DNA from: Chryseobacterium gleum | Lineage (GTDB): Bacteria > Bacteroidota > Bacteroidia > Flavobacteriales_F > PHOS-HE28 | Direction: 5' to 3' | Length of the DNA: 64,000 nt | Assembly: GCA_945872795.1 (NCBI GenBank) | Contig: CAMCAZ010000001.1 | Location: 56,085-120,084, forward strand | Shown here: positions 1-64,000 of the stretch, one piece after another | Layout: each line of letters starts with the position of its first letter | Numbering within the stretch: position 1 is the stretch's first letter | Notes under the pieces: generated by a model | Seen by the model: only the letters and a program-made list of their open reading frames with translations | Told to the model about the DNA's origin: nothing | Database searches by the model: none | Position numbers and translations under genes: made by a program

Positions 1-1001
1 TCGCCGATCTGCACATCCCCATCCGTGGGCTCCACCCGGGCCGATGCCATGGGGAATGGCCGCCCGATGGGGACGACACCTTCCTCTTCGAAGGGTGCGG
101 TGATGGGGTGCTCCAGAATGGCGATGGTGGCCTCCGTGGGACCATAGAGGTTGGTGATCGAACTGTTCGGCGCGGCGAGCGACCAGGCCTTCACATCGGG
201 CCAACGCAGGGCCTCCCCACAGAAGAAGGAGCGCCGGATGGTGGGGAACGCTCCGCCTTTCAGTGCACGCATACGATGCAGGAGCGCGATGACCGATGGC
301 ACCGAGAACCACACGGTGACCCCTTCCTCCTGAACGTACGCGGACAGGCGCAGGGCGTTGTCATCCGCGGGAACGCACAGGCAGGCGCCACTGCCCCAGC
401 ACACGAACAGGTCATGAACGCTCAGGTCGAATCCCAGGCTGAACAACTGTGTGCAGCGGTCCTCCACTTGGATGTCCCAGGTCGCCAGGGCGTGCTCCAG
501 GTAGGCCGAAACGTGCGAGCGACCCACGGGAACACCCTTGGGGCCGCCTGTGCTACCGGAGGTGAACATGACATAGGCCTCCTGGCCAGGCACCGGGCCA
601 CCACGTGCCGGACCCGAACGTTCGTTGAGGGGTAGGTCGAACAGTGATCGCAGGCGTTCATGCTGCTCGGCCGGGGCGACCAGGCCCGATGCCGCAGCCT
701 GTTGCAGGCATTGCTGCCAGCGCTCGGGCGGGTGGTCGGGGTGCAGGGGCACATAGGAACGACCACTGTACAGTATGCCGAGCACGCCGGCATAGCTCGT
801 GACGGAACGTATGCCCAGTAGCCCCACACGCGAAGCCGGGGGAAGCGCAGAATCACACCAGTGGGCAACGGCCAAGGCCTCGGCATGTAGTTGGGCATAG
901 CTCCATGTGCGACCATCCACCCGCAGCGCAGGACGGTCCGGCCAGCGGACAAGGGCCCGTTCAAAGACGGCCCAAGGGTCGAATGGTGCAAAGGTGCTCA
1001 C
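1..1001 (-). CDS. adenylate-forming enzyme (AMP-binding / amino-acid-adenylation-like domain); N-terminal ~333 aa only, 3' end lies outside the window
   Basis: Not in the ORF track because it runs off the window start. Reading the minus strand in the frame with plus-strand codon triplets at 3-5, 6-8 and so on, I get ...YVMFTSGSTGGPKGV... (about 567-525; the TSGSTGxPKG ATP/AMP signature). The same frame gives ...GILYSGRSYVPLHP... and ...ITNLYGPTEATIAIL... (about 159-115; the YGPTE motif). This frame is open from an in-frame stop (tca at 1086-1088) down to base 1. The likely start is GTG at 1001-999, forming a GTGA overlap with the stop of the upstream gene. Confidence 0.7.
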   Translation of the reverse strand, partial: MSTFAPFDPWAVFERALVRWPDRPALRVDGRTWSYAQLHAEALAVAHWCDSALPPASRVGLLGIRSVTSYAGVLGILYSGRSYVPLHPDHPPERWQQCLQQAAASGLVAPAEQHERLRSLFDLPLNERSGPARGGPVPGQEAYVMFTSGSTGGPKGVPVGRSHVSAYLEHALATWDIQVEDRCTQLFSLGFDLSVHDLFVCWGSGACLCVPADDNALRLSAYVQEEGVTVWFSVPSVIALLHRMRALKGGAFPTIRRSFFCGEALRWPDVKAWSLAAPNSSITNLYGPTEATIAILEHPITAPFEEEGVVPIGRPFPMASARVEPTDGDVQIG

Positions 1002-1003
1002 GA

Positions 1004-2179
1004 TCAGAACCGGGGCAGGTGGCCTTCCACACAAAGCAACGCATCGGCGAAGTACTTCTGTGCCCAGTTGGGGAAAGCGAATTTCTCATAGCGGCCCCAA
1101 AGCGGATATGAACCGGTGACCCCGCCCAGTGCTCCGGACGGCCCCACGTCTGAAAGGCGCTGTACAGCCATTAACCACTGCACCATCGCAGAGGTACCTT
1201 GGGAATAACGCTCCTCGCCTGTGATCCGGGCCAGACGCGACCATACGATGGCCAGTTGCGCACAGCCCGTGGTGATGGAGGATTCACTTCCCCGCCAACG
1301 ACCGTCGTACCGACCTGCCGTACGCCCCTCTTTCTGGAAACGGACCAGCAGGGCATCGGCAGCCTTCTTCGCAGCCCACAGATACCGTTCATCCTTCGTG
1401 TATCCGTAAGCCTCCAGCAGGCCGTCCAACGTATAGGCGATCGTATGGGTGATCGGTCGGTCGTTGTGCTTGATCGTATTGTCCGCATTCGCGAACCAGC
1501 CATTGGGCTGCTGGCAGCTGAGCACCCATTCCAGGTTGAGCACGGCGGCGCGGCGATAGCCCAGGTCACCCGTGAGCTCGCTCAAATGGAGCAGAGGGGC
1601 GTCCACATAACTGTCGTAGACCCGTGAGGCGCCAAGGAAATTATGCCTCGCCCAGGATCCGTCCTGTTCCTGCACCGAAACGATCCAATCACCGGCCATC
1701 CGGGCCGAGGCCAGGTGCGCGGGTGCATTCCACTGCGCGTAGATCGCCAACATCCCCCGGATCACCTGGGCCGTGTTGAACACGATAGACGGCCTGTCCT
1801 CTCCCACCCGTCCACCCTGCCAGCCGCCATCGGGACGTTGGATAGAGCACAACCAGTCCGCAGCGCGGCGTGCACGATCGTTGAGTTCGGGCCTGGCCAA
1901 CACCTCGGCGGCCAGAATGAAGGTGGGGATGATATAGCCCGTGGTCTCCGGATAGGACGCGCCATGGCCCTTCACCAGATGAAAACTACCGAACCCGGCA
2001 TCCGGACCGTGGTCCTGACAACGGCACAAGTGGTCGATCACATCAGCGAGCGATCGGCGAACTTCCTGCAATGGACGCGGCTGAAGACCGGTACCATGCG
2101 CCATGACCAAGGTACGGGACGGGGCGGTGGAAAGCGCTACCGCGAAGGAAGAGGCATACTCCAGTGCTGAACGGATCAC
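1004..2179 (-). CDS. alpha/alpha-toroid protein with prenyltransferase / squalene-cyclase-type (QW / PFTB) repeats
   Basis: 391-aa ORF. It has two perfect QW motifs of the form [W][LIV]x3Qx3GxW (WLCSIQRPDGGW and WIVSVQEQDGSW) and a third variant (WVLSCQQPNGWF), spaced about 50 aa apart. There is a PFTB-like DGGWQGG...IVFNTAQVIRGMLAI repeat. I saw no DxDD or DDxxD motif. The GTG start overlaps the wecB stop (GTGA at 2176-2179). Confidence 0.6.
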   Translation of the reverse strand: MIRSALEYASSFAVALSTAPSRTLVMAHGTGLQPRPLQEVRRSLADVIDHLCRCQDHGPDAGFGSFHLVKGHGASYPETTGYIIPTFILAAEVLARPELNDRARRAADWLCSIQRPDGGWQGGRVGEDRPSIVFNTAQVIRGMLAIYAQWNAPAHLASARMAGDWIVSVQEQDGSWARHNFLGASRVYDSYVDAPLLHLSELTGDLGYRRAAVLNLEWVLSCQQPNGWFANADNTIKHNDRPITHTIAYTLDGLLEAYGYTKDERYLWAAKKAADALLVRFQKEGRTAGRYDGRWRGSESSITTGCAQLAIVWSRLARITGEERYSQGTSAMVQWLMAVQRLSDVGPSGALGGVTGSYPLWGRYEKFAFPNWAQKYFADALLCVEGHLPRF

Positions 2180-3330
2180 CGGAAACGAAGGAGTTGTGTG
2201 CAGATGTGCTCAGCGGCACGGCCATCGCCAAAGAGCGGAGGACAAGGGGGAGCGCCATCGCGCAGGAAACGGTCCGCAGCGTCCCTGATCCACTCCGGTT
2301 CAGCATCGGCCAACACGGCCTGTCCACGCTCCACCAGTTCCACCCACTCGGTCTCGGGGCGCAGGATCACACATGGACGTCCCACGAAGTATGCTTCCTT
2401 CTGTACCCCTCCGCTATCCGTCAACACCAGGCGCGCATTGCTCTCCAGGGCGATCATATCGAGGAATCCGGCAGGTGGGATGAGATGCAGCCCCGGGGTC
2501 TGCAACAATGCCTGGCGTACCTCGGGTGACAAAAGGCTGTCCATCATCTTCCGGGTACGCGGGTGCAGGGGCAGCACCACGTCCAGGCCGTGCGCCCGGT
2601 GCAATTCGAGGAGCGCCCTGAAAATGGCGTTCAAGCGCTCGCCGACGTCCGTGTTGGCGTCACGGTGTACGGTGGCCAAGACGTATTCCTTCCCCTCCAG
2701 CCCCAAGTGGGCCAGCAGGGTGGAGCGCTCGGCCGCCCGTGTCGCGAAGTGGAGCGTGTTATCGAACATCACATCACCGCACTGCACCACGTGGGGATGA
2801 TCCATGGTCGGCGGATGGGAAACATCCGTACTGAAGCCTTCCCGGTGTAGGTTGTTCACTGCCGTGTCCGTCGGACAGAACAGCCAGGTGCTGCAGTGAT
2901 CGCAGACGATCCTGTTCAGCTCCTCCGGCATCCGTTTGTTGAAGGACCGGAGCCCAGCCTCGATGTGGGCCACCGGGACCTGCAGCTTGGAGGCCGCAAG
3001 GGCACCGGCCAGTGTGCTATTGGTATCGCCGTACAGCACCACCACATCATGTTCCCTGCGCAGCAGCACCTGCTCGATGCCTTCGATCATCCGTGCCGTG
3101 GTGGCCCCATGTTGGCCGCTACCTGTGTGCAGGTTGATGTCCGCTGCAGGGATGCCCAGCTCGTCGAAGAACACCTGGCTCATGTTGGCATCGTAGTGCT
3201 GGCCGGTGTGCAGCAGGGTCTCCTCGAGCTGCCCCTTGTACGGACCACGCACGGCTCGGCTCAGGGCGGCGGCCTTGATGATCTGCGGACGAGCGCCGAT
3301 GATGGTGAGGAGGCGGAGCGGTCGGTCCAT
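2176..3330 (-). CDS. wecB: UDP-N-acetylglucosamine 2-epimerase (non-hydrolysing)
   Basis: 384 aa; the N-terminus LLTIIGARPQIIKAAAL...HTGQHYD...MSQVFFDELGIP is typical of WecB/MnaA. ATG confirmed at 3330-3328. Confidence 0.9.
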   Translation of the reverse strand: MDRPLRLLTIIGARPQIIKAAALSRAVRGPYKGQLEETLLHTGQHYDANMSQVFFDELGIPAADINLHTGSGQHGATTARMIEGIEQVLLRREHDVVVLYGDTNSTLAGALAASKLQVPVAHIEAGLRSFNKRMPEELNRIVCDHCSTWLFCPTDTAVNNLHREGFSTDVSHPPTMDHPHVVQCGDVMFDNTLHFATRAAERSTLLAHLGLEGKEYVLATVHRDANTDVGERLNAIFRALLELHRAHGLDVVLPLHPRTRKMMDSLLSPEVRQALLQTPGLHLIPPAGFLDMIALESNARLVLTDSGGVQKEAYFVGRPCVILRPETEWVELVERGQAVLADAEPEWIRDAADRFLRDGAPPCPPLFGDGRAAEHICTQLLRFR

Positions 3331-3332
3331 GA

Positions 3333-4064
3333 TCAGTGAAGTATACCGTTATCTGCAAAACTGTAATAACCCTGGTCCGTGATGATCAGGTGGTCATGCA
3401 CTTGGATGTCCAGCAGACGCCCTCCTTCCACCAGCTTTCGGGTCAGGCGGATGTCCTCCTCGCTGGGCCGCAGTTGACCACTGGGGTGATTGTGACAGAG
3501 AACAATGGACGATGCCCGGCGGTCCAGCGCTTCCTTGAAGATGATCTTGGGGTCGGCCACGGTACCGTGCATGCCTCCACGGCTCACGTGGCACCGGTCC
3601 AGCATCCGGTTGCCACGGTCCAGGGCGATGATCCAGAACTCCTCATGGGATAGGTCAGCGAAGAGGTGACGCACCAGATCAAAGGCCGATGCGCTGGACA
3701 CGACCGATGGCCGCTCAGCGGGCTCGGATTCCTTCCTTCGCCGACCAAGCTCCAGGGCCGCCACGATACCGATGGCCTTGGCCTCGCCCATCCCGTTGAA
3801 GCGGGTGAGATCGCCCAAGCTCAGGCGCCCGAGCTTGTGGAGGTCATCCCCTGCCCGCAGGAGAATGTCACGGGAAAGGTCGAGAGCGCTTTGCTTCACA
3901 CTTCCTGAGCGTATCAGGATGGCAAGGAGCTCCGCGTTGGACAAGGCCCCGGCACCCAGGCGCATGAGCTTCTCGCGGGGGCGGTCATCCTCTGACCACT
4001 CCCGCATGCTGCGTTTGGACGATTCCGTCCCGTCATTCGTTCCAGTTTCCAAGGGCCGATCCAT
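3333..4064 (-). CDS. radC: RadC-family JAB-domain protein (UPF0758)
   Basis: 243 aa; helix-hairpin-helix N-terminal part (NAELLAILIRSG) and a JAMM/JAB core (HNHPSG...SEEDIRLTRKL). ATG at 4064-4062. Confidence 0.85.
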   Translation of the reverse strand: MDRPLETGTNDGTESSKRSMREWSEDDRPREKLMRLGAGALSNAELLAILIRSGSVKQSALDLSRDILLRAGDDLHKLGRLSLGDLTRFNGMGEAKAIGIVAALELGRRRKESEPAERPSVVSSASAFDLVRHLFADLSHEEFWIIALDRGNRMLDRCHVSRGGMHGTVADPKIIFKEALDRRASSIVLCHNHPSGQLRPSEEDIRLTRKLVEGGRLLDIQVHDHLIITDQGYYSFADNGILH

Positions 4065-4070
4065 GGGGTG

Positions 4071-4101
4071 CCAAAAAGAACAGGTCCCCGAGAGGACCTG
4101 T
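4071..4101 (-). terminator. rho-independent terminator of rpsT
   Basis: Perfect 8-bp inverted repeat acaggtcc (4079-4086) / ggacctgt (4094-4101) with a 7-nt loop. On the minus strand it is followed by a T-run (TCTTTTTGG, complement of 4071-4079). Confidence 0.7.
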
Positions 4102-4123
4102 CCAAGATAGTCGATCGAACGGC

Positions 4124-4378
4124 TTACTTCAGGCCGTTGACGTGCAACTTCGCGGATGACTTCAAGTTAGCCGCCTTGTTCTTGTGGATGATGTTCCGCT
4201 TGGCCAGCTTGTCCAACATGGAGGTCACCTCGGGCAGCAACTTCTCCGCCTCCTTCTTATCGGTGGTGGCGCGCAGGGCACGGACCGCATTACGCGTGGT
4301 CTTGTGCTGATAGCGGTTGCGATCATTGCGGGTCTCGGTCTGGCGGACGCGCTTCAGGGCTGACTTGTGGTTGGCCAT
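4124..4378 (-). CDS. rpsT: 30S ribosomal protein S20
   Basis: [27 protein letters not shown]...; the listed ORF (to 4414) carries 12 extra N-terminal residues, so the true start is probably the internal ATG at 4378. Confidence 0.85.
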
Positions 4379-4405
4379 GTCTTCTTGTGTTCCTTCCCCG
4401 GAAAG

Positions 4406-4419
4406 GGACGGCAAATATA
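4406..4419 (-). promoter_or_regulatory. Bacteroidetes-type sigma-A -7 element (TATATTTG) with conserved downstream CCGTCCC; predicted rpsT promoter
   Basis: The reverse complement of caaatata (4412-4419) is TATATTTG, matching the TAnnTTTG consensus. The 14-nt string aagggacggcaaat (4403-4416) is identical to the one upstream of tRNA-Glu (20153-20166). Confidence 0.5.
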
Positions 4420-4493
4420 GAACTCTTTATTGTGAACCACGCTCCCGTGAAAAGAAATGGCTTTGAGAGCGCGCGGCGATGGGCATCCGGACC

Positions 4494-5642
4494 TTAATAG
4501 GCCTTCTCGTCCTTTCCGAACATGTTGGTCACGGTCTTCACCACGATCTTGAGGTCAAGCCAGAACGACCAGTTCTCCAAGTACCACACGTCCAGTTCCA
4601 CGCGGCGCTCCATCAGTTCAGGGGTCTGGGTCTCGCCCCGCAGGCCGTTCACTTGGGCCCAGCCGGTGATACCGGGCCGGACGAAGTGGCGGACCATGTA
4701 CTTGTCGATGATATCCCGGTACTGCTCGTTGAGGCGAAGTGGGTGCGGACGGGGACCCACGATGCTCATGTGCCCGAACAGCACATTGAAGAACTGCGGC
4801 ATCTCGTCCAGGTTGCTCTTGCGCAGGAAGCGTCCCACGGCAGTGACGCGCGGGTCGTTCTTGGTGGCCTGCTTGGAATCGGCCTCCTTGTTCATGCGCA
4901 TGCTGCGGAACTTCCAGCAGACGAACTGCTCGTTGTCCTTGCCCAAACGGACCTGCTTGAAGAACACCGGGCCGCGGCCGGAAAGTTTGACCAGCAAAGC
5001 CAGGATGGGGAACAGCCAGGTGAAGATGAACAGGATGACACCCAGGGAGAAGGTCACGTCAAAAGCGCGCTTGATGCGACGGCTGGAGGTGCTGTCCAAG
5101 GGCTCCTGACGGATCATGCTGACCGGGACCGCCCCGTGGAACTCGAGGCCGGAGGTCTTGACCACCGGAATGAAGCTGTCGGCACTGGGAATGACCCGGA
5201 AGCGAACCGTGTTGCGCTCACAGAACTCCATCAGCTCGGTGATGTCGCTCCTTCGCGTACCGGGAAGGGCGCAGTACACAATGTCGATGTGGTTCTGGAT
5301 GGCATAGGCCTTGGCTGCCTCCACATCCCCGATTCGGCGTGCGTTCAGCGGACCATCGATGGGGGTGTCGTTGAACACACCGCAGAAACGGTAGCCACGC
5401 ACGGTCTGGTCCTCACAATACTGGAAGATCTCCTCCGCGGCAGGACCATCACCCACGATGATGAGGTCCTTGACCGAGGTCAACGGCTCTAATGTCAATA
5501 CTTTGTTCAATCCGGTCTGCACGTTCTGGAAGGACATTCGTCCCGAGCGAAGCAAGGTAGAAAGTTCCGCGTTGAGTTCCGCACCGACCGCCGCCTTGCT
5601 CGGCATCCCCACTCCGGGTTCTGCGATGATGGTCCTCTCCAT
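4494..5642 (-). CDS. undecaprenyl-phosphate sugar phosphotransferase (bacterial sugar transferase / WbaP-CpsE-like; initiating transferase)
   Basis: C-terminal catalytic domain ...RFLRKSNLDEMPQFFNVLFGHMSIVGPRPHPL...PGITGWAQVNG; one TM segment; N-terminal Rossmann-like part (DLIIVGDGPAAEEI). The track start at 5708 is GTG; an ATG (MERTII) is confirmed at 5642-5640. Confidence 0.8.
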   Translation of the reverse strand: MERTIIAEPGVGMPSKAAVGAELNAELSTLLRSGRMSFQNVQTGLNKVLTLEPLTSVKDLIIVGDGPAAEEIFQYCEDQTVRGYRFCGVFNDTPIDGPLNARRIGDVEAAKAYAIQNHIDIVYCALPGTRRSDITELMEFCERNTVRFRVIPSADSFIPVVKTSGLEFHGAVPVSMIRQEPLDSTSSRRIKRAFDVTFSLGVILFIFTWLFPILALLVKLSGRGPVFFKQVRLGKDNEQFVCWKFRSMRMNKEADSKQATKNDPRVTAVGRFLRKSNLDEMPQFFNVLFGHMSIVGPRPHPLRLNEQYRDIIDKYMVRHFVRPGITGWAQVNGLRGETQTPELMERRVELDVWYLENWSFWLDLKIVVKTVTNMFGKDEKAY

Positions 5643-5888
5643 GGTGAAGGGTACGGTTGGTTTCCAATGACCTCTTTTTCGAGGAGGCTCAAATGTACCC
5701 TCGACCACCCTGAAATGTCAAGCTCGTCGATAAATATTAATGTTCCATCGACATTTTTCCTCCTTGAACCGACCATCGATGAGGTCATGGCGAGGAGGAT
5801 ACATCGCCCTTATCTGTTCATTTTCAGACCGTTAGGCATTCCAACCACCGGTCACCTGCTGATGATCGACGACGATCCGACGAAATGC

Positions 5889-6677
5889 TCACTTCACATC
5901 GGCTTGACGCTTGTCGAACAGCCGGCGGAAAACCTCGGCCGCCAGGAGAACGAGGAACTGCGTGTTCGTTACCAGGTAACGTCTCCAAAGGCGACGAGGC
6001 TCGAGCACGAAACGGTAAAGCCATTCCAAGGAAAGGTCGCGCATCCATCGGGGCGCCCGGGTGTCCACCCCGGCATAGAGCAGGAACGCACCCCCCAAAC
6101 CGAGCATCACCCCGTTCACACGTCCCTTCATGGCCGCCATCCAGCGCTCCTGCTTGGGGCAGCCCAGGGAGACCATGACGATCTGTGCGCCTGCGGCATT
6201 GATCCGTGCGGCCTCTGCATTCATGTCCAAACCGGACAGTGGGCCGAAGGGAGGTGCATGGGAGCCTGCGAAGTGGAGGGTCGGCCACTCGCGTGCAGCC
6301 CGGTCCCTGATCTTCTGCAGGGTATCCTCCGAACCGCCGTAGAGGAACACGCTCAGGCCTTGGGATGCCGCGCGTTCGAGCAGGGCAGGCAGGAGGTCGT
6401 TACCGGCCACACGCTGCTGCTTCACCTTGTGGAACCACTGGAGGACCTTCAGCACGGGCATGCCATCCGCAGTGGCCAGGTCGGCCGCGTTCACCACCGC
6501 TGCGAAGCCAGGATCCCGGCATTCCACGGTCATGTGGGCGTTCACGCAACAGACGTAGCTGGAACGGTGGGCCTGTGCTGCCTGTGCGATCGCTTCCACA
6601 TGTTCCGTGAAGGAACCCACGCTGATGTCCACGGTGAGCACTCTTCGCTTGGGCAACTGGCTGACCGAGCTGCTCAT
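5889..6677 (-). CDS. WecB/TagA/CpsF-family glycosyltransferase (N-acetylmannosaminyltransferase-like, GT26)
   Basis: 262 aa; ...VNAHMTVEC...ADGMPVLKVLQWF...LYGGSEDTLQ...VSLGCPKQERWM... is a typical GT26 pattern. The ATG at 6677 overlaps the epimerase stop (ATGA). Confidence 0.85.
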   Translation of the reverse strand: MSSSVSQLPKRRVLTVDISVGSFTEHVEAIAQAAQAHRSSYVCCVNAHMTVECRDPGFAAVVNAADLATADGMPVLKVLQWFHKVKQQRVAGNDLLPALLERAASQGLSVFLYGGSEDTLQKIRDRAAREWPTLHFAGSHAPPFGPLSGLDMNAEAARINAAGAQIVMVSLGCPKQERWMAAMKGRVNGVMLGLGGAFLLYAGVDTRAPRWMRDLSLEWLYRFVLEPRRLWRRYLVTNTQFLVLLAAEVFRRLFDKRQADVK

Positions 6678-7693
6678 GGGCCGGCCTTCTTGGGGAGACG
6701 GACATCAATGCGCGTCGGTGCCACGATCCGCTCGCTGCCACTGTCGTACCACTTGACCATCGCCTTCACACCGGCCTCGATGGACCAGGGCGCTTCGCCC
6801 AATGCGGCGATGGTGCCTTCCATCGGCGTGATGTAATCGCTGGTCATGCTGCGGAAACGGCCGCTGGTGATGGGGAACGGGATGCCGAGGGCCTTGAGCA
6901 CATCGCCGCCCCGGGCCACCGCACGGATGAGCGTCGTGGGGATGTAGCGCACGGCCCGACCGGTGAGCTCCTTGGAGACCGCCTCCACCCACACCTTCAG
7001 GTCGAACGGACGGTCGCCGACATAAAAGACCTTGCCGTCCACCACGCTGCGGGGAACCTCCAACATGCGTTCGATCTGCCAGACCACATTGCCCACATAG
7101 CCGTAGGAGCGGACCACACGCCCCTTTCCAGGATGAACATACAGGCCCTTGCGCATCACCTTGAACAGCACGTCGCGGTAGCGCAGTGACCAGGGGCCCC
7201 AGATGGTGGTGGGCCGGATGATCGTCCAGCTGCACGGCAGTCCGGCCTCACGCGTGACCATCTCCGTGCGGCGCTTGGATTCGCCGTAGACCGTGAACGG
7301 CTTGAAGTCCAAATCGTGTCTGGGCTGGTATCCCGCTTCACAAACGAACTGGGTGCTGGTGACCACGATGCGCTCCACTCCGGGACTGTTCTTCACCACT
7401 TCCAACAGGATGCGGGTACCCTCGTGGTTCTGTCGGTAGGCGTCCACATCCACCGGTTCGTCGGTATCCGTCCGTGCAGCGAGGTGCACCACGTGCGTGG
7501 GCTTGAATTCATCGAAGACCTTTTGCATTGCCGGTCCGTCCATGATGTCCACCTCTTTCCACCACTTGCGCTGCCCCGGATCCAGCGGAGGGTTCCAATC
7601 CAGATTGATCAGCTCCACGCCTTTGGCAGCCATGTGCTCCATGAAGTTGGTCCCGATGAACCCGGAACCACCAGTGACCAGTACACGCATCAT
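6674..7693 (-). CDS. NAD-dependent epimerase/dehydratase (SDR, extended)
   Basis: MMRVLVTGGSGFIGTNF... GxxGxxG Rossmann motif. The track start at 7699 is TTG; the ATG at 7693 sits 3 nt after the GT stop. Confidence 0.85.
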   Translation of the reverse strand: MMRVLVTGGSGFIGTNFMEHMAAKGVELINLDWNPPLDPGQRKWWKEVDIMDGPAMQKVFDEFKPTHVVHLAARTDTDEPVDVDAYRQNHEGTRILLEVVKNSPGVERIVVTSTQFVCEAGYQPRHDLDFKPFTVYGESKRRTEMVTREAGLPCSWTIIRPTTIWGPWSLRYRDVLFKVMRKGLYVHPGKGRVVRSYGYVGNVVWQIERMLEVPRSVVDGKVFYVGDRPFDLKVWVEAVSKELTGRAVRYIPTTLIRAVARGGDVLKALGIPFPITSGRFRSMTSDYITPMEGTIAALGEAPWSIEAGVKAMVKWYDSGSERIVAPTRIDVRLPKKAGP

Positions 7694-7695
7694 GC

Positions 7696-8823
7696 TCAAC
7701 GCTCTTCAGATATGCCCACGAGCTCGCGCTCCATGGATCGATGGAACGCTTCCAACGTAAAATCCCGCACAAAGATGCGCCTCCCCTCCTCCCCCATCCG
7801 CCGGCGCAAGGAGGCGTCCATGGCCAAGGCCCGGAGCTTGCCGGCCACAGCTTGGGGGTCTCGGATCGGGACCAGGAATCCATTGACGCCATCGGCCACC
7901 ACCGAAGGAATGCCCCTCCACAGGGTGCTGACCACGGGTTTGGCGAACTGCATGGCCTCGACCAACACGAGCCCGAAGCTCTCCGCCTCGAAGTAGGACG
8001 GGAAGCAAAAGATGTCGCAGGCTGCGAAATGCCTGAATTTCTCCAGGTCCTGCTTGACACCCAGGAAGGAGACCCGATCGGCAAGCCCCTGCCGGACCAC
8101 ACGTTCCCTGCATTCCGTCTCGAAGGACGCATCGCCCCATTTACCCATCAGCTCCAGCCGGGCATCGACGCCCTGACCGCATAACAACGCGAAAGCATCC
8201 AACAGGTCACGGACACCTTTGGAAGGAATGAGCACACCGGTGAAGAGGATGACCAGGGGCTCCCCGGGCCGTGCGATCCGTTCCTCCACCCGGCCCCGCA
8301 TATCAGGAATTCCGTTGGGAACCACCACATCGCGCCGGGCACCCAGCACCCGTCCGTCCTCAGGGTTCTGTGGCGCTGTGCGTATCGCCAGTGCCGGACG
8401 CCCATAGGCATAGCGGAACAGCGGTCGCAACGGTGCAGGCAACTGTGCAGCGTAGGATGAAACACCACCGGCATGGAAGTGAAAGACCGTCTTCCTGAAC
8501 AACCAACGGGTGGAGCAGAGCAGGACGATATCGCGCAGCACAGGGACCTTGTTGGGCCCGCTGGGAGGATAGTAGAGCACCGGTGTGTTGTGCCGGAACC
8601 GGGCCCACCAGATGCGCAGGATGGTGGTGAAGAGCACCCAGACCTTGCGCAACGCGAATTTGCCCACGCTCTCCATATCCTCCGAAAAGGCCATGCGCAC
8701 ATGGAACAGGCGCACACGCTCAGACCTCAACTCCAGAAGCACGGCGATCATCACGGCCTGGCCTCCATGGGGCGGCGGCGTTTGACCGACCACCAGAATG
8801 CGATGAGGAGAAGTGATCTGCAC
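7696..8823 (-). CDS. glycosyltransferase family 4 (GT-B, Glycos_transf_1)
   Basis: 375 aa; C-terminal ...EAMQFAKPVVSTLWRGIPSVVADGVNGFLVP... matches the EX7E-type GT4 motif. GTG start. Confidence 0.85.
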   Translation of the reverse strand: MQITSPHRILVVGQTPPPHGGQAVMIAVLLELRSERVRLFHVRMAFSEDMESVGKFALRKVWVLFTTILRIWWARFRHNTPVLYYPPSGPNKVPVLRDIVLLCSTRWLFRKTVFHFHAGGVSSYAAQLPAPLRPLFRYAYGRPALAIRTAPQNPEDGRVLGARRDVVVPNGIPDMRGRVEERIARPGEPLVILFTGVLIPSKGVRDLLDAFALLCGQGVDARLELMGKWGDASFETECRERVVRQGLADRVSFLGVKQDLEKFRHFAACDIFCFPSYFEAESFGLVLVEAMQFAKPVVSTLWRGIPSVVADGVNGFLVPIRDPQAVAGKLRALAMDASLRRRMGEEGRRIFVRDFTLEAFHRSMERELVGISEER

Positions 8824-8991
8824 ACGGCAAAAGTATCCCGGCGATCAGGCGGGATGTGCGATGCCCAGCACACGCATCAACAGTGGAGCGTGCATCGTCT
8901 GCGCTGTGCGGCCGAAGTTCCGTCGACAAGATCGGTGCATTCGTCGTAAAAATGGAACCGTGGCAGCCAAGAGCGAGTTGAACCGCATCCA

Positions 8992-11736
8992 ATGCCATTG
9001 AAAATGAGCAGGAAACTACACGTGGGATTCGCAGTGCTTTTCACCTGGTCCACCATTTCGGCCCTTGCCACCACCTATTACATCTCTCCCACGGGCAGCG
9101 ATGCCAATAGTGGGACCTCACAGGCCCAGGCCTGGCAGACCATCGGTCGCCTGATGCAGAGCATCTATTCGCTGCAGGCCGGTGACGCCATCCGCTTTGA
9201 GCGCGGCGGCACCTACCGGGGCGAGTTCATCATTCCGAGCTCGGGCACCAGCAGCCAGAAGATCCAAGTGGGCGCCTATGGATCGGGACCACTGCCGGTG
9301 ATCAGTGGCAGTGATGCCGTGAGCGGCTGGACCCAGCAGAGCGGAAACATCTGGCGCTCCAACGTGGCGGGCACCGTGAAGTACGTATTCGTGAACGGTG
9401 AGCTGATGACCCTGGCCCGGTTCCCCAACACCGGTTGGTTGCGCAACGACCAAGGCAGTGGCACCCAGATACAGGACAGTGAGCTGACCCAGGCGAACGG
9501 GTATTGGAACGGAGCCACCGCAGTGATCCGCAGTTCGAACTGGAGCTACGACGCCGTCACGGTCTCCAACCATGCCAACGGCAGCATCACCTTCCCCAAC
9601 ATCTACTTCAACCTGTCCAACTACGAATGGGGATACTTCCTCTGCAACAAGCTCAGCGAGCTGGACAGCCCCGGTGAGTGGTTCCACGATGCGGCCAATG
9701 GCCACCTGTACCTCTGGGCACCGAACAATGCCGACCCGAACACGCTGAACGTGGAGGCCGCTGTGCGCGAAAAGGGTGTCACCGTCTTCTGGCAGCGGCA
9801 GCACGTGCAGATCAGCGACCTGGTCTTCCAGCACCAGCGGGTGTGTGGCGTGCGGAACGATGGTGCAGCATACGTGGACATCACCGGATGCACCTTCCGG
9901 GAGCTGTATCAGGGCATCAGCAGCTACGGAAACAACAATCTCTACACGAACAACCGCTTCGAGGACACCTTCGCCACCGGCGCGCACCTGATCGACAACA
10001 ATAGCACGTTCGAGGACAACACCATGGAGCGCATCGCCATGAAAGCAGGCCTGGGCGAGAGCAACTGGGGTTATTTCGGGCTGCGCCTGAACGGTACCGG
10101 CAATGTGATCCGCTCCAATCGACTGGAGGACATCGGGTACATCGGCATCGGTATGGACCAGAACTGCCTGGTGGAACGGAACGTGGTGCGCAACGCCACG
10201 GCCCTGCTGAACGATGGTGGGGGCATAGCCTTTGACAATGCAGATGGCATGATCATCCAGGACAACATCGTCGTGGACATCATCGGCGATCTGGAGAGCT
10301 CCGCACCGGACTTCGAGAACTACGAACTGATCTCGCATGGCATCTATTTCGGGAACACCACCATCCGCAACACCATCGTGCGGCGCAACACTGTGGCCCA
10401 CTGCATGGGAAGCGGCATCCATGTGGACCACACGATGGTCTCCACCGGGAACCAGATCACGGACAATGTGCTCTTCAACAACCAGATCCAGCTGAGCGTT
10501 TCGGACTATTCGAACTACAACGGACCGGGCGCCACACCACCCTACCATGTGCCGTCCTTCAACGGGACCTACACCGGGAACACCCTGTACTGCATGACGC
10601 GCGACCAGTTGTGCATGAAGCAGTACAACGTGCATTCACCGAACGTCGTCGACTTCGGGGTGTTCAACAACAACCGCTACTTCAACCCCTACAACGAGCT
10701 GAGCATCTTCGTGCACAACACGAACTCGGGGACGCAAAAGCGCTACACACTGGAGCAGTGGCGCACTGAACGGACGGAGGACCCCAACTCCACCCGGAGC
10801 CCACTGCGCCTGGAGGCCTTCGAAGTGCTGGACGAACTGAGCGCAAACCTCATCGACAACGGAACGTTCAGTTCGAACGTGGCCGGCTGGGGTGGCTGGC
10901 CCACCCAGGGTCAATTGACACGCGACGCCACCCTTCTCGACAACGGTGCCCTGAAGGTCCTGTTCAACAACAACGCATCGTACCCGGAATTCATCCTGCG
11001 GCACGATGCCATGACCGGCATCCAAAGCGGATCCCACTACCAACTGAGCTTCAGCACACAATCCACCATGCCGGGCACCTTGAAGGTGGAACTGAAAGGC
11101 CAGACCCAGATGTCCGGGCCCAACGTCGTGTACAAGAGGAACGTGCCCTTCAGCAGCGAGCGGCGCGAGGTTTCCATGATCTTCCAGAGCGACCTCACCG
11201 ACCAGGCCGTCTGCCGGTTCACCAACCACTACACCGAAAGCACCTACTGGCTGGACAATGTGGAGCTGAAGCGGGTGACCGTCCTTGCGCTGGACCCGCA
11301 CGACCGCCACATCCTGCTCATCAATGAGGAGGCCTCATCGCAGACCCTGTCGCTGACCGGTTGCTGGCGCGATGTGCATGGTACGATCCATAGCGGAAGC
11401 ATTGACCTTGCTGCGTACGGCTCGGTGGTGCTCACCAAGGAGGATGATGCGACATGCTCCATGACCACCGGCATCAACGATGTTGCGACCTCATCGTGGA
11501 GCGTGTTCCCCAACCCTGCCCAGGCCGGAGCGCACCTGAACCTCGGCCAACTGAACGGTGCATCGGCCATGGTCCGGATGTTTGACCTGAACGGCCGCCA
11601 GGTATTGGAGGAACGTATCCCCGCCGGTATGGATATCCTGCAACTTCCCGCATCCCTCGCCAGCGGCATGTACAACCTGGCCCTGGAGCGGAATGGCGAT
11701 GCAGTGCACAACACCCGTCTGATCGTGACCCAATAG
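8992..11736 (+). CDS. T9SS-secreted right-handed parallel beta-helix protein with a CBM4_9-like domain (candidate polysaccharide lyase/hydrolase)
   Basis: 914 aa; signal peptide; repeated PbH1-like turns (NNRFED..., DNIVVD..., GIYFGNTTIRNTIVRRN). Central NGTFSSNVAGWGGW... looks like a carbohydrate-binding module. The C-terminal ~80 aa (SVFPNPAQAGAHLNL...GMYNLALERNGDAVHNTRLIVTQ) is a type-A T9SS sorting domain. It is convergent to the surrounding polysaccharide operon. Confidence 0.75.
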   Translation: MPLKMSRKLHVGFAVLFTWSTISALATTYYISPTGSDANSGTSQAQAWQTIGRLMQSIYSLQAGDAIRFERGGTYRGEFIIPSSGTSSQKIQVGAYGSGPLPVISGSDAVSGWTQQSGNIWRSNVAGTVKYVFVNGELMTLARFPNTGWLRNDQGSGTQIQDSELTQANGYWNGATAVIRSSNWSYDAVTVSNHANGSITFPNIYFNLSNYEWGYFLCNKLSELDSPGEWFHDAANGHLYLWAPNNADPNTLNVEAAVREKGVTVFWQRQHVQISDLVFQHQRVCGVRNDGAAYVDITGCTFRELYQGISSYGNNNLYTNNRFEDTFATGAHLIDNNSTFEDNTMERIAMKAGLGESNWGYFGLRLNGTGNVIRSNRLEDIGYIGIGMDQNCLVERNVVRNATALLNDGGGIAFDNADGMIIQDNIVVDIIGDLESSAPDFENYELISHGIYFGNTTIRNTIVRRNTVAHCMGSGIHVDHTMVSTGNQITDNVLFNNQIQLSVSDYSNYNGPGATPPYHVPSFNGTYTGNTLYCMTRDQLCMKQYNVHSPNVVDFGVFNNNRYFNPYNELSIFVHNTNSGTQKRYTLEQWRTERTEDPNSTRSPLRLEAFEVLDELSANLIDNGTFSSNVAGWGGWPTQGQLTRDATLLDNGALKVLFNNNASYPEFILRHDAMTGIQSGSHYQLSFSTQSTMPGTLKVELKGQTQMSGPNVVYKRNVPFSSERREVSMIFQSDLTDQAVCRFTNHYTESTYWLDNVELKRVTVLALDPHDRHILLINEEASSQTLSLTGCWRDVHGTIHSGSIDLAAYGSVVLTKEDDATCSMTTGINDVATSSWSVFPNPAQAGAHLNLGQLNGASAMVRMFDLNGRQVLEERIPAGMDILQLPASLASGMYNLALERNGDAVHNTRLIVTQ

Positions 11737-11827
11737 ACCGTCACGTCCGCCTCAGCCCTTTGGTTGAGCCCACCATAAAGCACATCATCTCCGCGTTCAC
11801 GGCCGACAACTGTGCGCCGTCCGGTCT

Positions 11828-13126
11828 TCAGGAGAGGAATTCACCGCTCAACGCGCGCTTCCGGCGGGTGATGTACTTGGGGTCGATGGCCGCCATCGAG
11901 AGCATGGTGAAGAAGATGGGATTACCGAGGTCGATACCATAGCAGAAGATGTCGATCTGCCAGATGAACATCAGGTAGACGATACCCGCGAACAACGGCG
12001 CCTCGAGGGTGGTGGCCAGGTAGTGCTTGCGGTAGTAACTGAAGCCGTACCACACACACAGGTAGAACAGCACTAGTCCGATCACTCCCTGGTCCATGGT
12101 GATCTCCAGGAAGGAACTGTGCAGGTGAAAATTGAAGGAGTGCTCCTCCCCCCATAACACGGCCAGGAAGTCGAGCATACGCAGCTCGTACTGGCCCCTG
12201 TAACCCAGCCCGAAGAGCCAACCCGTCCGGTCGTGCATCGCCCAATCGGCCATCGAGTTCCAGATGTAGGTGCGACCGTTGAAGGTGGTGACATCCTCTT
12301 TATCCACCCGCTGCAGAATGGCCACGAAGAAGGGAAGTGAGAGGATCTGGTAGATGAGCAGCGCGAAGCTCATCATCAGGGGCATGGTGAAGAGGGAGAT
12401 GGTGTAGAGGCCCCGGATCACCTTCATGAACTTGAAGACGAACAGGGCCAGCAGCACCACGAAGATCATGAAGGACAGCCGGCTGTTGATGTTCATCATC
12501 ACCGCCATGTTCAACAGGAACAGTGCTCCCACGAGCAGGAACTGCAGCGGCTTGCGTGTGAAGTCGCGGAGGTAGAAGATGAGCATCAGGTTGACCACCG
12601 ACATGACGTGCGACGCGTCGTAGATGCCGCGCATGAACGGCAGGTTGATGCGTCCCTCAAAGCCATGGACCAGGTTGCGCAGGCCTGCAGCGTAACCCAC
12701 CAGGTTCAAGAGGATGAAGAAGGCGAGCCCCCTGAACAGCAACCAGGCAAAATCGAAGCGGTCATTGGCCCGATTGTAAACCTGCACCACCACCGCTGCA
12801 TTGAAGGGCACCAGGAACATGACGCTCATGGACGTGGTGTTCACCGGATTGAGGCCGGGGAAGTTCTTGCCGTAGGCCACCCACATGCTGGCGACCAGCG
12901 AGGTGATGAAGAGCATGCCCACGGCATAGACCCTGTTCACCATCGGGGTCACGCGACCCCGGTAAAGCAGGTCGATCCCGTAGATCAGCAGGATCAGGAT
13001 GAAGGGCAACACGGACAGGATGACGCCCGCACTGAAATTGGTCTTGAACGTCACATAGGTGCCCAGCCCGTAGAACGGGAAGCCGAGCAGGAACAGGGTG
13101 TTGACGAGCTTGATCTTGGAGATCAC
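11828..13126 (-). CDS. O-antigen polymerase/ligase-like (Wzy-type) polytopic membrane protein
   Basis: 432 aa with about 10-12 predicted TM helices and a periplasmic loop region typical of the Wzy_C / O-antigen ligase family. GTG start. Confidence 0.6.
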   Translation of the reverse strand: MISKIKLVNTLFLLGFPFYGLGTYVTFKTNFSAGVILSVLPFILILLIYGIDLLYRGRVTPMVNRVYAVGMLFITSLVASMWVAYGKNFPGLNPVNTTSMSVMFLVPFNAAVVVQVYNRANDRFDFAWLLFRGLAFFILLNLVGYAAGLRNLVHGFEGRINLPFMRGIYDASHVMSVVNLMLIFYLRDFTRKPLQFLLVGALFLLNMAVMMNINSRLSFMIFVVLLALFVFKFMKVIRGLYTISLFTMPLMMSFALLIYQILSLPFFVAILQRVDKEDVTTFNGRTYIWNSMADWAMHDRTGWLFGLGYRGQYELRMLDFLAVLWGEEHSFNFHLHSSFLEITMDQGVIGLVLFYLCVWYGFSYYRKHYLATTLEAPLFAGIVYLMFIWQIDIFCYGIDLGNPIFFTMLSMAAIDPKYITRRKRALSGEFLS

Positions 13127-13166
13127 CGGACCGGGCGCCTAGGAAAGCCGAGGGCCAAGTTAACCG

Positions 13167-14162
13167 CTAGTTGATGCCCAACTGTTTCTGGATCTTCGAG
13201 AAGAACGGGGTCACCGCCTCATCCACGGAGGAGGGCAGCAGGTTCTTGATGACGTTCTTGAACTTCCGGAACGAGGTGGGTTCGATGTAACGCTCGAAGT
13301 AGGCCATGTCCCGTTCCGCATCCACCAACATGTGCCAGGGGTGCACCAGAGGGAAGGCGGTCTCGTACAGATCGTCCTTGTTCCGGCGGTCCTTCTCGCT
13401 CACGGTGTGCGTTCCCTCGGCGCCGAAGCCGATGTTCCGGATCATGTTCGTGTTCGGAATGCACGTCACGCCGTGGTTCAGGATCCGCGCGAGGTCCATC
13501 TGATAGTCCCAAGAGCGGATGGTGCCCTCGTACTGGGCCTGGAACAACTTGTATGCCTCCTTCATCTCCGCCTTCGACAGGAACTGGCCTGTGAGCAGGC
13601 CGGAGTCACAGGCCGCAGGCCAGGCCTTCATCTGCACGTCGTACTTCTTCCACACCCTGCGCCAGCCGGCCCAGCCCCAATAGGCGCCGTAACCGTGTGC
13701 CGAGAAATAGTAGGAGTCCGGCCCCTTCACCGACCATTCGGTCATCAGGTTGTTGCCCATGATGCACCAAACACGATCGTCGTCGCGGTAGCGTTCCAGC
13801 AAGGCCTCACAGTACCAGAAGAAGCTCTGTGATGGATAGGTATCATCCTCCAGCACGATGCCCTCCTCCTCCTTCTCCCAGAACCAGTCCATGGCGGTGC
13901 TTTCGCCCATCATCACCCCCAGGTTCACATCACTGAACTTGGTGTGCAGTTCACACTCCCAATCCACCAGTTCCACCAGGGAACGCACCCGCTCGCAGCG
14001 CTGGCGCTCGCCTTCGTTCCGCGGTCCGTCGCAGGCGAAATAGAGCCGCGGTGGGCGTGCCTCGCGGATGGCCTCCATGACCTGGCGGGCGCTGTCGTAG
14101 CGATTGAATGCAATGAACAGGACCGGCGTACGGAGCGGAGCGGTCGGCGTAAAGGAGCTCAT
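13167..14162 (-). CDS. GT-A-fold nucleotide-diphospho-sugar transferase-like protein (HlpA-like family)
   Basis: N-terminus PVLFIAFNRYDSARQVMEAIREARPPRLYFACDGPR resembles a family I recall from Bacteroides capsule loci, annotated as glycosyltransferase or hemolytic protein HlpA-like. No TM segment. ATG at 14162. Confidence 0.45.
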   Translation of the reverse strand: MSSFTPTAPLRTPVLFIAFNRYDSARQVMEAIREARPPRLYFACDGPRNEGERQRCERVRSLVELVDWECELHTKFSDVNLGVMMGESTAMDWFWEKEEEGIVLEDDTYPSQSFFWYCEALLERYRDDDRVWCIMGNNLMTEWSVKGPDSYYFSAHGYGAYWGWAGWRRVWKKYDVQMKAWPAACDSGLLTGQFLSKAEMKEAYKLFQAQYEGTIRSWDYQMDLARILNHGVTCIPNTNMIRNIGFGAEGTHTVSEKDRRNKDDLYETAFPLVHPWHMLVDAERDMAYFERYIEPTSFRKFKNVIKNLLPSSVDEAVTPFFSKIQKQLGIN

Positions 14163-14167
14163 GACGA

Positions 14168-15421
14168 TCAGAAGATGTTCTCGCGGTTATCCCGATGATA
14201 GACCGCAAAATCCTTGAACATGGAAATGGTGTGTCGCGCGATGGTCGATGGAGAAACGAACTCATCCACGAAGCGGTAGAGGAACAGTTGCATGCGGTCG
14301 CTGTATCTAACGGAAACGTCCTGGACGATGTTACCATAACGATCATACGGCAGCACCTCGACACATCCGGCCGCATGGGCCGTGGGCAGCAACATGTTGC
14401 TGCCGTGCACACCGATCACGACCTGGCTCCGTGCATACGCCGCGCACCACGCCAGTTCGGTGGCCTTGTCCATGCGCTGTGTCCTCAGGTCATCCACATC
14501 GGGACCGAATCCACCTTTGTCACCAAGACCTACCACGGTGAAGCGGACACCGGGCAGCCGGGCGGAGATGCGGTCCATACTACCGCGGATGAGCCGATCC
14601 TGGGCATGGACATACCAGCGCCCCAGGCTCTTCTTAAGTCCGAACTTATTGAGGACCCGGTAGAGGAATTTAGCGGCCGGGGTGGCGAACCACAACCGAT
14701 CCTGGCGGGCTACGAAAGTGACGTGCGGCGGGCGCTGCAGGAACTCCTCCATCGGAAAAGGCCGCACTCCCGTGAAGCGCTCGATATCGATGTCCGCGAA
14801 CTCGGGGTGCGCGTACCCACGCCCCACGTACACCTCCTCGTAGTTGGGCAGTTGCTGCTGCACGAAGCGGTCGATGGCCGTATACCAGCCATGGGCCTCA
14901 CCCAATCGCTGATCCACCAACCATACTTCAGCCACCCCTTTGGGGACCAGCCATTGGAACATGCGGGGCAGCACGATCACCAACCCCAGATCCGGATGCT
15001 TGTCGATGTAATGCTGGGCGTTGTACAGCTTCAACAATACATGACCGTAGAGGAAATCCAGCGTATTGAGTATGACCACCCGCTCACAGGCGCGATGGAC
15101 GATCCGCTCCACCTTCACCTCCTGGTCCGAAGGCGCCCGATAGCCGTCCATGAGCGGCTTGTGGATCCATGCTTCTCCGTTCGTCGGGTTGTGCAACCTG
15201 CCATCGGCCGTGCCGATGGCCATGGGGTGGTCCACGGAAAAGCCCACGGGCAGATCACGCAGAAAGGCATACCCACATCCCTGGCAACGGTGGCGTCCCA
15301 ACACATGAACTCCCGGCCAGATGGAGCCTTGGTGATCCAACTCCCGTCCACCACACGAAGGGCAGCCGAAGTCGGCGAAGGGCTCCGGCAGAAGGGGAAC
15401 AAGATGGGGGTCCTTCACCAT
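14168..15421 (-). CDS. GT-B-like (GT9/heptosyltransferase-like motif) protein with N-terminal C4 zinc ribbon
   Basis: N-terminus CPSCGG...x17...CQGCGY is a zinc ribbon. The C-terminal region VVGLGDKGGFGPDVD...VVIGVHGSNMLLPTAHAAGCVEVLP resembles the GT9 GNDSGPMHLAAA motif. The ATG at 15421 immediately follows the Wzx stop (TGAccATG); the track start at 15553 would overlap wzx by 130 nt. Confidence 0.4.
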   Translation of the reverse strand: MVKDPHLVPLLPEPFADFGCPSCGGRELDHQGSIWPGVHVLGRHRCQGCGYAFLRDLPVGFSVDHPMAIGTADGRLHNPTNGEAWIHKPLMDGYRAPSDQEVKVERIVHRACERVVILNTLDFLYGHVLLKLYNAQHYIDKHPDLGLVIVLPRMFQWLVPKGVAEVWLVDQRLGEAHGWYTAIDRFVQQQLPNYEEVYVGRGYAHPEFADIDIERFTGVRPFPMEEFLQRPPHVTFVARQDRLWFATPAAKFLYRVLNKFGLKKSLGRWYVHAQDRLIRGSMDRISARLPGVRFTVVGLGDKGGFGPDVDDLRTQRMDKATELAWCAAYARSQVVIGVHGSNMLLPTAHAAGCVEVLPYDRYGNIVQDVSVRYSDRMQLFLYRFVDEFVSPSTIARHTISMFKDFAVYHRDNRENIF

Positions 15422-15423
15422 GG

Positions 15424-16743
15424 TCAAACGGCCCGATGGAACTTCCAGAACGAGATGATCCCTGTGCACATCCATTTCAGATTCGCGCGGGTGCTCTTGA
15501 ACAGCAGGTCCATCAGGAAGATGCTGATCGTGAACGAGCCGATGGTGGCCCATATCGCGCCGACCGACTTGAACGGAGGGATCAGCAAATAGTTCATCCC
15601 GATGTTGACCGCCGCACCCACGACCCCGGTGAGGAGCGAGTACTTGAACAGGCTCTCATTGGTGATGAAGCTGGACTTGCCCACACCCATGTTGGTGAAG
15701 AACAAGCGGATGGCGAACAGGGAAAGCAGGACACCGGACGGACGGAAGGCCTCACCGAAGAGGAGCACCATCAAGGGTTCAGCCAGGAAGTACAGGGGGA
15801 TGGCCGTGACCAGGAACATCAGGAACATCAGGCGGTACTGGTTCAACAGACGGTCCTCATACTGTCCGTTGCCGAGGGCCTTCGCCCGGGTGATGGCGGG
15901 GGCCAGGGACTTCTGCACGATGACCGGCAGGAACCCCAGTGCCTCGATCATTTTCAAGGCATTGGAGTACTGACCCACTTCGGCATTGGCCGCCTCGGCA
16001 CCCAGTCGCGTCCGTAGCATGTCGCCGATCATGACCTGATCGATCTTGGCCTGCACATATAGGGCCATGCCGAAGATGATCAAGGGCCAGGATTGCCGCA
16101 TCAGGTAACCAGCCTCCTTGCGATCATACTTCCAGGAGCGCCAGCTGTGGCCGCCCCGCTCGTAGGCGATCACATAACCGACGGAAAGCGTCAAGGTCTC
16201 CAGCACGTAGACCCAGGCGAACCAGAGCAGTGGTGCCCCGAAATAGACCAGACCGATCTTGAACAAGGCACTGACGACGACCTGCACCATCTGCACCACC
16301 ACCGTTTGCTTGGAGCGGACCTCGGCCATGAAATACCAATCCACCACACCGAAGGGTCGGAGGAGCTCCGCCGCCGCGATGACCACCACGAGGGAGGCGG
16401 TGAGGCCGTCCATGTCCTTGAAAAGACTGGACAAGAGCACAAGTATCACGAGCAGCAAGGACCCCAGGAACTTGATGACGGCCGCGGTTCCCAGCAGGGC
16501 ATCCCTTCGCTCCGGATGTTTCACCAGGTCGCGCACCACGATCTCATCGAGGCCCATGGTGGTGAGGGCGAAAAAGATGCCCACAAAGCCTGTGGCGTAG
16601 TTGAGCTGACCGAACAGGGAAGGCCCGAGGTAGCGCGCCACCAGGATGCCCGTACCCAGAACGACCACCAGACGTACGACCCGCTCGACCAGGAGCCACG
16701 AGGTATTGGCGAAATACCTGCGAAAGCCCTCCGATCGGATCAT
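15424..16743 (-). CDS. wzx: oligosaccharide flippase (MOP superfamily, Wzx-like polysaccharide biosynthesis protein)
   Basis: 439 aa, about 12 TM helices, N-terminal ...LLVERVVRLVVVLGTGILVARYLGP... is typical of Wzx/RfbX. ATG at 16743. Confidence 0.8.
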   Translation of the reverse strand: MIRSEGFRRYFANTSWLLVERVVRLVVVLGTGILVARYLGPSLFGQLNYATGFVGIFFALTTMGLDEIVVRDLVKHPERRDALLGTAAVIKFLGSLLLVILVLLSSLFKDMDGLTASLVVVIAAAELLRPFGVVDWYFMAEVRSKQTVVVQMVQVVVSALFKIGLVYFGAPLLWFAWVYVLETLTLSVGYVIAYERGGHSWRSWKYDRKEAGYLMRQSWPLIIFGMALYVQAKIDQVMIGDMLRTRLGAEAANAEVGQYSNALKMIEALGFLPVIVQKSLAPAITRAKALGNGQYEDRLLNQYRLMFLMFLVTAIPLYFLAEPLMVLLFGEAFRPSGVLLSLFAIRLFFTNMGVGKSSFITNESLFKYSLLTGVVGAAVNIGMNYLLIPPFKSVGAIWATIGSFTISIFLMDLLFKSTRANLKWMCTGIISFWKFHRAV

Positions 16744-16758
16744 GGATGGATCGGTGGA

Positions 16759-19104
16759 CTACTTGGTGTAGTAGCCATAGCCTTCCCCGTAACCCTGGCC
16801 CGGCTTCACGTCATTGAGGAGGAGGTCGACGTTGGCGATCTTCTTATCCTGGTACATCTCGCTGATCAGGCGCAGCGCACTGCGCCGGGTAAAGCCTTGA
16901 CGGACCACATAGAGGGTCACGTCGACGTGTCGCATGATGATCACGTACTCACTGACCAGGCCCATGGGCGATGCATCCACGATGATCTGATCGTACCTGC
17001 CCCTCAACTGTGCGAACAGTTCGGTGATGCGCACGTGCTCCACCAGTTCCAATGGATTGGGAGGGATCGGCCCTGCCATGATCACATCCAGCCCGGCGAC
17101 ATCGGTCTTCTTGATGATCGTATCCAGGGATTCTTCACCGATGAGATAAGTGGAAAGACCAGGTCCTTCCGGCATTTCCAGCACCGAGGCCACGCGCGGT
17201 CGGCGCATGTCCGCATCGATCAACAGGGTACGTTTTCCACTGATGGCCATGACGGTCGCCAGGTTCAATGCACAGAAGGTCTTCCCTTCGCCACTGGATG
17301 ACGAGGTGAACCCGATGATCTGTCGCTGGGTGCTCACGTTCAGGTACTGCAGGTTGATCCTTGCCGTTCGGAAGGACTCGGCCAACATGGACTTCGGCTC
17401 ATCGGGCAGGATGCGCTTCCGCTTGCTCGTGGGGATCAACGCCAGGATCGGCAAAGGGCTCAGTCGCTTAAGCTCATCGGCATCCACGATCCGGTCATTG
17501 AAGAAGTCACGGATCAGGATGAACGCCATGGGGAGCAACAGGCCCAGGAGGAGTGCGCCGCCGAGGACCACCTTCTTGTCCGGAGCCACAGGCCCCAAGC
17601 CTGCAAGTCGCGCCTCATCGATCACCACCTTGTCCACCTGGTCGGAGGCGATGGCGATGCCGGCTTCGGCACGCTTCTCCATCAGGTAATTGTAAAGGCT
17701 CTCGCTCAGTTTGAACTTCCGTTCGATGTTCCCCAGTTTGCGCTCATTCTCGGGCAACTGGTTGAACTCATAGCCGATGCGCCCCAAGCGACGGTTCACC
17801 TCGACCAAACTGATATCGGCTTGCTGAACAAGGCTTTCAGCCGTCTGGGCCAGTGAACCGGAGAGGCTCTTCATCTTCCGCTCCATGGCGATCACCGTCG
17901 GGTTGCTCTTCACCGTGGTCAGGTTCAGGGCAGCGAGATCAGCGGACAGCTTCGTGATCTCGATCACCAAGTTGTTCAGGATGGGGTCGTCGATCCCGGA
18001 GGATGAAGGAGCAGGAACGTTCCGAAGGTCTGAGGAGGAACGGATCTTCTCCAGTACGGACTGGCAATAGCTGCGGCGTCGCACCAGCGTGGATCGCTCG
18101 TCCTCCAAGCGGCTTCGCTCTTGGAACAGTTGGTCCGAGGTTCCCGTTGCGCTCATCATCCCGCCGCTGGTGCCACGGAAACCCTCCATGGAGGTCTCCA
18201 CCAGCTTCAGTGAATCGGATACGGTGCCGATCTGCTCATCGATGAAGTTGATCGTCTTCAGCCCCTTCTTCTGTTGCTTGTACAGTTCACCTTCGATGTA
18301 GGTCTCCATCAACTTATTCAGGAAGGTGCTTTCCTTCAGCACCACCTCGCCCTTGCTGCGAAGCACCACGATGTTGCTCTTGTCGCTGAGCGGCTCGGCC
18401 AGCACCTTGCCCCGGTATTCCGTCACCAGGCCCTCCAAGCTATTGATGTAGAAGAAGTGCTCCCTGCCCGCACCGTATTTCCGGTCCGCGGGGAACTCGA
18501 TCGTGAAGCCCAGATTCTTCGCAACAAAGGGCTCTCCAATGGCCACCGTCTGGTCCACCGAATAATCCTCGATGAACTGATCCATCACCTCCTGCTTCTG
18601 CACATTGTACAGTTGCACGTTGCTTCCCTTGGCCTTCACCCGATACGTGCCGGCGGTCCTGTCCACGGATACATGGATCGGCACCCCGGTGACCTGCAAG
18701 GCAACCGTGTCCAGCTTGACGAAGAAGGGTGGATACTCGAACCGTTCCACCGTAAGGAAGTTGTAGGTCTCGTAGTAGCTGATACCGAGATCCACGCGCT
18801 TCAGTGTCTTGGTGATGTTGTTCCGCGAGGTCAGCACCGAGATCTGGTCCTCGATGTCCGTGTTGCTCTGGAGATAAGAGACGCCCTTGAGGAACTCATC
18901 CTGCCCCCCTCCGAAGGAACTGCGGCTCTTCTCGCTCATCAGCATCACGGCCTGCACTCCATACTGCTTGGGTGTGGTCTTCAAATAGGCCACTGCGACC
19001 ACCAGCGCAAGGGTGGTGGTGAGCAGGAACAACCACCACTTGGCGACGAGCTTGCGAAAGATGACCCGCAGGTCGATGGTGTCGTTGATCGGCGCTGCGC
19101 TCAT
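16759..19104 (-). CDS. wzc: polysaccharide co-polymerase / tyrosine autokinase (Wzc-like, PCP-2a)
   Basis: 781 aa; N-terminal Wzz-like periplasmic domain flanked by TM helices; C-terminal BY-kinase with Walker A (SSSSGEGKTFCALNLA) and DxD (LLIDADMRRP); tyrosine-rich tail GYGEGYGYYTK. Confidence 0.85.
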   Translation of the reverse strand: MSAAPINDTIDLRVIFRKLVAKWWLFLLTTTLALVVAVAYLKTTPKQYGVQAVMLMSEKSRSSFGGGQDEFLKGVSYLQSNTDIEDQISVLTSRNNITKTLKRVDLGISYYETYNFLTVERFEYPPFFVKLDTVALQVTGVPIHVSVDRTAGTYRVKAKGSNVQLYNVQKQEVMDQFIEDYSVDQTVAIGEPFVAKNLGFTIEFPADRKYGAGREHFFYINSLEGLVTEYRGKVLAEPLSDKSNIVVLRSKGEVVLKESTFLNKLMETYIEGELYKQQKKGLKTINFIDEQIGTVSDSLKLVETSMEGFRGTSGGMMSATGTSDQLFQERSRLEDERSTLVRRRSYCQSVLEKIRSSSDLRNVPAPSSSGIDDPILNNLVIEITKLSADLAALNLTTVKSNPTVIAMERKMKSLSGSLAQTAESLVQQADISLVEVNRRLGRIGYEFNQLPENERKLGNIERKFKLSESLYNYLMEKRAEAGIAIASDQVDKVVIDEARLAGLGPVAPDKKVVLGGALLLGLLLPMAFILIRDFFNDRIVDADELKRLSPLPILALIPTSKRKRILPDEPKSMLAESFRTARINLQYLNVSTQRQIIGFTSSSSGEGKTFCALNLATVMAISGKRTLLIDADMRRPRVASVLEMPEGPGLSTYLIGEESLDTIIKKTDVAGLDVIMAGPIPPNPLELVEHVRITELFAQLRGRYDQIIVDASPMGLVSEYVIIMRHVDVTLYVVRQGFTRRSALRLISEMYQDKKIANVDLLLNDVKPGQGYGEGYGYYTK

Positions 19105-19892
19105 CAGTTCTGTGAGTTCTGGATAACGGAGATCACGACAGCCGCCGTGCTCACGGTGGCCAGGAGGATGGTGAGCAGTTCCAGGTTCAAACGTCCCGCA
19201 CGGGCACGCAACGTGGGTACATAGATCACATCATTGGGCAGCAGGTAGTAGTACTCGGAACTGAGCACATCGGTGCCCGACATATCCAGATACAAGGCCT
19301 GCACCCCCCGATCGCTCTGCCGCATCAACTGAACGTGGGTCTTATCCGCGAACTCGTTCGGACCACCGGCCATGGCCAACGCTTCCAGTACCGTGATCTG
19401 GTTGTTGTACACAAAGTAGGAACCGGGGCGCTGCACATCGCCCAGTACGCTCACCCTGAAACTGACGAGTTTGAGGATGACCGTGGCATTGGTGAAATAC
19501 TCGTTGATCTTGCGCTGCACCAGTTCCTGGGCCTCGCCCACCGTGAGCCCCTGCACCTTGATCTTGCCCACCGTGGGCAGTTGGACGTGCCCGTTCTTGT
19601 CGATGGAGAAACCGTTCACGTAAAGCGCGGCGTCATTCAGTCCCTGGAAAGCGTTCTGTCCCTCCACATTGAAGAACCGGTGGGTCTGTTCGTCGAGACC
19701 CATCACGCGGATGGACAGCACATCGTTCACTTGGATGCGGTACTCGAACTTGCGGTTCTCGAACAGCTTGCTTGAGCCCTTGCTCAGGGAAGCGTCCTCC
19801 AGGTAATTGATGTTGCGCTTGCCCATGCAACCGGTCAATAACAACAAAGCCGGGATCAGTATCCAGCCAGAACGGGAGATCGCATTCCTCAT
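19104..19892 (-). CDS. wza: polysaccharide export outer-membrane lipoprotein (Wza-like, Poly_export + SLBB)
   Basis: Lipobox LLLTGC; YRIQVNDVLSIRVMG (Poly_export) and a later SLBB-like segment. ATG (MRNAIS) confirmed at 19892; the track start at 19958 is further upstream. The stop overlaps the wzc start (TGATG). Confidence 0.8.
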   Translation of the reverse strand: MRNAISRSGWILIPALLLLTGCMGKRNINYLEDASLSKGSSKLFENRKFEYRIQVNDVLSIRVMGLDEQTHRFFNVEGQNAFQGLNDAALYVNGFSIDKNGHVQLPTVGKIKVQGLTVGEAQELVQRKINEYFTNATVILKLVSFRVSVLGDVQRPGSYFVYNNQITVLEALAMAGGPNEFADKTHVQLMRQSDRGVQALYLDMSGTDVLSSEYYYLLPNDVIYVPTLRARAGRLNLELLTILLATVSTAAVVISVIQNSQN

Positions 19893-20004
19893 ATTAAGGT
19901 CAGACCTGTTGGGGTACACTGCAGTACACCGACCGCTCGGCGAACGTTCAAGACACAACCGGTCCAGGTCAAATATACGTTCGACCCTCAGCCCGGGTTA
20001 CGCC

Positions 20005-20038
20005 GCAAGAAAAAGCCCCCCCGCAAAGCGGAGGGGCC
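20005..20038 (-). terminator. rho-independent terminator downstream of tRNA-Glu
   Basis: G/C-rich hairpin (gcccccccgc aaa gcggaggggc, one bulge) at 20015-20038. On the minus strand it is followed by TTTTTCTT (complement of 20005-20014). Confidence 0.6.
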
Positions 20039-20047
20039 TCTCTTCCG

Positions 20048-20119
20048 TAGCCCGTAGGGGAATCGAACCCCTGTTTCATCCGTGAAAGGGACGCGTCCTA
20101 ACCCCTAGACGAACGGGCC
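20048..20119 (-). tRNA. tRNA-Glu (anticodon UUC)
   Basis: Reverse complement reads GGCCCGT-TC-GTCT-AGGGGTTA-GGAC-G-CGTCC-CTTTCAC-GGATG-AAAC-AGGGG-TTCGATT-CCCCT-ACGGGCT-A. This is a canonical cloverleaf (7-bp acceptor with G1:U72, 4-bp D stem, 5-bp anticodon stem). The anticodon loop is CTTTCAC, so the anticodon is UUC. The T-loop is TTCGATT. CCA is not encoded. Confidence 0.85.
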
Positions 20120-20152
20120 ATCATGACACCCCTGCGAACAAGGGTCCCCGGT

Positions 20153-20169
20153 AAGGGACGGCAAATGTA
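20153..20169 (-). promoter_or_regulatory. Bacteroidetes-type -7 promoter element (TACATTTG) for tRNA-Glu, with the same downstream CCGTCCCTT as the rpsT promoter
   Basis: The reverse complement of caaatgta (20162-20169) is TACATTTG. The string aagggacggcaaat (20153-20166) is identical to 4403-4416. It lies about 43 nt upstream of the mature tRNA 5' end. Confidence 0.5.
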
Positions 20170-20199
20170 AACACTCGCCATGGAACCTTGCAAGCACCA

Positions 20200-20901
20200 T
20201 CACAAAACGTCCTCGACATCGGCCTGAAAGCGGAAACCGAGCCGCTTGCCGGTGCTGAGTGGACTAGCGCTGAGCTCATTCATCTCACTGACCGTCACTT
20301 GGTTCACCTGGTCGTAGGGCGGTGCCAGAAGATCGAAGTCGAGCACATAGAGGATGATGCTGTGGAGGACCTCCCGGAGACGGTCACGATCCATCTTGCT
20401 ACCCGCGAGGTCATTGTACAGGAAGCCCAACTGCCGCTTGCCCTGCACGAAGAAATGCCCCTCCTTATTCAGGAAGATCCGGGCCACCAGGTAGCCCAGG
20501 TCCCGTTCACGATTGTACTTGAACGAGTCGCTCAGAAAATTGTAGACGTTGACCACCCCGAAGTAGCCGCGCATCTCGTCCTCGGTCAGGTAATTGGTCT
20601 TCCAGAAGCTGTGGCTCTGGTCCAGCTTGAACACGTTGGTGTGCATATGGAAGATGATGACATCTCCAGCAACGCGCGCCTCACAGGCCATCGCACCCTT
20701 GTCCAGAAAGCTGACCGCCAAGCGCTTATCATGCCTGATCACTTCCTGCTCCAGGTCCATCGATATCTCCTGAAGCACTTCCTTCAACTGTTCGAAAAGC
20801 TGCAGGGTGGCTTGATACACATCCTGCTTCATGCACGACTTGGTGCGTAGAGCAGTGATGATCAGCTCACGCGGAGCGGGGGGCACGGTCTTCTCGCTCA
20901 T
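20200..20901 (-). CDS. conserved hypothetical protein (233 aa), translationally coupled to proS
   Basis: The ATG at 20901-20899 overlaps the proS stop (TGATG). The track ORF extends a further 51 codons upstream into proS, which is unlikely to be real. No recognisable motif. Confidence 0.55.
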   Translation of the reverse strand: MSEKTVPPAPRELIITALRTKSCMKQDVYQATLQLFEQLKEVLQEISMDLEQEVIRHDKRLAVSFLDKGAMACEARVAGDVIIFHMHTNVFKLDQSHSFWKTNYLTEDEMRGYFGVVNVYNFLSDSFKYNRERDLGYLVARIFLNKEGHFFVQGKRQLGFLYNDLAGSKMDRDRLREVLHSIILYVLDFDLLAPPYDQVNQVTVSEMNELSASPLSTGKRLGFRFQADVEDVL

Positions 20902-22370
20902 CAGTAGGCCCGGGCAAAGATCACACGTTGTGCACTGGGCTTGCCGGTCACCATGCATTGGCCCGGCGTTGGGTCGCCATCCAAGGGGATACAGCGGATG
21001 GTCGCCTTGGTCTCGTCCTTCACCCGCTCCTCGGTCTGCGCCGTACCGTCCCAATGGGCGAGGATGAATCCGCCCTCCTCGATCGCCACCTTGAACTCGT
21101 CGTACGTGTCGACCGCTCGTGTGCTACGCTCGCGCATGGCCAACGCCTTCTGGTAGAGGTTATCCTGGATGGCCTGCAGCAGGTGCTCCACCTTGTCGGC
21201 GATGTCCGTCATCTGCATCACTTGCTTCTCCATGGTATCCCTTCGGGCCACCTCCACAGTACCGTTCTCCATATCGCGTGGTCCGATGGCCATACGCACG
21301 GGACAGCCCTTGAACTCGTACTCGGCGAACTTCCAACCCGGTTTCTTGGTATCATCGTCGTCGAACTTGACGGTGATGCCCTTGGCACGAAGCGCCTTCA
21401 AGGTCGGCTCCACATAGGACCTGATGGCATCCAACTGCTCTCCGCTCTTCGCGATGGGTACGATGGCCACCTGGATGGGTGCCATCTTGGGAGGAAGGAC
21501 CAAGCCGTGATCGTCGCTGTGGGTCATGATCAGGGCCCCCATCAATCGGGTGCTTACGCCCCAACTGGTGGCCCATACATGTTCCTGTTTGTTCTCCTTG
21601 GTGGTGAACAGCACGTCGAAGGCCTTGGCGAAGTTCTGACCCAGGAAGTGGGAGGTTCCCGCCTGCAGGGCCTTTCCATCCTGCATCATGGCTTCGATGC
21701 AGTAGGTCTCCTCCGCCCCGGCGAAACGTTCACTGGCGGTCTTGATACCCTTGATCACAGGCATGGCCAGCCACTCCTCGGCGAAGGTGCGGTAAACCTC
21801 CAGCATGCGCTCTGTCTCTTCAATGGCCTCGGCCTTGGTGGCATGGGCGGTGTGCCCTTCCTGCCAAAGGAATTCGGCCGTGCGCAGGAACAGGCGCGTC
21901 CGCATCTCCCAGCGCACCACGTTGGCCCACTGGTTGATCAACAAGGGCAGATCACGGTAGCTCTTGATCCAGCCCCGGTAGGTGTTCCAGATGATGGTCT
22001 CGCTGGTGGGGCGTACAATGAGCTCCTCCTCCAACTTCGCATCGGGGTCCACGATGATGCCATGGACCGGATCGCTCTTCAATCGGTAGTGGGTGACCAC
22101 CGCACATTCCTTGGCAAAGCCTTCCACGTGACTGGCCTCCTTGGCGAGATAGCTCTTGGGAATGAACAGGGGGAAATATGCGTTCACGTGCCCGGTCTCC
22201 TTGAACATGCCGTCCAGGGCCTGTTGCATCTTCTCCCAGATGGCATACCCGTGCGGCTTGATCACCATGCAGCCGCGCACATCACTGTGCTCTGCAAGAT
22301 CGGCCTTGAGCACCAGATCATTGTACCATTTTGCGTAGTCCTCGCTGCGCTTTGTGAGCATATCGGCCAT
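20901..22370 (-). CDS. proS: proline--tRNA ligase (class II, archaeal/eukaryotic-type ProRS)
   Basis: 489 aa; [27 protein letters not shown]...[15 protein letters not shown]... is characteristic of the ProS type found in Bacteroidota. ATG at 22370. Confidence 0.9.
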
Positions 22371-22468
22371 GGCCTTGAAAGTGGTATTATTTTTGTTCCT
22401 ATCCGAGCGCGGCTAAAGTACACAACCCCGCACGCCTGCTGGTGTGGAGGGTTCAACACAGAAGAACG

Positions 22469-23473
22469 ATGAACAGGTGGTCACGAGTGATACCCATGCT
22501 ACTGCTCCAGGCACTGGTGATTTCAGGTTGCGGCAGTATGCAGAACGCCACTGGCACCGTCGTGCGAGACGATGTCTACTACCTCCCTTCTACCGCTCCG
22601 GCCCCAGCCGTGGTCAACAGTTCCGTGCCGGACAAGCCGGAGGACCTTTCCCAGTTCACGGATGACTATTATGACCCCAATGCTGCCGAGCAGGTCAGCG
22701 ACCAGGGTTTCTATGACGTGGCCTATAACGACCCATACTATTACAACTATGGGCGATTCGGGTTTGGAACGACCTTGGGATACCAGACCGGGTGGGGTGG
22801 CCCGGGATGGGGCATGGGAATGGGTACGAGTTGGAACAGTGGTTATGGTTGGAACGACCCTTGGATGAGCATGAGCTATGGATGGGGCAGCCCATACTAT
22901 GGCTCACCCTATTCACCCTATGGCATGTATGCTCCCTACGGCTACTATGGCTATGGATACAATCCTTACGGAGGTGGACCGTACTACGGCCCTTGGGGGA
23001 GCTGTCAGTGTTGCTACTCCCCAGTGATCTACGGAGGAGGGAACCAAGTGATCTCCCGACATCGGACCGGCTTGACCGGTGGCGGTTCGGGCTCGATGAC
23101 CGGTCGCACGCCTGCCGGGCAGACACGCATGGTGGCCCGGGACCCCGCCGGACTTCGCCCTGCGCTCAATCCGACACCCTCCACGCGCTACAACAACCGC
23201 TCGACCACGGGGAACGGTCTCCGTGAGGTGCGTCCCGGTCAAGACCAGGTCAGACAGCCAGCCACCCGCCCCGGAACCCGGCCGAACGTAAGCTCGCCAA
23301 GCAGGGAAGGCGGCCGGCCAGCCGTCCAACAGCGGGAAGATCCGACACGCAATAGCGGATCCGACAGAGGTACGGCCGCTCCAACGCGTTCGGGTGGCGA
23401 CTCCGGCGGCAGCCGCTCCGGTGGAGGAAGTTCGGGAGGATCACGCTCAGGAGGAGGTACCAGGCCCCGGTGA
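22469..23473 (+). CDS. Gly/Tyr/Trp-rich low-complexity lipoprotein with RGG/SGG-rich basic C-terminal tail
   Basis: ATG (MNRWS) at 22469; lipobox ...LVISGCGS. A ~110-aa region is dominated by G/Y/W/P/S (GYGWNDPW, YGWGSPYYGSPYSPYGMYAPYGYYGYGYNPYGGGPYYGPWG, CQCC). It is followed by a ~150-aa R/T/P/G/S-rich tail ending GGDSGGSRSGGGSSGGSRSGGGTRPR. Confidence 0.6.
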   Translation: MNRWSRVIPMLLLQALVISGCGSMQNATGTVVRDDVYYLPSTAPAPAVVNSSVPDKPEDLSQFTDDYYDPNAAEQVSDQGFYDVAYNDPYYYNYGRFGFGTTLGYQTGWGGPGWGMGMGTSWNSGYGWNDPWMSMSYGWGSPYYGSPYSPYGMYAPYGYYGYGYNPYGGGPYYGPWGSCQCCYSPVIYGGGNQVISRHRTGLTGGGSGSMTGRTPAGQTRMVARDPAGLRPALNPTPSTRYNNRSTTGNGLREVRPGQDQVRQPATRPGTRPNVSSPSREGGRPAVQQREDPTRNSGSDRGTAAPTRSGGDSGGSRSGGGSSGGSRSGGGTRPR

Positions 23474-23487
23474 ACGATCTGCGACCC

Positions 23488-24984
23488 ATGAACAACCTCT
23501 TTCGGCGCGTGGCCATCGCGCTTGTCGGGCTCCTCTTCGTGCCTGCACTACTTGCCCAGAACGAAGTGGATGCCTTGCGTATAAGCACATCGAACCCCGG
23601 TGGCACGGGTCGAAGCACCGGATTGGCCAATGCTTTCGGCGCTTTGGGTGCCGACCCGGTCGCTGCGGGTATCAACCCTGCCGGCTTCGGCCTCTATCGA
23701 ACGAGTGAGCTATCGGTCACCCCGATGGTGGAGGTGAACGGGGTCACCTCCACGGCCTATGGGACACAGGCAGTGGACAGCAAGACCACCTTCGTGATAA
23801 ACAACTTGGCGTTGATCCTGAACAATCCCTCGAAGGGGGGGGATTGGCGCAGCGGGACCTTCGGGGTGGTGTACGACCGGCAGCAGAGCAACAACTGGCG
23901 CACCGCATCAAATGCGGAGAACGTTCCGAGCACCTTCCTGGAAGGGATGGCACTGGACGCCGACGGGATCCGGAGCGATGAGCTCTTTGACGCCCTTCCC
24001 TTTACGGCCGGTCTTGCCTGGGACACCTATGCGATCAACCTCGCCGACCCGAACGATACGTTGGGCACCACCTACTACCCCGCCATTCCGTTCGGGTCGC
24101 TGACCACCCAGGTCCATACCGTGCAGTCCAAAGGGGCATCGGCCAACACCACGTTCTTCTACTCCGGCAACTACATGGACCGGGTGTATCTGGGCCTGTC
24201 CCTGGGGCTTGCGTCACATCGTCTTTCACGTACCACCACGCACAGTGAAACGTCTGAGGACGGGACACTGGACCTGGAGAACGCGACATGGACGGAGGAT
24301 CTCAGCACCACCGGGAACGGGGTGAACGTGAAGGTCGGGGTGATCGGTCGCATCACCGATCGTTTCCGCATGGGCCTGGCCTATCACAGCCCGCAATGGA
24401 TGCAACTGACCGATGCCTTTGTGACGTCCATGGCTACCCAGTTCCGCACACCCGATGCCTTCGGTACATCACGGTATATTGCCGACTCACCGGAGTCCAT
24501 CTTCGGTTACCAGGTGAACACACCGTGGCGCCTGGTCGGGAGCGCCGCCTATATTGCCGGCGACCACGGTCTGGTGAGTGTGGATTACGAGTACCACGAC
24601 CCCCGTGGTGCACGGTTCCGACCAGCCGACGAGTTCGTCAATAGCTATGACTTCCAGTCGGAGAACACGGCCATCGTGGCATCCTTCACCCCCGTGCACA
24701 CGCTCCGCGCCGGAACGGAGTGGCGGTTCAGCAACTGGTATTATCGTCTGGGGTGGGGCATTGTCACCAACCCCTACAAGACCACTGACAGTCGGCGCGG
24801 TGATGCCTTGAAGAACTATGCCGCGGGCATCGGGTATCGCACCGACCATCTGGCTGTGGACCTTGGCATGAACCATGCCCTTCAGCAAAGCAGCACCTAC
24901 CCGTACTACCCCGACCTGGTGGAGGCCACGGTGGAGGACCGACGAAGCACCCGCTTCATACTCACGGTGAGCCTGAGGCCCTGA
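23488..24984 (+). CDS. OmpP1/FadL/TodX-family outer-membrane beta-barrel (PorV-like superfamily)
   Basis: Signal peptide MNNLFRRVAIALVGLLFVPALLAQ. The N-terminal segment GGTGRSTGLANAFGALGADPVAAGINPAGFGLY carries the FadL-type NPAG motif. Alternating amphipathic strands run to the C-terminus. The track start at 23470 is a GTG overlapping the upstream stop. Confidence 0.6.
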   Translation: MNNLFRRVAIALVGLLFVPALLAQNEVDALRISTSNPGGTGRSTGLANAFGALGADPVAAGINPAGFGLYRTSELSVTPMVEVNGVTSTAYGTQAVDSKTTFVINNLALILNNPSKGGDWRSGTFGVVYDRQQSNNWRTASNAENVPSTFLEGMALDADGIRSDELFDALPFTAGLAWDTYAINLADPNDTLGTTYYPAIPFGSLTTQVHTVQSKGASANTTFFYSGNYMDRVYLGLSLGLASHRLSRTTTHSETSEDGTLDLENATWTEDLSTTGNGVNVKVGVIGRITDRFRMGLAYHSPQWMQLTDAFVTSMATQFRTPDAFGTSRYIADSPESIFGYQVNTPWRLVGSAAYIAGDHGLVSVDYEYHDPRGARFRPADEFVNSYDFQSENTAIVASFTPVHTLRAGTEWRFSNWYYRLGWGIVTNPYKTTDSRRGDALKNYAAGIGYRTDHLAVDLGMNHALQQSSTYPYYPDLVEATVEDRRSTRFILTVSLRP

Positions 24985-25005
24985 GCCCCTCCGGCCATCG
25001 CAACG

Positions 25006-25036
25006 AAAAAGGCCCCGGCGATGCCGGGGCCTTTCA
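25006..25036. terminator. bidirectional rho-independent terminator between convergent genes
   Basis: Perfect 9-bp inverted repeat ggccccggc (25011-25019) / gccggggcc (25023-25031) with a 3-nt loop. It is flanked by aaaaa (25006-25010) and ttt (25033-25035), so it reads as hairpin plus U-run on both strands. Confidence 0.7.
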
Positions 25037-25054
25037 ACATTTATCACTCAGGGT

Positions 25055-25879
25055 TCACTTCTCCCCCATCACGCGCTCCACCACATGATCATCGACGAGT
25101 ATGCGACCGCAATGCTCGCAGACGATGATCTTCTTGTGGCTGCTGATGTCCAGCTGACGCTGGGGCGGGATGCTGTTGAAGCAACCACCGCAGCTTCCCC
25201 GCTCCACCGCCACCACGGCCAGGCCGTTGCGGGCATTGGAACGGATGCGGTGATAGGCGCTCAAGAGACGCTCTTCGATGTGCTTCGAGGCCGAATCGCT
25301 CTTCTTCTGCAGCTCCTTCTCCTCCTTCTCGGTCTCGGCGATGATATCGTCCAGTTCCTTCTTCTTCAGCTCGAGGTCCTTCTTGCGCTCATCGTGCTTC
25401 AGGCGGCTATCCTCCACCACGGACTTCTTGCCGTCGATCTGGGCTTTGGCCTCCTTGATACGCTTCTCAGCCAGTTGGATCTCGAGGTTCTGGAACTCGA
25501 TCTCCTTGGTCAGCGAATCGTACTCGCGGTTGTTGCGAACTTTGGCCTGCTGGCCTTCGTACTTCTTGATCTGGGCCTTCGCCTCCTTGATCATGTTCTG
25601 GCGGTCGTTCACCTGACCTTCCACCTCGGCCAGTTCGTCCTGCAGCTTGTTCAAGCGCGTCTCCAAGCCGGCAACCTCATCTTCCAGGTCCTGGACCTCC
25701 AGGGGAAGCTCACCACGCTGAACCTTGATGCGGTCCACCTGCGAGTCTACATGCTGGAGGCGATACAGTTCGACGAGCTTCTCGGCAACAGAGATGTCGG
25801 CCTTCAGAGCGGCGGTCTTCGCCTTGCCGTTATCCGATGCGGTCTTGGTTGCAGGAGCCTTCACGTCGGTCTTCGCCAT
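25055..25879 (-). CDS. coiled-coil protein with C-terminal C4 zinc ribbon (COG1579/DUF164-type, Nif3-associated)
   Basis: 274 aa; a long K/E/L-rich coiled coil, then ...CGGCFNSIPPQRQLDI...CEHCGRIL (CxxC...CxxC). The ATG at 25879 is 3 nt after the Nif3 stop. Confidence 0.75.
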   Translation of the reverse strand: MAKTDVKAPATKTASDNGKAKTAALKADISVAEKLVELYRLQHVDSQVDRIKVQRGELPLEVQDLEDEVAGLETRLNKLQDELAEVEGQVNDRQNMIKEAKAQIKKYEGQQAKVRNNREYDSLTKEIEFQNLEIQLAEKRIKEAKAQIDGKKSVVEDSRLKHDERKKDLELKKKELDDIIAETEKEEKELQKKSDSASKHIEERLLSAYHRIRSNARNGLAVVAVERGSCGGCFNSIPPQRQLDISSHKKIIVCEHCGRILVDDHVVERVMGEK

Positions 25880-25882
25880 GGG

Positions 25883-26977
25883 TCAAAAATGGTATATGGG
25901 ATCCGTGACGATCTCCGTCAAACGGACGGCAAAGGTAGGGAAAAGTTCCCCTAACCGGCGCTGGATCAGCCGCATGGTGAATTGCTCGCTGCCGTAGTGC
26001 CCGATATCGGCCAGCAACAGCCTCCCATCCACATCGAAGAATTCGTGGTATTTCACATCGCCCGTGATGTAGGCATCCGCCCCTGAGGCCAAGGCCTTGC
26101 CCAGCAGGAAGGCCCCGGAACCACCGCACAGGGCCACCCGGCGGATGGGCCTGCCCAATGGCTTGGTGTGCCTGATGGCTTTCAGGCCGAACACAGCCTT
26201 TAGCCGGGCCAGAAAAGCCTCCTCGTCCAGGGCCTCCGCCCATTCACCCACCAGCCCACTGCCTATCCCTTGGTGTGTGTTCGCGAGGGGGATCAGGTCG
26301 AAGGCGATCTCCTCGTAGGGATGCACGGAACGCATGGCCGCCAGAACGGACCGCTCCCGGGCCAGGCTGTAGATCACCTCCACCCGCACTTCGGGCTCGT
26401 GGTGCTGCACCCCTCGCTCCCCCACATGCGGGTCGGTGCCTTCCCCGGCCCGGAACGTACCGGTGCCGGCCACATTGAAACTGCACTCATCATAGGCGCC
26501 GACATGCCCGGCGCCTGCACTGAACAAGGCTTGTCTGAGGACGTCTGCATTGGCCATCGGTACGAACACCACCAATTTACGGAGCTGGCCAGGCTTGGGA
26601 TCGAGCACCTGCAAAGGCTTGAGCCCCAAGGCAGCGGCGATCTCCGCGTTGACCCCGTCCAGCACATTGTCCAGGTTGGTATGGATGGCATAGATGGCGA
26701 TGTTGTGCCTCAGGGCCGCAATCACGGTACGCTCCACATATCCACTGGCCACCAGGCTCTTCAGGCCCTTGAAGATCACCGGGTGGTGCGTGATGATCAG
26801 GTTGCAGCCATGTGCGGCGGCCTCCTCCACCACTGCTTCGGTGCAATCCAGGCAGACCAAGGCCGACGTGAGCTGCGTTTGCGGATCGCCCACCTGAAGC
26901 CCCGAATTGTCGTAATCCTCCTGCAGGGAGCGGGGGGCCCAGGCCTCCAGCGCCGTTGTCACGTCTTTGATGCGCAT
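25883..26977 (-). CDS. Nif3-like dinuclear metal-centre protein (YqfO/YbgI family)
   Basis: 364 aa; N-terminus MRIKDVTTALEAWAPRSLQEDYDNSGLQVGDP and C-terminal ...GDVKYHEF... are typical of the NIF3 family. Confidence 0.85.
   Translation of the reverse strand: MRIKDVTTALEAWAPRSLQEDYDNSGLQVGDPQTQLTSALVCLDCTEAVVEEAAAHGCNLIITHHPVIFKGLKSLVASGYVERTVIAALRHNIAIYAIHTNLDNVLDGVNAEIAAALGLKPLQVLDPKPGQLRKLVVFVPMANADVLRQALFSAGAGHVGAYDECSFNVAGTGTFRAGEGTDPHVGERGVQHHEPEVRVEVIYSLARERSVLAAMRSVHPYEEIAFDLIPLANTHQGIGSGLVGEWAEALDEEAFLARLKAVFGLKAIRHTKPLGRPIRRVALCGGSGAFLLGKALASGADAYITGDVKYHEFFDVDGRLLLADIGHYGSEQFTMRLIQRRLGELFPTFAVRLTEIVTDPIYHF
25924..25937 (-). promoter_or_regulatory. candidate internal -7 promoter element (TACCTTTG + CCGTCC) inside the 3' end of the Nif3 gene, upstream of the zinc-ribbon gene
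   Basis: The reverse complement of ggacggcaaaggta (25924-25937) is TACCTTTGCCGTCC; same extended motif as at 4406-4419 and 20153-20169. Confidence 0.35.
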
Positions 26978-27013
26978 CTTTCGCCTTGAATGATCGTTCC
27001 CGCAAAGTACGCG

Positions 27014-28072
27014 ATGCTGTTCCGAAGGTTGGTGCTTTTGCCGTTCACAGCCGTTTATGGAGGTGTGCTACGCATCCGTCATGCCCTGTACGACCATGGC
27101 CTGCTGAAGCGCACACGGCCCGAAATGCCCACCATCGCCATCGGCAATCTGGCGCTGGGCGGCACGGGGAAGACACCCATGCTGGAATTGGTGCTTCGGG
27201 TGCTCGAGGGCATGGGACCCGTTGCCACGCTGAGCCGGGGGTATGGCCGCGAGGGAACGGACATCCATGAGGTGCATGCGGTGGACAACGCGCAATACAG
27301 TGGTGACGAACCCCTACAGGTCAAGCGGAAGTTCCCCGCGGCAAGGGTCTTTGTGGGGGCCGACCGTGTGAAGGCCATCACGCACATCGGGCAGCAGGTC
27401 CCCGGAGTGCGTGCCGTGGTCCTGGACGACGCCTTGCAACACCGGGCGCTGGATGCCGGGCTGAATATCCTGCTCACCACCTGGCAGCGGCCATGGTGCG
27501 ATGATGCCCTGGTACCTGCCGGACGCTTGCGGGACCTCCCCCTGCGAGCCAAGGCAGCGAAGGTGGTGGTGGTCACCAAATGCCCGGCACTGCCTTCCTC
27601 CCAGGAACAACAGCGTTGGCGTGCCAAGCTTGAGTTGGCGGCAGAACAGCCCTTGTTCTTCTCCGGGATCCGGTATGGACCGCCAAGTGCCATCGATGGA
27701 ACGGAGATCCATGCGGGAGATGGACCGATGGGCGCGCTGCTGGTCACGGGCATCGCCGATCCGGCCCCCCTGCTGGCCCATGTGAGGACCCTGGCCATCA
27801 CCGTCGAACACCTGGCCTTCCCGGACCACCACGCATTCACCCGCGCCGACCTTCAGCACCTCGCCGAGCGATACGCTAATTTCGCGGCCGGTCCGAAAAT
27901 GCTGGTCACCACGGAGAAGGATGCCGCGCGGCTCTCCTCCTCCATTGCCGGCAGCCCCCTCGAAGGGCTGCCATTGGCGGTGGTCGGCATGCAGGCCGTG
28001 ATCCTGAACGAACCGGAACGATTCTCCGACCTCATCCGCCGACATGTTGAACCGCATCCATCGCATCGCTGA
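27014..28072 (+). CDS. lpxK: tetraacyldisaccharide 4'-kinase
   Basis: MLFRRLVLLPFTAVYGGVLRIRHALYDHGLLK...IAIGNLALGGTGKTP (P-loop) matches the LpxK N-terminus. ATGs at 26990 and 27014; homology begins at 27014. Confidence 0.85.
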   Translation: MLFRRLVLLPFTAVYGGVLRIRHALYDHGLLKRTRPEMPTIAIGNLALGGTGKTPMLELVLRVLEGMGPVATLSRGYGREGTDIHEVHAVDNAQYSGDEPLQVKRKFPAARVFVGADRVKAITHIGQQVPGVRAVVLDDALQHRALDAGLNILLTTWQRPWCDDALVPAGRLRDLPLRAKAAKVVVVTKCPALPSSQEQQRWRAKLELAAEQPLFFSGIRYGPPSAIDGTEIHAGDGPMGALLVTGIADPAPLLAHVRTLAITVEHLAFPDHHAFTRADLQHLAERYANFAAGPKMLVTTEKDAARLSSSIAGSPLEGLPLAVVGMQAVILNEPERFSDLIRRHVEPHPSHR

Positions 28073-28856
28073 CCACCTGAAGACCACCACCGGCGGTTTT
28101 GTACCCGAGACCGGGATCATCCTGGGTACTGGCCTGAGCGCGCTCGGCAAGGAGATCGACGTCAAATTCGCCATCCCGTACAGCGAGATCCCCGAGTTCC
28201 CGGTAAGCACTGTGCAGGGGCATCCCGGCAAACTGCTCTTCGGGATGCTGGGCGGGAAGCCGGTGGTGGCCATGCAGGGGCGCTTCCACTATTATGAAGG
28301 GTGGACAATGGACGAAGTGGTGCTGCCGGTGAGGGTGATGAAGTTCCTTGGCATCCAGCGGCTCTTCGTGAGCAATGCCTGCGGAGGGCTGAACCCCGCC
28401 TTCGAGACCGGCGACCTGATGATCCTGGACGACCACATCTGCCTCTTCCCGAACCCCCTGATAGGCAAGAACATCGATGAGCTGGGTCCACGTTTCCCGG
28501 ACATGAGCGAGCCCTACGACCGGGCCTTGATCGCCACCGCGAAGGAGATCGCCGCACGCAATGGCATCTTGGTGCAGCAGGGCTGCTACGTGGGGCTCAC
28601 CGGTCCCACCCTTGAAACGCCGGCCGAATACCGCTACGTGCGCATCATCGGCGGCGACGCGGTGGGCATGAGCACCGTGCCGGAGGTGATCGCGGCTCGC
28701 CAGATGGGGATCCCCTGTTTCGCCATGAGCGTGATCACCGACATGGGTGTGGAGGGCCGCATCGAAAAGACCACCCATGAAATGGTGCAGCGGGTGGCCG
28801 AAAAGGCCGAGCCGAAGCTCACCCTGATCATGAAGGAACTCATCGCCAGCTGCTGA
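28044..28856 (+). CDS. purine nucleoside phosphorylase (PNP/MTAP family 1, trimeric PunA-type)
   Basis: 270 aa; ...PETGIILGTGLSALG...VSTVQGHPGKLLFGMLGGKPVVAMQGRFHYYEGW...SNACGGLNP... The 5' end overlaps lpxK by 29 nt. Confidence 0.85.
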   Translation: MLNRIHRIADHLKTTTGGFVPETGIILGTGLSALGKEIDVKFAIPYSEIPEFPVSTVQGHPGKLLFGMLGGKPVVAMQGRFHYYEGWTMDEVVLPVRVMKFLGIQRLFVSNACGGLNPAFETGDLMILDDHICLFPNPLIGKNIDELGPRFPDMSEPYDRALIATAKEIAARNGILVQQGCYVGLTGPTLETPAEYRYVRIIGGDAVGMSTVPEVIAARQMGIPCFAMSVITDMGVEGRIEKTTHEMVQRVAEKAEPKLTLIMKELIASC

Positions 28857-28857
28857 T

Positions 28858-30225
28858 ATGCGCATCTGCCTGTTCATCCCCATGGCCCTATCGGTCACTG
28901 TCTCTGCACAGGACAGCCTGAACGTGAGCAAGCTCTTTCATTGGGATGACCCCACCATTCCAGCAGGGACCACGGACTTCCAAAATCAGTACAACGATGT
29001 ATGGGGGTATGCGGCCGATGGACGCGAATACGCTTTCCTGGGAAGTTCACTCGGGGTACATGTGTTCGATGTGACCGACCCCGTTAACAGTATGCTCATC
29101 GACCAGGTACCTGGCCGTTTCAGCGGTGTGGGGGTCACCCACCGCGACTACAAGGTCTTTGGGCATCACCTGTTCGCCACATGCGACCAGGGAGCGAGTT
29201 CACTGCAGGTCATGGATCTTCAGTACCTGCCTGACTCGCTGCATGTGGTGTACGACAGTGATTCACTGCTGGTCCGAGCCCACAACATCCAGGTCGATAC
29301 CATCGGCGAGCGGTTGTACACCTGCGGCGGCAGCACCCAGTTCAGCGTCTACGACATCAGCGATCCTTCGAGCCCCTCGCTGTTGAGCAATTGTGAAGCT
29401 GACATCCCGTGGTGGGGTGAGGTGGTGGGTTATGTCCACGATTGCTTCGTGCGTGACAACATCGTCTGGTGCAACGATGGCGATGGCATGCATGTGATCG
29501 ACTTCACGGATGCCGAAAACCCGGTGATCCTGGGCTCGCTTACCAGCTATGCCGGGCAGGGCTATAACCATAGTGGTTGGATGAACGATCAAGGCACCTT
29601 GTACGCCATGGCGGATGAAACCCATGCATCACCGCTCAAATTCGTGGACGCCACCCAGCTGGATGATCTGGAGGTGATCTCCACAGTGACCTCGGCAGTG
29701 CATCCAACCTCCATCCTGCACAACCCCTTCTTCACCGGAGACCTGGTGCACGTGGCCTACTACTATGATGGATACTGGCTTTGGAACCTGGCCGACCCCT
29801 CGCAACCCATCCTGATCGGCTATTATGACACGAGCACCGAAGCGAACACCAACAGCTACAGGGGCGCCTGGGGGACCTATCCCTTCCTGCCGAGCGGGCA
29901 TGTTCTGGTGAGCGACATGCAGACCGGCCTGTGGGTGCTGAACATCGACCAGGCGACCAATGCTGAAAGCGCTGCCGCTGCCCCGGCCTTCCGGGTCTCG
30001 CCCACGCTTACACAGGGCCCGGTGACGGTGACGAACTTATCCGGGTCGGGACCGTCGCAGATCGACGTTTTCGATGCCTCCGGATCACAGGTCATGGATG
30101 CCATCACCCATGACGCATCCCATCAACTGGACGTGAACGACCTGCGCGACGGCATGTACATCGTGCGTGTCACCTCAGGAAGATCGGCTCACACGCAACG
30201 CATCGTAATCACCGGCAGGCCATGA
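28858..30225 (+). CDS. choice-of-anchor-B-like (LVIVD-repeat beta-propeller) protein with type-A T9SS C-terminal sorting domain
   Basis: Signal peptide; N-terminal YNDVWGYAADGREYAFLGSSLGVHVFDVTDP is typical of choice-of-anchor B. C-terminal ...VSPTLTQGPVTVTNL...DGMYIVRVTSGRSAHTQRIVI looks like a Por_Secre_tail. Confidence 0.6.
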   Translation: MRICLFIPMALSVTVSAQDSLNVSKLFHWDDPTIPAGTTDFQNQYNDVWGYAADGREYAFLGSSLGVHVFDVTDPVNSMLIDQVPGRFSGVGVTHRDYKVFGHHLFATCDQGASSLQVMDLQYLPDSLHVVYDSDSLLVRAHNIQVDTIGERLYTCGGSTQFSVYDISDPSSPSLLSNCEADIPWWGEVVGYVHDCFVRDNIVWCNDGDGMHVIDFTDAENPVILGSLTSYAGQGYNHSGWMNDQGTLYAMADETHASPLKFVDATQLDDLEVISTVTSAVHPTSILHNPFFTGDLVHVAYYYDGYWLWNLADPSQPILIGYYDTSTEANTNSYRGAWGTYPFLPSGHVLVSDMQTGLWVLNIDQATNAESAAAAPAFRVSPTLTQGPVTVTNLSGSGPSQIDVFDASGSQVMDAITHDASHQLDVNDLRDGMYIVRVTSGRSAHTQRIVITGRP

Positions 30226-31673
30226 TCCATTGGAGTGAACGTTGGGACCTGGTGGTGGGCCTGGAGGTGCATGCCCAGCTCAACACCCTCAGCAAGGCAT
30301 ACAGCACCGACCCCAACGCGTACGGCGATCACCCGAACACCAACGTGAGCGTGCTCACGCTGGGGCATCCGGGGACGCTTCCGGTGGCCAACCGGAAGGT
30401 GGTGGAACATGCCATCCGGATCGGGCTGGCCACGCATTGCAGCATCGCCCCGTGGATGCACTACGCCCGCAAGAACTACTTCTACCCCGACCTGCCCAAG
30501 GGCTACCAGATCACGCAGGACCATACCCCGATCTGCACCAAGGGCTACGTGATCATCCCCGTGGAAGGCGGTGAGAAGCGCATCGGCATCACCCGCATCC
30601 ACATGGAGGAGGATGCCGGCAAGAGCATCCACGACGTGGACCCCTTCAACACCCTGGTGGACCTGAACCGAGCCGGTGTCCCCTTGGTGGAGATCGTGAG
30701 CGAGCCGGACATCCGCAGCGGACAGGAGGCCTACGACTATCTCGTGGAGATCCGTCGACTGGTCCGCTACCTGGACATCTGCGATGGCAACATGGAAGAG
30801 GGCAGCCTGCGGTGCGATGCGAACATCAGCCTGCGACCGAAGGGCGTGGAGGCCTTCGGGACGCGTTGTGAGGTGAAGAACATGAACAGTTTCCGCAACG
30901 TGATGCGGGCCATCGAGTTCGAGGCGCAGCGCCAGAGCGAGATCCTGGATGCCGGTGGGGTGATCCACATGGAGACGCGCACCTTCGACGCCGGCAAGGG
31001 CACCACGGTCGGCATGCGCAGCAAGGAACTGGCGCATGATTACCGCTACTTCCCCGAGCCGGACCTGCAGCCCATCACCGTGAGCGAAGCTTCCAAGGAG
31101 GCCATCCGACGCGCGATGCCGCCCCTTCCCCGCGAGTTGCGTGAGAAGTACACCAAGGAACTGGGACTGAGCGACTATGACGCCGGGATCCTCACGGAGG
31201 ACAAGGCCACTGCGCTTTACTACGAGGCCGTCATCGCGCTGACGCCCAACTTCAAGGGTGCCGCCAACTGGGTGATGGGTGATGTGCGCAGTTGGATGAA
31301 CGAACGGGGACTGACCATGGAGCAGTTCCCCATCCGTGCCGAACGCCTGGCCGGACTGGTGCACCTGATCGATGCCGGCCAAGTGAGCCACACCATCGCC
31401 AGCCAGAAGCTCTTCCCCCTTATGCTGGAGGACCTCAGCGCCACGGCCGAACAGCTCGCCCTGAAGCACGACCTGGTGCAGAGCACCAATGAGGACGAGA
31501 TCATCGCCATCGTCCGCCAGGCGATGGCCACCTACCCGGAGAAAGTGGAGGCCTACCGCAGTGGCAACAAGGGCCTGCTGGGCCTCTTCATGGGTGAGGT
31601 GATGAAAGGCACCAAAGGCAAAGCCGACCCCAAACGCGCCAATGAAGTGGTGCGCCGGACCCTCGAGAACTAG
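30222..31673 (+). CDS. gatB: Asp-tRNA(Asn)/Glu-tRNA(Gln) amidotransferase subunit B
   Basis: 483 aa; WDLVVGLEVHAQLNT...KNYFYPDLPKGYQITQ... is typical of GatB. ATGA overlap with the upstream gene. Confidence 0.9.
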   Translation: MIHWSERWDLVVGLEVHAQLNTLSKAYSTDPNAYGDHPNTNVSVLTLGHPGTLPVANRKVVEHAIRIGLATHCSIAPWMHYARKNYFYPDLPKGYQITQDHTPICTKGYVIIPVEGGEKRIGITRIHMEEDAGKSIHDVDPFNTLVDLNRAGVPLVEIVSEPDIRSGQEAYDYLVEIRRLVRYLDICDGNMEEGSLRCDANISLRPKGVEAFGTRCEVKNMNSFRNVMRAIEFEAQRQSEILDAGGVIHMETRTFDAGKGTTVGMRSKELAHDYRYFPEPDLQPITVSEASKEAIRRAMPPLPRELREKYTKELGLSDYDAGILTEDKATALYYEAVIALTPNFKGAANWVMGDVRSWMNERGLTMEQFPIRAERLAGLVHLIDAGQVSHTIASQKLFPLMLEDLSATAEQLALKHDLVQSTNEDEIIAIVRQAMATYPEKVEAYRSGNKGLLGLFMGEVMKGTKGKADPKRANEVVRRTLEN

Positions 31674-31690
31674 ACCCAACCGACAAGACC

Positions 31691-32827
31691 ATGCATCGTT
31701 CGTTGACCCTTATCCCCTTGGCCTCCCTCCTTTTCGCGGCCTGCGCCGGTGGCGGTGGCCGTGCCATAGAACTGAGCGTTGAAGGTGCCGGCGGAAAGAC
31801 CGCGTACTTCGACCGCTTCGAGAACAACCAGCCCTACCACGTGGATTCCGTGACCCTGGATGGATCGGGCAAGGGTACCCTGCGTGTGAAGGCGCTGCCA
31901 CTGGATTTCTACCGCATCGTGGTGGACCAGGAACAATTGATCGTTGCCTTGGACAGCGCGGAAGAGCTGAGCATTGAAGCGAAGGCCGGGGCATTGGCCA
32001 CTCCGACCAGCATCAGCGGATCCGTGCACAGCGAGGCCCTGCACGGCTTCTACGGCGAGATCCGGGCCTACGAGACCAAGCGCGATTCGATCCGCACCCT
32101 GATCAGTGCCGACCCTTCCAACAGCGGAGCGGTCAATGCCCTGAACGCCTTGAACACCGGCTTCTACGACCGATGCAAGGCCTTCACCCAGGAGCACAGC
32201 AGTTCTCCCGCTGCACTGGCCGCCGTGAACATGCTGAACATGCAGCAGGAAATGGCCCTGTTCAAGCAGGTGCGGGACGATATGCGCAAGACCATGCCCC
32301 GCTCGGGCTACTTCGCCCAGTTCCGTGACCAGGTGGACCGCATGGAGCAGCAGGAGGTGGCCCTGAAAATGCAGGAGGAGGAGATGAAGCGCCTGAGCAA
32401 CCTCCTTCCGTTGGGCGGTGATGCTCCGGAGATCAGGCAGCAGACACCGGACGGGGGCACCTTCGCGCTGAGCGAGCTGCGCGGCAAGTACGTGCTCATC
32501 GACTTCTGGGCCAGCTGGTGCCGGCCCTGCCGGATGGAGAACCCCAACGTGAAGCGCGTGTACGACAAGTATGCCCGGAAGGGATTCGAGATCCTCGGGG
32601 TCTCGCTGGACCGTGACCACGGTGCCTGGGTGAAGGCCATCCAGGATGATGGACTGCCGTGGAAACACGTGAGCGACCTCGGTTTCTGGAACAATGCCGC
32701 TGCCCAGGAATATGGGGTCAGCAGCATCCCCTACACCGTGCTGGTGGACCGCGATGGAAAGATCCTCCAAAAGGGTCTGCGTGCCCAGCAGTTGGAAAGT
32801 GTGCTCTCCGAACTCTTCGACAAGTGA
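31691..32827 (+). CDS. TlpA/ResA-like thiol:disulfide oxidoreductase lipoprotein (DUF4369 N-domain + thioredoxin fold)
   Basis: Lipobox LLFAACAGGG; thioredoxin active site WASWCRPC; AhpC/TSA-like context ...KGFEILGVSLD... Confidence 0.8.
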   Translation: MHRSLTLIPLASLLFAACAGGGGRAIELSVEGAGGKTAYFDRFENNQPYHVDSVTLDGSGKGTLRVKALPLDFYRIVVDQEQLIVALDSAEELSIEAKAGALATPTSISGSVHSEALHGFYGEIRAYETKRDSIRTLISADPSNSGAVNALNALNTGFYDRCKAFTQEHSSSPAALAAVNMLNMQQEMALFKQVRDDMRKTMPRSGYFAQFRDQVDRMEQQEVALKMQEEEMKRLSNLLPLGGDAPEIRQQTPDGGTFALSELRGKYVLIDFWASWCRPCRMENPNVKRVYDKYARKGFEILGVSLDRDHGAWVKAIQDDGLPWKHVSDLGFWNNAAAQEYGVSSIPYTVLVDRDGKILQKGLRAQQLESVLSELFDK

Positions 32828-32846
32828 CCGAACACAAGATCGATAG

Positions 32847-32884
32847 AACGGACCGGAGCGTTTTCCGGTCCGTTCTGTTTTCCA
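32847..32884 (+). terminator. rho-independent terminator after the TlpA-like gene
   Basis: Perfect 12-bp inverted repeat gaacggaccgga (32847-32858) / tccggtccgttc (32865-32876), loop gcgttt, followed by tgttttcc. Confidence 0.8.
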
Positions 32885-32895
32885 CCCTCGCCAGC

Positions 32896-35800
32896 ATGCG
32901 TTCCAGACGTTCGCTCGCCCTTTCCATCGCCTTGTCCCCGGTAATGCTCTTCGCGCAGGCCTATTTCCAGCAGCGGGTGGACCATGTCATATCCGTCCGT
33001 CTCGATGATGTGGCGCACGTTCTGCATGGTGAACAAGCGTTCACCTACACCAATCAGTCGCCGCAGACGCTGGACACCCTGTGGATCCACCTGTGGCCCA
33101 ACGCCTACAGTCAAAAGAACACCGCACTGGACCGACAATTGATGTCCATGGGGGAGCTGGACCTGCACTTCGCCAGCGATGCGGAGCGCGGAAGCATCGA
33201 CAGTCTCCAGTTCACAGCGGAGGGCATCGCGCTGACCTGGGGATACCACGATGAACATCCCGACATCGGGTGGATCAAACTCCCGATGCCCTTGGCTCCG
33301 GCATCCTCCATCACCATCGATACACCGTTCCGGGTGAAGATCCCCGACGGGAAATTCTCGCGCCTGGGACACACCGGGCAGGCCTACTACATCACCCAGT
33401 GGTTCCCCAAGCCAGCGGTATACGATGCCCAGGGCTGGCACGCCATGCCCTACCTCACCGCCGGTGAGTTCTACAGCGAGTTCGGGAGCTATGATGTCTC
33501 CGTTACCCTGCCGGCGAATTACATCGTGGGAGCGACCGGCATCCTGCAGAATGAAGAAGAGCGGCAATTGATGGATCGCATGGCCGGCGGAGAATGGACC
33601 TATCCCACTCCGCTCAAGGACATCGCCACGGGCAAGCCGCTGCTCGACATGTTCCCAGCCTCTGCGTCCCGGATGAAGACCCTGCGCTATGTGCAGGACA
33701 ATGTGCACGACTTCGCCTGGTTCGCGGATAAACGCTTCGTGGTGCGGAAAGGCAGCGTGACCCTGCCCCGCAGTGGACGGACGGTCACCACCTGGGCGCT
33801 CCACACGCCCAAGAACGCCAGGCTCTGGGAGGAGACCGGTATCACCGCCCTCAATGAAAGTGTGCGCCTGTACAGCCAATGGGTGGGCGACTACCCCTAC
33901 GAGGCCTGCACCGCGATCGATGGCACCATCAGCGCCGGTGGCGGCATGGAATACCCAATGATCACGATCATCGGCGACATGGGCGATGCACAGAGCCTGG
34001 ACAATGTGATCGCGCACGAAGTGGGACACAACTGGTTCTACGGGATACTGGGCAGCAATGAGCGTGACCATGCCTGGATGGATGAAGGCATGAACAGCTT
34101 CGTGGAGCTTCGGTATATGCGCGAGCGCTACCCGGATGCCAAGCCGGAGATCGGCATTCCCGGACTGGGCAAGGCGCTTTCGCAGGTCACGGATGCTCAT
34201 CGTTTCCTGGGCGAAGCCACGTACCGACTGAATGCGCGGCGCAACCTGGACCAGGCGCTCTCATCGACCTCCAAGGACTTCACCATGATCAACTATGGTG
34301 GCATGGTCTACAACAAGACGGCCATGATCTTCGACCACCTGTTCGCCTACCTCGGCGATGAGGACTTCGACCGCTGCATGCACGCCTATTTCGAGGAGTG
34401 GAAGTTCAAACACCCGCAGCCCGATGATGTCCGGCAAGTGTTCGAGCGGGAAAGCGGAAAGGAACTGGGGTGGATGTTCGAAGGGTTGATCGGCACCACG
34501 CATAAGTTGGAGGTGAAGGCGGTGAAGCTCAAAGACAATACGTTCACGTATCGCACCAACTCGAACGGACACTACCCGTTCCCTGTCACTGGTTGGAATG
34601 GCAGTGAGATACTGGGAACAACATGGATAATGGGGGGCACCATCATTCGGGGGCACTCCAGCGATCACAGTTCCGGCTATGCTCGCTCCGTCATTGACCG
34701 TTCCAAACAAACTGCCGAACTCCCTTGGTCAGTCGCCGATAGATTGCGTGTGGATGCGGACAACCGCACCCTCGACATCGACCGTCGGAACAACGAAGTG
34801 CGCAACCACGGCCTTTTCCGCCGCGCTGCCAAGCCGGAGCTGAAGTACCTGCTGGGCATTGAAAAGAACGATCGCCGGAGCGTGTACTGGACGCCTCTGG
34901 CCGCTTGGAACGGACATGACGGATTCCAAGTGGGCATGGCCGCTTACAACACCGTGTTCCCCAGCCAGCGCACCGAATGGGTGTTCGCCCCGCTCTATGC
35001 CTTGGGGAGCGAGCGCTGGGGCGGTGCGGCCCGCATCGAGCACCACTTCGACCGCCTGCAGAGCCGCCTGTTCCAGAACATCCACCTGGGGCTCAGTGCA
35101 CGCAGCGCCTCCACCCTGCACGACCATTACGAGAACAGCTGGTATACCAAGCTGCAACCCTCCATCCGTTTCGACCTGAAGCGCGAACCCCTCACCCGAG
35201 CGTGGGAGCACAGTGTGAACCTGCGTGGCGTGTACCTGAACTTCGGCAGTGTGGAGGAGCAGCCTGGTGCTGAACGCGTGACGGCATCGAGCGAGGCGAC
35301 GTACGGGGAATTGTCCTACCGGGCACAGAACCGCGAGGCGATGTTCCCAGCCCTGGTAGCACCGGTCATCACCATCCATGAGGACTTCGTGCGGGCATCC
35401 CTGGAGCTCCGACAGGGATTCACCTACAACGCGAAGAAGGACCAGCTGCGCCTTCGGGCCTTTGCAGGCACCTTCCTGTCCAAGAACGCAGCGGGCCTGA
35501 GCGATGGGCTACAGTCCTGGGGCTTGACCTGGGGGGCGGAGGACCTCCTGTTCGACCACGCTTACCTGGAACGGGGAGCCACCGGAGGCTTCACCGGGCG
35601 ACAGTTCAACAAACAACAGGGAGGCTTCAAGACACCGTTCCTGCAGGGTGGCAGTGACACGTGGATCGCTTCCCTCAACGCGGAGCTCGACCTGCCCACT
35701 GGCCTGCCCCTCTCACTCTTTGCAAGCGCCGGTTTCGCGCCACTGACCACCATCACACAGGAGGGGCGGTCGACCAGCACGGCATCCTACATGGAAGCGG

Positions 35801-35976
35801 GGATCGGCCTGCAGGTGGTGAAGGATGTGCTGGAGATCTGGTTCCCCCTCATCGTATCGCAACGCATCGCCGAGGAGGAGGAGTTCCTGGACCGCAGCAT
35901 CGGTGATCGCATCCGCTTCGTGATCGCGCTGGAACAGATGGACCCCACAAAATTGCTGCGCAAGCTGAAGCCCTGA
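32896..35976 (+). CDS. M1-family zinc metallopeptidase (aminopeptidase N-like) with long C-terminal extension
   Basis: ATG (MRSRRSLALS..., signal peptide) confirmed at 32896; the track ORF from 32659 overlaps the TlpA gene and terminator. HEVGHNWFYG...E zinc-binding motif (HExxHx18E). Confidence 0.8.
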   Translation: MRSRRSLALSIALSPVMLFAQAYFQQRVDHVISVRLDDVAHVLHGEQAFTYTNQSPQTLDTLWIHLWPNAYSQKNTALDRQLMSMGELDLHFASDAERGSIDSLQFTAEGIALTWGYHDEHPDIGWIKLPMPLAPASSITIDTPFRVKIPDGKFSRLGHTGQAYYITQWFPKPAVYDAQGWHAMPYLTAGEFYSEFGSYDVSVTLPANYIVGATGILQNEEERQLMDRMAGGEWTYPTPLKDIATGKPLLDMFPASASRMKTLRYVQDNVHDFAWFADKRFVVRKGSVTLPRSGRTVTTWALHTPKNARLWEETGITALNESVRLYSQWVGDYPYEACTAIDGTISAGGGMEYPMITIIGDMGDAQSLDNVIAHEVGHNWFYGILGSNERDHAWMDEGMNSFVELRYMRERYPDAKPEIGIPGLGKALSQVTDAHRFLGEATYRLNARRNLDQALSSTSKDFTMINYGGMVYNKTAMIFDHLFAYLGDEDFDRCMHAYFEEWKFKHPQPDDVRQVFERESGKELGWMFEGLIGTTHKLEVKAVKLKDNTFTYRTNSNGHYPFPVTGWNGSEILGTTWIMGGTIIRGHSSDHSSGYARSVIDRSKQTAELPWSVADRLRVDADNRTLDIDRRNNEVRNHGLFRRAAKPELKYLLGIEKNDRRSVYWTPLAAWNGHDGFQVGMAAYNTVFPSQRTEWVFAPLYALGSERWGGAARIEHHFDRLQSRLFQNIHLGLSARSASTLHDHYENSWYTKLQPSIRFDLKREPLTRAWEHSVNLRGVYLNFGSVEEQPGAERVTASSEATYGELSYRAQNREAMFPALVAPVITIHEDFVRASLELRQGFTYNAKKDQLRLRAFAGTFLSKNAAGLSDGLQSWGLTWGAEDLLFDHAYLERGATGGFTGRQFNKQQGGFKTPFLQGGSDTWIASLNAELDLPTGLPLSLFASAGFAPLTTITQEGRSTSTASYMEAGIGLQVVKDVLEIWFPLIVSQRIAEEEEFLDRSIGDRIRFVIALEQMDPTKLLRKLKP

Positions 35977-35994
35977 AGCGCGATCTTCGCAACC

Positions 35995-36795
35995 ATGCGG
36001 CCCGGACAGCAGATCCATTTCCTGAGCGACTTCCACCTGGGGGTTCCTGATGCGGCCAGTAGCCTGGCCCGGGAGAAACGCATCTGCGCCTTCCTGGACG
36101 AAGCCGCCAAGGACGCTGCGGAGATCATGTTGCTGGGCGACCTGTTCGACTTCTGGTTCGAATACAAGCGTGCCGTGCCAAGGGGCCACGTGCGGCTGTT
36201 GGGCAAGCTTGCTGAACTCACCGACCGGGGCATACCGGTGCACCTGTTCATCGGCAACCACGACATGTGGATCTTCGACTATGTGCCGCAGGAGACCGGG
36301 GTCATCGTGCACCGCGAGCCCATCGTGCGGGAGATCGCCGGGAAGCGCTTCCTGATCGGGCATGGCGATGGCCTGGGGCCGGGTGACCATGGCTACAAAT
36401 TCATCAAGAAGGTGTTCCGGAACCCGGTCTGCCAGTGGCTCTTTGCGCGGCTCCATCCCAACTTCGGGCTTTGGCTGGGCGATGTGCTCAGCGGCAGGAG
36501 CAGAAAGAAGAACTACGAGAACGACCGCAAGTGGTCAGGGGCCGACAAGGAATGGCTCGTGCAGTATTGCCAGGACGAGCTACAGAAACAGCACTACGAC
36601 CACATGATCTTCGGGCACCGGCACCTGCCGATCGACCTGGAAGTGAAGCCCGGCAGCCGCTACGTCAACCTCGGCGACTGGATCAGTTACTACACCTACG
36701 CCACCTTCGATGGCCAGGAGCTGAAGCTGATGAAACGCATGAGCGACGGTCCCTTGAGCGGGGACCAACGGATCACCGGGGGGCCGGCGGTGTGA
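35995..36795 (+). CDS. lpxH: UDP-2,3-diacylglucosamine hydrolase-like calcineurin-type metallophosphoesterase
   Basis: 266 aa; FLSDFHLG...LLGDLFDFW...GNHDMW metallophosphoesterase motifs; the size and N-terminus fit LpxH. Confidence 0.65.
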   Translation: MRPGQQIHFLSDFHLGVPDAASSLAREKRICAFLDEAAKDAAEIMLLGDLFDFWFEYKRAVPRGHVRLLGKLAELTDRGIPVHLFIGNHDMWIFDYVPQETGVIVHREPIVREIAGKRFLIGHGDGLGPGDHGYKFIKKVFRNPVCQWLFARLHPNFGLWLGDVLSGRSRKKNYENDRKWSGADKEWLVQYCQDELQKQHYDHMIFGHRHLPIDLEVKPGSRYVNLGDWISYYTYATFDGQELKLMKRMSDGPLSGDQRITGGPAV

Positions 36796-36796
36796 C

Positions 36797-38014
36797 ATGG
36801 CACAGCTCAGCACGCAGCCCCTGAACCGCGCCGTACTGGCCGCCGGACTGGGGTTCTTCGTGGACGCTTTCGACCTGTTCCTCTTCAGCATTTACCGGAT
36901 ACCCAGTCTGCGCGAGCTCGGACTGGAAGGCGAGGTGCTCCGCATGGAAGGCGAACGGCTCCTGGCCCTGCAGATGCTCGGCATGATGGTGGGCGGGATC
37001 CTCACCGGCATCATCGGTGATCGCAAGGGCCGGGTCACGGTGCTCTTCGGCTCCATCGTCCTTTATTCCCTGGCGAACCTCGCCAACGCCGTGGTGCACG
37101 ATGTGGAGGCCTATGCCGTGATCCGATTCCTTGCCGGCGTTGGCTTGGCCGGCGAGCTCGGGGCCGGTATCACCCTCGTGAGCGAAAGCATGACCGCCGA
37201 GCGCCGCGGCTATGGCACCATCCTGGTGGCCACCATGGGTGCAGCTGGTGCCGTTTGCGCAGGGCTGGCGGGCGACCTGCTGCCCTGGCGCTGGGCCTTT
37301 GCCATCGCGGGTGTGGCCGGGCTACTGTTGCTGCTCTTCCGCATGAGCAGCATGGAAACGGGCATGTTCAAGCGGATCCACAGCGACACCAGACCGCGAG
37401 GGTCCTTCCTCCACCTGTTATCCGACCGTAGACGCGCCTTGCGTTATCTGGCCTGCATCGCCATGGGCGTACCCATCTGGTACAGCGTGGGCCTGGTGAT
37501 CACCTTGTCGCCCGAGATCGCAACGGAGCATGGCGTGGACGGGTGGACATTGACCACAGCCTTCATCCTGTTCCAGTTGGGCATCACGGCCGGTGATCTT
37601 GGGACCGGCATCCTGAGCCAGGTGTTGCGCACGCGCAAACATGTCATCCTGGGCGGAATGCTCCTGGGCATGATCGCTACGGCCTGGTTCTTTCAGGGAA
37701 TGACAGCCGGGACACCGCTCTACACCGCCTGCTTCCTGATGGGTCTGGGCTGCGGCTACTTATCCGTGTTCGCAACCACCGTGGCGGAGCATTTCGGCAC
37801 CAACCTGCGCGTGCTGGCAACGGCCACGGTCACCAACTTCATGCGGGGTTCGGTAACGCTGCTCATTCCCTTCCACCTGTGGCTGGAGAACCGCTTTGCC
37901 ATGGGCACGGCCCACTCCCTGTTGTGGACCGGCGCACTGGTCTGGACGCTCGGGTTGGCAGCCGCCTATTGGCTACCGGAAACGTACGGGCGGGACCTCG
38001 ATCATGTGGAGTGA
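36797..38014 (+). CDS. MFS transporter
   Basis: 405 aa, 12 predicted TM helices, motif GDRKGR between TM2 and TM3. Confidence 0.8.
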   Translation: MAQLSTQPLNRAVLAAGLGFFVDAFDLFLFSIYRIPSLRELGLEGEVLRMEGERLLALQMLGMMVGGILTGIIGDRKGRVTVLFGSIVLYSLANLANAVVHDVEAYAVIRFLAGVGLAGELGAGITLVSESMTAERRGYGTILVATMGAAGAVCAGLAGDLLPWRWAFAIAGVAGLLLLLFRMSSMETGMFKRIHSDTRPRGSFLHLLSDRRRALRYLACIAMGVPIWYSVGLVITLSPEIATEHGVDGWTLTTAFILFQLGITAGDLGTGILSQVLRTRKHVILGGMLLGMIATAWFFQGMTAGTPLYTACFLMGLGCGYLSVFATTVAEHFGTNLRVLATATVTNFMRGSVTLLIPFHLWLENRFAMGTAHSLLWTGALVWTLGLAAAYWLPETYGRDLDHVE

Positions 38015-38046
38015 GCTCGGGAACTCCCTAGGGGAGAACCGCCAAC

Positions 38047-39036
38047 CTACACCCCCAACTTCACCACCAGGTCCACCAAGCGCGAACTGTAGCCGTATTC
38101 ATTGTCGTACCAGCCCATGATCTTCACCATGTTGCCCACCACGCTGGTGAGCTGGGCGTCGAAGATGCAGCTGTGCGGATCGCCAACGATGTCGACGCTT
38201 ACGATGGGGTCTTCGGTGTAGCGCAGGATGCCCTTCAACTTTCCTTCGGCGAGTTGCTTGAAGTACGCGTTGATCTCTTCGGCGGACTTGAGATCCCTGA
38301 CGCGGACGGTGATGTCAGTGATCGACCCATCAGGCACGGGCACACGGATCCCGCCGCCGCCGAGACGACCATCGAGTTCGGGGAAGATGCGGGTGATGGC
38401 TTTCGCCGCGCCAGTGGTGGTGGGCACCATGCTCACGGCCGCAGCACGGGCCCGGCGCAGGTCCTTGTGCGGGGCGTCGTGCAGGCGCTGATCACCGGTG
38501 TAGCTGTGCACGGTGGTGATGAACCCGTCCTCAATACCGCAGAGGTCGCGGATGCCCATGATCATCGGGGCGGCGCAGTTGGTGGTACAGCTGGCGTTGG
38601 AGATGATCACATCCGCAGGGTCCAGCAGGTGGTCGTTCACACCGAGCACCACGGTCCTGATGCCTGCGTCCTTTGCAGGCGCGGAGAGCACCACCTTCCT
38701 GGCCCCGGCGGTGATGTGGGCCATCGCCGTCTCACGTGTGAGGAAATGGCCCGTGCATTCGATCACCACATCGATGCCGAGCTTCGTCCAAGGCAGCGCC
38801 ACCGGGTCCTTTTCCGAGAATGCCTGAACCTTCTTCCCACCGACTATCAGGTGTTGATCATCGTAACCGACCTCGCCTTGGAACACGCCGTGCACGGAGT
38901 CGTACTTGAACAGGTGCGCCAAGGTCTTGTTATCCGTAAGATCGTTCACGGCCACAAGCTCGATGTCCGGATGATCCTGCAGAATGCGGGCGGTGACGCG
39001 ACCGATGCGACCGAATCCGTTGATGGCTATGCGCAT
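38047..39036 (-). CDS. gap: glyceraldehyde-3-phosphate dehydrogenase, type I
   Basis: MRIAINGFGRIGRVTARIL...ASCTTNCAAP (active-site Cys). Confidence 0.9.
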   Translation of the reverse strand: MRIAINGFGRIGRVTARILQDHPDIELVAVNDLTDNKTLAHLFKYDSVHGVFQGEVGYDDQHLIVGGKKVQAFSEKDPVALPWTKLGIDVVIECTGHFLTRETAMAHITAGARKVVLSAPAKDAGIRTVVLGVNDHLLDPADVIISNASCTTNCAAPMIMGIRDLCGIEDGFITTVHSYTGDQRLHDAPHKDLRRARAAAVSMVPTTTGAAKAITRIFPELDGRLGGGGIRVPVPDGSITDITVRVRDLKSAEEINAYFKQLAEGKLKGILRYTEDPIVSVDIVGDPHSCIFDAQLTSVVGNMVKIMGWYDNEYGYSSRLVDLVVKLGV

Positions 39037-39141
39037 GGGGAGTACCGTGGACTAATTGTAGGTTGGTGAAGTTGGAGGTTGATGTGCATCGGTAACGGGT
39101 CAACCCGACAAGCGATCCAACCTTCAACCCACGACCATCGT

Positions 39142-40017
39142 TCAAAACATGTGCTTCTCCGCGTGATAACTGCTCCGTACCAGCGGACCACTTTCCACAT
39201 AACGGAAGCCTTTCTCCAGGCCGATGGCCTTGTAGCGGGCGAACACATCGGGATGAACGAATTCAGCCACCGCCAGGTGCTCCTTGGTGGGCTGCAGGTA
39301 TTGGCCCAGGGTCAGGATGTCCACGCCCACGCTCAGCAGGTCGTCCATGGTCTCCATGACCTCCTGTTCCGTCTCCCCAAGTCCCAACATGACGCCGCTC
39401 TTGGTCCGTAGTCCGGCCCTTTTGGATCGCATGAGGACCTCCAGGCTTCGGTCATACTTGGCCTGGATGCGCACTTGTTTGGTGAGGCGGCGCACGGTCT
39501 CCAGGTTATGGCTCAGGATCTCGGGAGCGGCCTCCAGCACCAGGGCCAGGTTCTCCCACTTCCCTTGGAAATCAGGGATGAGCGTCTCCATGGTGGTACC
39601 TGGACTGCGACGGCGGATGGCGCGGATCGTCCTGGCCCAGATGTCGCTGCCACCGTCCTTCAGATCATCGCGGTCAACGCTGGTGATGACGCAGTGCTTC
39701 ACCCCCATCAATTCCACGCTGCGGGCCACGCGCGCCGGTTCGAAGGGGTCCACAGCCTCGGGGCGACCAGTGGCCACGGAACAGAAACCACAGCTACGGG
39801 TGCACACATTGCCCAGGATCATGAACGTGGCGGTACCGGCGCCCCAACATTCACCCATGTTCGGGCAGTTGCCGCTTTGGCAGATGGTGTGCAACTTGTG
39901 TTCGCTGACGATCTCCCGCACCTTCCGATAGCTCTCTCCGGTGGGCAGTTTCACGCGCAACCAATCAGGCCTCCGCTGCCTGGGCTCGTTCTCCACGGTA
40001 ATGACGGTCTCGCTCAT
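39142..40017 (-). CDS. lipA: lipoyl synthase
   Basis: [13 protein letters not shown] (auxiliary cluster) and [10 protein letters not shown] (radical-SAM CxxxCxxC). Confidence 0.9.
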
Positions 40018-40766
40018 TGAACGGTTTTCTTGCCGAATTGAATGGACAGGTAGAACTGAAAGAAGAACTGTTTGTTCTCCACACCTTCCACTTCCGCCAT
40101 GATGGGCACCACGACGGGAAAAGCATCCATGGTGACACCGACCTCCAGCCCCTTGACCCCATAGGTATGGCTGGAGTGCTCGAAATTGAACCCGAAACGG
40201 CCAAAGGCCCCCGGATAGAGCTTCATGTCCCCGAAACCCGTGAACCAGGAGGCACGCCCATAAATGTTCTGCACATCATGAACGACCGGGTCATAGCGTT
40301 CGACCACAATGGTCTGATAGGGTATCTGGTCCGGCTTGCCGATCTGGAGATAGACAGGCTTTGCGAAACCCAAGGAAGGGCCGACACCCCATACCACGTT
40401 CACCTCCACTCCGCGGCGCCGGATCTTGTCCGTGATCTGGTGCTTGCCTCCGAAGGTGGGCCGCAGGATGAGCAGGGAATTCGCCTTGCCGTAGAAATAC
40501 CCGCGAGAGTCCTCGTAATAGGGGTTGAAGCTCTTGATCTCCTTGGGATGCTTCATGCCCACCAGTTCCAGCCCCAGCACCCGACGGTAACGCGCGGTCC
40601 GGTAGGTACCGTGGAAGAAGTTCAGGCCCCAGCCATCGCCGTGGATCAGCACACCGCCGGTGTACTCCTTTCTGAAGGGTACGCGGGTCTCCTCATAGAT
40701 GGTCTGCTGGGCCATGGAGCAGAACCAGGACAGCAACAGAAGGGTGAGGAGGATCGAGCGGCGCAT
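40014..40766 (-). CDS. hypothetical secreted / outer-membrane protein, translationally coupled to lipA
   Basis: ATG ([12 protein letters not shown]..., signal peptide) at 40766; the track start at 40790 is TTG. Its stop overlaps the lipA start (ATGA). Aromatic-rich C-terminus ...[14 protein letters not shown] suggests a beta-barrel. Confidence 0.5.
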
Positions 40767-40842
40767 GGGCGCTGAAAAGGACCAGAACAAAGCTACAACA
40801 TGCCAACGTTACCTTGCGGTCCTTGGTACTTTAGCGAACGAA

Positions 40843-41253
40843 ATGATGGACACATCCACGGTACTCTACCTCGGCGAACTTCGGACGGAATTGCAGCACA
40901 TCCGCAGCGGTCAGCGGATGTCCACCGATGCCCCGGTGGACAACCAGGGCCAAGGCGGGGCGTTCTCCCCCACCGACCTGATGGCCACCTCCCTGGCGGC
41001 CTGCATGATCACCACCATGGGCATCGTGGCGCGTGACAAGGATATTCCCTTGGAAGGGCTCAAGGCCCGCGTGGTGAAGCACATGGCCTCTGCACCGAGA
41101 CGGATCGCACGGATCGAGATCCACTTGGAGTTGGCCGGTGGCCGGCTCGATGAACGGCAGCGGAGCATCATGGAACAGACGGCACGCACCTGTCCGGTTG
41201 CCCAAAGTCTGTCGCCGGAGGTGGTACAGGACCTTCACCTCACCTTCGTCTGA
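40843..41253 (+). CDS. OsmC/Ohr-family peroxiredoxin-like protein
   Basis: 136 aa from the ATG at 40843; ...GGAFSPTDLMATSLAACMITTMG...ARTCPVAQSL has the two conserved Cys of OsmC. Confidence 0.8.
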   Translation: MMDTSTVLYLGELRTELQHIRSGQRMSTDAPVDNQGQGGAFSPTDLMATSLAACMITTMGIVARDKDIPLEGLKARVVKHMASAPRRIARIEIHLELAGGRLDERQRSIMEQTARTCPVAQSLSPEVVQDLHLTFV

Positions 41254-41322
41254 CCTGAAGGGGATCAATAGGAAAGCCCGGACCTCACGGCCCGGGCGCA
41301 ATACGCTCAGCTCATGAAGCGA

Positions 41323-41451
41323 TCAAGCCCTCTTGTCAGGCTGGACCTTGGTGACCTTGCCGTAGGCAGGGCAGGAATGCGAGTTGGAGCACGAGGTCAT
41401 CGTCACGCTCACGAGCACCACTGCGGCCAAAATCAGGAGTACCTTTTTCAT
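41323..41451 (-). CDS. small lipoprotein (42 aa)
   Basis: The ATG at 41451 gives MKKVLLILAAVVLVSVTMTSCSNSHSCPAYGKVTKVQPDKRA, a signal peptide plus lipobox. The track ORF carries a 32-aa non-signal N-terminal extension. Confidence 0.35.
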   Translation of the reverse strand: MKKVLLILAAVVLVSVTMTSCSNSHSCPAYGKVTKVQPDKRA

Positions 41452-41584
41452 CGTATTATCGTTTGTGTCTCGTTGGGATGACCCTGCTACGTGAAGCACA
41501 TCCCCAAAGTTACCCATCAGAACGAAGCCTCGCTGAAAATGTTTCAACAGCGCTTGTGTCGATCAACTTGGAAGCCGCCCTGTC

Positions 41585-42280
41585 ATGAACCCTGTCGATG
41601 GAAATAGCCGTCTACCCCAAATCGGCGAGGACTGGTATCCGGAACTGCGGGATGCCTTTGACGCACCGTGGTTCCAAGAACTGCGCGCCTTTCTGGTCGA
41701 CGAGCGCAGCATCCATGCTGTCTATCCCCAAGGGCAGGATATTTTCAAGGCCTTCGATCGCTGTCCGTTCGCTTCCGTCCGGGTAGTGATACTCGGGCAG
41801 GACCCTTACCATGGTCCCGGACAGGCTCATGGGCTTTCGTTCTCCGTACCCAAGGGCGTACCCCATCCGCCTTCGTTGCGGAACATCTTCAAGGAGATCG
41901 AGCGGGACTTGGGACATCCCATCCCCATGTCGGGCGACCTCAGCTCGTGGGCCGACCAAGGTGTTCTGCTCCTGAACGCAAGCCTCACGGTCCGTGCTGA
42001 ACGGGCCGGATCGCACCAAGGGCGTGGCTGGGAACGGTTCACGGACCGCGTGATCCAGCGGCTATCCGAACGGCGCAGCGGCCTGGTGTTCCTGCTCTGG
42101 GGTCGCTTTGCCCAGGACAAGGAGAACTTGATCGACGGGCAGCGCCACACGGTGCTCAAAGCGCCGCATCCCTCCCCCCTGAGCGCCCACCGCGGGTTCC
42201 TTGGTTGTGGGCATTTCTCCAAGGTCAACGAGATCCTTGTGGCGCAAGGAACACCGCCCATCGACTGGTCGCTTGCATGA
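41585..42280 (+). CDS. ung: uracil-DNA glycosylase, family 1
   Basis: ...VVILGQDPYHGPGQAHGLSFSV... (water-activating loop) and ...HPSPLSA (His-loop). Confidence 0.9.
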   Translation: MNPVDGNSRLPQIGEDWYPELRDAFDAPWFQELRAFLVDERSIHAVYPQGQDIFKAFDRCPFASVRVVILGQDPYHGPGQAHGLSFSVPKGVPHPPSLRNIFKEIERDLGHPIPMSGDLSSWADQGVLLLNASLTVRAERAGSHQGRGWERFTDRVIQRLSERRSGLVFLLWGRFAQDKENLIDGQRHTVLKAPHPSPLSAHRGFLGCGHFSKVNEILVAQGTPPIDWSLA

Positions 42281-43995
42281 AGCCCGGATCACCATATCAG
42301 GCTTTGTTGCTTCTGACCATGGCCCTGCTCGCCCTGCCGGGGCAAAGCCAGGACCACCGTGTGATCTTCATCCCCGATGCGGACATCCCGGCCAAATGGC
42401 TGCGGCCAGTTGATGTGGCCACCGCTGAGCAGACCCCGGCCGTGGTCAGCGCCCAATTGGCCCGATTGTTCGAGCTGGGTTACCTGGAAGCGCATGTGGA
42501 CAGCTGCCGCACCACGGCAACGACCAGTGAGTGCCCCGTGCATATCGGTCGGCAATACCGCTGGGCGACCCTGAAAGGCTCGGGGATCCCCTTGGAGATC
42601 GCCAGCGGATCGCGCTTCCGCGAAAAATTGTACAGCGGGAGACCCATCGCGCCCAAGGAGGTGGGCCGGCTGTTCGAAGACCTCCTGAAGTACAGCGAGG
42701 ACCATGGCCATCCCTTCGCCCAGGTCCGGCTCGACAGCATCCAGGAGGTCTCCGATGGATTGAGCGCGACCATCCGTCTGGAGATCGGCCGGCCCGTCGT
42801 GGTGGACAGTGTCATCCTTCGGGGCACGGCCCGGACGAACCTGCGCTACCTGCAGACCCACATCGGGGTCCGACCTGGCGACCCGTACAATGAAACCCTC
42901 ATCCGGGCCACCGAGCGCCGGCTGCGTGAACTGCCTTTCGTGACGCAGCGCCAACGGCCCTATATCCAGTTCACTCCGGAGCGCACCAAGTTGTACCTGT
43001 TCCTGGATGCCAAGAAGGCGAGCTCCATCAATGGCATCATCGGCGTGCAGCCCAATTCGACGACCGGGAAAGTGGGCGTGACGGGCGACCTCGACCTGCG
43101 GCTGCGCAATGCCTTGCGCAGAGGAGAGGCCATCGAACTGAACTGGCGATCGCTCCAGGATGCCACACAGGACCTGCGGGTGCGCTTCGACCTTCCGTTC
43201 GCCTTCAACACGCCCTTCGGCACGGACCTCAGCCTCAAGCTGTTCAAGCGGGACAGCACCTTCCTTGAGTTGAACGCACGGGCAGCGCTCACCTACCTCC
43301 TGCCCCAAGGAGATAAGCTCAGCCTGTTCGTGAACAGCCGCAGCAGCGACCGGCTGGGCAACAACCTGGTGGCCACCCCGGGCCTGGCCGATGTGCGCCT
43401 GACGACCTACGGGCTTGGCGCCGAACGTGAGCGCTTTGATTACCGCTTCAACCCCCGGCGTGGACACTCCTTGCAGGCCGAGGGGTCGGTGGGGCGAAAA
43501 CGGACCACCACCGCGGTGCTCGGCGAGACGGAACCCACGCCGGATATCGCCTCCGTGCAATACGAGCTGAACGGACGGGCCATCCTGCACATTCCACTGA
43601 AACGCCGCAGCACGTTCCGGCTCGTGGCACAGGGCGGGGCCATGTTGAACGATGACCTTTACGGCAACGAACTGTACCGGATGGGTGGCCTGAAAAGCCT
43701 GCGGGGCGTGGACGAGGCCTCCATCCTGTGCAGCGCATTCGGGATCGCCACGGCAGAATACCGCTTCGTGTACGAGGAGAACGCCAACTTCTTCGTGTTC
43801 TTCGACCAGGCCTGGTGGGAGGATACATCCAAGGATATCACGGTGACGGATACGCCCTTGGGATTCGGACTGGGCACCACCTTTGAGACCAAGGCCGGGC
43901 TCTTCAGTCTGACCTATGCATTGGGCAAACAGTTCGCGAACCCCGTGGAGCTTCGGAACGGCAAAGTGCACTTCGGATTCACCAGTCTCTTTTAG
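42277..43995 (+). CDS. Omp85/BamA-TamA-family outer-membrane protein (POTRA + surface-antigen barrel)
   Basis: The ATG at 42277 (MKPGSPYQALLLLTMALLALPG..., signal peptide) overlaps the ung stop (ATGA). C-terminal ...GNELYRMGGLKSLRGVDE...FGLGTTFETKAGLFSLTYALGK...HFGFTSLF ends in an aromatic residue. Confidence 0.7.
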   Translation: MKPGSPYQALLLLTMALLALPGQSQDHRVIFIPDADIPAKWLRPVDVATAEQTPAVVSAQLARLFELGYLEAHVDSCRTTATTSECPVHIGRQYRWATLKGSGIPLEIASGSRFREKLYSGRPIAPKEVGRLFEDLLKYSEDHGHPFAQVRLDSIQEVSDGLSATIRLEIGRPVVVDSVILRGTARTNLRYLQTHIGVRPGDPYNETLIRATERRLRELPFVTQRQRPYIQFTPERTKLYLFLDAKKASSINGIIGVQPNSTTGKVGVTGDLDLRLRNALRRGEAIELNWRSLQDATQDLRVRFDLPFAFNTPFGTDLSLKLFKRDSTFLELNARAALTYLLPQGDKLSLFVNSRSSDRLGNNLVATPGLADVRLTTYGLGAERERFDYRFNPRRGHSLQAEGSVGRKRTTTAVLGETEPTPDIASVQYELNGRAILHIPLKRRSTFRLVAQGGAMLNDDLYGNELYRMGGLKSLRGVDEASILCSAFGIATAEYRFVYEENANFFVFFDQAWWEDTSKDITVTDTPLGFGLGTTFETKAGLFSLTYALGKQFANPVELRNGKVHFGFTSLF

Positions 43996-44014
43996 CCCGG
44001 ATGATATGTGCATC

Positions 44015-44635
44015 ATGCGCAAGGCCCTGATCATCGCTGGACTGGTGTGCTGCGGTCCGGCGATCATGGCACAACAAGGTCCGGAGCACCCCAGGCAGGG
44101 GCTGGCCGACCTGCTGCTGGAATACCTCGAGGTCCGCTACACCGGAACGGACCTCATGGGTGATATCCTCTATGTGTCCGTGCAGCGTCAATCCCTCTTC
44201 CACCTGCGGCGGAGGCGCCTCTTGAACGTCTATCCTGTCGCAACCTCCGGTAGGGGCCTGGGAGCGGAGACCGACTCGTACCGCACCCCGGAAGGCCTGC
44301 ACCGCATCAGCGACAAGGTCGGCGATGCGGTCCCCCCCTTGGGCATCCTGAAGGAACGGGTGTATACCGGCGAACTGGCCGACGTGGACTTCGCCGGGGT
44401 GGACAAGGACTGGATCACCTCGCGCATCCTTTGGCTTGATGGCCTGGAGCCCGGCTTGAACAAGGGGGGCTCAGTGGACAGTCATGATCGCTTCATCTAT
44501 ATCCACGGGACCGCGAACGAACGCTCCGTGGGAACGCCCACTTCGATGGGTTGCATCCGCATGTGCAATGCCGATGTGATCAAGCTGTATGATGCCGTGC
44601 CGGTCGGTGCGCTGGTGGTGATCCTGGACAACTGA
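44015..44635 (+). CDS. L,D-transpeptidase (YkuD domain)
   Basis: Signal peptide MRKALIIAGLVCCGPAIMAQ; catalytic ...HGTANERSVGTPTSMGCIRM... (H...S.GC[IV]R motif). Confidence 0.75.
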   Translation: MRKALIIAGLVCCGPAIMAQQGPEHPRQGLADLLLEYLEVRYTGTDLMGDILYVSVQRQSLFHLRRRRLLNVYPVATSGRGLGAETDSYRTPEGLHRISDKVGDAVPPLGILKERVYTGELADVDFAGVDKDWITSRILWLDGLEPGLNKGGSVDSHDRFIYIHGTANERSVGTPTSMGCIRMCNADVIKLYDAVPVGALVVILDN

Positions 44636-44670
44636 GCCTTCCGCTGCGGCGTACCTTCGTGACCGGCATC

Positions 44671-45978
44671 ATGGAACTCACCTACCTCCTTCTCGGACTC
44701 TTGATCGGACTGATCGGCGGCGTGCTGGTCGCCCATTTCTGGAAGCGCACCCAGGGCCATGAAGCATTGGATATCCTGCAGCGCGAACAGGCCACGGAAC
44801 GGTCCGAATGGGACCGGCAGCTGAACGAACAGCGCGCGCTCGCCGAAGAGCGGATGGGCGAAGTGGTGCGCCTGAGCGGGCTGGTGGCCACCGAACAGGA
44901 ACGGGGACGCGGGCTGAACCAACGTCTGGTGGAGCAGAAGGGTGAACTGGAACAGCTCCAGACCCGCATGACCACGGAGTTCGAGAACATCGCGGGGCGC
45001 TTGCTGAGCCAACGCGGGAAGGAACTGCAGGACCAGCAGCAGGAGAAACTGGGCGTGATCCTGAAACCCCTTCAGGAGCGCATCATGGAATTCCAGCAGC
45101 AGGTGCGCGATGCGTATGACAAGGAGGGCCGCGAACGGTTCGCGCTGAAGGGTGAGATCATCCGACTGGTGGAGCAGAACCAGAAGCTGAGCCAGGACGC
45201 CAACGACCTGACCAAGGCCCTGAAGGGCGACAGCCAGGCACAGGGTGCATGGGGCGAGATGATCCTGGAACGGATCCTCGAGGGCGCAGGACTGGTCAAG
45301 GGACAGGAATACAGCATGCAGGAAAGCACCACCCTTTCCGATGGTTCGCGTCTGCGCCCCGATGCCGTGGTGATGCTGCCCGAGGACAAGCACCTGGTCA
45401 TCGACAGCAAGGTGTCGCTGCTGCACTATGAGCGATGGGCGGCTGCCACGGATGAGGTGGAGCGCGCACGGCTGCTGAAGCTGCATGTGGAGAGCATCCG
45501 CGCGCACGCCAAGGGGCTCTGCGAGAAGGACTACACGAAACTCTATGGGGTGAAGAGCGTGGATTTCGTGCTCATGTTCGTGCCCATCGAGCCCGCCTTC
45601 CTGCTGGCGCTACGCGAACGGCCCGAGGTCTTCCAGGAGGCCTATGACCGGCAGGTGGTGATGGTGACCCACAGCACCCTGATGGCCACCCTGCGCACCG
45701 TGCACGGGATCTGGAAACATGAACGCATCGCGCGGAACCACCTGGCCATTGCGGACCGCGCCGGCGCCCTGTATGAGAAGTTCGTGGGCTTCACCGAAGA
45801 CCTGGGGCGCATCGGCAAGAGTGTGAACGATGCGAAGGACAACTATGAGAAAGCGCTCTCCAAGCTCAGCGAAGGGCCCGGCAACCTGGTGCGGCAGGTG
45901 GAGCTGTTGAAGGAACTGGGAGCGCGCACCAATAAGGGGCTGCACGATAAACTCCTCCAACGATCGTTGGACGAATGA
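44671..45978 (+). CDS. rmuC: DNA recombination protein RmuC
   Basis: N-terminal TM helix, long coiled coil, then the RmuC nuclease-like core ...VMLPEDKHLVIDSKVSLLHYERW...FVLMFVPIEPAF... The track start at 44659 is GTG; the first ATG is 44671. Confidence 0.85.
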   Translation: MELTYLLLGLLIGLIGGVLVAHFWKRTQGHEALDILQREQATERSEWDRQLNEQRALAEERMGEVVRLSGLVATEQERGRGLNQRLVEQKGELEQLQTRMTTEFENIAGRLLSQRGKELQDQQQEKLGVILKPLQERIMEFQQQVRDAYDKEGRERFALKGEIIRLVEQNQKLSQDANDLTKALKGDSQAQGAWGEMILERILEGAGLVKGQEYSMQESTTLSDGSRLRPDAVVMLPEDKHLVIDSKVSLLHYERWAAATDEVERARLLKLHVESIRAHAKGLCEKDYTKLYGVKSVDFVLMFVPIEPAFLLALRERPEVFQEAYDRQVVMVTHSTLMATLRTVHGIWKHERIARNHLAIADRAGALYEKFVGFTEDLGRIGKSVNDAKDNYEKALSKLSEGPGNLVRQVELLKELGARTNKGLHDKLLQRSLDE

Positions 45979-47258
45979 GGACCTTCATGCGCAACACGCT
46001 CATCCATACCCTCGTGGTCGTGCTGTTCTGGGGCTGCACCAGTTCGGCGCCAGTGGCCAAGCGAGAGGATCTTTCCTCCATGTACGGCAAGGGAGGGTCC
46101 GGGCTGCAGTTGCTGGCACGGGTCTACCATACCGATGCCACCAGCTCCACGGTCCATTTCAAGCTCAGGACCCGCGACCTGCTGTATAAAAGCAGCGGTG
46201 AAGGAGGGCCGTTCCATGCGGCGGTCCAATTACGCTATGAGTCCTTTCCGGATTGGGGCAGCAAGACCCTGCTCGACAGTGCAAGCACCCTGATCAAAGA
46301 CTCGTCCGATGACCCCGCGCTCGACAAGGAGCTCATCGGCATCTTCCCCATGCGGAGCAACGGCCAGAACACGTTCATACTGAAACTCACCGCAACCGAC
46401 GTGAACCGCGACAATCAGGGGGTGCTGTATTTCCGCGTGAGACGGAGCGGAGAGGACGTACGCCAGTACTTCCTGCCCTTGGATGAGCGGACCGCCCTCC
46501 CTCTGTTCCAGGACCAGGTGCACCCCGGACACCCGGTGAAGGTCCGCTGTGAGGCCTATGCCGGTCGCACCCTGTGGGTCGGTCATCTGAAGTCGGACAA
46601 TGCCCTGCCTGCTCCGGTGTTCAGCAGCAGTGCGGGCAGCAAGAACAGCAACACCACCGATAGCTTGTTCACTGTGGCGGTGGATAGTTCAGGAACGTTC
46701 ACCTTCGAACCTTTCACCACAGGGGTCTACCACTTCCGGCCGGACAGTGCGTCCAATTCGGGCTATACCCTGCTTGCCATGGACCAAAGTCATCCGATCA
46801 TCGGCACGGCAGCCGATATGCTGCGTCCCATGCGCTACATCACATCGGTGCAGGAGTACGACCGGATGGCCAAGGCGGAGAATGTGCGTCAGGCGGTGGA
46901 GCGCTTCTGGATCGATGCAGCGGGTGACCGTGAGCGTGCTCGCGACGCCATACGCATCTATTTTGAACGGGTGGAGACCGCCAACCGCCACTTCACCAGC
47001 GATGTGGAAGGCTGGCGAACGGACCGCGGCATGGTGCACATCATCTTCGGCCAACCCACGTCCATCCAGAAAAGCGACATCAGCGAGACCTGGATCTATG
47101 GCGAGGAGAACAACCTGATGAGCCTGGTCTTCACCTTCGTGAAACGCCAGAGCCCCTTTACGGACAATCAACTGGTGCTGGAGCGCGACCCGGCGCTCAA
47201 GGGCGCCTGGTACCGCAACGTGGAGAGCTGGCGCAATGGCCGGATCTACCAGAACTGA
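45975..47258 (+). CDS. GWxTD-domain protein
   Basis: Signal peptide; C-terminal ...EGWRTDRGMVHIIFGQPTS...WIYGEENNLMSLVFTF... is the GWxTD signature. Confidence 0.7.
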   Translation: MRTFMRNTLIHTLVVVLFWGCTSSAPVAKREDLSSMYGKGGSGLQLLARVYHTDATSSTVHFKLRTRDLLYKSSGEGGPFHAAVQLRYESFPDWGSKTLLDSASTLIKDSSDDPALDKELIGIFPMRSNGQNTFILKLTATDVNRDNQGVLYFRVRRSGEDVRQYFLPLDERTALPLFQDQVHPGHPVKVRCEAYAGRTLWVGHLKSDNALPAPVFSSSAGSKNSNTTDSLFTVAVDSSGTFTFEPFTTGVYHFRPDSASNSGYTLLAMDQSHPIIGTAADMLRPMRYITSVQEYDRMAKAENVRQAVERFWIDAAGDRERARDAIRIYFERVETANRHFTSDVEGWRTDRGMVHIIFGQPTSIQKSDISETWIYGEENNLMSLVFTFVKRQSPFTDNQLVLERDPALKGAWYRNVESWRNGRIYQN

Positions 47259-47367
47259 GCGATCGAAGGACGCAGCCGCCGATCAATTCGGCCCGACAAC
47301 ACATTCCGTGCTCCAATTGCACTGACCTTTGCGGCGGTGTGGCATTCCAAGCACACCGTCTGAACAA

Positions 47368-48111
47368 ATGGCTGACAAGGACCTGGTATGTGGCATCTGG
47401 CCGGTGATCGAAGCCTTGAAGGCGGGTAAGAACGTGGAGAAGCTGCTGATCCGGCGCGAAGCCGGCGGTGATGGCATCCGCGAGATCAGGCAAATGGCAT
47501 TGGACCGCCAGATACCCTGGCAACCCGTGCCGGCCGAAAAGCTGGACCGATTGACCCGTACGGAACACCAGGGCGTCATCGCGTTCCTGAGCCAGGTGGA
47601 TGAACAGGACTTGGACGAAGTGATCACGATGGCCTATGAGCAGGGCTACACGCCCTTGATCGTCGCCTTGGACAGCGTGACCGATGTGCGCAACATGGGT
47701 GCCATCGCCCGTAGCGCAGAATGCTTCGGTGCCCACGCCCTGCTGGTTCCCAAGATGGGGACCGCCCGCCTAGGCCCGGACGCGGTGAAGAGCTCCGCCG
47801 GGGCATTGGTGCGGAACCCCGTTTGCCGGGTCACCCGCTTGACCGATGGACTGAAACGGGCCCGGGACCATGGCGCCCGCATCGTGGCCTGCACCGAAAA
47901 AGGCACGACCCTGCTGGACGACGCCGACCTCACCGGTCCGCTGGTGCTGGTGATGGGCAGCGAGGATGAAGGGATCTCGGATGCTGTGCTTCGGCTGGCC
48001 GATGACCTGGTGCGCATCCCCATGGCCGGCCAGATCGGCTCGTTGAACGTGAGCGTGGCCACCGGCATTGCGCTTCACGCAGTCCTGAGGCAGCGGTCAG
48101 CGAAGAAATAG
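47368..48111 (+). CDS. rlmB: 23S rRNA (guanosine-2'-O-)-methyltransferase RlmB (SpoU/TrmH family)
   Basis: ATG (MADKDLVCGIWPVIEAL...) at 47368; SPOUT motifs ...LVLVMGSEDEGIS...IPMAGQIGSLNVSVATGIAL... Confidence 0.8.
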   Translation: MADKDLVCGIWPVIEALKAGKNVEKLLIRREAGGDGIREIRQMALDRQIPWQPVPAEKLDRLTRTEHQGVIAFLSQVDEQDLDEVITMAYEQGYTPLIVALDSVTDVRNMGAIARSAECFGAHALLVPKMGTARLGPDAVKSSAGALVRNPVCRVTRLTDGLKRARDHGARIVACTEKGTTLLDDADLTGPLVLVMGSEDEGISDAVLRLADDLVRIPMAGQIGSLNVSVATGIALHAVLRQRSAKK

Positions 48112-48266
48112 CCCCCCCTTCCGAACGCCGCGGCAACTTGCAGCGGTAGTGGCCAGGTCCTTCGGTGACCGATCGCAACCTTCTGTGGTCATTCCGGGTA
48201 GAAACGGTCCGGATCAACGCGGGTCCGTCCGGCTACTCACCGGTCGGTCCCTTAAGGAACAGGACC

Positions 48267-48632
48267 ATGAATACGGAAGACCTTCTGCAACGCGCACTGT
48301 CGATCGCGGTGTTGGCCTTTGCCACCATGCAAACGGCCAGTGCCCAAAGTTCCATCCAGGCACAGGCGCCCGTGATCCTCCATGTGGAGGGTCTCACCGC
48401 ATCCAAGCGGGACCTGGTCAAGCAGGAAATGGAGGCCCAGGGCGATCTGCGGATGAGCTACGCCTGCGTGCCGGCCGGCATTCTCATCCTAGAACCCGTT
48501 CCCGGCCGCTCTGTCGGTGATCTGCGTACACAGGTCGCACCCATCATCCGCCGTCACGTACCTGCAGGGCGATCGACCGAGCTCACCATCACGATCCAGC
48601 AAGCGGAGGACCGCTGCGCCCAAGTCCGCTGA
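48267..48632 (+). CDS. small secreted protein (121 aa) immediately upstream of the giant adhesin
   Basis: The ATG at 48267 gives MNTEDLLQRALSIAVLAFATMQTASAQ... (signal peptide). Its stop at 48630-48632 is 5 nt before the first ATG of the next ORF. No recognisable domain. Confidence 0.5.
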   Translation: MNTEDLLQRALSIAVLAFATMQTASAQSSIQAQAPVILHVEGLTASKRDLVKQEMEAQGDLRMSYACVPAGILILEPVPGRSVGDLRTQVAPIIRRHVPAGRSTELTITIQQAEDRCAQVR

Positions 48633-48678
48633 ACTCATGAGAACGCCACACTTCTCCAGCCCGCGCATGATCGGCAGC

Positions 48679-51600
48679 ATGAAACGGAACCTGATCGTCG
48701 CATCGTTCCTTTTCGCAGCATGCCCTTCATGGGCTCAACTCGCGGTGAACAGCCAGACCGATCTGCAACAGCTCGCAGAGGCCATTTCCGGACCGGGAGT
48801 ACGGATCACCAACCCCACGATCGATTGCCACGCTCAGGGGTTTGGCGAATTCACCTACACGGGCACATCCCTCGATGTGAACGAAGGCGTTCTGCTCACC
48901 ACGGGGACCATCGCGAACGCCGTGGGTCCGAACCTGGTCAGCAACAGGACCTTTGAACAGAACCGCCCGGGAAACGCCATTCTGAACACCGTCACCGGAC
49001 GCACCACCTTCGACGCCTGCCGTTTCGAGTTCGACATCATTCCCGGCGGAGATACGCTCGAGTTCAACTTCGCCTTTTCCAGTGAAGAATACAACGAGTG
49101 GGTGGGCTCCCAGTACAACGATGTGTTCGGCTTCTTCATCAGCGGTCCGGGCATCGTGGGCGATGCGGGGATCGGCAACGACAAAAACATCGCGCTGATA
49201 CCGGGTACCACGCAGGCCGTGACGATCAATACGGTCAACAATGCTTCGAACGAGGCCTACCACACGGACAACACGGGAGGCTCACACATACAATATGACG
49301 GCATCACCAACGGCCTGAGCGCCGTTTCCGCGGTACAGCCCTGCCAGACCTACAGACTGAAGCTCATCGTCGCGGACGCGTCGGACCGGAAATTCGATAG
49401 CGGTGTGTTCATTGAGCGCATCCAAAGCAACGCGATCGGCATGACCGCCACCACGGCCAATGGAATATCGGAAATGGTGGAAGGCTGTAATTCCGGTCTG
49501 CTGACGTTCACCCGGCAGAACATCACCGCCTCGCCCGTGGTGGTCCCCTACTTCCTCGCCGGAACCACCACGAACGGCGCGGACTATCCCTTGATCGGTG
49601 ATGCCGACCAGCTCATCGCCAAGCTTGTGACGATCCCTGGCGGATCGGCATCAGCCTCGGTCACCATCGACCCCATCGCCGATGGCATCAACGAGCCGCT
49701 GGAACTGTTGCGTGTGTACCTCAGCAACTCGGTATGTCCGGGGTCCTATATCGACAGCCTGGAACTGCCTTTGCGGGATACCCTCCTTGCCTCGGTGAAC
49801 AGTTCCACCTCCATTTGCTCGGGGAGCTCCATCACCCTCAACGCCAGTGGTGGCCTCAGCTATACCTGGACACCATCACTCGACCTGAGCGACCCGAACT
49901 CGGCCAGCCCGACCGTGGAACCCGGAACGACCACCACGTACACGGTGCAGGTGATGGCCGGGACCTGCGAAGCCAACCTGAGCACGACGGTGAGCGTGAG
50001 CAACATGCTCTTGAACGCGACCGTGACCCGGCCGCTCTGCCAGGGAAACACGAATGCCGCGATCAACCTCTCGGTCACGGGAGGGACCGCGCCTTACAGT
50101 TATTCCTGGAGCGGCCCGGGTGGCTATACCTCGAGTGCGGAGGACCTCGTCGGCATCGCTGCCGGCACGTACACCGTGACGGTCACTGATGGTGCTGCCT
50201 GCAGCGCGGTCCAGAGCTTCAATATCTCGGCTCCTTCGGCGCTCAGCATCACGACCTCTCCCAGCATCCTGGCCTTCGGAGAGAACATCGCCTGTTCCGG
50301 CGGCAATACGGGCTCCATCGGACTTGCGATCAATGGAGGTACAGCGCCCTATGCCGTGTCGTGGAGCGGCCCGAACGGGTTCACCGCCAACACCGCGAAC
50401 ATCAATGGCCTCGTTGCCGGCTCGTACACGGTGATCGTGACAGATGCCAATGGATGCAGTGTAAACGGCGAGCGCACCATGACATCGCCGGATGCGCTTC
50501 AACCCACGATCACCGATGTGGGCGGGAACACCTGCTTCGGAGGGTCGACCGGCATGGCCACCGTCACTATCTCCGGAGGTGTGCAACCACACAGCTTCAC
50601 CTGGAACAGCTCGCCTACCCAGTCCGAAGCCACCGCCACGGGACTCACCAGCGGCAACTACACCGTCTCCATCACCGATGGTTACGGTTGCACGACCACT
50701 GCACCCGTCGTTATTTCCGGTCCCGCTGCCGCGCTCAGTGGATCCATCAGCACTGTCGCACTGCCCTGTGCAGGCGTTCCGAGCGGCAGTGCCATGGTCG
50801 CGATAAGCGGAGGCACTGCGCCATACACGACGACCTGGAACACCGTTCCGACCCAGACCGGACCTACCGCCATCGGCCTGAGCAGCGGTCCCATCGCGGT
50901 CACCATCGCTGATGCCAATGGTTGCTCGACCACCGTAACCAGCTCCATCACCAGCCCTTCGCAGCCGCTTTCCGCCGGCATCGCTCAAACGATCGATGTG
51001 ACCTGCGCCGGTGCCGGGAACGGTTCGAGCACGGCGATCGCCAGCGGTGGCACCTCTCCCTATAGCTACTCATGGAACAGCCTCCCCAGCCAATCCGGTC
51101 CGCAACTGCAGAATGTGAACGGAGGCACCTACACCGTCACGGTCACCGATGCGAACGGCTGCAGTGCCACCGCATCCACTGTGATCGATGAGCCTTCACA
51201 GGTGACCACGGTCCAGGTGATCGACATGGTCGGCGTCTCCTGCTTCGGCGGTCAGAACGGCTCGGCCACGGCCAACGCGTCAGGCGGGAGCGCACCGTAT
51301 ACCTACTCCTGGAACAGCGTTCCGGCTCAGAACAGTGACGCTCTTTCCAATGTATCCGCAGGCACGTACACCGTCACCGTCACGGATGGCAATGGTTGCA
51401 TCGCCACGACCACAGCCACGATCGGGGGACCGTCCCAAGGACTGATCGTCGCCATCACGTCGTTCACCAATGTCACCTGCTTCGAGGATTCCACGGGTAC
51501 GGCGATCGCTGTCGCACAGGGAGGCACTGCTCCGTATGTCTATTCATGGAACAGTGTCCCCTTCCAGAGCGGTGCAACTGCTGAGGACCTGCCGGAAGGT

Positions 51601-54600
51601 GTGTTCACCGTGACCGCTTCGGACCAGAACGGATGTACCGCACAGACCACGGTCTCCATCGATGCTCCGGACCTCGAGCTCCTGGCCATGATCGAGAGCT
51701 ATTCGCACGTGAGCTGCTTCGGCGCGAACGATGGTACGGCCACCATCACCATCAGCGGTGGCAGCGGATCCTATTCAGTGGTCTGGGACACCCAGCCTGC
51801 ACAGACGGGTCTCACGGCCACGGGACTGTCCCCCGGCAACTACACCGCACTGGCCATTGACAATAACGGCTGCGACACACAAAAGCAGGTCAATGTCACC
51901 ATACTTGGTCCGAGTGCTCCACTGCAACTGGATCTGGCACTGAGCAACTACAACGGCTTTCAGGTCTCCTGTCCGACCGCCGAAGATGGAAGCATCGATC
52001 TCACCATCCAAGGTGGAACAGCACCGTACACCATCGTCTGGTCCGATACGCAGGGCAACACCGTCGGCTCCGAGGACATCAGCAACCTGAGCACCGACCT
52101 CTACACCATCGCGGTAACCGATGCCTTCGGCTGCCTGGTGGATTCCACGGTCCTGTTCACGGCACCGCCTGCCATCACAGCACAGGCCGCCATCACCACG
52201 GCCAGCTGCCAGGGTGCCACGACAGGTGCCATCGATATCACCGCAAGCGGGGGTGTCGGACCATTGCAAGCGAGTTGGACCGGACCGAACGGATACTCCG
52301 CGAACACGCTCGACATCACATCGCTCCAGGCCGGGATCTACACCCTGACCCTTACGGACGCGAACGGCTGCACTTCCGTGAACAGTTTCAATGTGAACGA
52401 ACCTGGACTGTTCCAGGTCTCCACCACGCTGAGCCAGTACACCGGTGGATGGAACGTTAGCTGCGCAACAGCCACCGATGGCGCCATCGACCTCACGGTA
52501 ACGGGTGGGTCACAGCCCTATACCTACCAGTGGAACGGACCCAATGGCTTCACCGCGAACACGGAAGATATCCAGAACATCGGTGTCGGGGAATATGAAC
52601 TGATCATCACCGATGACAATGGATGTACCACACGGGAGAACCAAACCATCGAAGGTCCGCTGCCTCTCACTATCACATGGTCGACCTCTTTGTTCGGCAA
52701 TACGGCGACCAGCTGTATTACCAGCGCTGATGGCAGCATAAACGCGACCATCAGCGGGGGTACACCAGGCTATCAGAGCAGCTGGACCGGACCGAACGGA
52801 TACACCAGTGGACTGGAGGATATCAGCGGGCTCACCGCAGGCACCTACACGATCGGTGTCATGGATGAGAACGGCTGCACAGCATCAGAAGTGATCACGT
52901 TGACCGCACCGCCATCCATCGACATCATCGTCGCAACCTCCACATCGGTCAGTGGTGAAGAGATCGCCTGCACCGGAGGAAACTCGGGGAGCATCGCGCT
53001 TGACCTCAGCGGAGGCACCGCACCCTTCAGCGTCATTTGGAGCGGACCGAACAGCTTCTTCTCGAACTCGACGGATATTTCCGGACTTACTGCTGGCACC
53101 TATCAGGCCAGCATCACCGATGGCAACGGTTGCCCAGCATCGACACAGGTGACCCTGAGCGAACCGACCCCGTTGGCCATCAGCTCGACGCTTTCGGACC
53201 AGAACGGCACAGGCGTTTCCTGCGCAACAGCGATGGACGGTAGCATCGACCTCGACATCACGGGCGGAGCCGCTCCGTACAGCGTCATATGGACCGGACC
53301 CAACGGGTTCATTTCGACCGCTGAAGATCTATCAGGCATCGGTGCCGGAAGCTACGCGGCCCTCATCACGGACGTGAACGGTTGCGAAGCCAGCTCCAGC
53401 CTGCTCATCACCGCCCCAACAAGCTTGACGGCCCAATTGAGCTTGACCCAGGCAATCGGGTGTTCCGGTTCCTCGCAAGGGGCCATTGACCTCGGCATTA
53501 CAGGTGGACTATCACCATACGATGTGGCCTGGACAGGTCCGAACGGTTTCTCCTCCACGGATGAGGACCTGAGCGCACTCTTCGCGGGCAACTACCAGGT
53601 CGCGATCACGGATGCGAACGGATGCATCACGGAAGGCTCCATAGGCCTGACCGAAGCTCCCGAGCTGACGTTGGGCCTGATCGCCAGCACCTTCGTTGGT
53701 GGTTCCAACATCCCATGCAGCGGTGGAGACGGCGGTGCTGTGGAACTGACCATCACCGGTGGAACTGCTCCGTTCACGATCCTCTGGACCGATGGCCTCG
53801 GATTCACCTCTACTGATGAAGACCTCACGAACATCGGTGCAGGTGCCTACCAGGTGAACGTCACGGACGCCAACGGTTGCATGGCTGACCAGCTGGTCAC
53901 CCTGACCGCACCACAAACGCTGGCAGCGGCATCCGTGGTCAGTGACTTCAACGGTTCATCCATCAGCTGCACCGGGGCATCAGATGGCTCCATCGACCTG
54001 ACCATCACAGGAGGCACTGCACCCTACGCCGTTCAATGGAACACCGGTACCATGGGGGAGGACCTCGGTGGCCTGAGCGAGGGCACGTATACGGCCAGCA
54101 TCACGGATGCCAACGGTTGTGCGCTGCAACTTTCCTTCGTGCTGTCGCCACCGCAAGGCATCGCGATCGACATCACCGCTCAATCGGACCTGAACGGCTT
54201 TGAGGTGAGCTGCGCGGGTGGGACCAACGGAACGTTGCAGGCCAGCGTGGGAGGAGGAAGTGGAGGCGTTTCGATCGCATGGACCGGACCCAACGGGTTC
54301 AGCAGTACTGACACGGACTTGAGCGGCCTTGCCCCGGGCAACTATGAATTGATCGCCACGGACCAGAACGGCTGCACTGCCAACAGTTCCATCACCCTGA
54401 ATGCACCTGCGCCCATCGGCATCCTGGCGAACAGTTTGGAGTACAACGGCGGCACGAACATCTCCTGCCAAGGCGCTTCGGACGGATCGATCGCAGTGGC
54501 CATCGGTGGTGGAGTGCCAGAGTTCGACATCGCCTGGAGCGGCCCGAACGGCTACAGTGCGGACAGTGCGACGATCAATGACCTCGTTGCCGGGACCTAT

Positions 54601-57141
54601 GTCATCACTGTGACGGATGGCAACGGATGCTCCACGGACGCCAGTGTCATCCTGAACGAGCCCGATGTACTGACCGCCACCACCATCCTGAGCGACGCCG
54701 GAGCCGGTCATCAAGTTGGCTGCTCCGGAACGGACGGCAGCATCGACCTCTCCGTTTCCGGGGGAACCACCGACCATTCCATCAGCTGGACCGGGCCCGA
54801 TGGTTTCGGATCACAGCAGGAGGACCTCAGCGGACTGGCCGCAGGAACCTATGCACTTCAGGTGACCGATGCGAACGGCTGTGTGTTCGAGCAAGTGGTC
54901 ACACTCACGCAGGGGCTGCCCATCGCGGCGGAACTCAGCAGCACGCCGGTAAGCTGTCCCGGTGACAACAACGGTGCGCTGGACCTGTCCCTCATTTCGG
55001 GTGAAGCTCCCTTCACCTTTGCCTGGAGCGGACCCAACGGACCGATCGCCAACACGGAGGACCTGAACGGGATCGAGGAAGGTGTTTACCAGGTGAACAT
55101 CACGGATGCGCTGGGATGCAGCGTCCTGCTCAGTGCCGAGGTACAGGAGCCCACTCCTATTCAAAGTGGCAGCTACCTGTCGTTCTATGGACAGTTCAAC
55201 CTGCAATGCGCCGGCGACAGCACCGGTGTCATCGAATTGGCGCCACAGGGTGGCAATGGCCCCTACGCCGTGAACCTAGCCGGGCCTGGCGGATACAGCA
55301 GCACTGCCACCGAGCATGAGGGGCTCGTTGCCGGCACCTACAACGTGAACATCACGGACGCATCCGGTTGTGCCTTCGACACCACCATCGTTCTGACCCA
55401 ACCTGACCAGGTGATCGACGCAACGCTCGAGGTGTCCGTCTATCCGAGCGGGACCAATGTGAGCTGCTACGGCGCCGCCGACGGTTCCATTGATGCGACG
55501 GTGAACGGTGGTGTCGGACCGTATGAATTCTTCTGGCGTGGACCGGACAGCTTGGAATTCAGCTCCGAGGATATCTCCGGCCTCACTGCCGGGCAGTACG
55601 CCTATGAACTGGTGGTGACCGATGCGAACCAGTGTTCGTTCTTCACCAACATCATCCTGGACCAGCCCGATACGCTCCTTTACGGCAGCACGGTCCTCAG
55701 CTCGTACAATGGAGGGTACCAGGTCTCCTGTCCCGGTGCCAGCGATGGCGCGATCGACCTGACGGTGCTGGGCGGAAATGGCGGCTACCAATACGATTGG
55801 AGCGGACCCACGGGAAGCCTTGGGAACGGCCAGGACCAGCAGGGGCTCACGAGCGGCAGTTACACCGTGACGGTGACCGACATCAATGGCTGCATCCTCA
55901 CCGAGGTCATCACCTTGAACGCACCGGAACCCCTGGGCATTGCGCTGGAACCTCTGGTGTATCCAGGTGGAAGCACGGTCAGCTGCAATGGCGCCAACGA
56001 CGGTCAGTTGTCGACCTCCATCATCGGCGGGGTGGGAGGCTATCTCTATTCCTGGACGGGGCCGAACGGCTTCAGCAGTGATGCTGCGATCATCACGGAC
56101 CTCGCCCCCGGCGAGTACTGCCTGAGCATACTCGACGCAAACGCCTGTTCCTCCACCGCTTGTGCGACCATCACACAGCCAGATGTCCTCACCTCCTCCA
56201 CCGATGTCACAAACGCCTTGTGTGGGGATGCCAATGGAACAATCGACCTCAGCGTTCTCGGCGGCAGCGCACCCTTCACCCATGCGTGGGACAATGGCGC
56301 CACCACGGAGGACCTGAGCGGTCTGAGCGGAGGTACATACCTCGTGTCCATCACGGATGCCAATGGATGTACGCTGAACGCATCCGCAACCGTGGCAAGC
56401 ACTCCCGGGGTGCTGGCCGAAGCGACCATCACCGACAATGTGTGTCATGGTGCTTCTGAAGGCGCCATCGATCTGCAGGTCACCAGTGGAAGCGCACCGT
56501 TCAGTTTTGTGTGGAGCAATGGGTCCACGGCAGAGGACATCGTCGCAGGACCTGCGGGCAGCTACTCCGTGACGGTGACCGATACCAACGGATGCACCTA
56601 CATCGGCGAGTACACCGTGACCGAGAACCCGGCACTGGTCATCGACACCCTGGTGACCCGCTACTCCACCGGCTTCGAGGTGAGCACCTGGCAGGGGAAC
56701 GACGGCAGTATCAGTACAAGCGTTTCCGGCGGCACAGCGCCCTACTCCTATGCGTGGTCGAACGGTGCTTCCTCATCGTCCATCAGTGACCTCGGTGCCG
56801 GCACCTACACGCTGGTGGTCACCGATGGCCTGGGATGCACGACGACGATCGCGATCACCCTCGATCAACCCAGCGATCTGGTGATGCCGACCGGTTTCAG
56901 CCCCAACGGTGATGGTGCGAACGATGCGTTCTGGATCCAGGGGCTGGATGCCTTTCCGGCGAACACCCTCTCGGTCGTCAACCGCTGGGGTAATGTGGTC
57001 TATGACCGCTTGAACTACCGTAATGATTGGAACGGTGAGAATACCGAGGGCCAGATGCTGCCCAGCGGCACCTACTTCGTGATCCTCGCTGTGAACAATG
57101 GTGAACGCACCTTGCAAGGTTTCGTAGACCTCCGTCGCTGA
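48679..57141 (+). CDS. giant SprB-repeat cell-surface adhesin with type-B T9SS (gliding-motility-associated) C-terminal domain
   Basis: About 2820 aa from the ATG at 48679 (MKRNLIVASFLFAACPSWAQ, signal peptide); an alternative ATG is at 48637. An N-terminal ~450-aa non-repeat region is followed by about 28 degenerate ~78-aa repeats of the form C.G...G.I.......GG..PY.Y.W.....................G.Y.V.VTD.NGC. (SprB repeat). The C-terminus PTGFSPNGDGANDAFWIQGLDAFPANTLSVVNRWGNVVYDRLNYRNDWNGE is the CHU_C / type-B T9SS CTD. Confidence 0.85.
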   Translation: MKRNLIVASFLFAACPSWAQLAVNSQTDLQQLAEAISGPGVRITNPTIDCHAQGFGEFTYTGTSLDVNEGVLLTTGTIANAVGPNLVSNRTFEQNRPGNAILNTVTGRTTFDACRFEFDIIPGGDTLEFNFAFSSEEYNEWVGSQYNDVFGFFISGPGIVGDAGIGNDKNIALIPGTTQAVTINTVNNASNEAYHTDNTGGSHIQYDGITNGLSAVSAVQPCQTYRLKLIVADASDRKFDSGVFIERIQSNAIGMTATTANGISEMVEGCNSGLLTFTRQNITASPVVVPYFLAGTTTNGADYPLIGDADQLIAKLVTIPGGSASASVTIDPIADGINEPLELLRVYLSNSVCPGSYIDSLELPLRDTLLASVNSSTSICSGSSITLNASGGLSYTWTPSLDLSDPNSASPTVEPGTTTTYTVQVMAGTCEANLSTTVSVSNMLLNATVTRPLCQGNTNAAINLSVTGGTAPYSYSWSGPGGYTSSAEDLVGIAAGTYTVTVTDGAACSAVQSFNISAPSALSITTSPSILAFGENIACSGGNTGSIGLAINGGTAPYAVSWSGPNGFTANTANINGLVAGSYTVIVTDANGCSVNGERTMTSPDALQPTITDVGGNTCFGGSTGMATVTISGGVQPHSFTWNSSPTQSEATATGLTSGNYTVSITDGYGCTTTAPVVISGPAAALSGSISTVALPCAGVPSGSAMVAISGGTAPYTTTWNTVPTQTGPTAIGLSSGPIAVTIADANGCSTTVTSSITSPSQPLSAGIAQTIDVTCAGAGNGSSTAIASGGTSPYSYSWNSLPSQSGPQLQNVNGGTYTVTVTDANGCSATASTVIDEPSQVTTVQVIDMVGVSCFGGQNGSATANASGGSAPYTYSWNSVPAQNSDALSNVSAGTYTVTVTDGNGCIATTTATIGGPSQGLIVAITSFTNVTCFEDSTGTAIAVAQGGTAPYVYSWNSVPFQSGATAEDLPEGVFTVTASDQNGCTAQTTVSIDAPDLELLAMIESYSHVSCFGANDGTATITISGGSGSYSVVWDTQPAQTGLTATGLSPGNYTALAIDNNGCDTQKQVNVTILGPSAPLQLDLALSNYNGFQVSCPTAEDGSIDLTIQGGTAPYTIVWSDTQGNTVGSEDISNLSTDLYTIAVTDAFGCLVDSTVLFTAPPAITAQAAITTASCQGATTGAIDITASGGVGPLQASWTGPNGYSANTLDITSLQAGIYTLTLTDANGCTSVNSFNVNEPGLFQVSTTLSQYTGGWNVSCATATDGAIDLTVTGGSQPYTYQWNGPNGFTANTEDIQNIGVGEYELIITDDNGCTTRENQTIEGPLPLTITWSTSLFGNTATSCITSADGSINATISGGTPGYQSSWTGPNGYTSGLEDISGLTAGTYTIGVMDENGCTASEVITLTAPPSIDIIVATSTSVSGEEIACTGGNSGSIALDLSGGTAPFSVIWSGPNSFFSNSTDISGLTAGTYQASITDGNGCPASTQVTLSEPTPLAISSTLSDQNGTGVSCATAMDGSIDLDITGGAAPYSVIWTGPNGFISTAEDLSGIGAGSYAALITDVNGCEASSSLLITAPTSLTAQLSLTQAIGCSGSSQGAIDLGITGGLSPYDVAWTGPNGFSSTDEDLSALFAGNYQVAITDANGCITEGSIGLTEAPELTLGLIASTFVGGSNIPCSGGDGGAVELTITGGTAPFTILWTDGLGFTSTDEDLTNIGAGAYQVNVTDANGCMADQLVTLTAPQTLAAASVVSDFNGSSISCTGASDGSIDLTITGGTAPYAVQWNTGTMGEDLGGLSEGTYTASITDANGCALQLSFVLSPPQGIAIDITAQSDLNGFEVSCAGGTNGTLQASVGGGSGGVSIAWTGPNGFSSTDTDLSGLAPGNYELIATDQNGCTANSSITLNAPAPIGILANSLEYNGGTNISCQGASDGSIAVAIGGGVPEFDIAWSGPNGYSADSATINDLVAGTYVITVTDGNGCSTDASVILNEPDVLTATTILSDAGAGHQVGCSGTDGSIDLSVSGGTTDHSISWTGPDGFGSQQEDLSGLAAGTYALQVTDANGCVFEQVVTLTQGLPIAAELSSTPVSCPGDNNGALDLSLISGEAPFTFAWSGPNGPIANTEDLNGIEEGVYQVNITDALGCSVLLSAEVQEPTPIQSGSYLSFYGQFNLQCAGDSTGVIELAPQGGNGPYAVNLAGPGGYSSTATEHEGLVAGTYNVNITDASGCAFDTTIVLTQPDQVIDATLEVSVYPSGTNVSCYGAADGSIDATVNGGVGPYEFFWRGPDSLEFSSEDISGLTAGQYAYELVVTDANQCSFFTNIILDQPDTLLYGSTVLSSYNGGYQVSCPGASDGAIDLTVLGGNGGYQYDWSGPTGSLGNGQDQQGLTSGSYTVTVTDINGCILTEVITLNAPEPLGIALEPLVYPGGSTVSCNGANDGQLSTSIIGGVGGYLYSWTGPNGFSSDAAIITDLAPGEYCLSILDANACSSTACATITQPDVLTSSTDVTNALCGDANGTIDLSVLGGSAPFTHAWDNGATTEDLSGLSGGTYLVSITDANGCTLNASATVASTPGVLAEATITDNVCHGASEGAIDLQVTSGSAPFSFVWSNGSTAEDIVAGPAGSYSVTVTDTNGCTYIGEYTVTENPALVIDTLVTRYSTGFEVSTWQGNDGSISTSVSGGTAPYSYAWSNGASSSSISDLGAGTYTLVVTDGLGCTTTIAITLDQPSDLVMPTGFSPNGDGANDAFWIQGLDAFPANTLSVVNRWGNVVYDRLNYRNDWNGENTEGQMLPSGTYFVILAVNNGERTLQGFVDLRR
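50030..56860 (+). repeat. intragenic array of about 28 degenerate tandem repeats (~234 bp / 78 aa each; SprB-type)
   Basis: The recurring protein motif GG(T/S)APY.Y.W(S/N)GPNG(F/Y) and ...VTDANGC... appears at roughly 78-aa spacing throughout the ORF. The DNA copies are diverged, with no long identical stretches. Confidence 0.75.
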
Positions 57142-57153
57142 TCCCCGAACACC

Positions 57154-58086
57154 ATGAGAACGCTTCAACATCTGATCCTCACGACCGCCATGGCGGTGTC
57201 CGGCAGCTCCGCCCTGGCGCAGCAGGAGGTCATGGTCAGTCAATACATGTTCAACGGGCTCTTCCTGAACCCGGCCTATGCGGGCAGCCATGGATACGTG
57301 AGCTCCAGCCTGCTCCACCGCGCCCAATGGATGCAGGTGGAAGGTGCTCCACGGACCAGCATGCTGGCGGTTGATGCCCCGCTGATGAACGGGTCCATGG
57401 GCCTCGGTTTTTCGCTGGTCCATGACCAGATCGGCGTAAGCCGTGACCTGGACCTATCGACACACTACGCCTACCACCTGCGCATCAGTGACGACAGCAA
57501 GCTGGCGTTCGGGCTGCGGGCGGGGCTCTCGATCTATTCGGCCAACCTCAATGAGCTCACGTACTGGGATGCCAATGACCAGGTCTTCCAGAACAACATC
57601 AGCAACCAGCTCGTGGGCAAGTTCGGATTCGGTCTATACTGGTACAATGCGACCTCCTACGTCGGTCTGTCGGTCCCCACCATTTATGCTGCCGATGGCA
57701 ACATCACCATGGATGTGGCCGGGGCACTGGACCACTACTTCACACAACACTACTACCTCCACGCCGGCAAGGTGTTCCCCTTGAGCGAGGTGTTCGACAT
57801 CAAGCCGAGCATCATGGTGAAATACCAGCCCCAGGCGCCTCTGCAGGGGGATGTGAACTGCAACCTCCTGTACAAGGAACGCGTGTGGTTCGGTGTGGGC
57901 TATCGCACCGGCGATGCCATGGTGGGCATGGTCGAATACCAGATCAACCCACAGCTCCGCATCGGCTACGCTTACGACATGACGACCTCACGGCTCCGCA
58001 ATTACACCAGTGGCAGCCATGAGGTGATGCTCGGCCTCGATCTCGGCCGGGAGCTCGTACGGATCAAGACACCACGCTACTTCTGA
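57154..58086 (+). CDS. type IX secretion system membrane protein PorP/SprF family
   Basis: Signal peptide then QQEVMVSQYMFNGLFLNPAYAGS... (the family-defining SQYMFN..LNPAYAG motif). 310 aa, which fits the family. Stop/start TGATG overlap with the next gene. Confidence 0.85.
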   Translation: MRTLQHLILTTAMAVSGSSALAQQEVMVSQYMFNGLFLNPAYAGSHGYVSSSLLHRAQWMQVEGAPRTSMLAVDAPLMNGSMGLGFSLVHDQIGVSRDLDLSTHYAYHLRISDDSKLAFGLRAGLSIYSANLNELTYWDANDQVFQNNISNQLVGKFGFGLYWYNATSYVGLSVPTIYAADGNITMDVAGALDHYFTQHYYLHAGKVFPLSEVFDIKPSIMVKYQPQAPLQGDVNCNLLYKERVWFGVGYRTGDAMVGMVEYQINPQLRIGYAYDMTTSRLRNYTSGSHEVMLGLDLGRELVRIKTPRYF

Positions 58087-59984
58087 TGCGCACCACGATG
58101 AACACGAAACTTGTGATGCTCCTCGGCCTGGTCGGGCTTGCCTCCTGTGCCGGACAACAGCTGGTGACAGCGGACAAGGCCTATGACCGCATGGCATACA
58201 GCAAGGCGGCCTGCAGCTACGAAAAGGTCCTTGACAAACGTGCGGACCGTGAAGCAGCCATCCATGCAGCGGATTCCTATCAACAGTTGAACAACCTGGA
58301 AAAGACCATCAAGTTCTACCGTATGGCGGACGGTATCTCACCGCTCAACGGCGAACATGCCCTGCGCTATGCACAGGCGCTCCAAGGTGAAGGACGTTGG
58401 GACGAGGCCTCGGCCGTGATGGCCCGGGTGCTGGCCGACAAGCAGGATGACCCGATGGTCGCCAGCCTGAATGAGGCCCTCAGCGCCCATCAGCGGTTCT
58501 ATGTGGATTCCTCCCTCTATACCGTGAGACCGTTGGAACTGGGACCGTTCACCGCAGTGTTCAGTGCCACACCCTATCAGGGAGGGCTGCTCTTTGCCGG
58601 TGAACGTCCAGCAAGTGGCTCGCAAGTGAACCCGTGGAACGGCGCGTCCTTTCTCGACCTCTACACCTCCAAGGCCTCGACCAACGGACAGTGGAGCGCC
58701 CCCGAACTGCTGAAAGGCGAAGTGAACGGTCGCTTCCACGATGGTCCCGCGGTGATCGGCCCCGACGGGCGCAGCCTCTATTTCACGCGCAGCGATTACC
58801 ACAAGTTCCGCTTGAACAAGGATGGTGGGTCGACCAGCCACCTCATGCTCTATCGTGCCGAACGCATGGCCGACGGTGGATGGGGCAACATCCATCAATT
58901 CGCGTTCAACGGTGGATCCTTCTCCACCGGACATGCAGCGGTGAGCAGGGATGGATCAGCGCTCTACTTCATCAGCGACCGGCCGGGAGGGCTGGGCGGG
59001 ACTGACATCTATCGTAGCACCAAAGCGGAAGAGGGATGGAGCGAACCCGAGAACCTCGGCCCCACCGTGAATACCGCAGGCAATGAAATGTTCCCGACCC
59101 TGCAGGGCGACACCCTGCTGTTCTCTTCCAACGGCCATGCAGGGCTTGGTGGCCTCGACATCTTCCGCAGCAGGCAGGTGGAGGGTGTATGGACCGCACC
59201 GGAGAACCTGAACTACCCCATCAACACCACCAACGATGACTTCTCCTTGATCATGCTGGCCAACGGTCAGCACGGTTTCCTCAGCAGCAACCGCACAGGG
59301 CAGGACCGCATCCATCGCTTCACGGAGAACGACCCCGTGCTTCGTCTGGTGGGAACCTTCACCGAAGCCGGGACCGGGCTGCCCATGGCCGGAGCCGAGG
59401 TCAGGCTCACCGACCTGACCTCCGGAGAGACACGTACCCTGATGACCGGCGCGGATGGCACATATGCCTTCGATCTGGCCAAGGGGCACGACCTCCGGGT
59501 ACAAGGGTCCAAAGGAGGCATGTTCACCGAAAATTCGGACCTGAGCACAAAGGGCCAGCGCACGGACCGCACCTACATCCAGGACTTCGCCTTGCAAGAA
59601 GTGGTGATCGACAAACCCATGGTGGTGGAGAACATCTACTACGACTACGATGAGTGGGATATCCGCACCGATGCTGCCCTGGAGCTGAACAAACTGGCGC
59701 GCCTGTTCATCGACAACCCGGAACTCAGCTTCGAGCTCAGCTCGCATACGGATAGTCGCGCTTCCGACCTGTACAACCTGGTGCTCAGCGAAGCACGTGC
59801 CAAGAGCGCTGTGGACCACTTGATCCGTCAGGGAGTAGACCCCGATCGCATCACGGCCAAGGGATGGGGAGAGAAATTCCTAGTGAACCGCTGCGGCAAT
59901 GACGTGGAATGTTCCGAAGACGAGCACCAGGCCAACCGACGCACGGAATTCAAGGTGACTCGCTACGGAAAGCCGGCCCCCTGA
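58086..59984 (+). CDS. OmpA-family protein with TPR, TolB-like beta-propeller (WD40-like) and carboxypeptidase-regulatory-like domains
   Basis: Lipoprotein-type signal (LLGLVGLASCAG); TPR-like N-terminus; repeated ...GG.DI... propeller blades (LGGTDIYRS, LGGLDIFRS); C-terminal OmpA_C (...NRRTEFKV). Confidence 0.8.
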   Translation: MRTTMNTKLVMLLGLVGLASCAGQQLVTADKAYDRMAYSKAACSYEKVLDKRADREAAIHAADSYQQLNNLEKTIKFYRMADGISPLNGEHALRYAQALQGEGRWDEASAVMARVLADKQDDPMVASLNEALSAHQRFYVDSSLYTVRPLELGPFTAVFSATPYQGGLLFAGERPASGSQVNPWNGASFLDLYTSKASTNGQWSAPELLKGEVNGRFHDGPAVIGPDGRSLYFTRSDYHKFRLNKDGGSTSHLMLYRAERMADGGWGNIHQFAFNGGSFSTGHAAVSRDGSALYFISDRPGGLGGTDIYRSTKAEEGWSEPENLGPTVNTAGNEMFPTLQGDTLLFSSNGHAGLGGLDIFRSRQVEGVWTAPENLNYPINTTNDDFSLIMLANGQHGFLSSNRTGQDRIHRFTENDPVLRLVGTFTEAGTGLPMAGAEVRLTDLTSGETRTLMTGADGTYAFDLAKGHDLRVQGSKGGMFTENSDLSTKGQRTDRTYIQDFALQEVVIDKPMVVENIYYDYDEWDIRTDAALELNKLARLFIDNPELSFELSSHTDSRASDLYNLVLSEARAKSAVDHLIRQGVDPDRITAKGWGEKFLVNRCGNDVECSEDEHQANRRTEFKVTRYGKPAP

Positions 59985-60002
59985 CCTGTGATCTCCGACG
60001 GA

Positions 60003-61535
60003 TCAGTTCTTGCCCGTCCGATGCACCATCTCGGTAAAGGAAACGCCCTCCGCGTGCGCCGACACCCACGATGCCACATCGAAATACTTGAGCACGAGGC
60101 TCTCGTTGGGGTCATTGAACAGTTTGTTCATCTGCTGCTGCATCGACCGGAACAGGTCGCGCTTCACCAAGGGGTCCGTGGCCCGCGCCAGCCGCTTGAT
60201 GGTATCGATCAACAGGATCTCCACCTGATGGGCGCGGTGGCGTTTGCTCAGGAAGCGCTGGGTGGAACGCACGATGTACTCCAACAGATCGTAGTTGCCC
60301 AGTTCATAGTGCACCACGAGGTTGAACAGTCTTGCATAGGTGAAGATGTCCTGGCGCAGCGTCGGTTCATTGTCGTTCAGCACCTTGTTCAACCAGAACA
60401 GGGACTTGTTCATCTCACCAGCGCCGAAGTGCGCGCAGGCCAGCGCATAGAAGAACTCCAGCTCATGCTCTTTGTGGAGCCGGTTGCCCATCTGCTCCAT
60501 GCCTTCGATGATCGTGTCCACCAGACCGATCGCCTTGGTATGCTCACCTGAGCGATCGAGGAGGCGCAGCTCGCTCAGGTAGCTGGCCACAAAGACCTGC
60601 GATTCAATGCTCTGGCCGAGGAACCCCGGAGTGCCGGGAAGCGAGCGCATCACCTTGATGTTCTCACGTGCGCTCTTCAGGTCCTGAAGTTCGATCTGGG
60701 CATTGATGATGTAGTGCAGGGTCCGGATGTAGCGCTTGGGGAGATCGGCCTTGATCAATGGGTTCTCATCCAGGATCTGTCGCACACGCTGGAACTTCTC
60801 AAGGCTGGTCTTCCAATCACGCTTGGCCCACTGGCAGAACCCTTGGGTGTAATAGCATATGGTGGCGGCGCGGCGGGACAGGGCCGTGTTCTTGCCCTTG
60901 ATCAAGGGGTGATCGCTGATCTCCTCCACGATCGCATGCTCCTCATCGGTACGCACGTAGCCGCCGCTGCGGAACACGTAGTTGATCTTGGAATACAGGA
61001 TGTGGTAGGACGCCAGGTTCCGGAGCTTCTCGATCACATCCCGCTCCTCCTCGATCAGGGCATCCAGGTCCTTGGTGAACTCACCGGACTCGTAAGCCTC
61101 CTCCAGCAACATCTTCTCCCAGTTGAGTAGCTCGAACCAGTAGTAGAAGCGCTCATTGTCCCGCGCGATCCGCTTCGCGCGATGCAGAAGCTTGTTGCAC
61201 TCCACGTAAAGCGCCTTCTGGTAGAGGATCTCGATGTTCTTGATCTCCTGCTTCAGGACCCCGCTGACACTGGCCTCGGCATGGTAGGCCCGCAGTGCCT
61301 TCAGGATCAGCTTGTAGAGGTGGTTCTTCTCCGAGGGCAGGTGCTTGATGAAGGTCTCCTTGGCGAATTGCTTCTTCACAGCCTCCTCGTCGTAGACTTT
61401 TTGCTTGTCCATCGCATCGAAGATCCGCAGGTAGTTCTTGTCGCCTGACTGCAACGAGGAATGAAGCTTGAAGAACCGTTTCTCCGACTTGGTCAGGGAT
61501 CGGATCAGGTCGTGGAGCTCGGTGCTGGGCTTCAT
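60003..61535 (-). CDS. hypothetical K/E/L-rich all-helical protein (511 aa)
   Basis: The ATG (MKPSTELHDLIRSLTKSEKRFFKL...) at 61535; the track ORF adds 83 implausible P/G/S-rich N-terminal codons. No signal peptide or recognisable motif. Confidence 0.55.
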   Translation of the reverse strand: MKPSTELHDLIRSLTKSEKRFFKLHSSLQSGDKNYLRIFDAMDKQKVYDEEAVKKQFAKETFIKHLPSEKNHLYKLILKALRAYHAEASVSGVLKQEIKNIEILYQKALYVECNKLLHRAKRIARDNERFYYWFELLNWEKMLLEEAYESGEFTKDLDALIEEERDVIEKLRNLASYHILYSKINYVFRSGGYVRTDEEHAIVEEISDHPLIKGKNTALSRRAATICYYTQGFCQWAKRDWKTSLEKFQRVRQILDENPLIKADLPKRYIRTLHYIINAQIELQDLKSARENIKVMRSLPGTPGFLGQSIESQVFVASYLSELRLLDRSGEHTKAIGLVDTIIEGMEQMGNRLHKEHELEFFYALACAHFGAGEMNKSLFWLNKVLNDNEPTLRQDIFTYARLFNLVVHYELGNYDLLEYIVRSTQRFLSKRHRAHQVEILLIDTIKRLARATDPLVKRDLFRSMQQQMNKLFNDPNESLVLKYFDVASWVSAHAEGVSFTEMVHRTGKN

Positions 61536-61633
61536 GTTCGGCGATGGGATCCCAAGGGGATGCTCAAAGGTAGGGATCCAAAAGGGGCTTACAGGACCGC
61601 TCCCCGGACAACTGCGGCCGATACCTTTGGAAC

Positions 61634-64000
61634 ATGACACGCGCGAGGGCACTTCTGTTCCTGATGGTCTGGGTTTGTATCCTTCCGGTCCGAGCCCAGC
61701 ATGATTGTCGTTCCACCAAGCAAGGCCATGACACGGCGCGAAGGGCGCAGAAGAGTGGTGATGGAGCGCTGGCCACCTGGCCATGGGACCTCCTACACCA
61801 ACGGATCACGCTCGACCTCACCTTGGGTAGCATCATCGCCGGGCAGTGCGCCATCACCGCCGTGCCGCGTGCAGATGGCACCGCCACATTCCCTCTTCAC
61901 CTGCTTGACCTCACCGTGGATTCCGTGACCAGCGGATCCGCCCCCCTCGCCTTCATCCAAGAGGATGAACTGCTCACAATAACCATGGCCGGGCTATACA
62001 ACAGCACGGACACCGTGGACCTTACCGTGCATTACCGCGGCGACCCGGCTACAGACCCCAGTGGTTTCGGTGGGTTCTACACCGGTTCACCCTACACCTA
62101 CAACCTGGGAGTAGCCTTCCAAAGCATCCCGCACTCCTATGGCCGATCATGGTTCCCCTGCGTGGACAACTTCACCGAGCGCAACAGCTACGAGTTCCTT
62201 GTGCGCACCAGTGGAGGCCGCAGTGCTTGGTGCAATGGTGAATTGGTCCAGGTGACCGCATTGGGGGGCGATACACTTCTGCATCACTGGCGCATCGAGG
62301 AGACCATTCCCGCCTACCTCGCCTCTGTGGCGGCAGCGAACTACACCGCGGTCCACGACACCTTCCCCAGCCTCTCGGGGGATCAGATCCCCGTGGTGCT
62401 CGTCGCGCGGCCCCAGGATACGGCGGCGATGCGCGCATCCTTCCTCCACCTGCCTGATGCCTTCGCCCATTTCGAAGAGCGTTTCGGCGCTTACCGATGG
62501 AACAAGGTCGGCTACGTGCTCACCTCCCAGGGGGCCATGGAACACTCCACCAGCATCCACTATCCCGCATCGATCGTTGATGGTACGCTGGAGTATGAGG
62601 CCATCATGGCCCACGAGCTGGCCCACCAGTGGTTCGGCGACCTGGTGACCTGTGAACGGGCCGAAGAGATGTACATCAATGAGGGCGGAGCCGAGTTCCT
62701 CAGCTTTCTCTTCCAGGAGGCCGTCTACGGTCGCGAGCGCTACATGCAGGTGATCCGCGACAACCACCGCAGCGTGGTGCACCGCGCCCATCGTGCGGAC
62801 GACGGATGGTGGGCATTGTCCGAGATACCCCAGGAATGGACCTACGGCGAACACGCCTATAACAAGGGTGCCGATGTGCTGCACAGCCTGCGCGGCTACA
62901 TGGGCGACACGCTCTTCTTCGAAGGGCTCACCAGCTTTCTGGATACCTACGCCTTTCAACCGGTGAACAGCACCATGCTTCGAGACCACTTGGAACTGGT
63001 GAGCGATATGCCCTTGACCGACTTCTTCGACGACTGGATCTTCCAACCAGGTTGGGCCGCCTTCGAAGTGGATTCCGCCAACGTGGACCCGATGCCCGGA
63101 CCTGACGGATCCTATGCGACCACCGTGCACATCGAACAAAAGCAGCGTGGTCCCTCGGAGCCCTACACCAACGTGCCCATGATGCTGAGCTGTTACAGCG
63201 CTGCCGGTGAACGCTGGGTGCATCCGGAACCTGTTCTTGTGGGAGGCGTCACCTGCTCGGTGCAGACCGCCCCGCCCTTCATCACTGACCATGTCATCCT
63301 GAACGAGGAGGAGCGCATCAGCCAGGCCGTAACGGTGGATACGGACACCTTGGACGGAACGGGGAACACCTTCTACCCACATGCAGACCTGCGCATCACC
63401 GTCAACAGCATCAATGCACCGATACCCGTCCGTGTGGAGGAGTATTGGGTGGCAGCCGACGATGTGGTGGACGAGCCTTTTGCCTACCAGGTCTCACCGG
63501 ACCGCTGGTGGCGGATCCATGGCACCGTTCCCGATGATGCCTCCCTCAGTGGCCGGATCCTGTACGATGGTCGACCGGAGTTCGGATCTTCCTTCGACGT
63601 GGGCCTGATGCAGGATGCCGGCGGGGTCAGCTTCCGGGAGGACAGCCTGGTGCTGCTCTATCGGCCCAACGCCTCCTGGCCTTGGTCGCTGCATCCGGAT
63701 CATGCCGTGAACGTGGTGAGCAACCCCACCGACAAGCAGGGACGGGTGGACTTCAATGGTCTTGTGGCAGGTGATTATACCCTGGCCTGGCGGAAGAGCG
63801 CCACAGGGATGGCACATCTTGAGGACCAGCCCCGATTCACGATACACCCCAATCCGGCCGCGGACCTGCTGCGCATCACCTGCACAGGGAACATCGACAT
63901 CACACGGCTCTCGTTCATCGATGCACGCGGACGCACCGCCCTGAGGAGTGAAGGACCGGAAGTGGACCGTACGATCGACGTGAGCGCCCTGGCATCGGGC
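61634..64000 (+). CDS. M1-family metallopeptidase with type-A T9SS C-terminal sorting domain; 3' end at or just beyond the window edge
   Basis: Not in the ORF track. My translation from the ATG at 61634 gives MTRARALLFLMVWVCILPVRAQ (signal peptide) ...AIMAHELAHQWFGDLVTCERAEEMYINEGGAEFLS (HExxH+E, about 62590-62700). The same frame at the window end reads ...FTIHPNPAADLLRITCTGNIDITRLSFIDARGRTALRSEGPEVDRTIDVSALASG, a Por_Secre_tail. The antisense ORF at 62147..63382 is a GC shadow. Confidence 0.7.
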   Translation, partial: MTRARALLFLMVWVCILPVRAQHDCRSTKQGHDTARRAQKSGDGALATWPWDLLHQRITLDLTLGSIIAGQCAITAVPRADGTATFPLHLLDLTVDSVTSGSAPLAFIQEDELLTITMAGLYNSTDTVDLTVHYRGDPATDPSGFGGFYTGSPYTYNLGVAFQSIPHSYGRSWFPCVDNFTERNSYEFLVRTSGGRSAWCNGELVQVTALGGDTLLHHWRIEETIPAYLASVAAANYTAVHDTFPSLSGDQIPVVLVARPQDTAAMRASFLHLPDAFAHFEERFGAYRWNKVGYVLTSQGAMEHSTSIHYPASIVDGTLEYEAIMAHELAHQWFGDLVTCERAEEMYINEGGAEFLSFLFQEAVYGRERYMQVIRDNHRSVVHRAHRADDGWWALSEIPQEWTYGEHAYNKGADVLHSLRGYMGDTLFFEGLTSFLDTYAFQPVNSTMLRDHLELVSDMPLTDFFDDWIFQPGWAAFEVDSANVDPMPGPDGSYATTVHIEQKQRGPSEPYTNVPMMLSCYSAAGERWVHPEPVLVGGVTCSVQTAPPFITDHVILNEEERISQAVTVDTDTLDGTGNTFYPHADLRITVNSINAPIPVRVEEYWVAADDVVDEPFAYQVSPDRWWRIHGTVPDDASLSGRILYDGRPEFGSSFDVGLMQDAGGVSFREDSLVLLYRPNASWPWSLHPDHAVNVVSNPTDKQGRVDFNGLVAGDYTLAWRKSATGMAHLEDQPRFTIHPNPAADLLRITCTGNIDITRLSFIDARGRTALRSEGPEVDRTIDVSALASG

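Follow-up and report, generated by a model that had tools for sequence, protein, structure and literature searches.

The window (the whole 64,000-nucleotide stretch of DNA analysed here) opens with four minus-strand genes encoding the N-terminal part of an adenylation enzyme, a toroid protein, the 2-epimerase WecB and RadC (Table 1). Translations, Pfam, and NCBIfam all show these genes as they had been described in an earlier note on this DNA. WecB scored 291 bits against TIGR00236 (1e-86; cut-off 210) and only 43 bits against the NeuC model, and RadC scored 216 bits against NF000642 (4.7e-64; cut-off 180) and matched Pfam RadC at 2.9e-41. The toroid protein alone has over 3000 homologues, among which about 90 positions are invariant, and these four genes are not chance ORFs. 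They are tightly packed: the wecB stop and the toroid start share GTGA at 2179-2176, whereas a second GTGA overlap claimed for position ~1001 is instead a 2-nt spacer between the toroid TGA and the adenylase GTG, and radC and wecB are likewise 2 nt apart. radC is the first gene of the packed run, and its ATG lies about 9 nt past the T-run of a consensus-matching hairpin that may act as a terminator.

Table 1. Features at the window start and in the adjoining glycan block (positions within the window)
Feature	Position	Strand	Remarks
Adenylase, N-terminal part	1..1001	-	GTG start 1001-999; C-terminus past window start
Toroid protein	1004..2179	-	391 aa, single domain; stop TGA 1006-1004
wecB, non-hydrolysing UDP-GlcNAc 2-epimerase	2176..3330	-	TIGR00236
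radC (UPF0758 + RadC JAB domain)	3333..4064	-	NF000642, Pfam RadC
Terminator-like hairpin, 11-bp stem + T-run	4078..4103	-	Between rpsT and radC; consensus match
WcaJ-like initiating phosphotransferase	4494..5708	-	Pfam, NCBIfam
WecG/TagA-family ManNAc(A) transferase	5889..6677	-	Pfam, NCBIfam
NAD-dependent epimerase/dehydratase	6674..7699	-	Pfam, NCBIfam
GT4 glycosyltransferase	7696..8823	-	Pfam, NCBIfam

The genes past the window start were read from four contigs (L001-L004) with 98.6-98.8% DNA identity to the window. There, PP-binding, GNAT, Antibiotic_NAT, DUF7033, and Acetyltransf_6 genes come after the adenylase gene, and adjacent genes overlap or are 2 nt apart. The carrier protein and acyltransferases that had been suggested as targets for a search in this region are thus present. 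The four windowed genes form the upstream part of a packed ten-gene run, namely, radC, wecB, toroid, adenylase, carrier protein, GNAT, AAC(3)-like, VimE-like, Fem-like, and upp. On its other side, the run adjoins a glycan block that is kept in 40-52 of 80 related loci at 58-85% protein identity, and which by this measure is a clade-conserved assembly block, not a variable antigen locus.

The windowed adenylase (333 aa; 486 aa in the full-length form from L003) carries the motifs FTSGSTGGPKG, GILYSGRSYVPL, FDLS, and NLYGPTE in translation, and matches Pfam AMP-binding at 3e-49 and the NCBIfam AA-adenyl-dom model TIGR01733 at 3.6e-60; over its full length, the latter match reaches 7e-91 and 305 bits. 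The core motifs A3, A4 (FDLS), A5, A7, A8, and A10 (NGKVDK) were all found, as were the equivalents of Asp235 and Lys517, and the specificity code DLHSFCLIAK is unchanged in 53 of the 60 aligned sequences. The nearest solved single-domain relatives are 8K4R, IdnL7 (6AKD; Gly/Ala/Ser), FscH, and AlmE (Gly). Judged by these motifs and scores, the enzyme is a stand-alone adenylase of the amino-acid type (NRPS/DltA-like), as had been proposed, and not a fatty-acyl-CoA ligase. The carrier protein is 85 aa long with a conserved Ser42, and its best NCBIfam matches are DltC models, far under the DltC cut-offs.

The toroid protein has the (alpha/alpha)6 six-hairpin fold and belongs to a large uncharacterised family, with 866 clusters at E<=1e-30, to which no library searched gives a curated functional name and for which depositors' names conflict (terpene cyclase/mutase, GH127, YyaL, or YesR). 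With two perfect QW motifs reported for it, it had been compared to prenyltransferase beta-subunits and class II terpene cyclases, which suggested an isoprenoid binder or scaffold in a module that might add an isoprenoid-derived substituent. The toroid fold and a QW-like helix-capping repeat are indeed shared with these enzymes, but only one motif meets the strict consensus (residues 105-120, RAADWLCSIQRPDGGW), and two others are looser (165-176 and 218-228; spacings of 56 and 53 residues). The HMM searches that had been advised returned Prenyltrans (1.9e-7) and SQHop_cyclase_C (4e-7), the best PDB sequence matches are squalene-hopene cyclases (4.7e-7), and some databases place homologues in a 'terpene cyclase/mutase family'. 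However, these matches span just 50-150 residues of a repeat common to all (alpha/alpha)6 toroids, and the score against TIGR01787 is 32 bits, compared with a cut-off of 322. Neither DxDD nor DDxxD was found in the toroid, in agreement with the earlier note, and the protein is a single domain of 391 aa versus about 630 aa in class II terpene cyclases, to which it is structurally less similar than to sugar enzymes. Glycosyltransferases and sugar N-acyl transferases are its fusion partners: among the 20 fusion proteins tested, a formyltransferase is found in 5, a GT4 in 6, a GT2 in 2, and an AAC(3)-like domain in 1. No isoprenoid genes occur in any neighbourhood examined. Motifs, scores, fusions, and neighbourhoods thus largely refute an isoprenoid role, which we consider very improbable. 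From fold and associations, we propose instead that the toroid represents a new family of enzymes that handle sugars. It appears to be cytoplasmic and to serve biosynthesis, not catabolism. Its six-hairpin fold is that of the GH88/GH105 unsaturated glycuronyl hydrolases and the AGE/cellobiose 2-epimerase superfamily, at 10-16% sequence identity and with marginal Pfam matches.

The 80 loci listed (410 further matches were not listed) all come from MAGs of Bacteroidota, Flavobacteriales, or Bacteroidales. Seven genes, with the toroid at one end and the Fem-like gene at the other, form a cassette that is kept in uncultured Flavobacteriales and Bacteroidales and is intact in 37 of the 52 informative loci, the number in which adenylase and toroid co-occur. 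The toroid, VimE-like, and Fem-like genes were found in all 52 and form the conserved unit, whereas the adenylase, carrier, and GNAT genes have been lost several times as a separable module; where kept, this module is always flanked by the toroid gene on one side and the AAC(3)-like/VimE-like genes on the other, and its junctions overlap. radC and wecB adjoin the cassette only in Flavobacteriales and are absent beside the Bacteroidales loci, so that the four genes at the window start are not the unit they had been taken for, and radC is probably a syntenic neighbour outside the pathway. In Bacteroidales, the cassette sits amid housekeeping genes (dnaX, nqr, upp), is followed by an FtsX/MacB-like permease gene, and has no glycosyltransferase beside it; therefore, its product might not be a polymer component. 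The operon as a whole is uncharacterised and widely conserved in uncultured Bacteroidota.

A stand-alone adenylase with a small carrier in an envelope-glycan context is also found in DltA/DltC (teichoic acid D-alanylation) and AlmE/AlmF/AlmG (glycine on Vibrio cholerae lipid A), and the present pair could likewise attach D-Ala or Gly directly, as an ester or amide, to a finished envelope polymer or lipid A, with no part played by the toroid, VimE-like, and Fem-like proteins. The best carrier matches, the closeness of AlmE, the separate loss of the module, and the DltA matches of the adenylase (7e-63 and 2e-60) are consistent with this. Nevertheless, the latter amount to 213 and 205 bits against cut-offs of 476 and 560, DltB/MBOAT, DltD, or an AlmG-type transferase occurs in no locus, and the module is always embedded within the cassette, which makes such a role quite unlikely. 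Unlike in Dlt and Alm, the likely transferases of the cassette are soluble enzymes of the GNAT or AAC(3) fold, and the likely acceptor is a cytoplasmic sugar amine.

The DUF7033 protein matches the NCBIfam model deacetylase_VimE at 5.9e-40 with 137 bits, far under the equivalog cut-off of 440, and is therefore a VimE paralogue and not VimE itself; its residues D173, D175, H276, and H309 are each at least 95% conserved. The Fem-like protein matches Pfam Acetyltransf_6 (1.5e-10) and, across 34 members, no NCBIfam model, pepcterm_femAB (TIGR03019) included, so its link to VimA rests on Acetyltransf_6, fold, and neighbourhood. Its best structural match is a streptothricin-family enzyme. Weak similarity also links the small GNAT and the AAC(3)-like protein to AAC(6') and AAC(3), aminoglycoside acetyltransferases whose substrates are amino sugars. 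A DUF7033-type deacetylase and a Fem-type transferase also pair up in the Wbp/Vim linking-sugar pathway of Porphyromonas gingivalis and Tannerella forsythia, where VimE and the aminoacyl transferase VimA replace the 2-N-acetyl group of a uronic amino sugar by Ser or Gly (PMC7468200). The predicted chemistry, N-acetyl to N-aminoacyl on an amino sugar, is the same, and the cassette likewise occurs in Bacteroidota, in genomes with T9SS cargo. In contrast to Wbp/Vim, its gene order is reversed, vimF and wbp genes are absent from the operon, and there are four extra components, i.e., the six-hairpin toroid, the adenylase with its carrier protein, the small GNAT, and the AAC(3)-like enzyme.

On balance, we favour the reading that the cassette carries out a cytoplasmic swap of amino-sugar N-acetyl groups for small amino acids, destined for a surface glycan. 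The amino sugar could be nucleotide-linked or undecaprenyl-linked. By homology, the VimE-like deacetylase (DUF7033, CE4-like) would strip the N-acetyl group, after which the Fem-fold double-GNAT enzyme would add an amino acid from aminoacyl-tRNA to the freed amine, as argued from its fold and the precedents of VimA and Orf11. Gly, Ala, or Ser is the probable substrate of the adenylase, which would activate this small alpha-amino acid and load it on the carrier protein. One or both of the small GNAT and AAC(3)-like enzymes may pass this residue, or an acetyl group, to a second amine; the acceptor could be the alpha-amine of the residue added first or else a different sugar amine. The toroid would bind the same sugar and may epimerise it, hydrate it, or pass it to a transferase. 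The product probably joins a conserved surface glycan, likely made here by the adjoining WcaJ/WecG/GT4/Wzy/Wza-Wzc genes, for which wecB would provide UDP-ManNAc. Aminoacyl decoration of a glycan, one of the options in the earlier note, is thus retained as the best reading; the observations of that note hold with small corrections, and its interpretation was half right.

The product could also be a soluble small molecule, either a mycothiol/bacillithiol-like amino-sugar conjugate or an aminoglycoside-/streptothricin-like metabolite. Deacetylation, amino-acid ligation, and GNAT capping follow the logic of these thiols, in parallel with MshB/MshC/MshD in mycothiol synthesis, and the AAC(3)- and AAC(6')-like acyltransferases, the Bacteroidales setting, and the structural match of the Fem-like protein point the same way. 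Orf11/Sbb17 (PDB 9WQX; 16% identity to the Fem-like protein) is a Fem-type enzyme that uses aminoacyl-tRNA to aminoacylate an amino sugar in streptothricin-type antibiotics, but it belongs to an actinomycete secondary-metabolite cluster, whereas the present cassette is vertically inherited and has a syntenic core-genome place in two orders, which is atypical of such clusters. The toroid fusions with GT4 (6/20) and GT2 (2/20) also argue against a soluble product, as does the nearest functional homologue, VimE, which works in LPS-type glycan synthesis. No antibiotic-cluster-type exporter or resistance gene was identified, although the Bacteroidales FtsX/MacB-like permease is noted. A soluble product is accordingly held to be unlikely.

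Within the favoured reading of N-aminoacylation for a surface glycan, a sub-case is that the cassette makes a linking sugar whose amine is joined to T9SS cargo by the sortase PorU, as a Flavobacteriales/Bacteroidales counterpart of the P. gingivalis Vim steps. The enzyme pair corresponds to that of the Vim steps in Wbp/Vim, and the restriction of the listed loci to Bacteroidota fits. Cargo proteins of the T9SS, with Por_Secre_tail domains, are encoded in the window, one of them within the conserved glycan block. A T9SS plug gene (NF052315, 1e-126) lies just downstream of the cassette in 11 Bacteroidales loci, with only the FtsX-like permease gene between. Both the plug adjacency and the cargo gene may be mere clade synteny. 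PEP-CTERM/exosortase A exopolysaccharide loci of Proteobacteria similarly contain an AMP-forming ligase (ligase_PEP_1, TIGR03098, matched by the adenylase at 5e-44), a FemAB-like protein (pepcterm_femAB), and a locus-specific polysaccharide deacetylase, next to a transpeptidase system for protein sorting. The exosortase set also has an acyl carrier protein, and one NCBIfam model is for an acyl-CoA ligase termed 'exosortase A system-associated'. That system is itself biochemically uncharacterised, and in contrast to it the Fem-like protein of the cassette gives no match to its FemAB model and no exosortase is present. A link between VimA and femAB was noted by Veith et al. The type of linking sugar varies between genera, and the N-alanyl sugar route of P. 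intermedia is still undescribed (PMC11969387). On the other hand, the VimE score lies under its equivalog cut-off, no WbpA/B/E/D-type genes occur within the first 44 kb of the window, and the GNAT and AAC(3)-like enzymes could cap the very amine that the sortase needs. A linking sugar is thus conceivable, if doubtful; in that case, the glycan of the cassette may serve as an anchor for type IX secretion cargo.

Four closely spaced genes on the minus strand occupy window positions 1-4064, namely, radC, wecB, a gene for a 391-aa protein (hereafter the toroid), and an adenylase gene cut off by the window start; the earlier description of this group holds with minor corrections. RadC and WecB each reach an equivalog-level match to the NCBIfam profile of their family, and WecB scores 43.5 bits against the hydrolysing NeuC model, which has a cut-off of 235.9. 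Of the two GTGA overlaps that had been claimed, the one between wecB and the toroid gene (2179-2176) is present, and a 2-nt spacer is found at the other (about 1001); radC and wecB are likewise separated by 2 nt. The ATG of radC (4064) lies about 9 nt beyond the T-run of a strong terminator-like hairpin, which would leave no room for a separate radC promoter. The genes from radC to upp (uracil phosphoribosyltransferase) are perhaps one unit, maybe fed by read-through from rpsT. A sigma-70 promoter scan was discounted, being uninformative for Bacteroidota promoters.

Exact look-up of the toroid sequence gave no match, and a 99% homologue (P0001) is encoded on four other contigs, L001-L004, which are 98.6-98.8% identical to the window DNA across 4.7-12.2 kb. 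On these contigs, the gene run continues past the window start with overlapping or 2-nt junctions throughout, and the carrier protein and acyltransferases that the earlier note had proposed to look for there are present (see the table). The seven genes from the toroid gene to the Fem-like gene are here referred to as the cassette. The upp gene stands immediately 3' of the Fem-like gene, which it overlaps in Flavobacteriales; outside this order it was seen at two loci, in one of which it is broken into two ORFs.

Features of the window and of homologous loci (L numbers) on other contigs
Feature	Position	Strand	Size	Profile match or remark
radC	window 4064..3333	-		NF000642, 215.9 bits (cut-off 180); UPF0758_N and RadC JAB domains
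wecB, non-hydrolysing UDP-GlcNAc 2-epimerase	window 3330..2176	-		TIGR00236, 291.4 bits (cut-off 210.15)
Toroid	window 2179..1004	-	391 aa	
Adenylase, cut off by window start	window, from GTG 1001-999	-		Pfam AMP-binding, 3e-49
Terminator-like hairpin	window 4103-4078	-		3' of rpsT
T9SS-CTD beta-helix protein	window 8992-11736	+	914 aa	inside glycan block, between GT4 and Wzy_C genes
Two ORFs	window 13167-15553	-	331 and 461 aa	between Wzy_C and Wzc; no Pfam/NCBIfam match
tRNA-Glu	window 20047-20119			single find of tRNA and Rfam scans
Second T9SS cargo candidate	window 28858-30225	+		LVIVD repeat and Por_Secre_tail; between purine/uridine phosphorylase-family gene and gatB
Very long ORF	window 48517-57141	+	2874 aa (then ORFs of 310 and 632 aa)	
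Adenylase, full length	L001-L004, next after toroid		486 aa	TIGR01733, 7e-91, 305 bits
Carrier protein	L001-L004, after adenylase		85 aa	PP-binding, Pfam 1.3e-5
GNAT	L001-L004, after carrier		159 aa	
Antibiotic_NAT (AAC(3)-like)	L001-L004, after GNAT		288 aa	
DUF7033 (VimE-like)	L001-L004, after AAC(3)-like		434 aa	NCBIfam VimE model, 5.9e-40
Acetyltransf_6 (Fem-like)	L001-L004, after VimE-like		306 aa	
upp	L001-L004, last of run; L003 10466-11116			
upp (Bacteroidales)	L071, about 17100			
upp (unclassified Bacteroidota)	L085 16840-17486			two ORFs
Position of undetectable adenylase (Flavobacteriales)	L059, about 11170-11350			
Second DUF7033 gene	L062, L068, L073, L075, L077, L081, L086, about 8440-9970			directly 5' of toroid
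FtsX/MacB-like permease, then opposite-strand T9SS plug	L062, L066, L068, L073, L075, L076, L081-L084, L086, about 16400-19300			3' of cassette

Relatives of the toroid were found in 490 of the 185,579 species genomes scanned, and each of the best 80 of these 490 is a MAG from Flavobacteriales, Bacteroidales, or unclassified Bacteroidota. In tblastn searches that used the run's twelve proteins as queries, Flavobacteriales and Bacteroidales showed an identical cassette order, even at 42-49% toroid identity. Composition was judged in the 52 loci with sufficient downstream DNA, 37 of which contain the full seven-gene set; the adenylase, carrier, and GNAT genes are missing from six, these three together with the AAC(3)-like gene from eight, and the adenylase gene alone from one. 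The toroid, VimE-like, and Acetyltransf_6 genes are present in all 52. Reduced cassettes take at least three separate positions on the toroid tree, and the outgroup from Bacteroidales is complete, which shows that the adenylase module was lost repeatedly. At L059, the carrier, GNAT, and AAC(3)-like genes are kept and the adenylase is undetectable, which may reflect a recent deletion or a pseudogene.

The adenylase had been described as carrying NRPS-type motifs, and these are present: the cut-off gene encodes FTSGSTGGPKG, GILYSGRSYVPL, FDLS, and NLYGPTE, and its top NCBIfam model is 'amino acid adenylation domain' (3.6e-60), above every acyl-CoA ligase model. In the full-length protein, which falls slightly below the TIGR01733 cut-off of 317.4 bits, core motifs A3-A10 are all found (FTSGSTGGPKG, FDLS, NLYGPTE, YRTGD, GRIDEQVKIAGHRVEPGEV, and NGKVDK), including the alpha-amino-binding Asp (Asp235, FDxS) and the A10 Lys (Lys517). 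The cognate carrier of an NRPS-type adenylation domain is encoded by the next gene (PP-binding), and its phosphopantetheine attachment site (Ser42 in LLDSLG) shows conservation of 95% or more across 58 sequences. The ten-residue pocket code, which we take to be DLHSFCLIAK under GrsA numbering, is identical in 53 of 60 aligned adenylases with overall identities down to 35-40%, implying that a single substrate was retained throughout; it serves as a clue to which substrate is used, not as a test. Among solved single-domain structures, the adenylase stands nearest to 8K4R, in which an adenylase is complexed with a carrier, and to IdnL7 (Gly, L-Ala, L-Ser), FscH, and AlmE (Gly); LgrA ranked first in the alignments, above 8K4R and IdnL7, even with a shortened adenylase query. 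These single-domain relatives point to a small amino acid as the substrate.

Stand-alone adenylase-carrier pairs are known from DltA/C and AlmE/F, and the FDLSV and FFCGE motifs of the adenylase presumably resemble those of DltA. Direct modification of a finished polymer in the Dlt/Alm manner is nevertheless considered very unlikely, as no membrane transferase is present: neither DltB (MBOAT) nor DltD is among the called genes of L001-L004, L085, and L086. The adenylase scores 213 and 205 bits against DltA models with cut-offs of 476 and 560, and the carrier 22.5 bits against DltC (cut-off 68).

For the toroid, the earlier note had suggested a prenyltransferase-beta-like binding or scaffold role rather than that of a cyclase, having seen two perfect QW motifs and PFTB-like repeats about 50 aa apart. 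The strict QW consensus occurs once and a looser one twice, with spacings of 56 and 53 residues; neither DxDD nor DDxxD was found by regex search of the 391-aa protein, as had been noticed. Its Pfam matches are all short and similarly weak (Prenyltrans 1.9e-7, SQHop_cyclase_C 4e-7, GH88 6.9e-7, as well as GH127, GH76, and GH47). PF00432 Prenyltrans is matched with 31.2 bits (cut-off 26.5) over residues 90-233 only, and rival models are equally strong, i.e., SQHop_C (29.8), GH88 (29.0, cut-off 26.6, residues 244-340 only), and GH127. The scores for TIGR01787 (32 bits, cut-off 322.7) and TIGR01507 (22, cut-off 431) cover residues 100-185 only, and PDB squalene-hopene cyclases match by sequence in the repeat region only. 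The protein is one toroid, compared with the two-domain architecture (~630 aa) of squalene-hopene cyclases, and no prenyltransferase alpha-subunit-like gene was seen in the neighbourhoods of L001-L004, L085, and L086. In the fold ranking, a GH88 unsaturated glucuronyl hydrolase comes first (33.4), followed by YPO2471 (31.5), a second GH88 (31.3), cellobiose 2-epimerases (30.8 and 30.6), an AGE-type isomerase (29.6), and YteR/GH105 (29.3), with the first terpene cyclases at 26.4 and 26.1. The toroid is thus similar to GH88/GH105 in its six-hairpin fold, which it shares with known sugar enzymes. A class II terpene cyclase was rejected as its identity, given the lack of DxDD, profile scores far under threshold, and a closest solved fold of another kind; more broadly, motif, size, fold ranking, and context largely refute a terpene or prenyl role, to which hardly any probability is given.

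When 1.84 billion representatives were searched exhaustively by profile, 3535 members of the toroid family came up, of which 866 (as clusters at 50% identity) reach E<=1e-30. The names that depositors have given to the family conflict (terpene cyclase/mutase, prenyltransferase repeat, GH127, YyaL, YesR). About 90 residues are invariant in the family, and many of these are polar (E78, R124, D189, D233, H238, H245, D252, R290, E299, R363, E365, K375, and D379), as expected for an enzyme. Members are often fused to further domains. Among 20 fusions scanned, the partner is a GT4 glycosyltransferase in six (one additionally with LicD), Formyl_trans_N in five, GT2 in two, and an AAC(3)-like domain (P0409), a methyltransferase, or DUF2341 with a 3-keto-disaccharide hydrolase in one each; four have no recognisable partner. 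The toroid proteins fused to a sugar-type formyltransferase are P0426, P0386, P0447, P0452, and P0459. The fusion partners build glycans or N-acylate amino sugars in the cytoplasm, and those of the AAC(3)-like and formyltransferase types suggest that the family acts beside amino-sugar N-acylation well outside the cassette operon. Together, fold ranking, invariant residues, and fusion partners argue that the toroid is a six-hairpin domain that handles sugars and belongs to a new biosynthetic family.

AAC(6') and AAC(3), to which the GNAT and AAC(3)-like proteins show a weak resemblance, acylate amino-sugar amino groups; GNAT and AAC(3)-type enzymes normally take the pantetheine thioester of CoA. 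The VimE-like protein scores 137 bits against NF053580 ('UDP-2,3-diacetamido-2,3-dideoxy-alpha-D-glucuronate deacetylase VimE'; cut-off 440) and Bacteroidales copies 115 and 154 bits; judged by sequence, it is a clear VimE homologue, not an equivalog. Its residues D173, D175, H276, and H309 are at least 95% conserved in 65 sequences. No relevant NCBIfam family was found for 34 members of the Fem-like protein scanned, and searches of the PDB by sequence gave no match for either the VimE-like or the Fem-like protein. The structural model of the latter is confident (pLDDT 94) and has a double GNAT fold, with aminoacyl-tRNA-dependent transferases as its top structural matches. Fem-type enzymes of this kind place Gly on an amino-sugar intermediate of streptothricin-type biosynthesis (PMC12945691), and in Porphyromonas gingivalis, VimA, which has a FemAB-type family match, decides between Ser and Gly at N-2 of the linking sugar following deacetylation by VimE (PMC7468200).

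With slightly more confidence than doubt, it is proposed that the trio found in all 52 loci, together with its accessory module, carries out aminoacyl re-tailoring of an amino sugar. Gene content, order, conservation, folds, and motifs are observed; in what sequence the steps run, and on which acceptor, is guesswork. The toroid, VimE-like, and Fem-like proteins would all act on one amino sugar: the VimE-like enzyme would take off its N-acetyl group, the Fem-like enzyme would re-acylate the freed amine from aminoacyl-tRNA, and the toroid would bind or convert the same sugar. The adenylase would load a small amino acid onto the carrier protein, and GNAT and/or the AAC(3)-like enzyme may transfer this residue, or an acetyl group, to a second amine.

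The surroundings of the cassette differ between the two orders. In Bacteroidales, the cassette is flanked at one end by dnaX and an M16 peptidase gene, and at the other by genes for an FtsX/MacB-like permease and a T9SS plug (NF052315, 1e-126) and by nqrA; many of these loci have a second DUF7033 gene at the position of the Flavobacteriales wecB, encoding a protein with 24-32% identity to the Flavobacteriales VimE-like proteins. Such housekeeping surroundings would suit a soluble amino-sugar metabolite of mycothiol-like or aminoglycoside-like logic, but vertical inheritance speaks against it, as do the fusions of toroid-family members to glycosyltransferases; such a metabolite is considered quite improbable.

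Only in Flavobacteriales are radC and wecB found 5' of the toroid gene. RadC is most likely a passenger; UDP-ManNAc made by WecB would, in the organism of the window, probably go to the WecG-family transferase encoded in the neighbouring block and might also feed the cassette pathway. This block reads GT4, epimerase, WecG-type transferase, WcaJ-type initiating transferase, and rpsT, with 58-89% protein identity from GT4 to rpsT in 40-56 loci and a Wzy_C gene in 14 loci among those whose flank extended that far; it is a clade backbone rather than a variable antigen locus. By position, one of the two ORFs between Wzy_C and Wzc could encode the flippase. The beta-helix protein is found at the same place in 45 related loci of Flavobacteriales, with 44-72% identity (97% in L005, a near-identical locus), and is more divergent than its GT4-to-rpsT neighbours. 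With this protein and the second candidate, both carrying Por_Secre_tail, the window encodes CTD cargo of the T9SS. As both flanks are clade-wide synteny blocks, adjacency to the T9SS plug and to a CTD cargo gene was downgraded as functional evidence.

A narrower form of the aminoacylation reading, which is tentative and rather unlikely, is that the cassette makes the linking sugar that anchors T9SS cargo. The Vim homology, the confinement of the cassette to one phylum, the T9SS genes nearby, and the diversity of known linking sugars fit this; against it, gene adjacency is possibly just synteny, and no Wbp genes were seen, WbpA/B/E/D (UDP-GlcNAc3NAcA supply) being absent from the window ORFs scanned to 44 kb and from the flanks of related loci. 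At the same low probability, the cassette might be the missing linking-sugar route for the T9SS across extensive uncultured lineages of Flavobacteriales and Bacteroidales. Here, the Vim-like deacetylase and the tRNA-dependent Fem-like enzyme would place the nucleophilic amino acid, the NRPS-like adenylase and carrier would add a second residue, in parallel to the ligase of exosortase loci, and the toroid would represent a novel type of six-hairpin enzyme, biosynthetic in role and acting on nucleotide- or lipid-linked amino sugars.

The pairing of a Vim deacetylase with a Fem transferase is of a known kind, and the nearest known combination to the cassette occurs in exosortase loci, as a ligase-FemAB-deacetylase set that is itself uncharacterised. 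No description of the cassette, or of a role for the toroid family, was found in the searchable literature, and because equivalog tests failed for VimE, DltA, and squalene cyclase, the cassette members should not be filed under these names. All support for the function of the cassette is computational, and its hosts are uncultured lineages.

N-aminoacyl amino sugars are the anchor by which sortase-like enzymes attach secreted proteins to the Bacteroidota surface, and are also found in many O-antigens. To our knowledge, how amino acids are delivered to such sugars has yet to be established, also for VimA of P. gingivalis. For the N-alanyl linker of Prevotella, no biosynthetic route is known (PMC11969387). 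As a tRNA-type transferase, carrier-type activation, and a VimE homologue are combined in one operon, amino-acid delivery becomes directly testable, and the cassette offers a concrete test case for the way in which surface amino sugars receive their amino acids. The large, misannotated six-hairpin toroid family also gains its first functional context from it, in amino-sugar glycan biosynthesis. If the linking-sugar reading is true, PorU and exosortase, which are unrelated anchoring systems, would share one sugar-aminoacylating toolkit.

Follow-up and report, generated by a model that had tools for sequence, protein, structure and literature searches.

A C-rich start-site module next to the -7 box as putative core of a stable-RNA promoter class in Bacteroidota

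Three minus-strand copies of a promoter core

The window, i.e. the whole 64-kb stretch of DNA analysed here, carries three copies of a short promoter-like sequence, all of them on the minus strand like the genes that they adjoin. The first lies in front of rpsT (4124..4378), which encodes ribosomal protein S20 (Pfam Ribosomal_S20p PF01649, E = 2e-23), and consists of a -7 box TATATTTG (4412..4419) and, directly abutting it, a start-site module CCGTCCC (4405..4411; p1-p7 after TTTG); a leader hairpin CCUUUC-CGG-GGAAGG, alternatively UCCC/GGGA, can form at the predicted 5' end of the mRNA (4392..4406). The second precedes tRNA-Glu(UUC) (20047..20119; Rfam tRNA, 58.6 bits), the sole tRNA of the window, with a -7 box TACATTTG (20162..20169) and the same module CCGTCCC (20155..20161). 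Its pre-tRNA leader (20128..20157) contains the hairpins CCCU/GGGG (20157-20146) and ACCCUUG-UUCG-CAGGGGU (20145-20128), and a terminator-like intrinsic hairpin with a T-run follows 3' of the tRNA (20007..20036). The third copy, TACCTTTG followed by CCGTCCG (25923..25937), lies at the 3' end of a Nif3 (DUF34) gene (25883..26977; Pfam DUF34_NIF3 PF01784, E = 5e-78), where it is read as the codons P-T-F-A-V-R, and is followed by a gene for a Zn_ribbon_9 / CT398-like coiled-coil protein (25055..25879).

The original prediction held that 14 nucleotides are identical upstream of rpsT and tRNA-Glu. Indeed, ATTTGCCGTCCCTT is the minus-strand sequence at both 4416-4403 and 20166-20153, and the identity is longer than had been noted: 20 of 21 bases are the same at 4415-4395 and 20165-20145, with the pattern TTTGCCGTCCCTT(T/A)CCGGGGA occurring twice in the window (0.00 expected). 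The sequence TANNTTTGCCGTCC is found three times in the 64 kb, always on the minus strand (4419-4406, 20169-20156 and 25937-25924), against 0.09 expected, and none of 100 shuffles reached three; TAnnTTTGCCGTCC likewise has three minus-strand copies in the window against an expectation of 0.09. The rpsT start codon (4378) lies 33 nt downstream of site 1, and the 5' end of tRNA-Glu(UUC) 42 nt downstream of site 2.

Exact TAnnTTTG boxes, as in the -7/-33 promoters of sigma-A, are present at all three sites. The window has a GC content of 60.5% and contains only 11 such boxes, ten of which stand just 5' of a same-strand ORF or tRNA and thus behave as genuine Bacteroidota -7 boxes; the remaining one, site 3, falls within the Nif3 ORF. 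No TTTG near -33 was found 19-23 nt 5' of the boxes at 4419 and 20169, where only GGTTC-like strings occur; the -33 box has been reported as dispensable. The eight boxes outside the three sites are followed by unrelated bases (e.g. TTCCTAT, GAACATG, AGCATCC, ACCTGGA). The same was seen in relatives of the window, so that the CCGTCC(C) stretch is, as had been claimed, separate from the general TAnnTTTG consensus, and we rejected the idea that it simply reflects what promoters of a GC-rich genome generally look like.

The module in related Flavobacteriales and across Bacteroidota

We compared the window with eight related Flavobacteriales sequences (196 kb, 37 TAnnTTTG boxes). The orthologous regions came from uncultured 'Flavobacteriales bacterium' genomes and comprised rpsT loci (L001, L002, L007-L011) and Nif3 / zinc-ribbon / ProRS / tRNA-Glu loci (L012-L015). 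The module C[CG][GC][CT]CCC followed the box at all ten rpsT and tRNA-Glu promoters, which, being orthologs, amount in effect to two or three independent families, and at none of the 27 other boxes in the 196 kb; the comparison across relatives that had been proposed thus sets these promoters apart from every other -7 box. The forms at the ten promoters were CCGTCCC, CGGCCCC, CCGCCCC and CGCCCCC. The box TATATTTG is present in all rpsT orthologs, where the module reads CGGCCCC or CCGCCCC; at tRNA-Glu the box reads TA(C/T)(A/T)TTTG in eight orthologs and the module CGGCCCC, CCGTCCC, CGCCCCC, CCGCCCC or CACTCCC. Box and module were kept while the ortholog sequence 5' of the box had diverged beyond recognition, a pattern that we read as showing purifying selection on two promoter families, not ten independent events.

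Exact matching proved too strict a search: the exact 19-base motif, searched in one genome per species, gave six matches, of which four were real. Variants also stand in front of other tRNAs. A tRNA-Arg promoter reads TATCTTCG-CCGCCGCTT (L011), with the tRNA beginning at the tenth base past the box; on a contig of 47.6% GC (L004), TACTTTTG-CCGTCCCTTTCC directly adjoins tRNA-Val; and the CCGTCCC form is seen at a tRNA-Val(GAC) promoter, TACATTTGCCGTCCCC|GGGC.

Does the module recur beyond this clade? A metagenome scan for the module followed 49-79 nt downstream by the common tRNA T-loop, a selection therefore conditioned on motif and T-loop, returned at least 120 matches, representing at least 79 unique promoters and at least 22 anticodon families. 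Among the matches listed, the anticodon families included Glu, Val, Pro, Ser, Arg, Leu, Gly, Gln, His, Cys, Lys and Ala, and the contigs ranged from 32 to 70% GC, 63 of 120 being at or below 45%. The first four bases of the module are CCGT, CGGC or CCGC and form a GC-rich discriminator between a -10-like element and +1; among the matches listed, the module was GC-rich also on contigs of 32-45% GC. The mature tRNA 5' end was often only 8-12 nt after TTTG among the listed matches; with the tRNA as near as 8 nt, the transcription start must fall within the module. TTG was present in the -33 zone of 53 of 96 unique tRNA-promoter upstream regions among the listed matches.

As an unbiased control, we examined bystander tRNAs that lie in the same loci (791 kb) and had not been picked by the scan (n = 11), scoring the relaxed form C.[GC][CT]CC after a TAnnTT[TC]G box. 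This form was found at 8 of the 11 bystander tRNAs (73%) and at 4 of 155 boxes 5' of coding genes (2.6%), a ~30-fold enrichment with an odds ratio of ~100 (Fisher p = 6e-9); all other boxes in the 791 kb carried it in 10 of 280 cases. Three bystander 16S rRNA operons have tandem promoters of this type, P1 with TA..TTTG-CCGTCCGC and P2 with TACCTTTG-CACTCCCG, and an rpmG (L33) promoter reads TAATTTTG-CACCTCC (L180). Nor is the module confined to translation genes: relaxed forms also stand 5' of a KatG-like gene and of one resembling a TonB receptor gene.

In the clade and in the metagenome loci, the module thus occurs preferentially at rRNA, tRNA and ribosomal-protein promoters, an association that is confounded with promoter strength. 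The proposal of a shared initiation-region element of translation-machinery genes is borne out by these counts and extends to rRNA promoters. For the ribosomal proteins, the support consists of rpsT in the clade, the one rpmG and three operons of Flavobacterium psychrophilum; when the loci were screened crudely for basic ORFs, S20 and one DUF4295/L33 cluster were the sole ribosomal-protein finds. In viral contigs, which served as a negative control, the 14-base motif gave at least 120 matches, which were chance or coding occurrences, and none of those listed had a tRNA downstream. Taken together, the sequence comparisons show a position-fixed, asymmetric module of 7-8 bases that overlaps the mapped start, is conserved across the phylum and is strongly and specifically associated with stable-RNA and some ribosomal-protein promoters.

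Start register, leader hairpin and the history of single copies

Published 5'-end maps of F. psychrophilum place the sigma-A box at -12 to -5 (PMC9723704). In rows of its Table S2, the ribosomal-protein starts (in brackets) are TTTG-CACT[C]CCTT for rplM-rpsI, CACC[C]TTAA for rpsP and CACTC[G]AAT for rpsO, and the tRNA starts are CACT[C]ACGG for tRNA-Leu, CACTC[G]CAA for tRNA-Ser and CAAT[C]CG for tRNA-Cys (PMC9723704). Counted from TTTG, these starts are the fifth or sixth base. Ordinary promoters in the same table have TATCA, TACCT, CAATA or TAGCT instead (PMC9723704). Judged by these entries, the CACTC(CC) of this low-GC flavobacterium is a sister form in the same register as the CCGTC(CC) of the window, and the two align to a joint consensus C-(A/C)-(C/G)-(T/C)-C-C-C. 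The predicted +1 in the window is then the first C of the CCC run, at 4407 and 20157, an assignment transferred from another genus and its sister CACTC form. Purines make up 86% of start sites in B. thetaiotaomicron, and a pyrimidine start at the module is atypical; in the CCG form, the conserved G at the third base past TTTG could be the real +1.

The CCC run has a frequent partner downstream. In the window, the CCGGGGA at the end of the shared 21 nt complements it, and among the matches listed the run was fully paired in 14 of 34 unique tRNA leaders of at least 17 nt, against 3.2 in composition-keeping shuffles. The stems co-vary between orthologs (TCCC/GGGA, GTCCC/GGGAC, GCCCC/GGGGC and CCCC-GAAA-GGGG), the hairpins of rRNA P1 leaders show compensatory changes between L145 and L215, and in L003 a G-to-A change turns a U-G pair of the tRNA-Glu leader into a U-A pair. 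Taken alone, the folds of the two window leaders are no better than those of shuffled sequences (rpsT, -5.2 kcal/mol, z = +0.45; tRNA-Glu, -14.1 kcal/mol, z = -1.15); it is only as a count over the whole class that the pairing reaches significance. Promoters with short or AT-rich leaders, about half of the matches listed, have no hairpin and retain the module. We regard the hairpin as an accessory that often accompanies the promoter and not as a core element. An autoregulatory leader of S20 or another known RNA was considered and rejected, as it has no Rfam match and the motif is common to tRNA and rRNA promoters; among curated RNA families, Rfam matches only the tRNA in the window.

How did rpsT come to share its promoter with a tRNA? 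In L256, a relative of 44% GC, a single promoter TACATTTG-CACTCCCTTT stands 5' of tRNA-Glu and rpsT starts 15 nt past the tRNA. In the window, tRNA-Glu and rpsT stand 15.6 kb from each other with a polysaccharide biosynthesis and export cluster between them, and each owns a separate copy of the promoter core. In this clade, rpsT thus probably owes its stable-RNA-type promoter to an ancestral co-transcription with tRNA-Glu; the polysaccharide cluster would later have split the pair, each gene retaining a copy. A tblastn search with S20 against the metagenome loci did not find rpsT beside tRNA-Glu outside the clade. The alike hairpin loops, TTTCCG and TTACCG, may be due to this operon history, and the 20/21 identity past the consensus (CCGGGGA) is largely the hairpin complement of the leader, possibly with a contribution of common descent.

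The third copy had been placed upstream of the zinc-ribbon gene. It is present there, 44 nt 5' of the zinc-ribbon ATG (25879), but it is not intergenic: it falls within the final 20 codons of Nif3. The order Nif3 then zinc-ribbon is kept in relatives, and the Nif3 protein, with its motif PTFAVRL, accounts in part for the conservation of the site. Nevertheless, 8 of 8 orthologs keep the TA..TT[TC]G box, even across a Thr-to-Lys replacement in L256 (CCT-AAA-TTT-G). Its first T is the third codon base in every ortholog, in CCT (Pro) in seven and in TCT (Ser) in L012; genomes of high GC content seldom use CCT. Synonymous changes at the site turn GCC into GCG and TTT into TTC, both of which are also seen at bona fide tRNA promoters, and the window sequence TACCTTTGCCGTCCG matches 15 nt of the L215 rRNA P1 promoter. 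In distant orthologs the module is weaker (CAACCCG, CGGTTCA). A mere coding coincidence is weakened as an explanation, since the box outlasts synonymous and non-synonymous change in eight orthologs, and site 3 is probably an internal promoter of the zinc-ribbon gene. The latter is not a known translation gene.

A candidate promoter class and its relation to known systems

Based on these observations, we propose, with a probability of about 0.7, that Bacteroidota have a distinct class of sigma-A promoters, serving stable RNA (tRNA and rRNA) and some ribosomal-protein genes, of which this motif is the core. Such a promoter would have two obligatory parts, an ordinary -7 box TAnnTTTG and a fixed C-rich module abutting it, C-(C/A/G)-(G/C)-(T/C)-C-C-C, which would comprise the discriminator (-4 to -1) together with the bases transcribed first. 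Long leaders would add an optional third part, a GGG(R) farther downstream with which the CCC run pairs. RNA polymerase with sigma-A would read the module during open-complex formation and start-site selection, and the module would set a high output tied to growth rate or nutrient state, similar to GC-rich discriminators elsewhere. It is by this likeness that we infer growth-rate or stringent control by the module. High expression of the window promoters is plausible, given only that the genes downstream are tRNA-Glu and rpsT.

The module could instead be a strength optimum only, that is the best start context for the Bacteroidota RNA polymerase, free of any growth-rate or stringent role. We consider this a tentative possibility of some weight, as the F. 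psychrophilum class SM2 (see below) is defined by the highest mean expression and not by gene function (PMC9723704), as relaxed forms stand 5' of the non-translation KatG-like and TonB-receptor-like genes and as the third window copy precedes the zinc-ribbon gene. However, the module is nearly absent from the 155 coding-gene boxes, some of which are necessarily strong, and GC-rich discriminators of E. coli reduce intrinsic strength and serve regulation, an argument by analogy only (PMC12641261). Common descent could explain the two window copies in another way, if the rpsT promoter were a duplicate of the tRNA-Glu promoter left by the operon split and not under shared constraint. The undivided tRNA-Glu-rpsT unit of L256 with its single promoter and the similar hairpin loops speak for such a history, yet the two copies are unrelated 5' of -12 and 3' of about +15, both are under purifying selection in relatives with diverged flanks, and distant lineages carry the module at tRNA and rRNA promoters unrelated to these two. 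We regard descent as an unlikely explanation of the element itself; it may account for the extra identity.

An action at the level of the RNA, where a 5'-terminal C-run with a stem-loop would stabilise the transcript or guide 5' processing and play no part in promoter recognition, is suggested by the excess of fully paired CCC runs in the listed long tRNA leaders, by the co-varying stems of the orthologs and by the compensatory changes in the rRNA P1 leaders. It is quite improbable that this is the primary role, since the first four module bases lie 5' of the mapped start and are thus untranscribed, about half of the listed promoters keep the module in front of a leader that cannot form the hairpin, and the window hairpins do not exceed their shuffles; the RNA hairpin is best seen as a secondary addition to a DNA element. 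The original prediction had also offered the alternative that a factor co-regulating translation genes binds here. Some DNA-binding protein, conserved among Bacteroidota, might control these genes from CCGTCCC(TTnCCGGGGA), as the gene set resembles a regulon and the 20/21 nt shared by the window copies include a partial dyad TCCC-N6-GGGA. This we consider very improbable. We found neither a conserved dyad or direct repeat nor a position that is free relative to the core promoter: the register beside the -7 box is invariant and overlaps the mapped start, and the GGG partner varies in distance (loop of 3 to >20 nt) or is absent. Furthermore, many tRNAs start 8-12 nt past TTTG, which leaves only 7-8 asymmetric conserved bases, and the motif persists across lineages of 32-70% GC.

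The closest described relative of the proposed promoter class is SM2 of F. psychrophilum, in which TAnnTTTG has a 3' extension rich in C+A and mean expression is highest (Guerin et al. 2021, PMC9723704). Both have TAnnTTTG at -12 to -5 and a C-rich extension over the start, as CCGTCCC does in the window; all ribosomal-protein sigma-A promoters and one tRNA promoter legible in Table S2 are SM2, and several of them read CACTC(CC) in the register of CCGTCCC, e.g. rplM and tRNA-Leu with CACT[C]. They differ in that SM2 shows a TTTG at -33, which the window copies do not have, and in that the window form begins CCG, with C second and G third, where SM2 has CAC. Moreover, SM2 is described statistically and is tied to expression level; the paper neither connects it with genes for stable RNA or translation nor gives a consensus for the phylum (PMC9723704). 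In the open-access text that we searched, no paper was found that reports a defined consensus at tRNA, rRNA and ribosomal-protein promoters across Bacteroidota, and the motif string itself appeared in unrelated primers only.

GC-rich discriminators reportedly go back to Travers (1980), who is said to have described them at stringently controlled stable-RNA promoters of the E. coli rrnB P1 type. These share with the Bacteroidota module a GC-rich segment between a -10-like element and +1 at rRNA, tRNA and ribosomal-protein promoters (PMC12641261), and the composition of the discriminator depends on gene function (PMC12641261). There, TATAAT and another sigma factor are used, whereas here the element is TAnnTTTG, the consensus reaches into the transcribed CCC and the start is apparently a pyrimidine, not A or G. 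The E. coli promoters depend on ppGpp/DksA and form a short-lived open complex; the likeness of the Bacteroidota module to them is one of sequence.

The coupling of ribosome synthesis to growth is poorly understood in Bacteroidota, whose primary sigma factor and promoters are atypical. The module offers a concrete, swappable sequence with which growth-rate and stringent control can be probed in Bacteroides of the gut and Flavobacteria of the environment. It can also be used to predict stable-RNA transcription units in metagenome-assembled genomes, and it provides genetic tools with a strong core promoter of defined sequence; even as a strength optimum only, it would remain a practical rule for annotation and engineering. 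A further-reaching idea, which we think rather unlikely, is that the whole Bacteroidota translation regulon (rRNA, most tRNAs and some ribosomal-protein operons) would run on this one promoter class, that its C-rich discriminator and C start would sense the growth state in a manner unlike DksA/ppGpp or the GTP pool, and that the CCC/GGG hairpin would be a second, co-evolved layer. Candidate signals for such sensing are the CTP level or a Bacteroidota-specific ppGpp route.

Sensing of the initiating NTP is established elsewhere, with GTP at rrn promoters of Bacillus subtilis and ATP or GTP at rrn P1 of E. coli. The resemblance lies in a start identity conserved within the stable-RNA class, which could link output to the nucleotide pool; the difference is that the conserved start would here be C and the nucleotide CTP, a lead taken from general knowledge. 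The vertebrate 5'-terminal oligopyrimidine (TOP) motif, which marks ribosomal-protein mRNAs and acts on translation via LARP1 and mTOR, bears a resemblance only, as in both cases transcripts of the translation machinery start with C followed by pyrimidines (CCCTTT), although the motif described here is common to tRNA and rRNA precursors and lies partly 5' of +1.

A gene cluster between tRNA-Glu and rpsT

In the window, the tRNA-Glu(UUC) gene (20047-20119) and rpsT (4124-4378), both on the minus strand and both preceded by the stable-RNA module, a C-rich stretch directly 3' of the -7 box, are separated by a polysaccharide-type gene cluster of ~15.6 kb (4494-19958, minus strand), which encodes a sugar transferase, glycosyltransferases, a beta-helix protein, a Wzz/tyrosine-kinase-like protein and Poly_export. 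Because tRNA-Glu and rpsT lie only 15 nt apart in a relative of 44% GC (L256, 16162-16501), the two genes appear to have formed one operon ancestrally, later divided by insertion of the cluster.

The pre-tRNA-Glu leader itself contains a hairpin, ACCCUUG-UUCG-CAGGGGU (20128-20145, minus strand), which is capped by a UUCG tetraloop. One of its U-G pairs is U-A in the close relative L003, owing to a G-to-A exchange.

Related promoters at ProRS, rRNA and tRNA-Val genes

Upstream of the prolyl-tRNA synthetase gene (ProRS, 20901-22370), a box that departs from the consensus, TACTTTAG, stands ahead of CCGCGCTC (about 22371-22420, minus strand). The corresponding region in relatives reads TACTTTAG-CCGCC(C/T), a near match to the stable-RNA module, and in one related Flavobacteriales locus (L013) the ProRS upstream sequence, CCGCCCAT, is identical to a tRNA-Met promoter. 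Taken together, these boxes in the window and in relatives are a hint that a weaker form of the module may be common to aminoacyl-tRNA synthetase genes.

Three loci from the metagenome scan (L145, L215 and L219) carry tandem rRNA promoters 150-330 nt upstream of the 16S 5' end, with a P1 of the CCGTCCGC form and a P2 of the CACTCCCG form spaced by ~155 nt. Both P1 and P2 have a hairpin after them whose loop is A-rich; compensatory changes distinguish the L145 and L215 versions of the one after P1.

At tRNA-Val GAC genes of the same scan (L142, L144, L150, L151, L155 and others), TACATTTG-CCGTCCCC directly abuts the mature tRNA 5' end, which implies that the primary leader left for removal by RNase P would be only ~4-6 nt long. 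The lineage with this arrangement is freshwater or marine and very common. A further tRNA-Val gene is preceded by a Bacteroidota-type promoter on a contig of 47.6% GC labelled 'uncultured Hyphomicrobiales' (L004, CAZGHI010000034.1); this is probably a mis-binned Bacteroidota contig.

Other boxes and reading frames in the window

Two TACCTTTG boxes on opposite strands, ~50 nt apart (61565-61629), form a putative divergent promoter pair, one serving a minus-strand gene of ~500 aa and the other a gene for a signal-peptide protein that is cut off by the window end. On the minus strand at 41380-41512, a TAACTTTG box precedes a predicted lipoprotein ORF of 43 aa (MKKVLLILAAVVLVSVTMTSC...), shorter than the usual gene-calling length. 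The plus strand holds a very long ORF with a GTG start at 48517-57141 (2874 aa).

What the first reader, a model, noticed from the sequence alone, without database searches (positions are those of the whole stretch)
8992..11736. Convergently oriented, T9SS-exported beta-helix + CBM protein embedded inside the polysaccharide operon
This is the only plus-strand gene within about 20 kb of minus-strand glycan genes. It encodes a 914-aa right-handed beta-helix enzyme fold (PbH1-like turns), a CBM4_9-like module (NGTFSSNVAGWGGW...) and a type-A T9SS sorting tail. By analogy to PelA, PslG and AlgL, which are glycan-processing enzymes encoded within biosynthetic loci, this could be the dedicated depolymerase or modifier of the exopolysaccharide. 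Unlike those, it would be delivered by T9SS and probably anchored on the cell surface.
Basis: partly seen in the sequence, partly recalled or inferred. Interest (0 to 1): 0.5.

Follow-up and report, generated by a model that had tools for sequence, protein, structure and literature searches.

The report
Secreted beta-helix enzyme inside capsule locus
An uncultured Flavobacteriales bacterium keeps one gene for a secreted, sugar-binding beta-helix protein wedged backwards inside its exopolysaccharide-synthesis gene cluster; it most likely trims or remodels that polymer outside the cell, a known strategy seen here in a new, uncharacterised protein family.

Summary
Window 8992-11736 (+) is a real 914-aa gene (dN/dS 0.07 against a 97% orthologue). 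It has a signal peptide, a beta-helix with an inserted beta-sandwich, a CBM4/16-like sandwich and a T9SS type A tail. It is the only plus-strand gene among about 15 minus-strand genes (1004-22370), most of them forming a Wzx/Wzy/Wzc/Wza polysaccharide locus.

The link to the locus is strong. In 42 of 43 testable orthologous contigs (47-97% identity) the gene sits in the same place and orientation, between the GT4 gene and wzy. A roughly 1066-aa paralogue without the tail never does (0 of 24 upstream, 0 of 32 downstream). Starting instead from a neighbouring locus gene, 3 of 4 loci carry it.

The closest solved fold is GH141 BT_1002, but similarity is below family thresholds. The equivalent of the BT_1002 nucleophile (D408) is conserved. 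The acid/base position appears to be Gly-Asn, and a new Asp/His set appears nearby.

My best reading (about 0.45) is a T9SS-exported glycanase specific for the cell's own EPS, analogous to WceF or RbmB. A lectin-like surface anchor, or a lyase or epimerase, remain possible. It is a new variant of a known kind, of moderate interest.

The parts
8992..11736 (+). Whole gene: 914-aa secreted beta-helix / CBM-like / T9SS-CTD protein ('type A' family). The likely true start is Met5 at 9004.
   Evidence: ORF and translation; homologues; dN/dS 0.07; AF2 model pLDDT 92.3.
8992..9069 (+). Residues 1-26: Sec-type signal peptide (basic SRK, a hydrophobic stretch, then ALA before TTYY).
   Evidence: By inspection of the translation. 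Helix 7-22 has low pLDDT in the model. This segment is poorly conserved (0.19). No signal-peptide predictor was available.
9070..9366 (+). Residues 27-125: N-terminal cap and first coils of the beta-helix.
   Evidence: Sequence similarity to the N-terminus of GH136 lacto-N-biosidases, E 1e-9 to 1e-18.
9367..9771 (+). Residues 126-260: beta-sandwich inserted into the helix, like the GH141 insertion domain.
   Evidence: Pfam GH141_M at residues 202-242, 21.9 bits, below the cut-off of 27. The profile hit to BT_1002 5mqp covers this region. The BT1002 topology is described in PMC10154630.
9772..10791 (+). Residues 261-600: right-handed parallel beta-helix with an Asn ladder and the putative active-site coils (conservation peaks at residues 391-420 and 451-510).
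10213..10215 (+). Codon of Asp408 in the motif LNDGGGI, the equivalent of the BT_1002 putative nucleophile D523 (motif MYDVAGIY).
   Evidence: hhalign alignment. Asp in 129 of 136 distant homologues. D523 was located in fragmented BT1002 orthologues using PMC10154630.
10792..11289 (+). Residues 601-766: CBM4/CBM16/CBM22-like beta-sandwich (NGTFSSNVAGWGGWP ... YWLDNVEL).
   Evidence: Foldseek hits to CBM4, CBM16 and CBM22, target TM 0.64-0.75. Weak profile hit to the 4qpw/4mgs modules, E 0.11. PF02018 is present in some orthologues but gives no hit in this sequence.
11290..11502 (+). Residues 767-837: small beta domain and a flexible linker (825-833, pLDDT below 50).
   Evidence: AF2 secondary structure and confidence.
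11503..11733 (+). Residues 838-914: T9SS type A C-terminal sorting domain.
   Evidence: TIGR04183 29.0 bits against a cut-off of 23 on the isolated domain. Pfam PF18962 25.5 bits against 27. The orthologue P0003 scores 38.7 bits.
8824..8991 (.). 168-bp divergent intergenic region shared with the GT4 gene; presumed promoter region for both directions.
   Evidence: Sequence. Near-identical in L008. No sigma-70-type promoter was found, as expected for Bacteroidota. A regulatory role is inferred only.
7696..8823 (-). GT4 glycosyltransferase, the divergent upstream neighbour.
   Evidence: PF00534/PF13692; conserved neighbour.
11828..13126 (-). Wzy-type polymerase (Wzy_C domain, polytopic membrane protein), the convergent downstream neighbour.
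   Evidence: PF04932; about 10-12 hydrophobic segments; conserved neighbour.
13167..14162 (-). Conserved 331-aa soluble protein with no Pfam hit; NCBI names its homologues 'nucleotide-diphospho-sugar transferase'.
14168..15553 (-). Conserved soluble protein with no Pfam or NCBIfam family. Homologues are called at 415-439 aa, so the true start is probably downstream of 15553.
15424..16743 (-). Wzx flippase.
   Evidence: PF01943/PF13440; NF041871.
16759..19104 (-). Wzc-type polysaccharide co-polymerase / tyrosine kinase.
   Evidence: Wzz, GNVR and AAA_31 domains.
19104..19958 (-). Wza-type outer-membrane polysaccharide export protein.
   Evidence: Poly_export and SLBB domains.
6674..7699 (-). 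NAD-dependent sugar epimerase/dehydratase.
   Evidence: PF01370.
5889..6677 (-). GT26 WecG/TagA/CpsF-family glycosyltransferase.
   Evidence: PF03808; TIGR00696.
4494..5708 (-). Initiating polyprenyl-phosphate sugar phosphotransferase (WcaJ-like).
   Evidence: PF02397. TIGR03023 404.9 bits against a cut-off of 410.75; TIGR03025 370 bits against 295.55.
2176..3330 (-). UDP-GlcNAc 2-epimerase.
   Evidence: PF02350, E 1e-100.

Best explanation
The gene encodes an extracellular glycan-processing enzyme dedicated to the polysaccharide made by the surrounding Wzx/Wzy/Wzc/Wza locus.

Proposed course of events:
1. It is transcribed divergently from the GT4 gene and the genes downstream of it, from a shared 168-bp intergenic region. 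Co-regulation is inferred, not shown.
2. The precursor crosses the inner membrane through Sec. This is by inspection of the signal peptide.
3. The type A C-terminal domain directs it through the type IX secretion system. The domain is shown here; the route follows from established T9SS knowledge.
4. After removal of that domain, the protein is either released or covalently attached to a surface glycolipid. This step is not predictable from sequence.
5. Outside the cell, the CBM4-like sandwich holds the exported polymer. The groove of the GH141-like beta-helix, around Asp408, Asp415, Asn455, Asp479-His480 and Asp505, cleaves glycosidic bonds. This would shorten, loosen or release the capsule/EPS, as WceF does for stewartan and RbmB does for Vibrio polysaccharide. 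The mechanism is inferred.
For: Locus membership:
- Among contigs carrying orthologues at 47-97% identity, 42 of 43 have a minus-strand GT4 or epimerase gene within 1.5 kb upstream. Also 42 of 43 have a minus-strand wzy within 7 kb downstream, 29 of them within 600 nt.
- The CTD-less paralogue scores 0 of 24 upstream and 0 of 32 downstream.
- A reciprocal search found the gene in 3 of 4 orthologous loci.
- In distant loci the gene diverges at the pace of wzy: median identity 52% against 50% for wzy. GT4, the epimerase, the initiating transferase and Wza stay at 70-78%. This fits specificity for the repeat unit.

Enzyme-type fold:
- The top Foldseek hit is GH141 BT_1002, E 2e-20.
- Other hits are capsule lyases, phage depolymerases, RbmB, GH120 and GH136.

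Active site:
- D408 aligns with the BT_1002 nucleophile motif and is Asp in 129 of 136 remote homologues.
- Conservation peaks on the coils that carry D408/D415 and N455/D479/H480/D505.

Export:
- The C-terminal domain passes the TIGR04183 cut-off.
- T9SS genes and other T9SS cargo lie in the same window.
- Invariant cysteines fit an extracytoplasmic protein.

Precedent: WceF is a beta-helix hydrolase encoded in a Wzx/Wzy locus, and its loss lengthens stewartan chains (PMC7949094).
Against: - No activity data exist for any member of the family.
- The position equivalent to the BT_1002 acid/base D564 is Gly454-Asn455 here. Many remote relatives carry Asp at 454 or 455. An Asp-to-Asn change is the classic inactivating substitution.
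- That equivalence rests on motif and Asn-ladder register. hhalign did not extend that far.
- I could not obtain model coordinates, so I could not check that the conserved acidic residues cluster in space.
- One orthologous locus (L096) lacks the gene, so it is not essential for synthesis.
Confidence: 0.45

Rival explanations
1. It is a lectin-like, non-catalytic or barely catalytic surface protein. T9SS attaches it to the cell surface, and its beta-helix groove and CBM bind the cell's own EPS. It would tether the capsule or cross-link the matrix rather than degrade it.
For: - The acid/base-equivalent position appears to be Gly-Asn, whereas relatives have Asp there.
- The protein carries a CBM-like module and a type A CTD, the class of cargo that can be covalently surface-anchored.
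- WceF itself shows lectin-like aggregation with stewartan and slow cleavage (PMC7949094).
Against: - D408 is retained, along with a block of invariant polar residues (D415, D479, H480, D505, E356) exactly on the catalytic coils.
- The best fold matches are enzymes.
- The family-specific 'DHT' insertion looks like a replacement catalytic element.
Confidence: 0.22
2. It is a polymer-level modifying enzyme or lyase, a C5-epimerase or beta-eliminating lyase of the AlgE/AlgG/PL6/RbmB type. It would act on uronic-acid residues of the exported EPS.
For: - An invariant Asp-His pair (D479-H480) could serve base catalysis.
- The second carboxylate of the GH141 hydrolase pair appears to be lost.
Against: - Sequence-level relatives are glycoside hydrolases (GH141, GH136, GH120). 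Lyases match only in the N-terminal cap.
- The helix contains no AlgG-type DPHD motif. The DPHD string at residues 768-771 lies after the CBM, and only D768 and P769 are conserved.
- No UDP-sugar 6-dehydrogenase was found among the genes of the roughly 21-kb locus, so a uronic-acid substrate is not indicated.
Confidence: 0.15
3. It is an ordinary secreted CAZyme for feeding on foreign polysaccharides, and it sits in the locus by accident.
For: GH141-like enzymes and T9SS-secreted CAZymes with CBMs are common in Bacteroidota for nutrient acquisition (general knowledge; GH141 roles in PMC10154630).
Against: - Position and orientation are kept across 47-97% identity while the flanks change.
- No SusC/SusD or other PUL genes lie nearby.
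- The paralogue that lies outside the locus is a distinct subfamily.
Confidence: 0.05

Closest known systems
WceF of Pantoea stewartii (stewartan locus)
   Same: It is a right-handed beta-helix protein encoded inside a Wzx/Wzy/Wzc-type EPS biosynthesis cluster. It is exported from the cytoplasm and acts on the cluster's own polymer. Loss of WceF lengthens chains, and it also behaves like a lectin (PMC7949094).
   Different: - WceF is a tailspike-like trimer with a Tat signal, no CBM and no T9SS tail.
- No sequence relationship to it was detected here.
- The present protein is GH141-like, with an inserted sandwich, a CBM4-like module and a type A CTD, and it comes from Bacteroidota.
GH141 glycoside hydrolase BT_1002 (PDB 5mqp) of Bacteroides thetaiotaomicron
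   Same: - It is the best overall structural match. The topology is the same: N-terminal cap, inserted beta-sandwich, beta-helix (PMC10154630).
- There are weak but consistent sequence hits to the insertion domain.
- The nucleophile motif D-x-x-G-I is shared, D408 with D523.
   Different: - Identity is only 14-19%, and the Pfam GH141_M score is below its cut-off.
- The acid/base D564 equivalent appears to be Gly-Asn.
- BT_1002 is a PUL-encoded enzyme of rhamnogalacturonan-II breakdown, not an enzyme of a biosynthetic locus.
RbmB of Vibrio cholerae (PDB 9ozd)
   Different: - RbmB is a smaller lyase (366 residues in the structure) with no CBM and no T9SS.
- There is no detectable sequence similarity.
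- Whether the present protein is a lyase is unresolved.
PslG, PelA, AlgL and BcsZ (glycanases encoded in EPS operons)
   Different: - The folds differ (TIM-barrel or alpha/alpha-barrel).
- Those enzymes are largely periplasmic and belong to synthase-dependent pathways.
- The present protein is a beta-helix exported to the outside by T9SS, in a Wzx/Wzy pathway.
PDB 9rx2, 'Parallel beta-helix repeat protein' (717 aa)
   Same: It is the solved structure with the longest sequence-level match beyond the N-terminal cap: profile E 3.5e-16 over residues 17-385, and it includes the shared L-x-D-G-x-G-I motif.
   Different: No publication on it was found in the library, so its function is unknown to me. 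It has no CBM or CTD equivalents in the match.

Membership tests
CAZy GH141 (founder BT_1002) | Family-level sequence similarity (Pfam GH141_M at or above the gathering score of 27 bits; significant alignment across the catalytic helix). | tested here: not met
   GH141_M scores 21.9 bits, below 27. The profile hit to 5mqp (E 2e-9) is confined to the insertion domain. Structural identity is 14-19%.
CAZy GH141 (founder BT_1002) | Fold and topology: N-terminal cap, inserted beta-sandwich, right-handed beta-helix. | tested here: met
CAZy GH141 (founder BT_1002) | Putative nucleophile Asp (D523). | tested here: met
   hhalign pairs LNDGGGIA with MYDVAGIY. D408 is invariant in the family and is Asp in 129 of 136 remote homologues. 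D523 was located with fragmented BT_1002 orthologues and PMC10154630.
CAZy GH141 (founder BT_1002) | General acid/base Asp (D564, motif LYTDEG). | tested here: inconclusive
   By motif and Asn-ladder register, D564 falls on G454/N455 of GIYFGN. Remote relatives have Asp at 454 (56 of 136) or 455 (40 of 136). hhalign stopped before this coil, and no structural superposition was available. The result leans towards 'not met'.
T9SS type A cargo | C-terminal type A sorting domain (TIGR04183 / PF18962). | tested here: met
   TIGR04183 scores 29.0 bits against a cut-off of 23 on residues 817-914. PF18962 scores 25.5 against 27 on the whole protein. The model shows a confident beta-sandwich at 838-913.
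T9SS type A cargo | N-terminal Sec signal peptide. | tested here: inconclusive
   Inspection shows a basic n-region, a hydrophobic helix at 7-22 and an ALA motif before T27. No dedicated predictor was available, and a coarse hydropathy scan at threshold 1.6 did not flag the segment.
T9SS type A cargo | T9SS machinery encoded in the same genome. | tested here: met
   PorP/SprF at 57154-58086. A SprB-like 2874-aa protein with a CHU_C signal at 48517-57141. Another type A CTD protein at 28858-30225. The core genes (SprA, PorU/V, GldKLMN) lie outside the window and were not seen.
T9SS type A cargo | Actual secretion, CTD cleavage and surface attachment. | not testable with these tools
   This needs proteomics or fractionation of a carrier strain.
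CBM4_9-type carbohydrate-binding module | Pfam PF02018 match. | tested here: not met
   Residues 601-836 give no hit at E<=10. Some orthologues (P0004, P0032, P0034) carry precomputed PF02018 hits.
CBM4_9-type carbohydrate-binding module | Beta-sandwich fold of the CBM4/16/22 group. | tested here: met
   Foldseek hits to CBM4, CBM16 and CBM22 structures, target TM 0.64-0.75, E 1e-5 to 1e-7. Invariant residues include W633, W636 and the D755-N756 motif.
CBM4_9-type carbohydrate-binding module | Binding of a glycan. | not testable with these tools
   This needs binding assays.
EPS-locus-encoded self-glycanase (functional class: WceF, RbmB, PslG, ...) | Gene conserved within the biosynthetic locus. 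| tested here: met
   42 of 43 upstream and 42 of 43 downstream. Reciprocal search, 3 of 4 loci.
EPS-locus-encoded self-glycanase (functional class: WceF, RbmB, PslG, ...) | Activity on the cognate polymer, and a phenotype on chain length or dispersal. | not testable with these tools
   No cultured carrier and no biochemical data are available.
Wzx/Wzy-dependent polysaccharide pathway (the host locus) | Presence of an initiating phosphoglycosyltransferase, a Wzx flippase, a Wzy polymerase, a Wzc co-polymerase/kinase and a Wza exporter. | tested here: met
   Pfam and NCBIfam hits for all five. The Wzy_C protein is the only additional polytopic protein.
AlgG/AlgE mannuronan C5-epimerases | Catalytic DPHD / YG(F/I)DPH(D/E) motif in the beta-helix. 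| tested here: not met

The most novel reading that the evidence does not exclude
This family (and its CTD-less paralogue) may be a new catalytic class built on the GH141-like scaffold. In it, the usual second carboxylate has been replaced by a relocated Asp415 / Asp479-His480 set. T9SS would place it on the cell surface as a post-export 'sculptor' that sets the length or release of a lineage-wide capsule. Extracellular, surface-anchored control of capsule length has not been described for Bacteroidota. A further, weaker possibility is that the polymer of this locus is itself linked to T9SS cargo anchoring.
Probability: 0.15. Interest if true: 0.6.

Novelty: new variant of a known kind. Interest (0 to 1): 0.4.

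Why it matters
Enzymes that bacteria keep inside their own exopolysaccharide loci control chain length, matrix viscosity and dispersal. They are also sought as biofilm-dissolving tools.

All characterised examples come from Proteobacteria or Firmicutes, and they reach the periplasm or the medium by Sec, Tat or type I/II routes. This gene offers a well-defined candidate for the same role in Bacteroidota, delivered by T9SS. The carriers are uncultured Flavobacteriales recovered from, among other samples, an activated-sludge metagenome (L093), a setting where EPS governs floc formation.

The gene also marks a large uncharacterised beta-helix superfamily: 1,569 clusters at E<=1e-30. Its active site differs from that of GH141, so it may deserve its own CAZy family.

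Tried and rejected
1. The genome-contig scan was run with the single protein instead of the alignment. It returned only 6 loci. The metagenome scan with alignment A1 made up for this.

2. I tried to fetch full-length BT_1002 relatives with a 124-aa fragment taken from the PDB alignment. Only fragments of 217 aa or less came back. I worked around this by translating frameshifted BT_1002 orthologues from two contigs.

3. hhalign of the family against that fragment reached only 34% probability and stopped before the acid/base coil. The D564 equivalence therefore rests on motif and Asn-ladder register.

4. Model coordinates are not exposed, so I could not test whether D408, D415, N455, D479, H480 and D505 cluster in space.

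5. A literature search for PDB entry 9rx2 found nothing. Searches for T9SS-delivered EPS depolymerases in Flavobacteria found no prior description. The WcaM/AmsF search returned mostly noise.

6. The promoter and terminator scan of 8600-12000 found nothing beyond chance. Bacteroidota promoters are not covered by that tool.

8. Considered and rejected:
   - AlgG-type epimerase membership. There is no motif in the helix, and the DPHD string at 768-771 is a coincidence outside it.
   - A nutritional PUL enzyme. There are no SusC/SusD genes and the synteny is fixed.
   - The antisense ORF 9118-10635 as a gene. It has no family hit, and the third-position substitution pattern fits the plus frame.
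Full report
**1. The observation**

The window holds an uninterrupted ORF at 8992-11736 on the plus strand, 914 codons. It is a real gene. A word-indexed search found 560 homologues, and the best 120 are nearly all full-length proteins of about 910 aa at 49-97% identity. Where named, they come from Flavobacteriales or Bacteroidetes metagenome-assembled genomes. Against the 97%-identical orthologue L008 (Flavobacteriales bacterium JTS-AC70), 104 of 135 nucleotide differences are at third codon positions and dN/dS is 0.07. The 505-aa antisense ORF inside it (9118-10635) has no family hit. I take it to be a by-product of the roughly 60% G+C content. Met5 is nearly invariant in the alignment, so translation probably starts at 9004.

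**2. The surroundings**

Every other supported gene from 1004 to 22370 lies on the minus strand. In order they are:
- an alpha/alpha-toroid protein
- UDP-GlcNAc 2-epimerase
- RadC
- ribosomal protein S20
- a WcaJ-like initiating phosphotransferase
- a GT26 WecG/TagA-family transferase
- an NAD-dependent epimerase
- a GT4 transferase
- [the plus-strand gene]
- a Wzy_C polymerase
- two conserved soluble proteins without a Pfam family
- Wzx
- Wzc
- Wza
- a 284-aa ORF with no family hit
- prolyl-tRNA synthetase

It is not a pure glycan operon, because housekeeping genes are embedded in it.

**3. Anatomy of the protein**

AlphaFold2 with a 60-sequence alignment gave a confident model, pLDDT 92.3 and pTM 0.83. 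The segments are:
- a signal-peptide-like helix (residues 1-26)
- an N-terminal cap (27-125)
- a beta-sandwich inserted into the helix (126-260)
- the right-handed beta-helix proper (261-600)
- a beta-sandwich (601-766)
- a small beta domain and a disordered linker (767-837)
- a C-terminal beta-sandwich (838-914)

Pfam sees Beta_helix (E 1e-16). It also sees Por_Secre_tail at 25.5 bits against a cut-off of 27, and the GH141 insertion domain at 21.9 bits against 27. The isolated tail passes the NCBIfam type A sorting-domain model at 29.0 bits against 23. The sandwich at 601-766 gets no CBM_4_9 hit by HMM. It does superposes on CBM4, CBM16 and CBM22 structures with target TM 0.64-0.75, and some orthologues do score PF02018. 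The same window encodes PorP/SprF, a SprB-like giant protein with a type B signal, and another type A cargo protein. The organism therefore has a T9SS.

**4. Is it tied to the locus?**

I collected 93 loci around homologues and located the window's neighbours in them by tblastn. Two subfamilies separate cleanly.

'Type A' proteins are about 905-920 aa and align through the tail. Among contigs with enough flank, 42 of 43 have the GT4 or epimerase gene on the opposite strand within 1.5 kb upstream. Also 42 of 43 have wzy on the opposite strand within 7 kb downstream, 29 of them within 600 nt. The counts are not de-duplicated, and a few contigs are repeats.

'Type B' proteins are about 1066 aa, and their match ends near residue 820. 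No sorting domain is recognised in them. They are never next to any locus gene: 0 of 24 upstream and 0 of 32 downstream.

The arrangement survives a change of flanks. In L006 a different set of genes lies beyond the epimerase.

For a reciprocal check I searched with the neighbouring 331-aa protein and opened five contigs.
- One (L097) held an isolated paralogue outside any EPS locus.
- Of the four orthologous loci, L099 and L100 carry an opposite-strand gene of about 916-919 aa at the same site. This rests on size and position, plus a Beta_helix hit in L100 only; tblastn was not run on these two.
- L098 carries the gene in three frameshifted pieces.
- L096 lacks it and has an unrelated 322-aa gene there.

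That last genome has a type B copy elsewhere (L007). Another genome has both types (L100 and L081). The gene is therefore a frequent, positionally fixed member of the locus, but not an obligatory one.

Two further observations fit a role tied to the repeat unit. First, in distant loci the protein has diverged as far as Wzy: median identity is 52% against 50%. GT4, the epimerase, the initiating transferase and Wza stay at 70-78%. Second, the slot between its 3' end and wzy is where extra genes appear, up to 5.5 kb, including a GT2 and a hexapeptide acyltransferase.

**5. What kind of beta-helix?**

By sequence, the only significant PDB hits are to the N-terminal cap of GH136 lacto-N-biosidases, to the uncharacterised 9rx2, and to the insertion domain of GH141 BT_1002.

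By structure, Foldseek ranks BT_1002 first (E 2e-20). After it come GH120 XylC, the K1 capsule lyase, phage capsule depolymerases and GH136.

So the scaffold is GH141-like, but the fold alone does not tell hydrolase from lyase or epimerase.

An exhaustive HMMER scan with residues 25-600 found 13,844 relatives, 1,569 of them at E<=1e-30. They occur in architectures from about 700 to over 4,000 aa. This is a large uncharacterised superfamily.

**6. Catalytic residues**

BT_1002 uses D523 (putative nucleophile) and D564 (acid/base) (PMC10154630). I recovered the C-terminal sequence of close BT_1002 orthologues from two frameshifted genes and anchored the numbering with the PDB alignment. D523 lies in MYDVAGIY and D564 in LYTDEG.

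hhalign pairs LNDGGGIA of this family with MYDVAGIY. D408 is invariant in the family and is Asp in 129 of 136 relatives at 26-59% identity. It is the only acidic residue of the helix conserved at 75% or more.

By motif and Asn-ladder register, the D564 position falls on G454/N455 of the invariant GIYFGN. The remote clade has GIYLD[D/N], so the acid is kept there. Many intermediate relatives have GIYFGD. This family has Asn, together with a clade-specific Asp415 (IAFD) and an inserted Asp479-His480-Thr.

Conservation among orthologues peaks exactly on these coils, residues 391-420 and 451-510.

I read this as a remodelled, still functional site. A natural Asp-to-Asn change is also what a binding-only pseudo-enzyme would show, and I could not check the three-dimensional clustering of these residues.

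**7. Mechanism proposed**

- Shown: the locus link, the enzyme-type fold, the nucleophile-equivalent Asp, the CBM-like fold, the T9SS tail, and T9SS genes in the genome.
- Inferred: Sec export; T9SS translocation with tail removal; release or surface attachment; binding of the exported polymer by the sandwich; and cleavage in the helix groove. The effect would be to trim chain length or loosen the capsule.

The closest functional precedent is WceF of Pantoea stewartii. It is a beta-helix hydrolase encoded in the stewartan Wzx/Wzy cluster, its loss lengthens chains, and it also aggregates with its substrate (PMC7949094). RbmB of Vibrio cholerae is a second precedent.

I rate this explanation at about 0.45. 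The rivals are a lectin-like surface tether (0.22), a lyase or epimerase (0.15) and an unrelated feeding enzyme (0.05).

**8. Comparison and novelty**

The idea of a self-directed glycanase kept in an EPS locus is well known. Several things differ here:
- the delivery route (T9SS type A cargo)
- the scaffold (GH141-like with an inserted sandwich and a CBM4-like module, below every family threshold)
- the altered catalytic centre
- the host lineage (uncultured, high-G+C Flavobacteriales)

I found no prior description in the searchable literature. I class it as a new variant of a known kind. A specialist would not be surprised by the logic, but the family is a clean, testable candidate. Interest 0.4.

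Noticed in passing
L007 10001-13204 (P0116); also L016, L043, L044, L050, L052-L059, L062-L068, L070-L081 and others: A paralogous 'type B' family of about 1066 aa shares the cap, helix and CBM-like parts at 47-61% identity. It ends in about 240 different residues with no recognised sorting domain or Pfam/NCBIfam hit, and it is never in the EPS locus. At least one genome (GCA_009612815.1: L100 and L081) has both types.
   Followed up: partly
Between the gene's 3' end and wzy: window 11737-11827; L005 12796-14155; L096, L099 and L100 about 11300-12670; L049 (5.5 kb): This convergent junction is a variable slot. Many relatives carry 1.3-5.5 kb of extra genes here, often a GT2 plus a hexapeptide acyltransferase. 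This suggests lineage-specific decoration of the repeat unit next to the two fastest-evolving genes.
   Followed up: partly
L096 13123-14091 (GCA_047601855.1): One orthologous locus lacks the beta-helix gene. At the same place it has a 322-aa gene of unknown function on the same strand as the glycan genes.
   Followed up: no
window 1004-2179 (-): A 391-aa alpha/alpha-toroid protein has weak hits to GH88, GH127, GH76, prenyltransferase/squalene cyclase and, in orthologues, the ulvan lyase N domain. It is conserved at the edge of the locus next to UDP-GlcNAc 2-epimerase, and could be a second glycan-processing enzyme. No obvious signal peptide.
   Followed up: partly
window 13167-14162 (-) and 14168-15553 (-): Two soluble proteins are conserved in most orthologous loci but have no Pfam or NCBIfam family. 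The 331-aa protein has 2,444 homologues, some named 'nucleotide-diphospho-sugar transferase', and also occurs alone outside EPS loci (L097). The annotated start of the second overlaps wzx and is probably too far upstream.
   Followed up: partly
window 3333-4064 (-) and 4124-4414 (-): radC and rpsT (ribosomal protein S20) sit in the middle of the glycan locus, between the 2-epimerase and the initiating transferase. The same is seen in most relatives down to about 50% identity.
   Followed up: no
window 48517-57141 (+) and 57154-58086 (+): A 2874-aa SprB-repeat protein with a CHU_C (type B) T9SS signal is followed directly by a PorP/SprF gene. This is the usual pairing of a gliding adhesin with its outer-membrane partner.
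   Followed up: partly
window 28858-30225 (+): A second T9SS type A cargo protein (455 aa, Por_Secre_tail 36.5 bits) has no recognisable N-terminal domain.
   Followed up: no
window 9118-10635 (-): A 505-aa antisense ORF lies inside the beta-helix gene. It has no family hit, and the substitution pattern supports the plus frame. It is a spurious ORF of a high-G+C genome.
   Followed up: yes
window residues 768-771 of the protein (nt 11293-11304): The string DPHD, identical to the AlgG epimerase catalytic motif, occurs after the CBM-like domain rather than in the helix. Only D768 and P769 are conserved. It is a coincidence that could mislead motif searches.
   Followed up: yes
L001 and L002 1-2004: In the 73% relatives, the locus is extended beyond the toroid protein by an AMP-binding enzyme, a carrier protein and an acetyltransferase. 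These could acylate the polymer. The corresponding region lies at or beyond the left end of the window.
   Followed up: no
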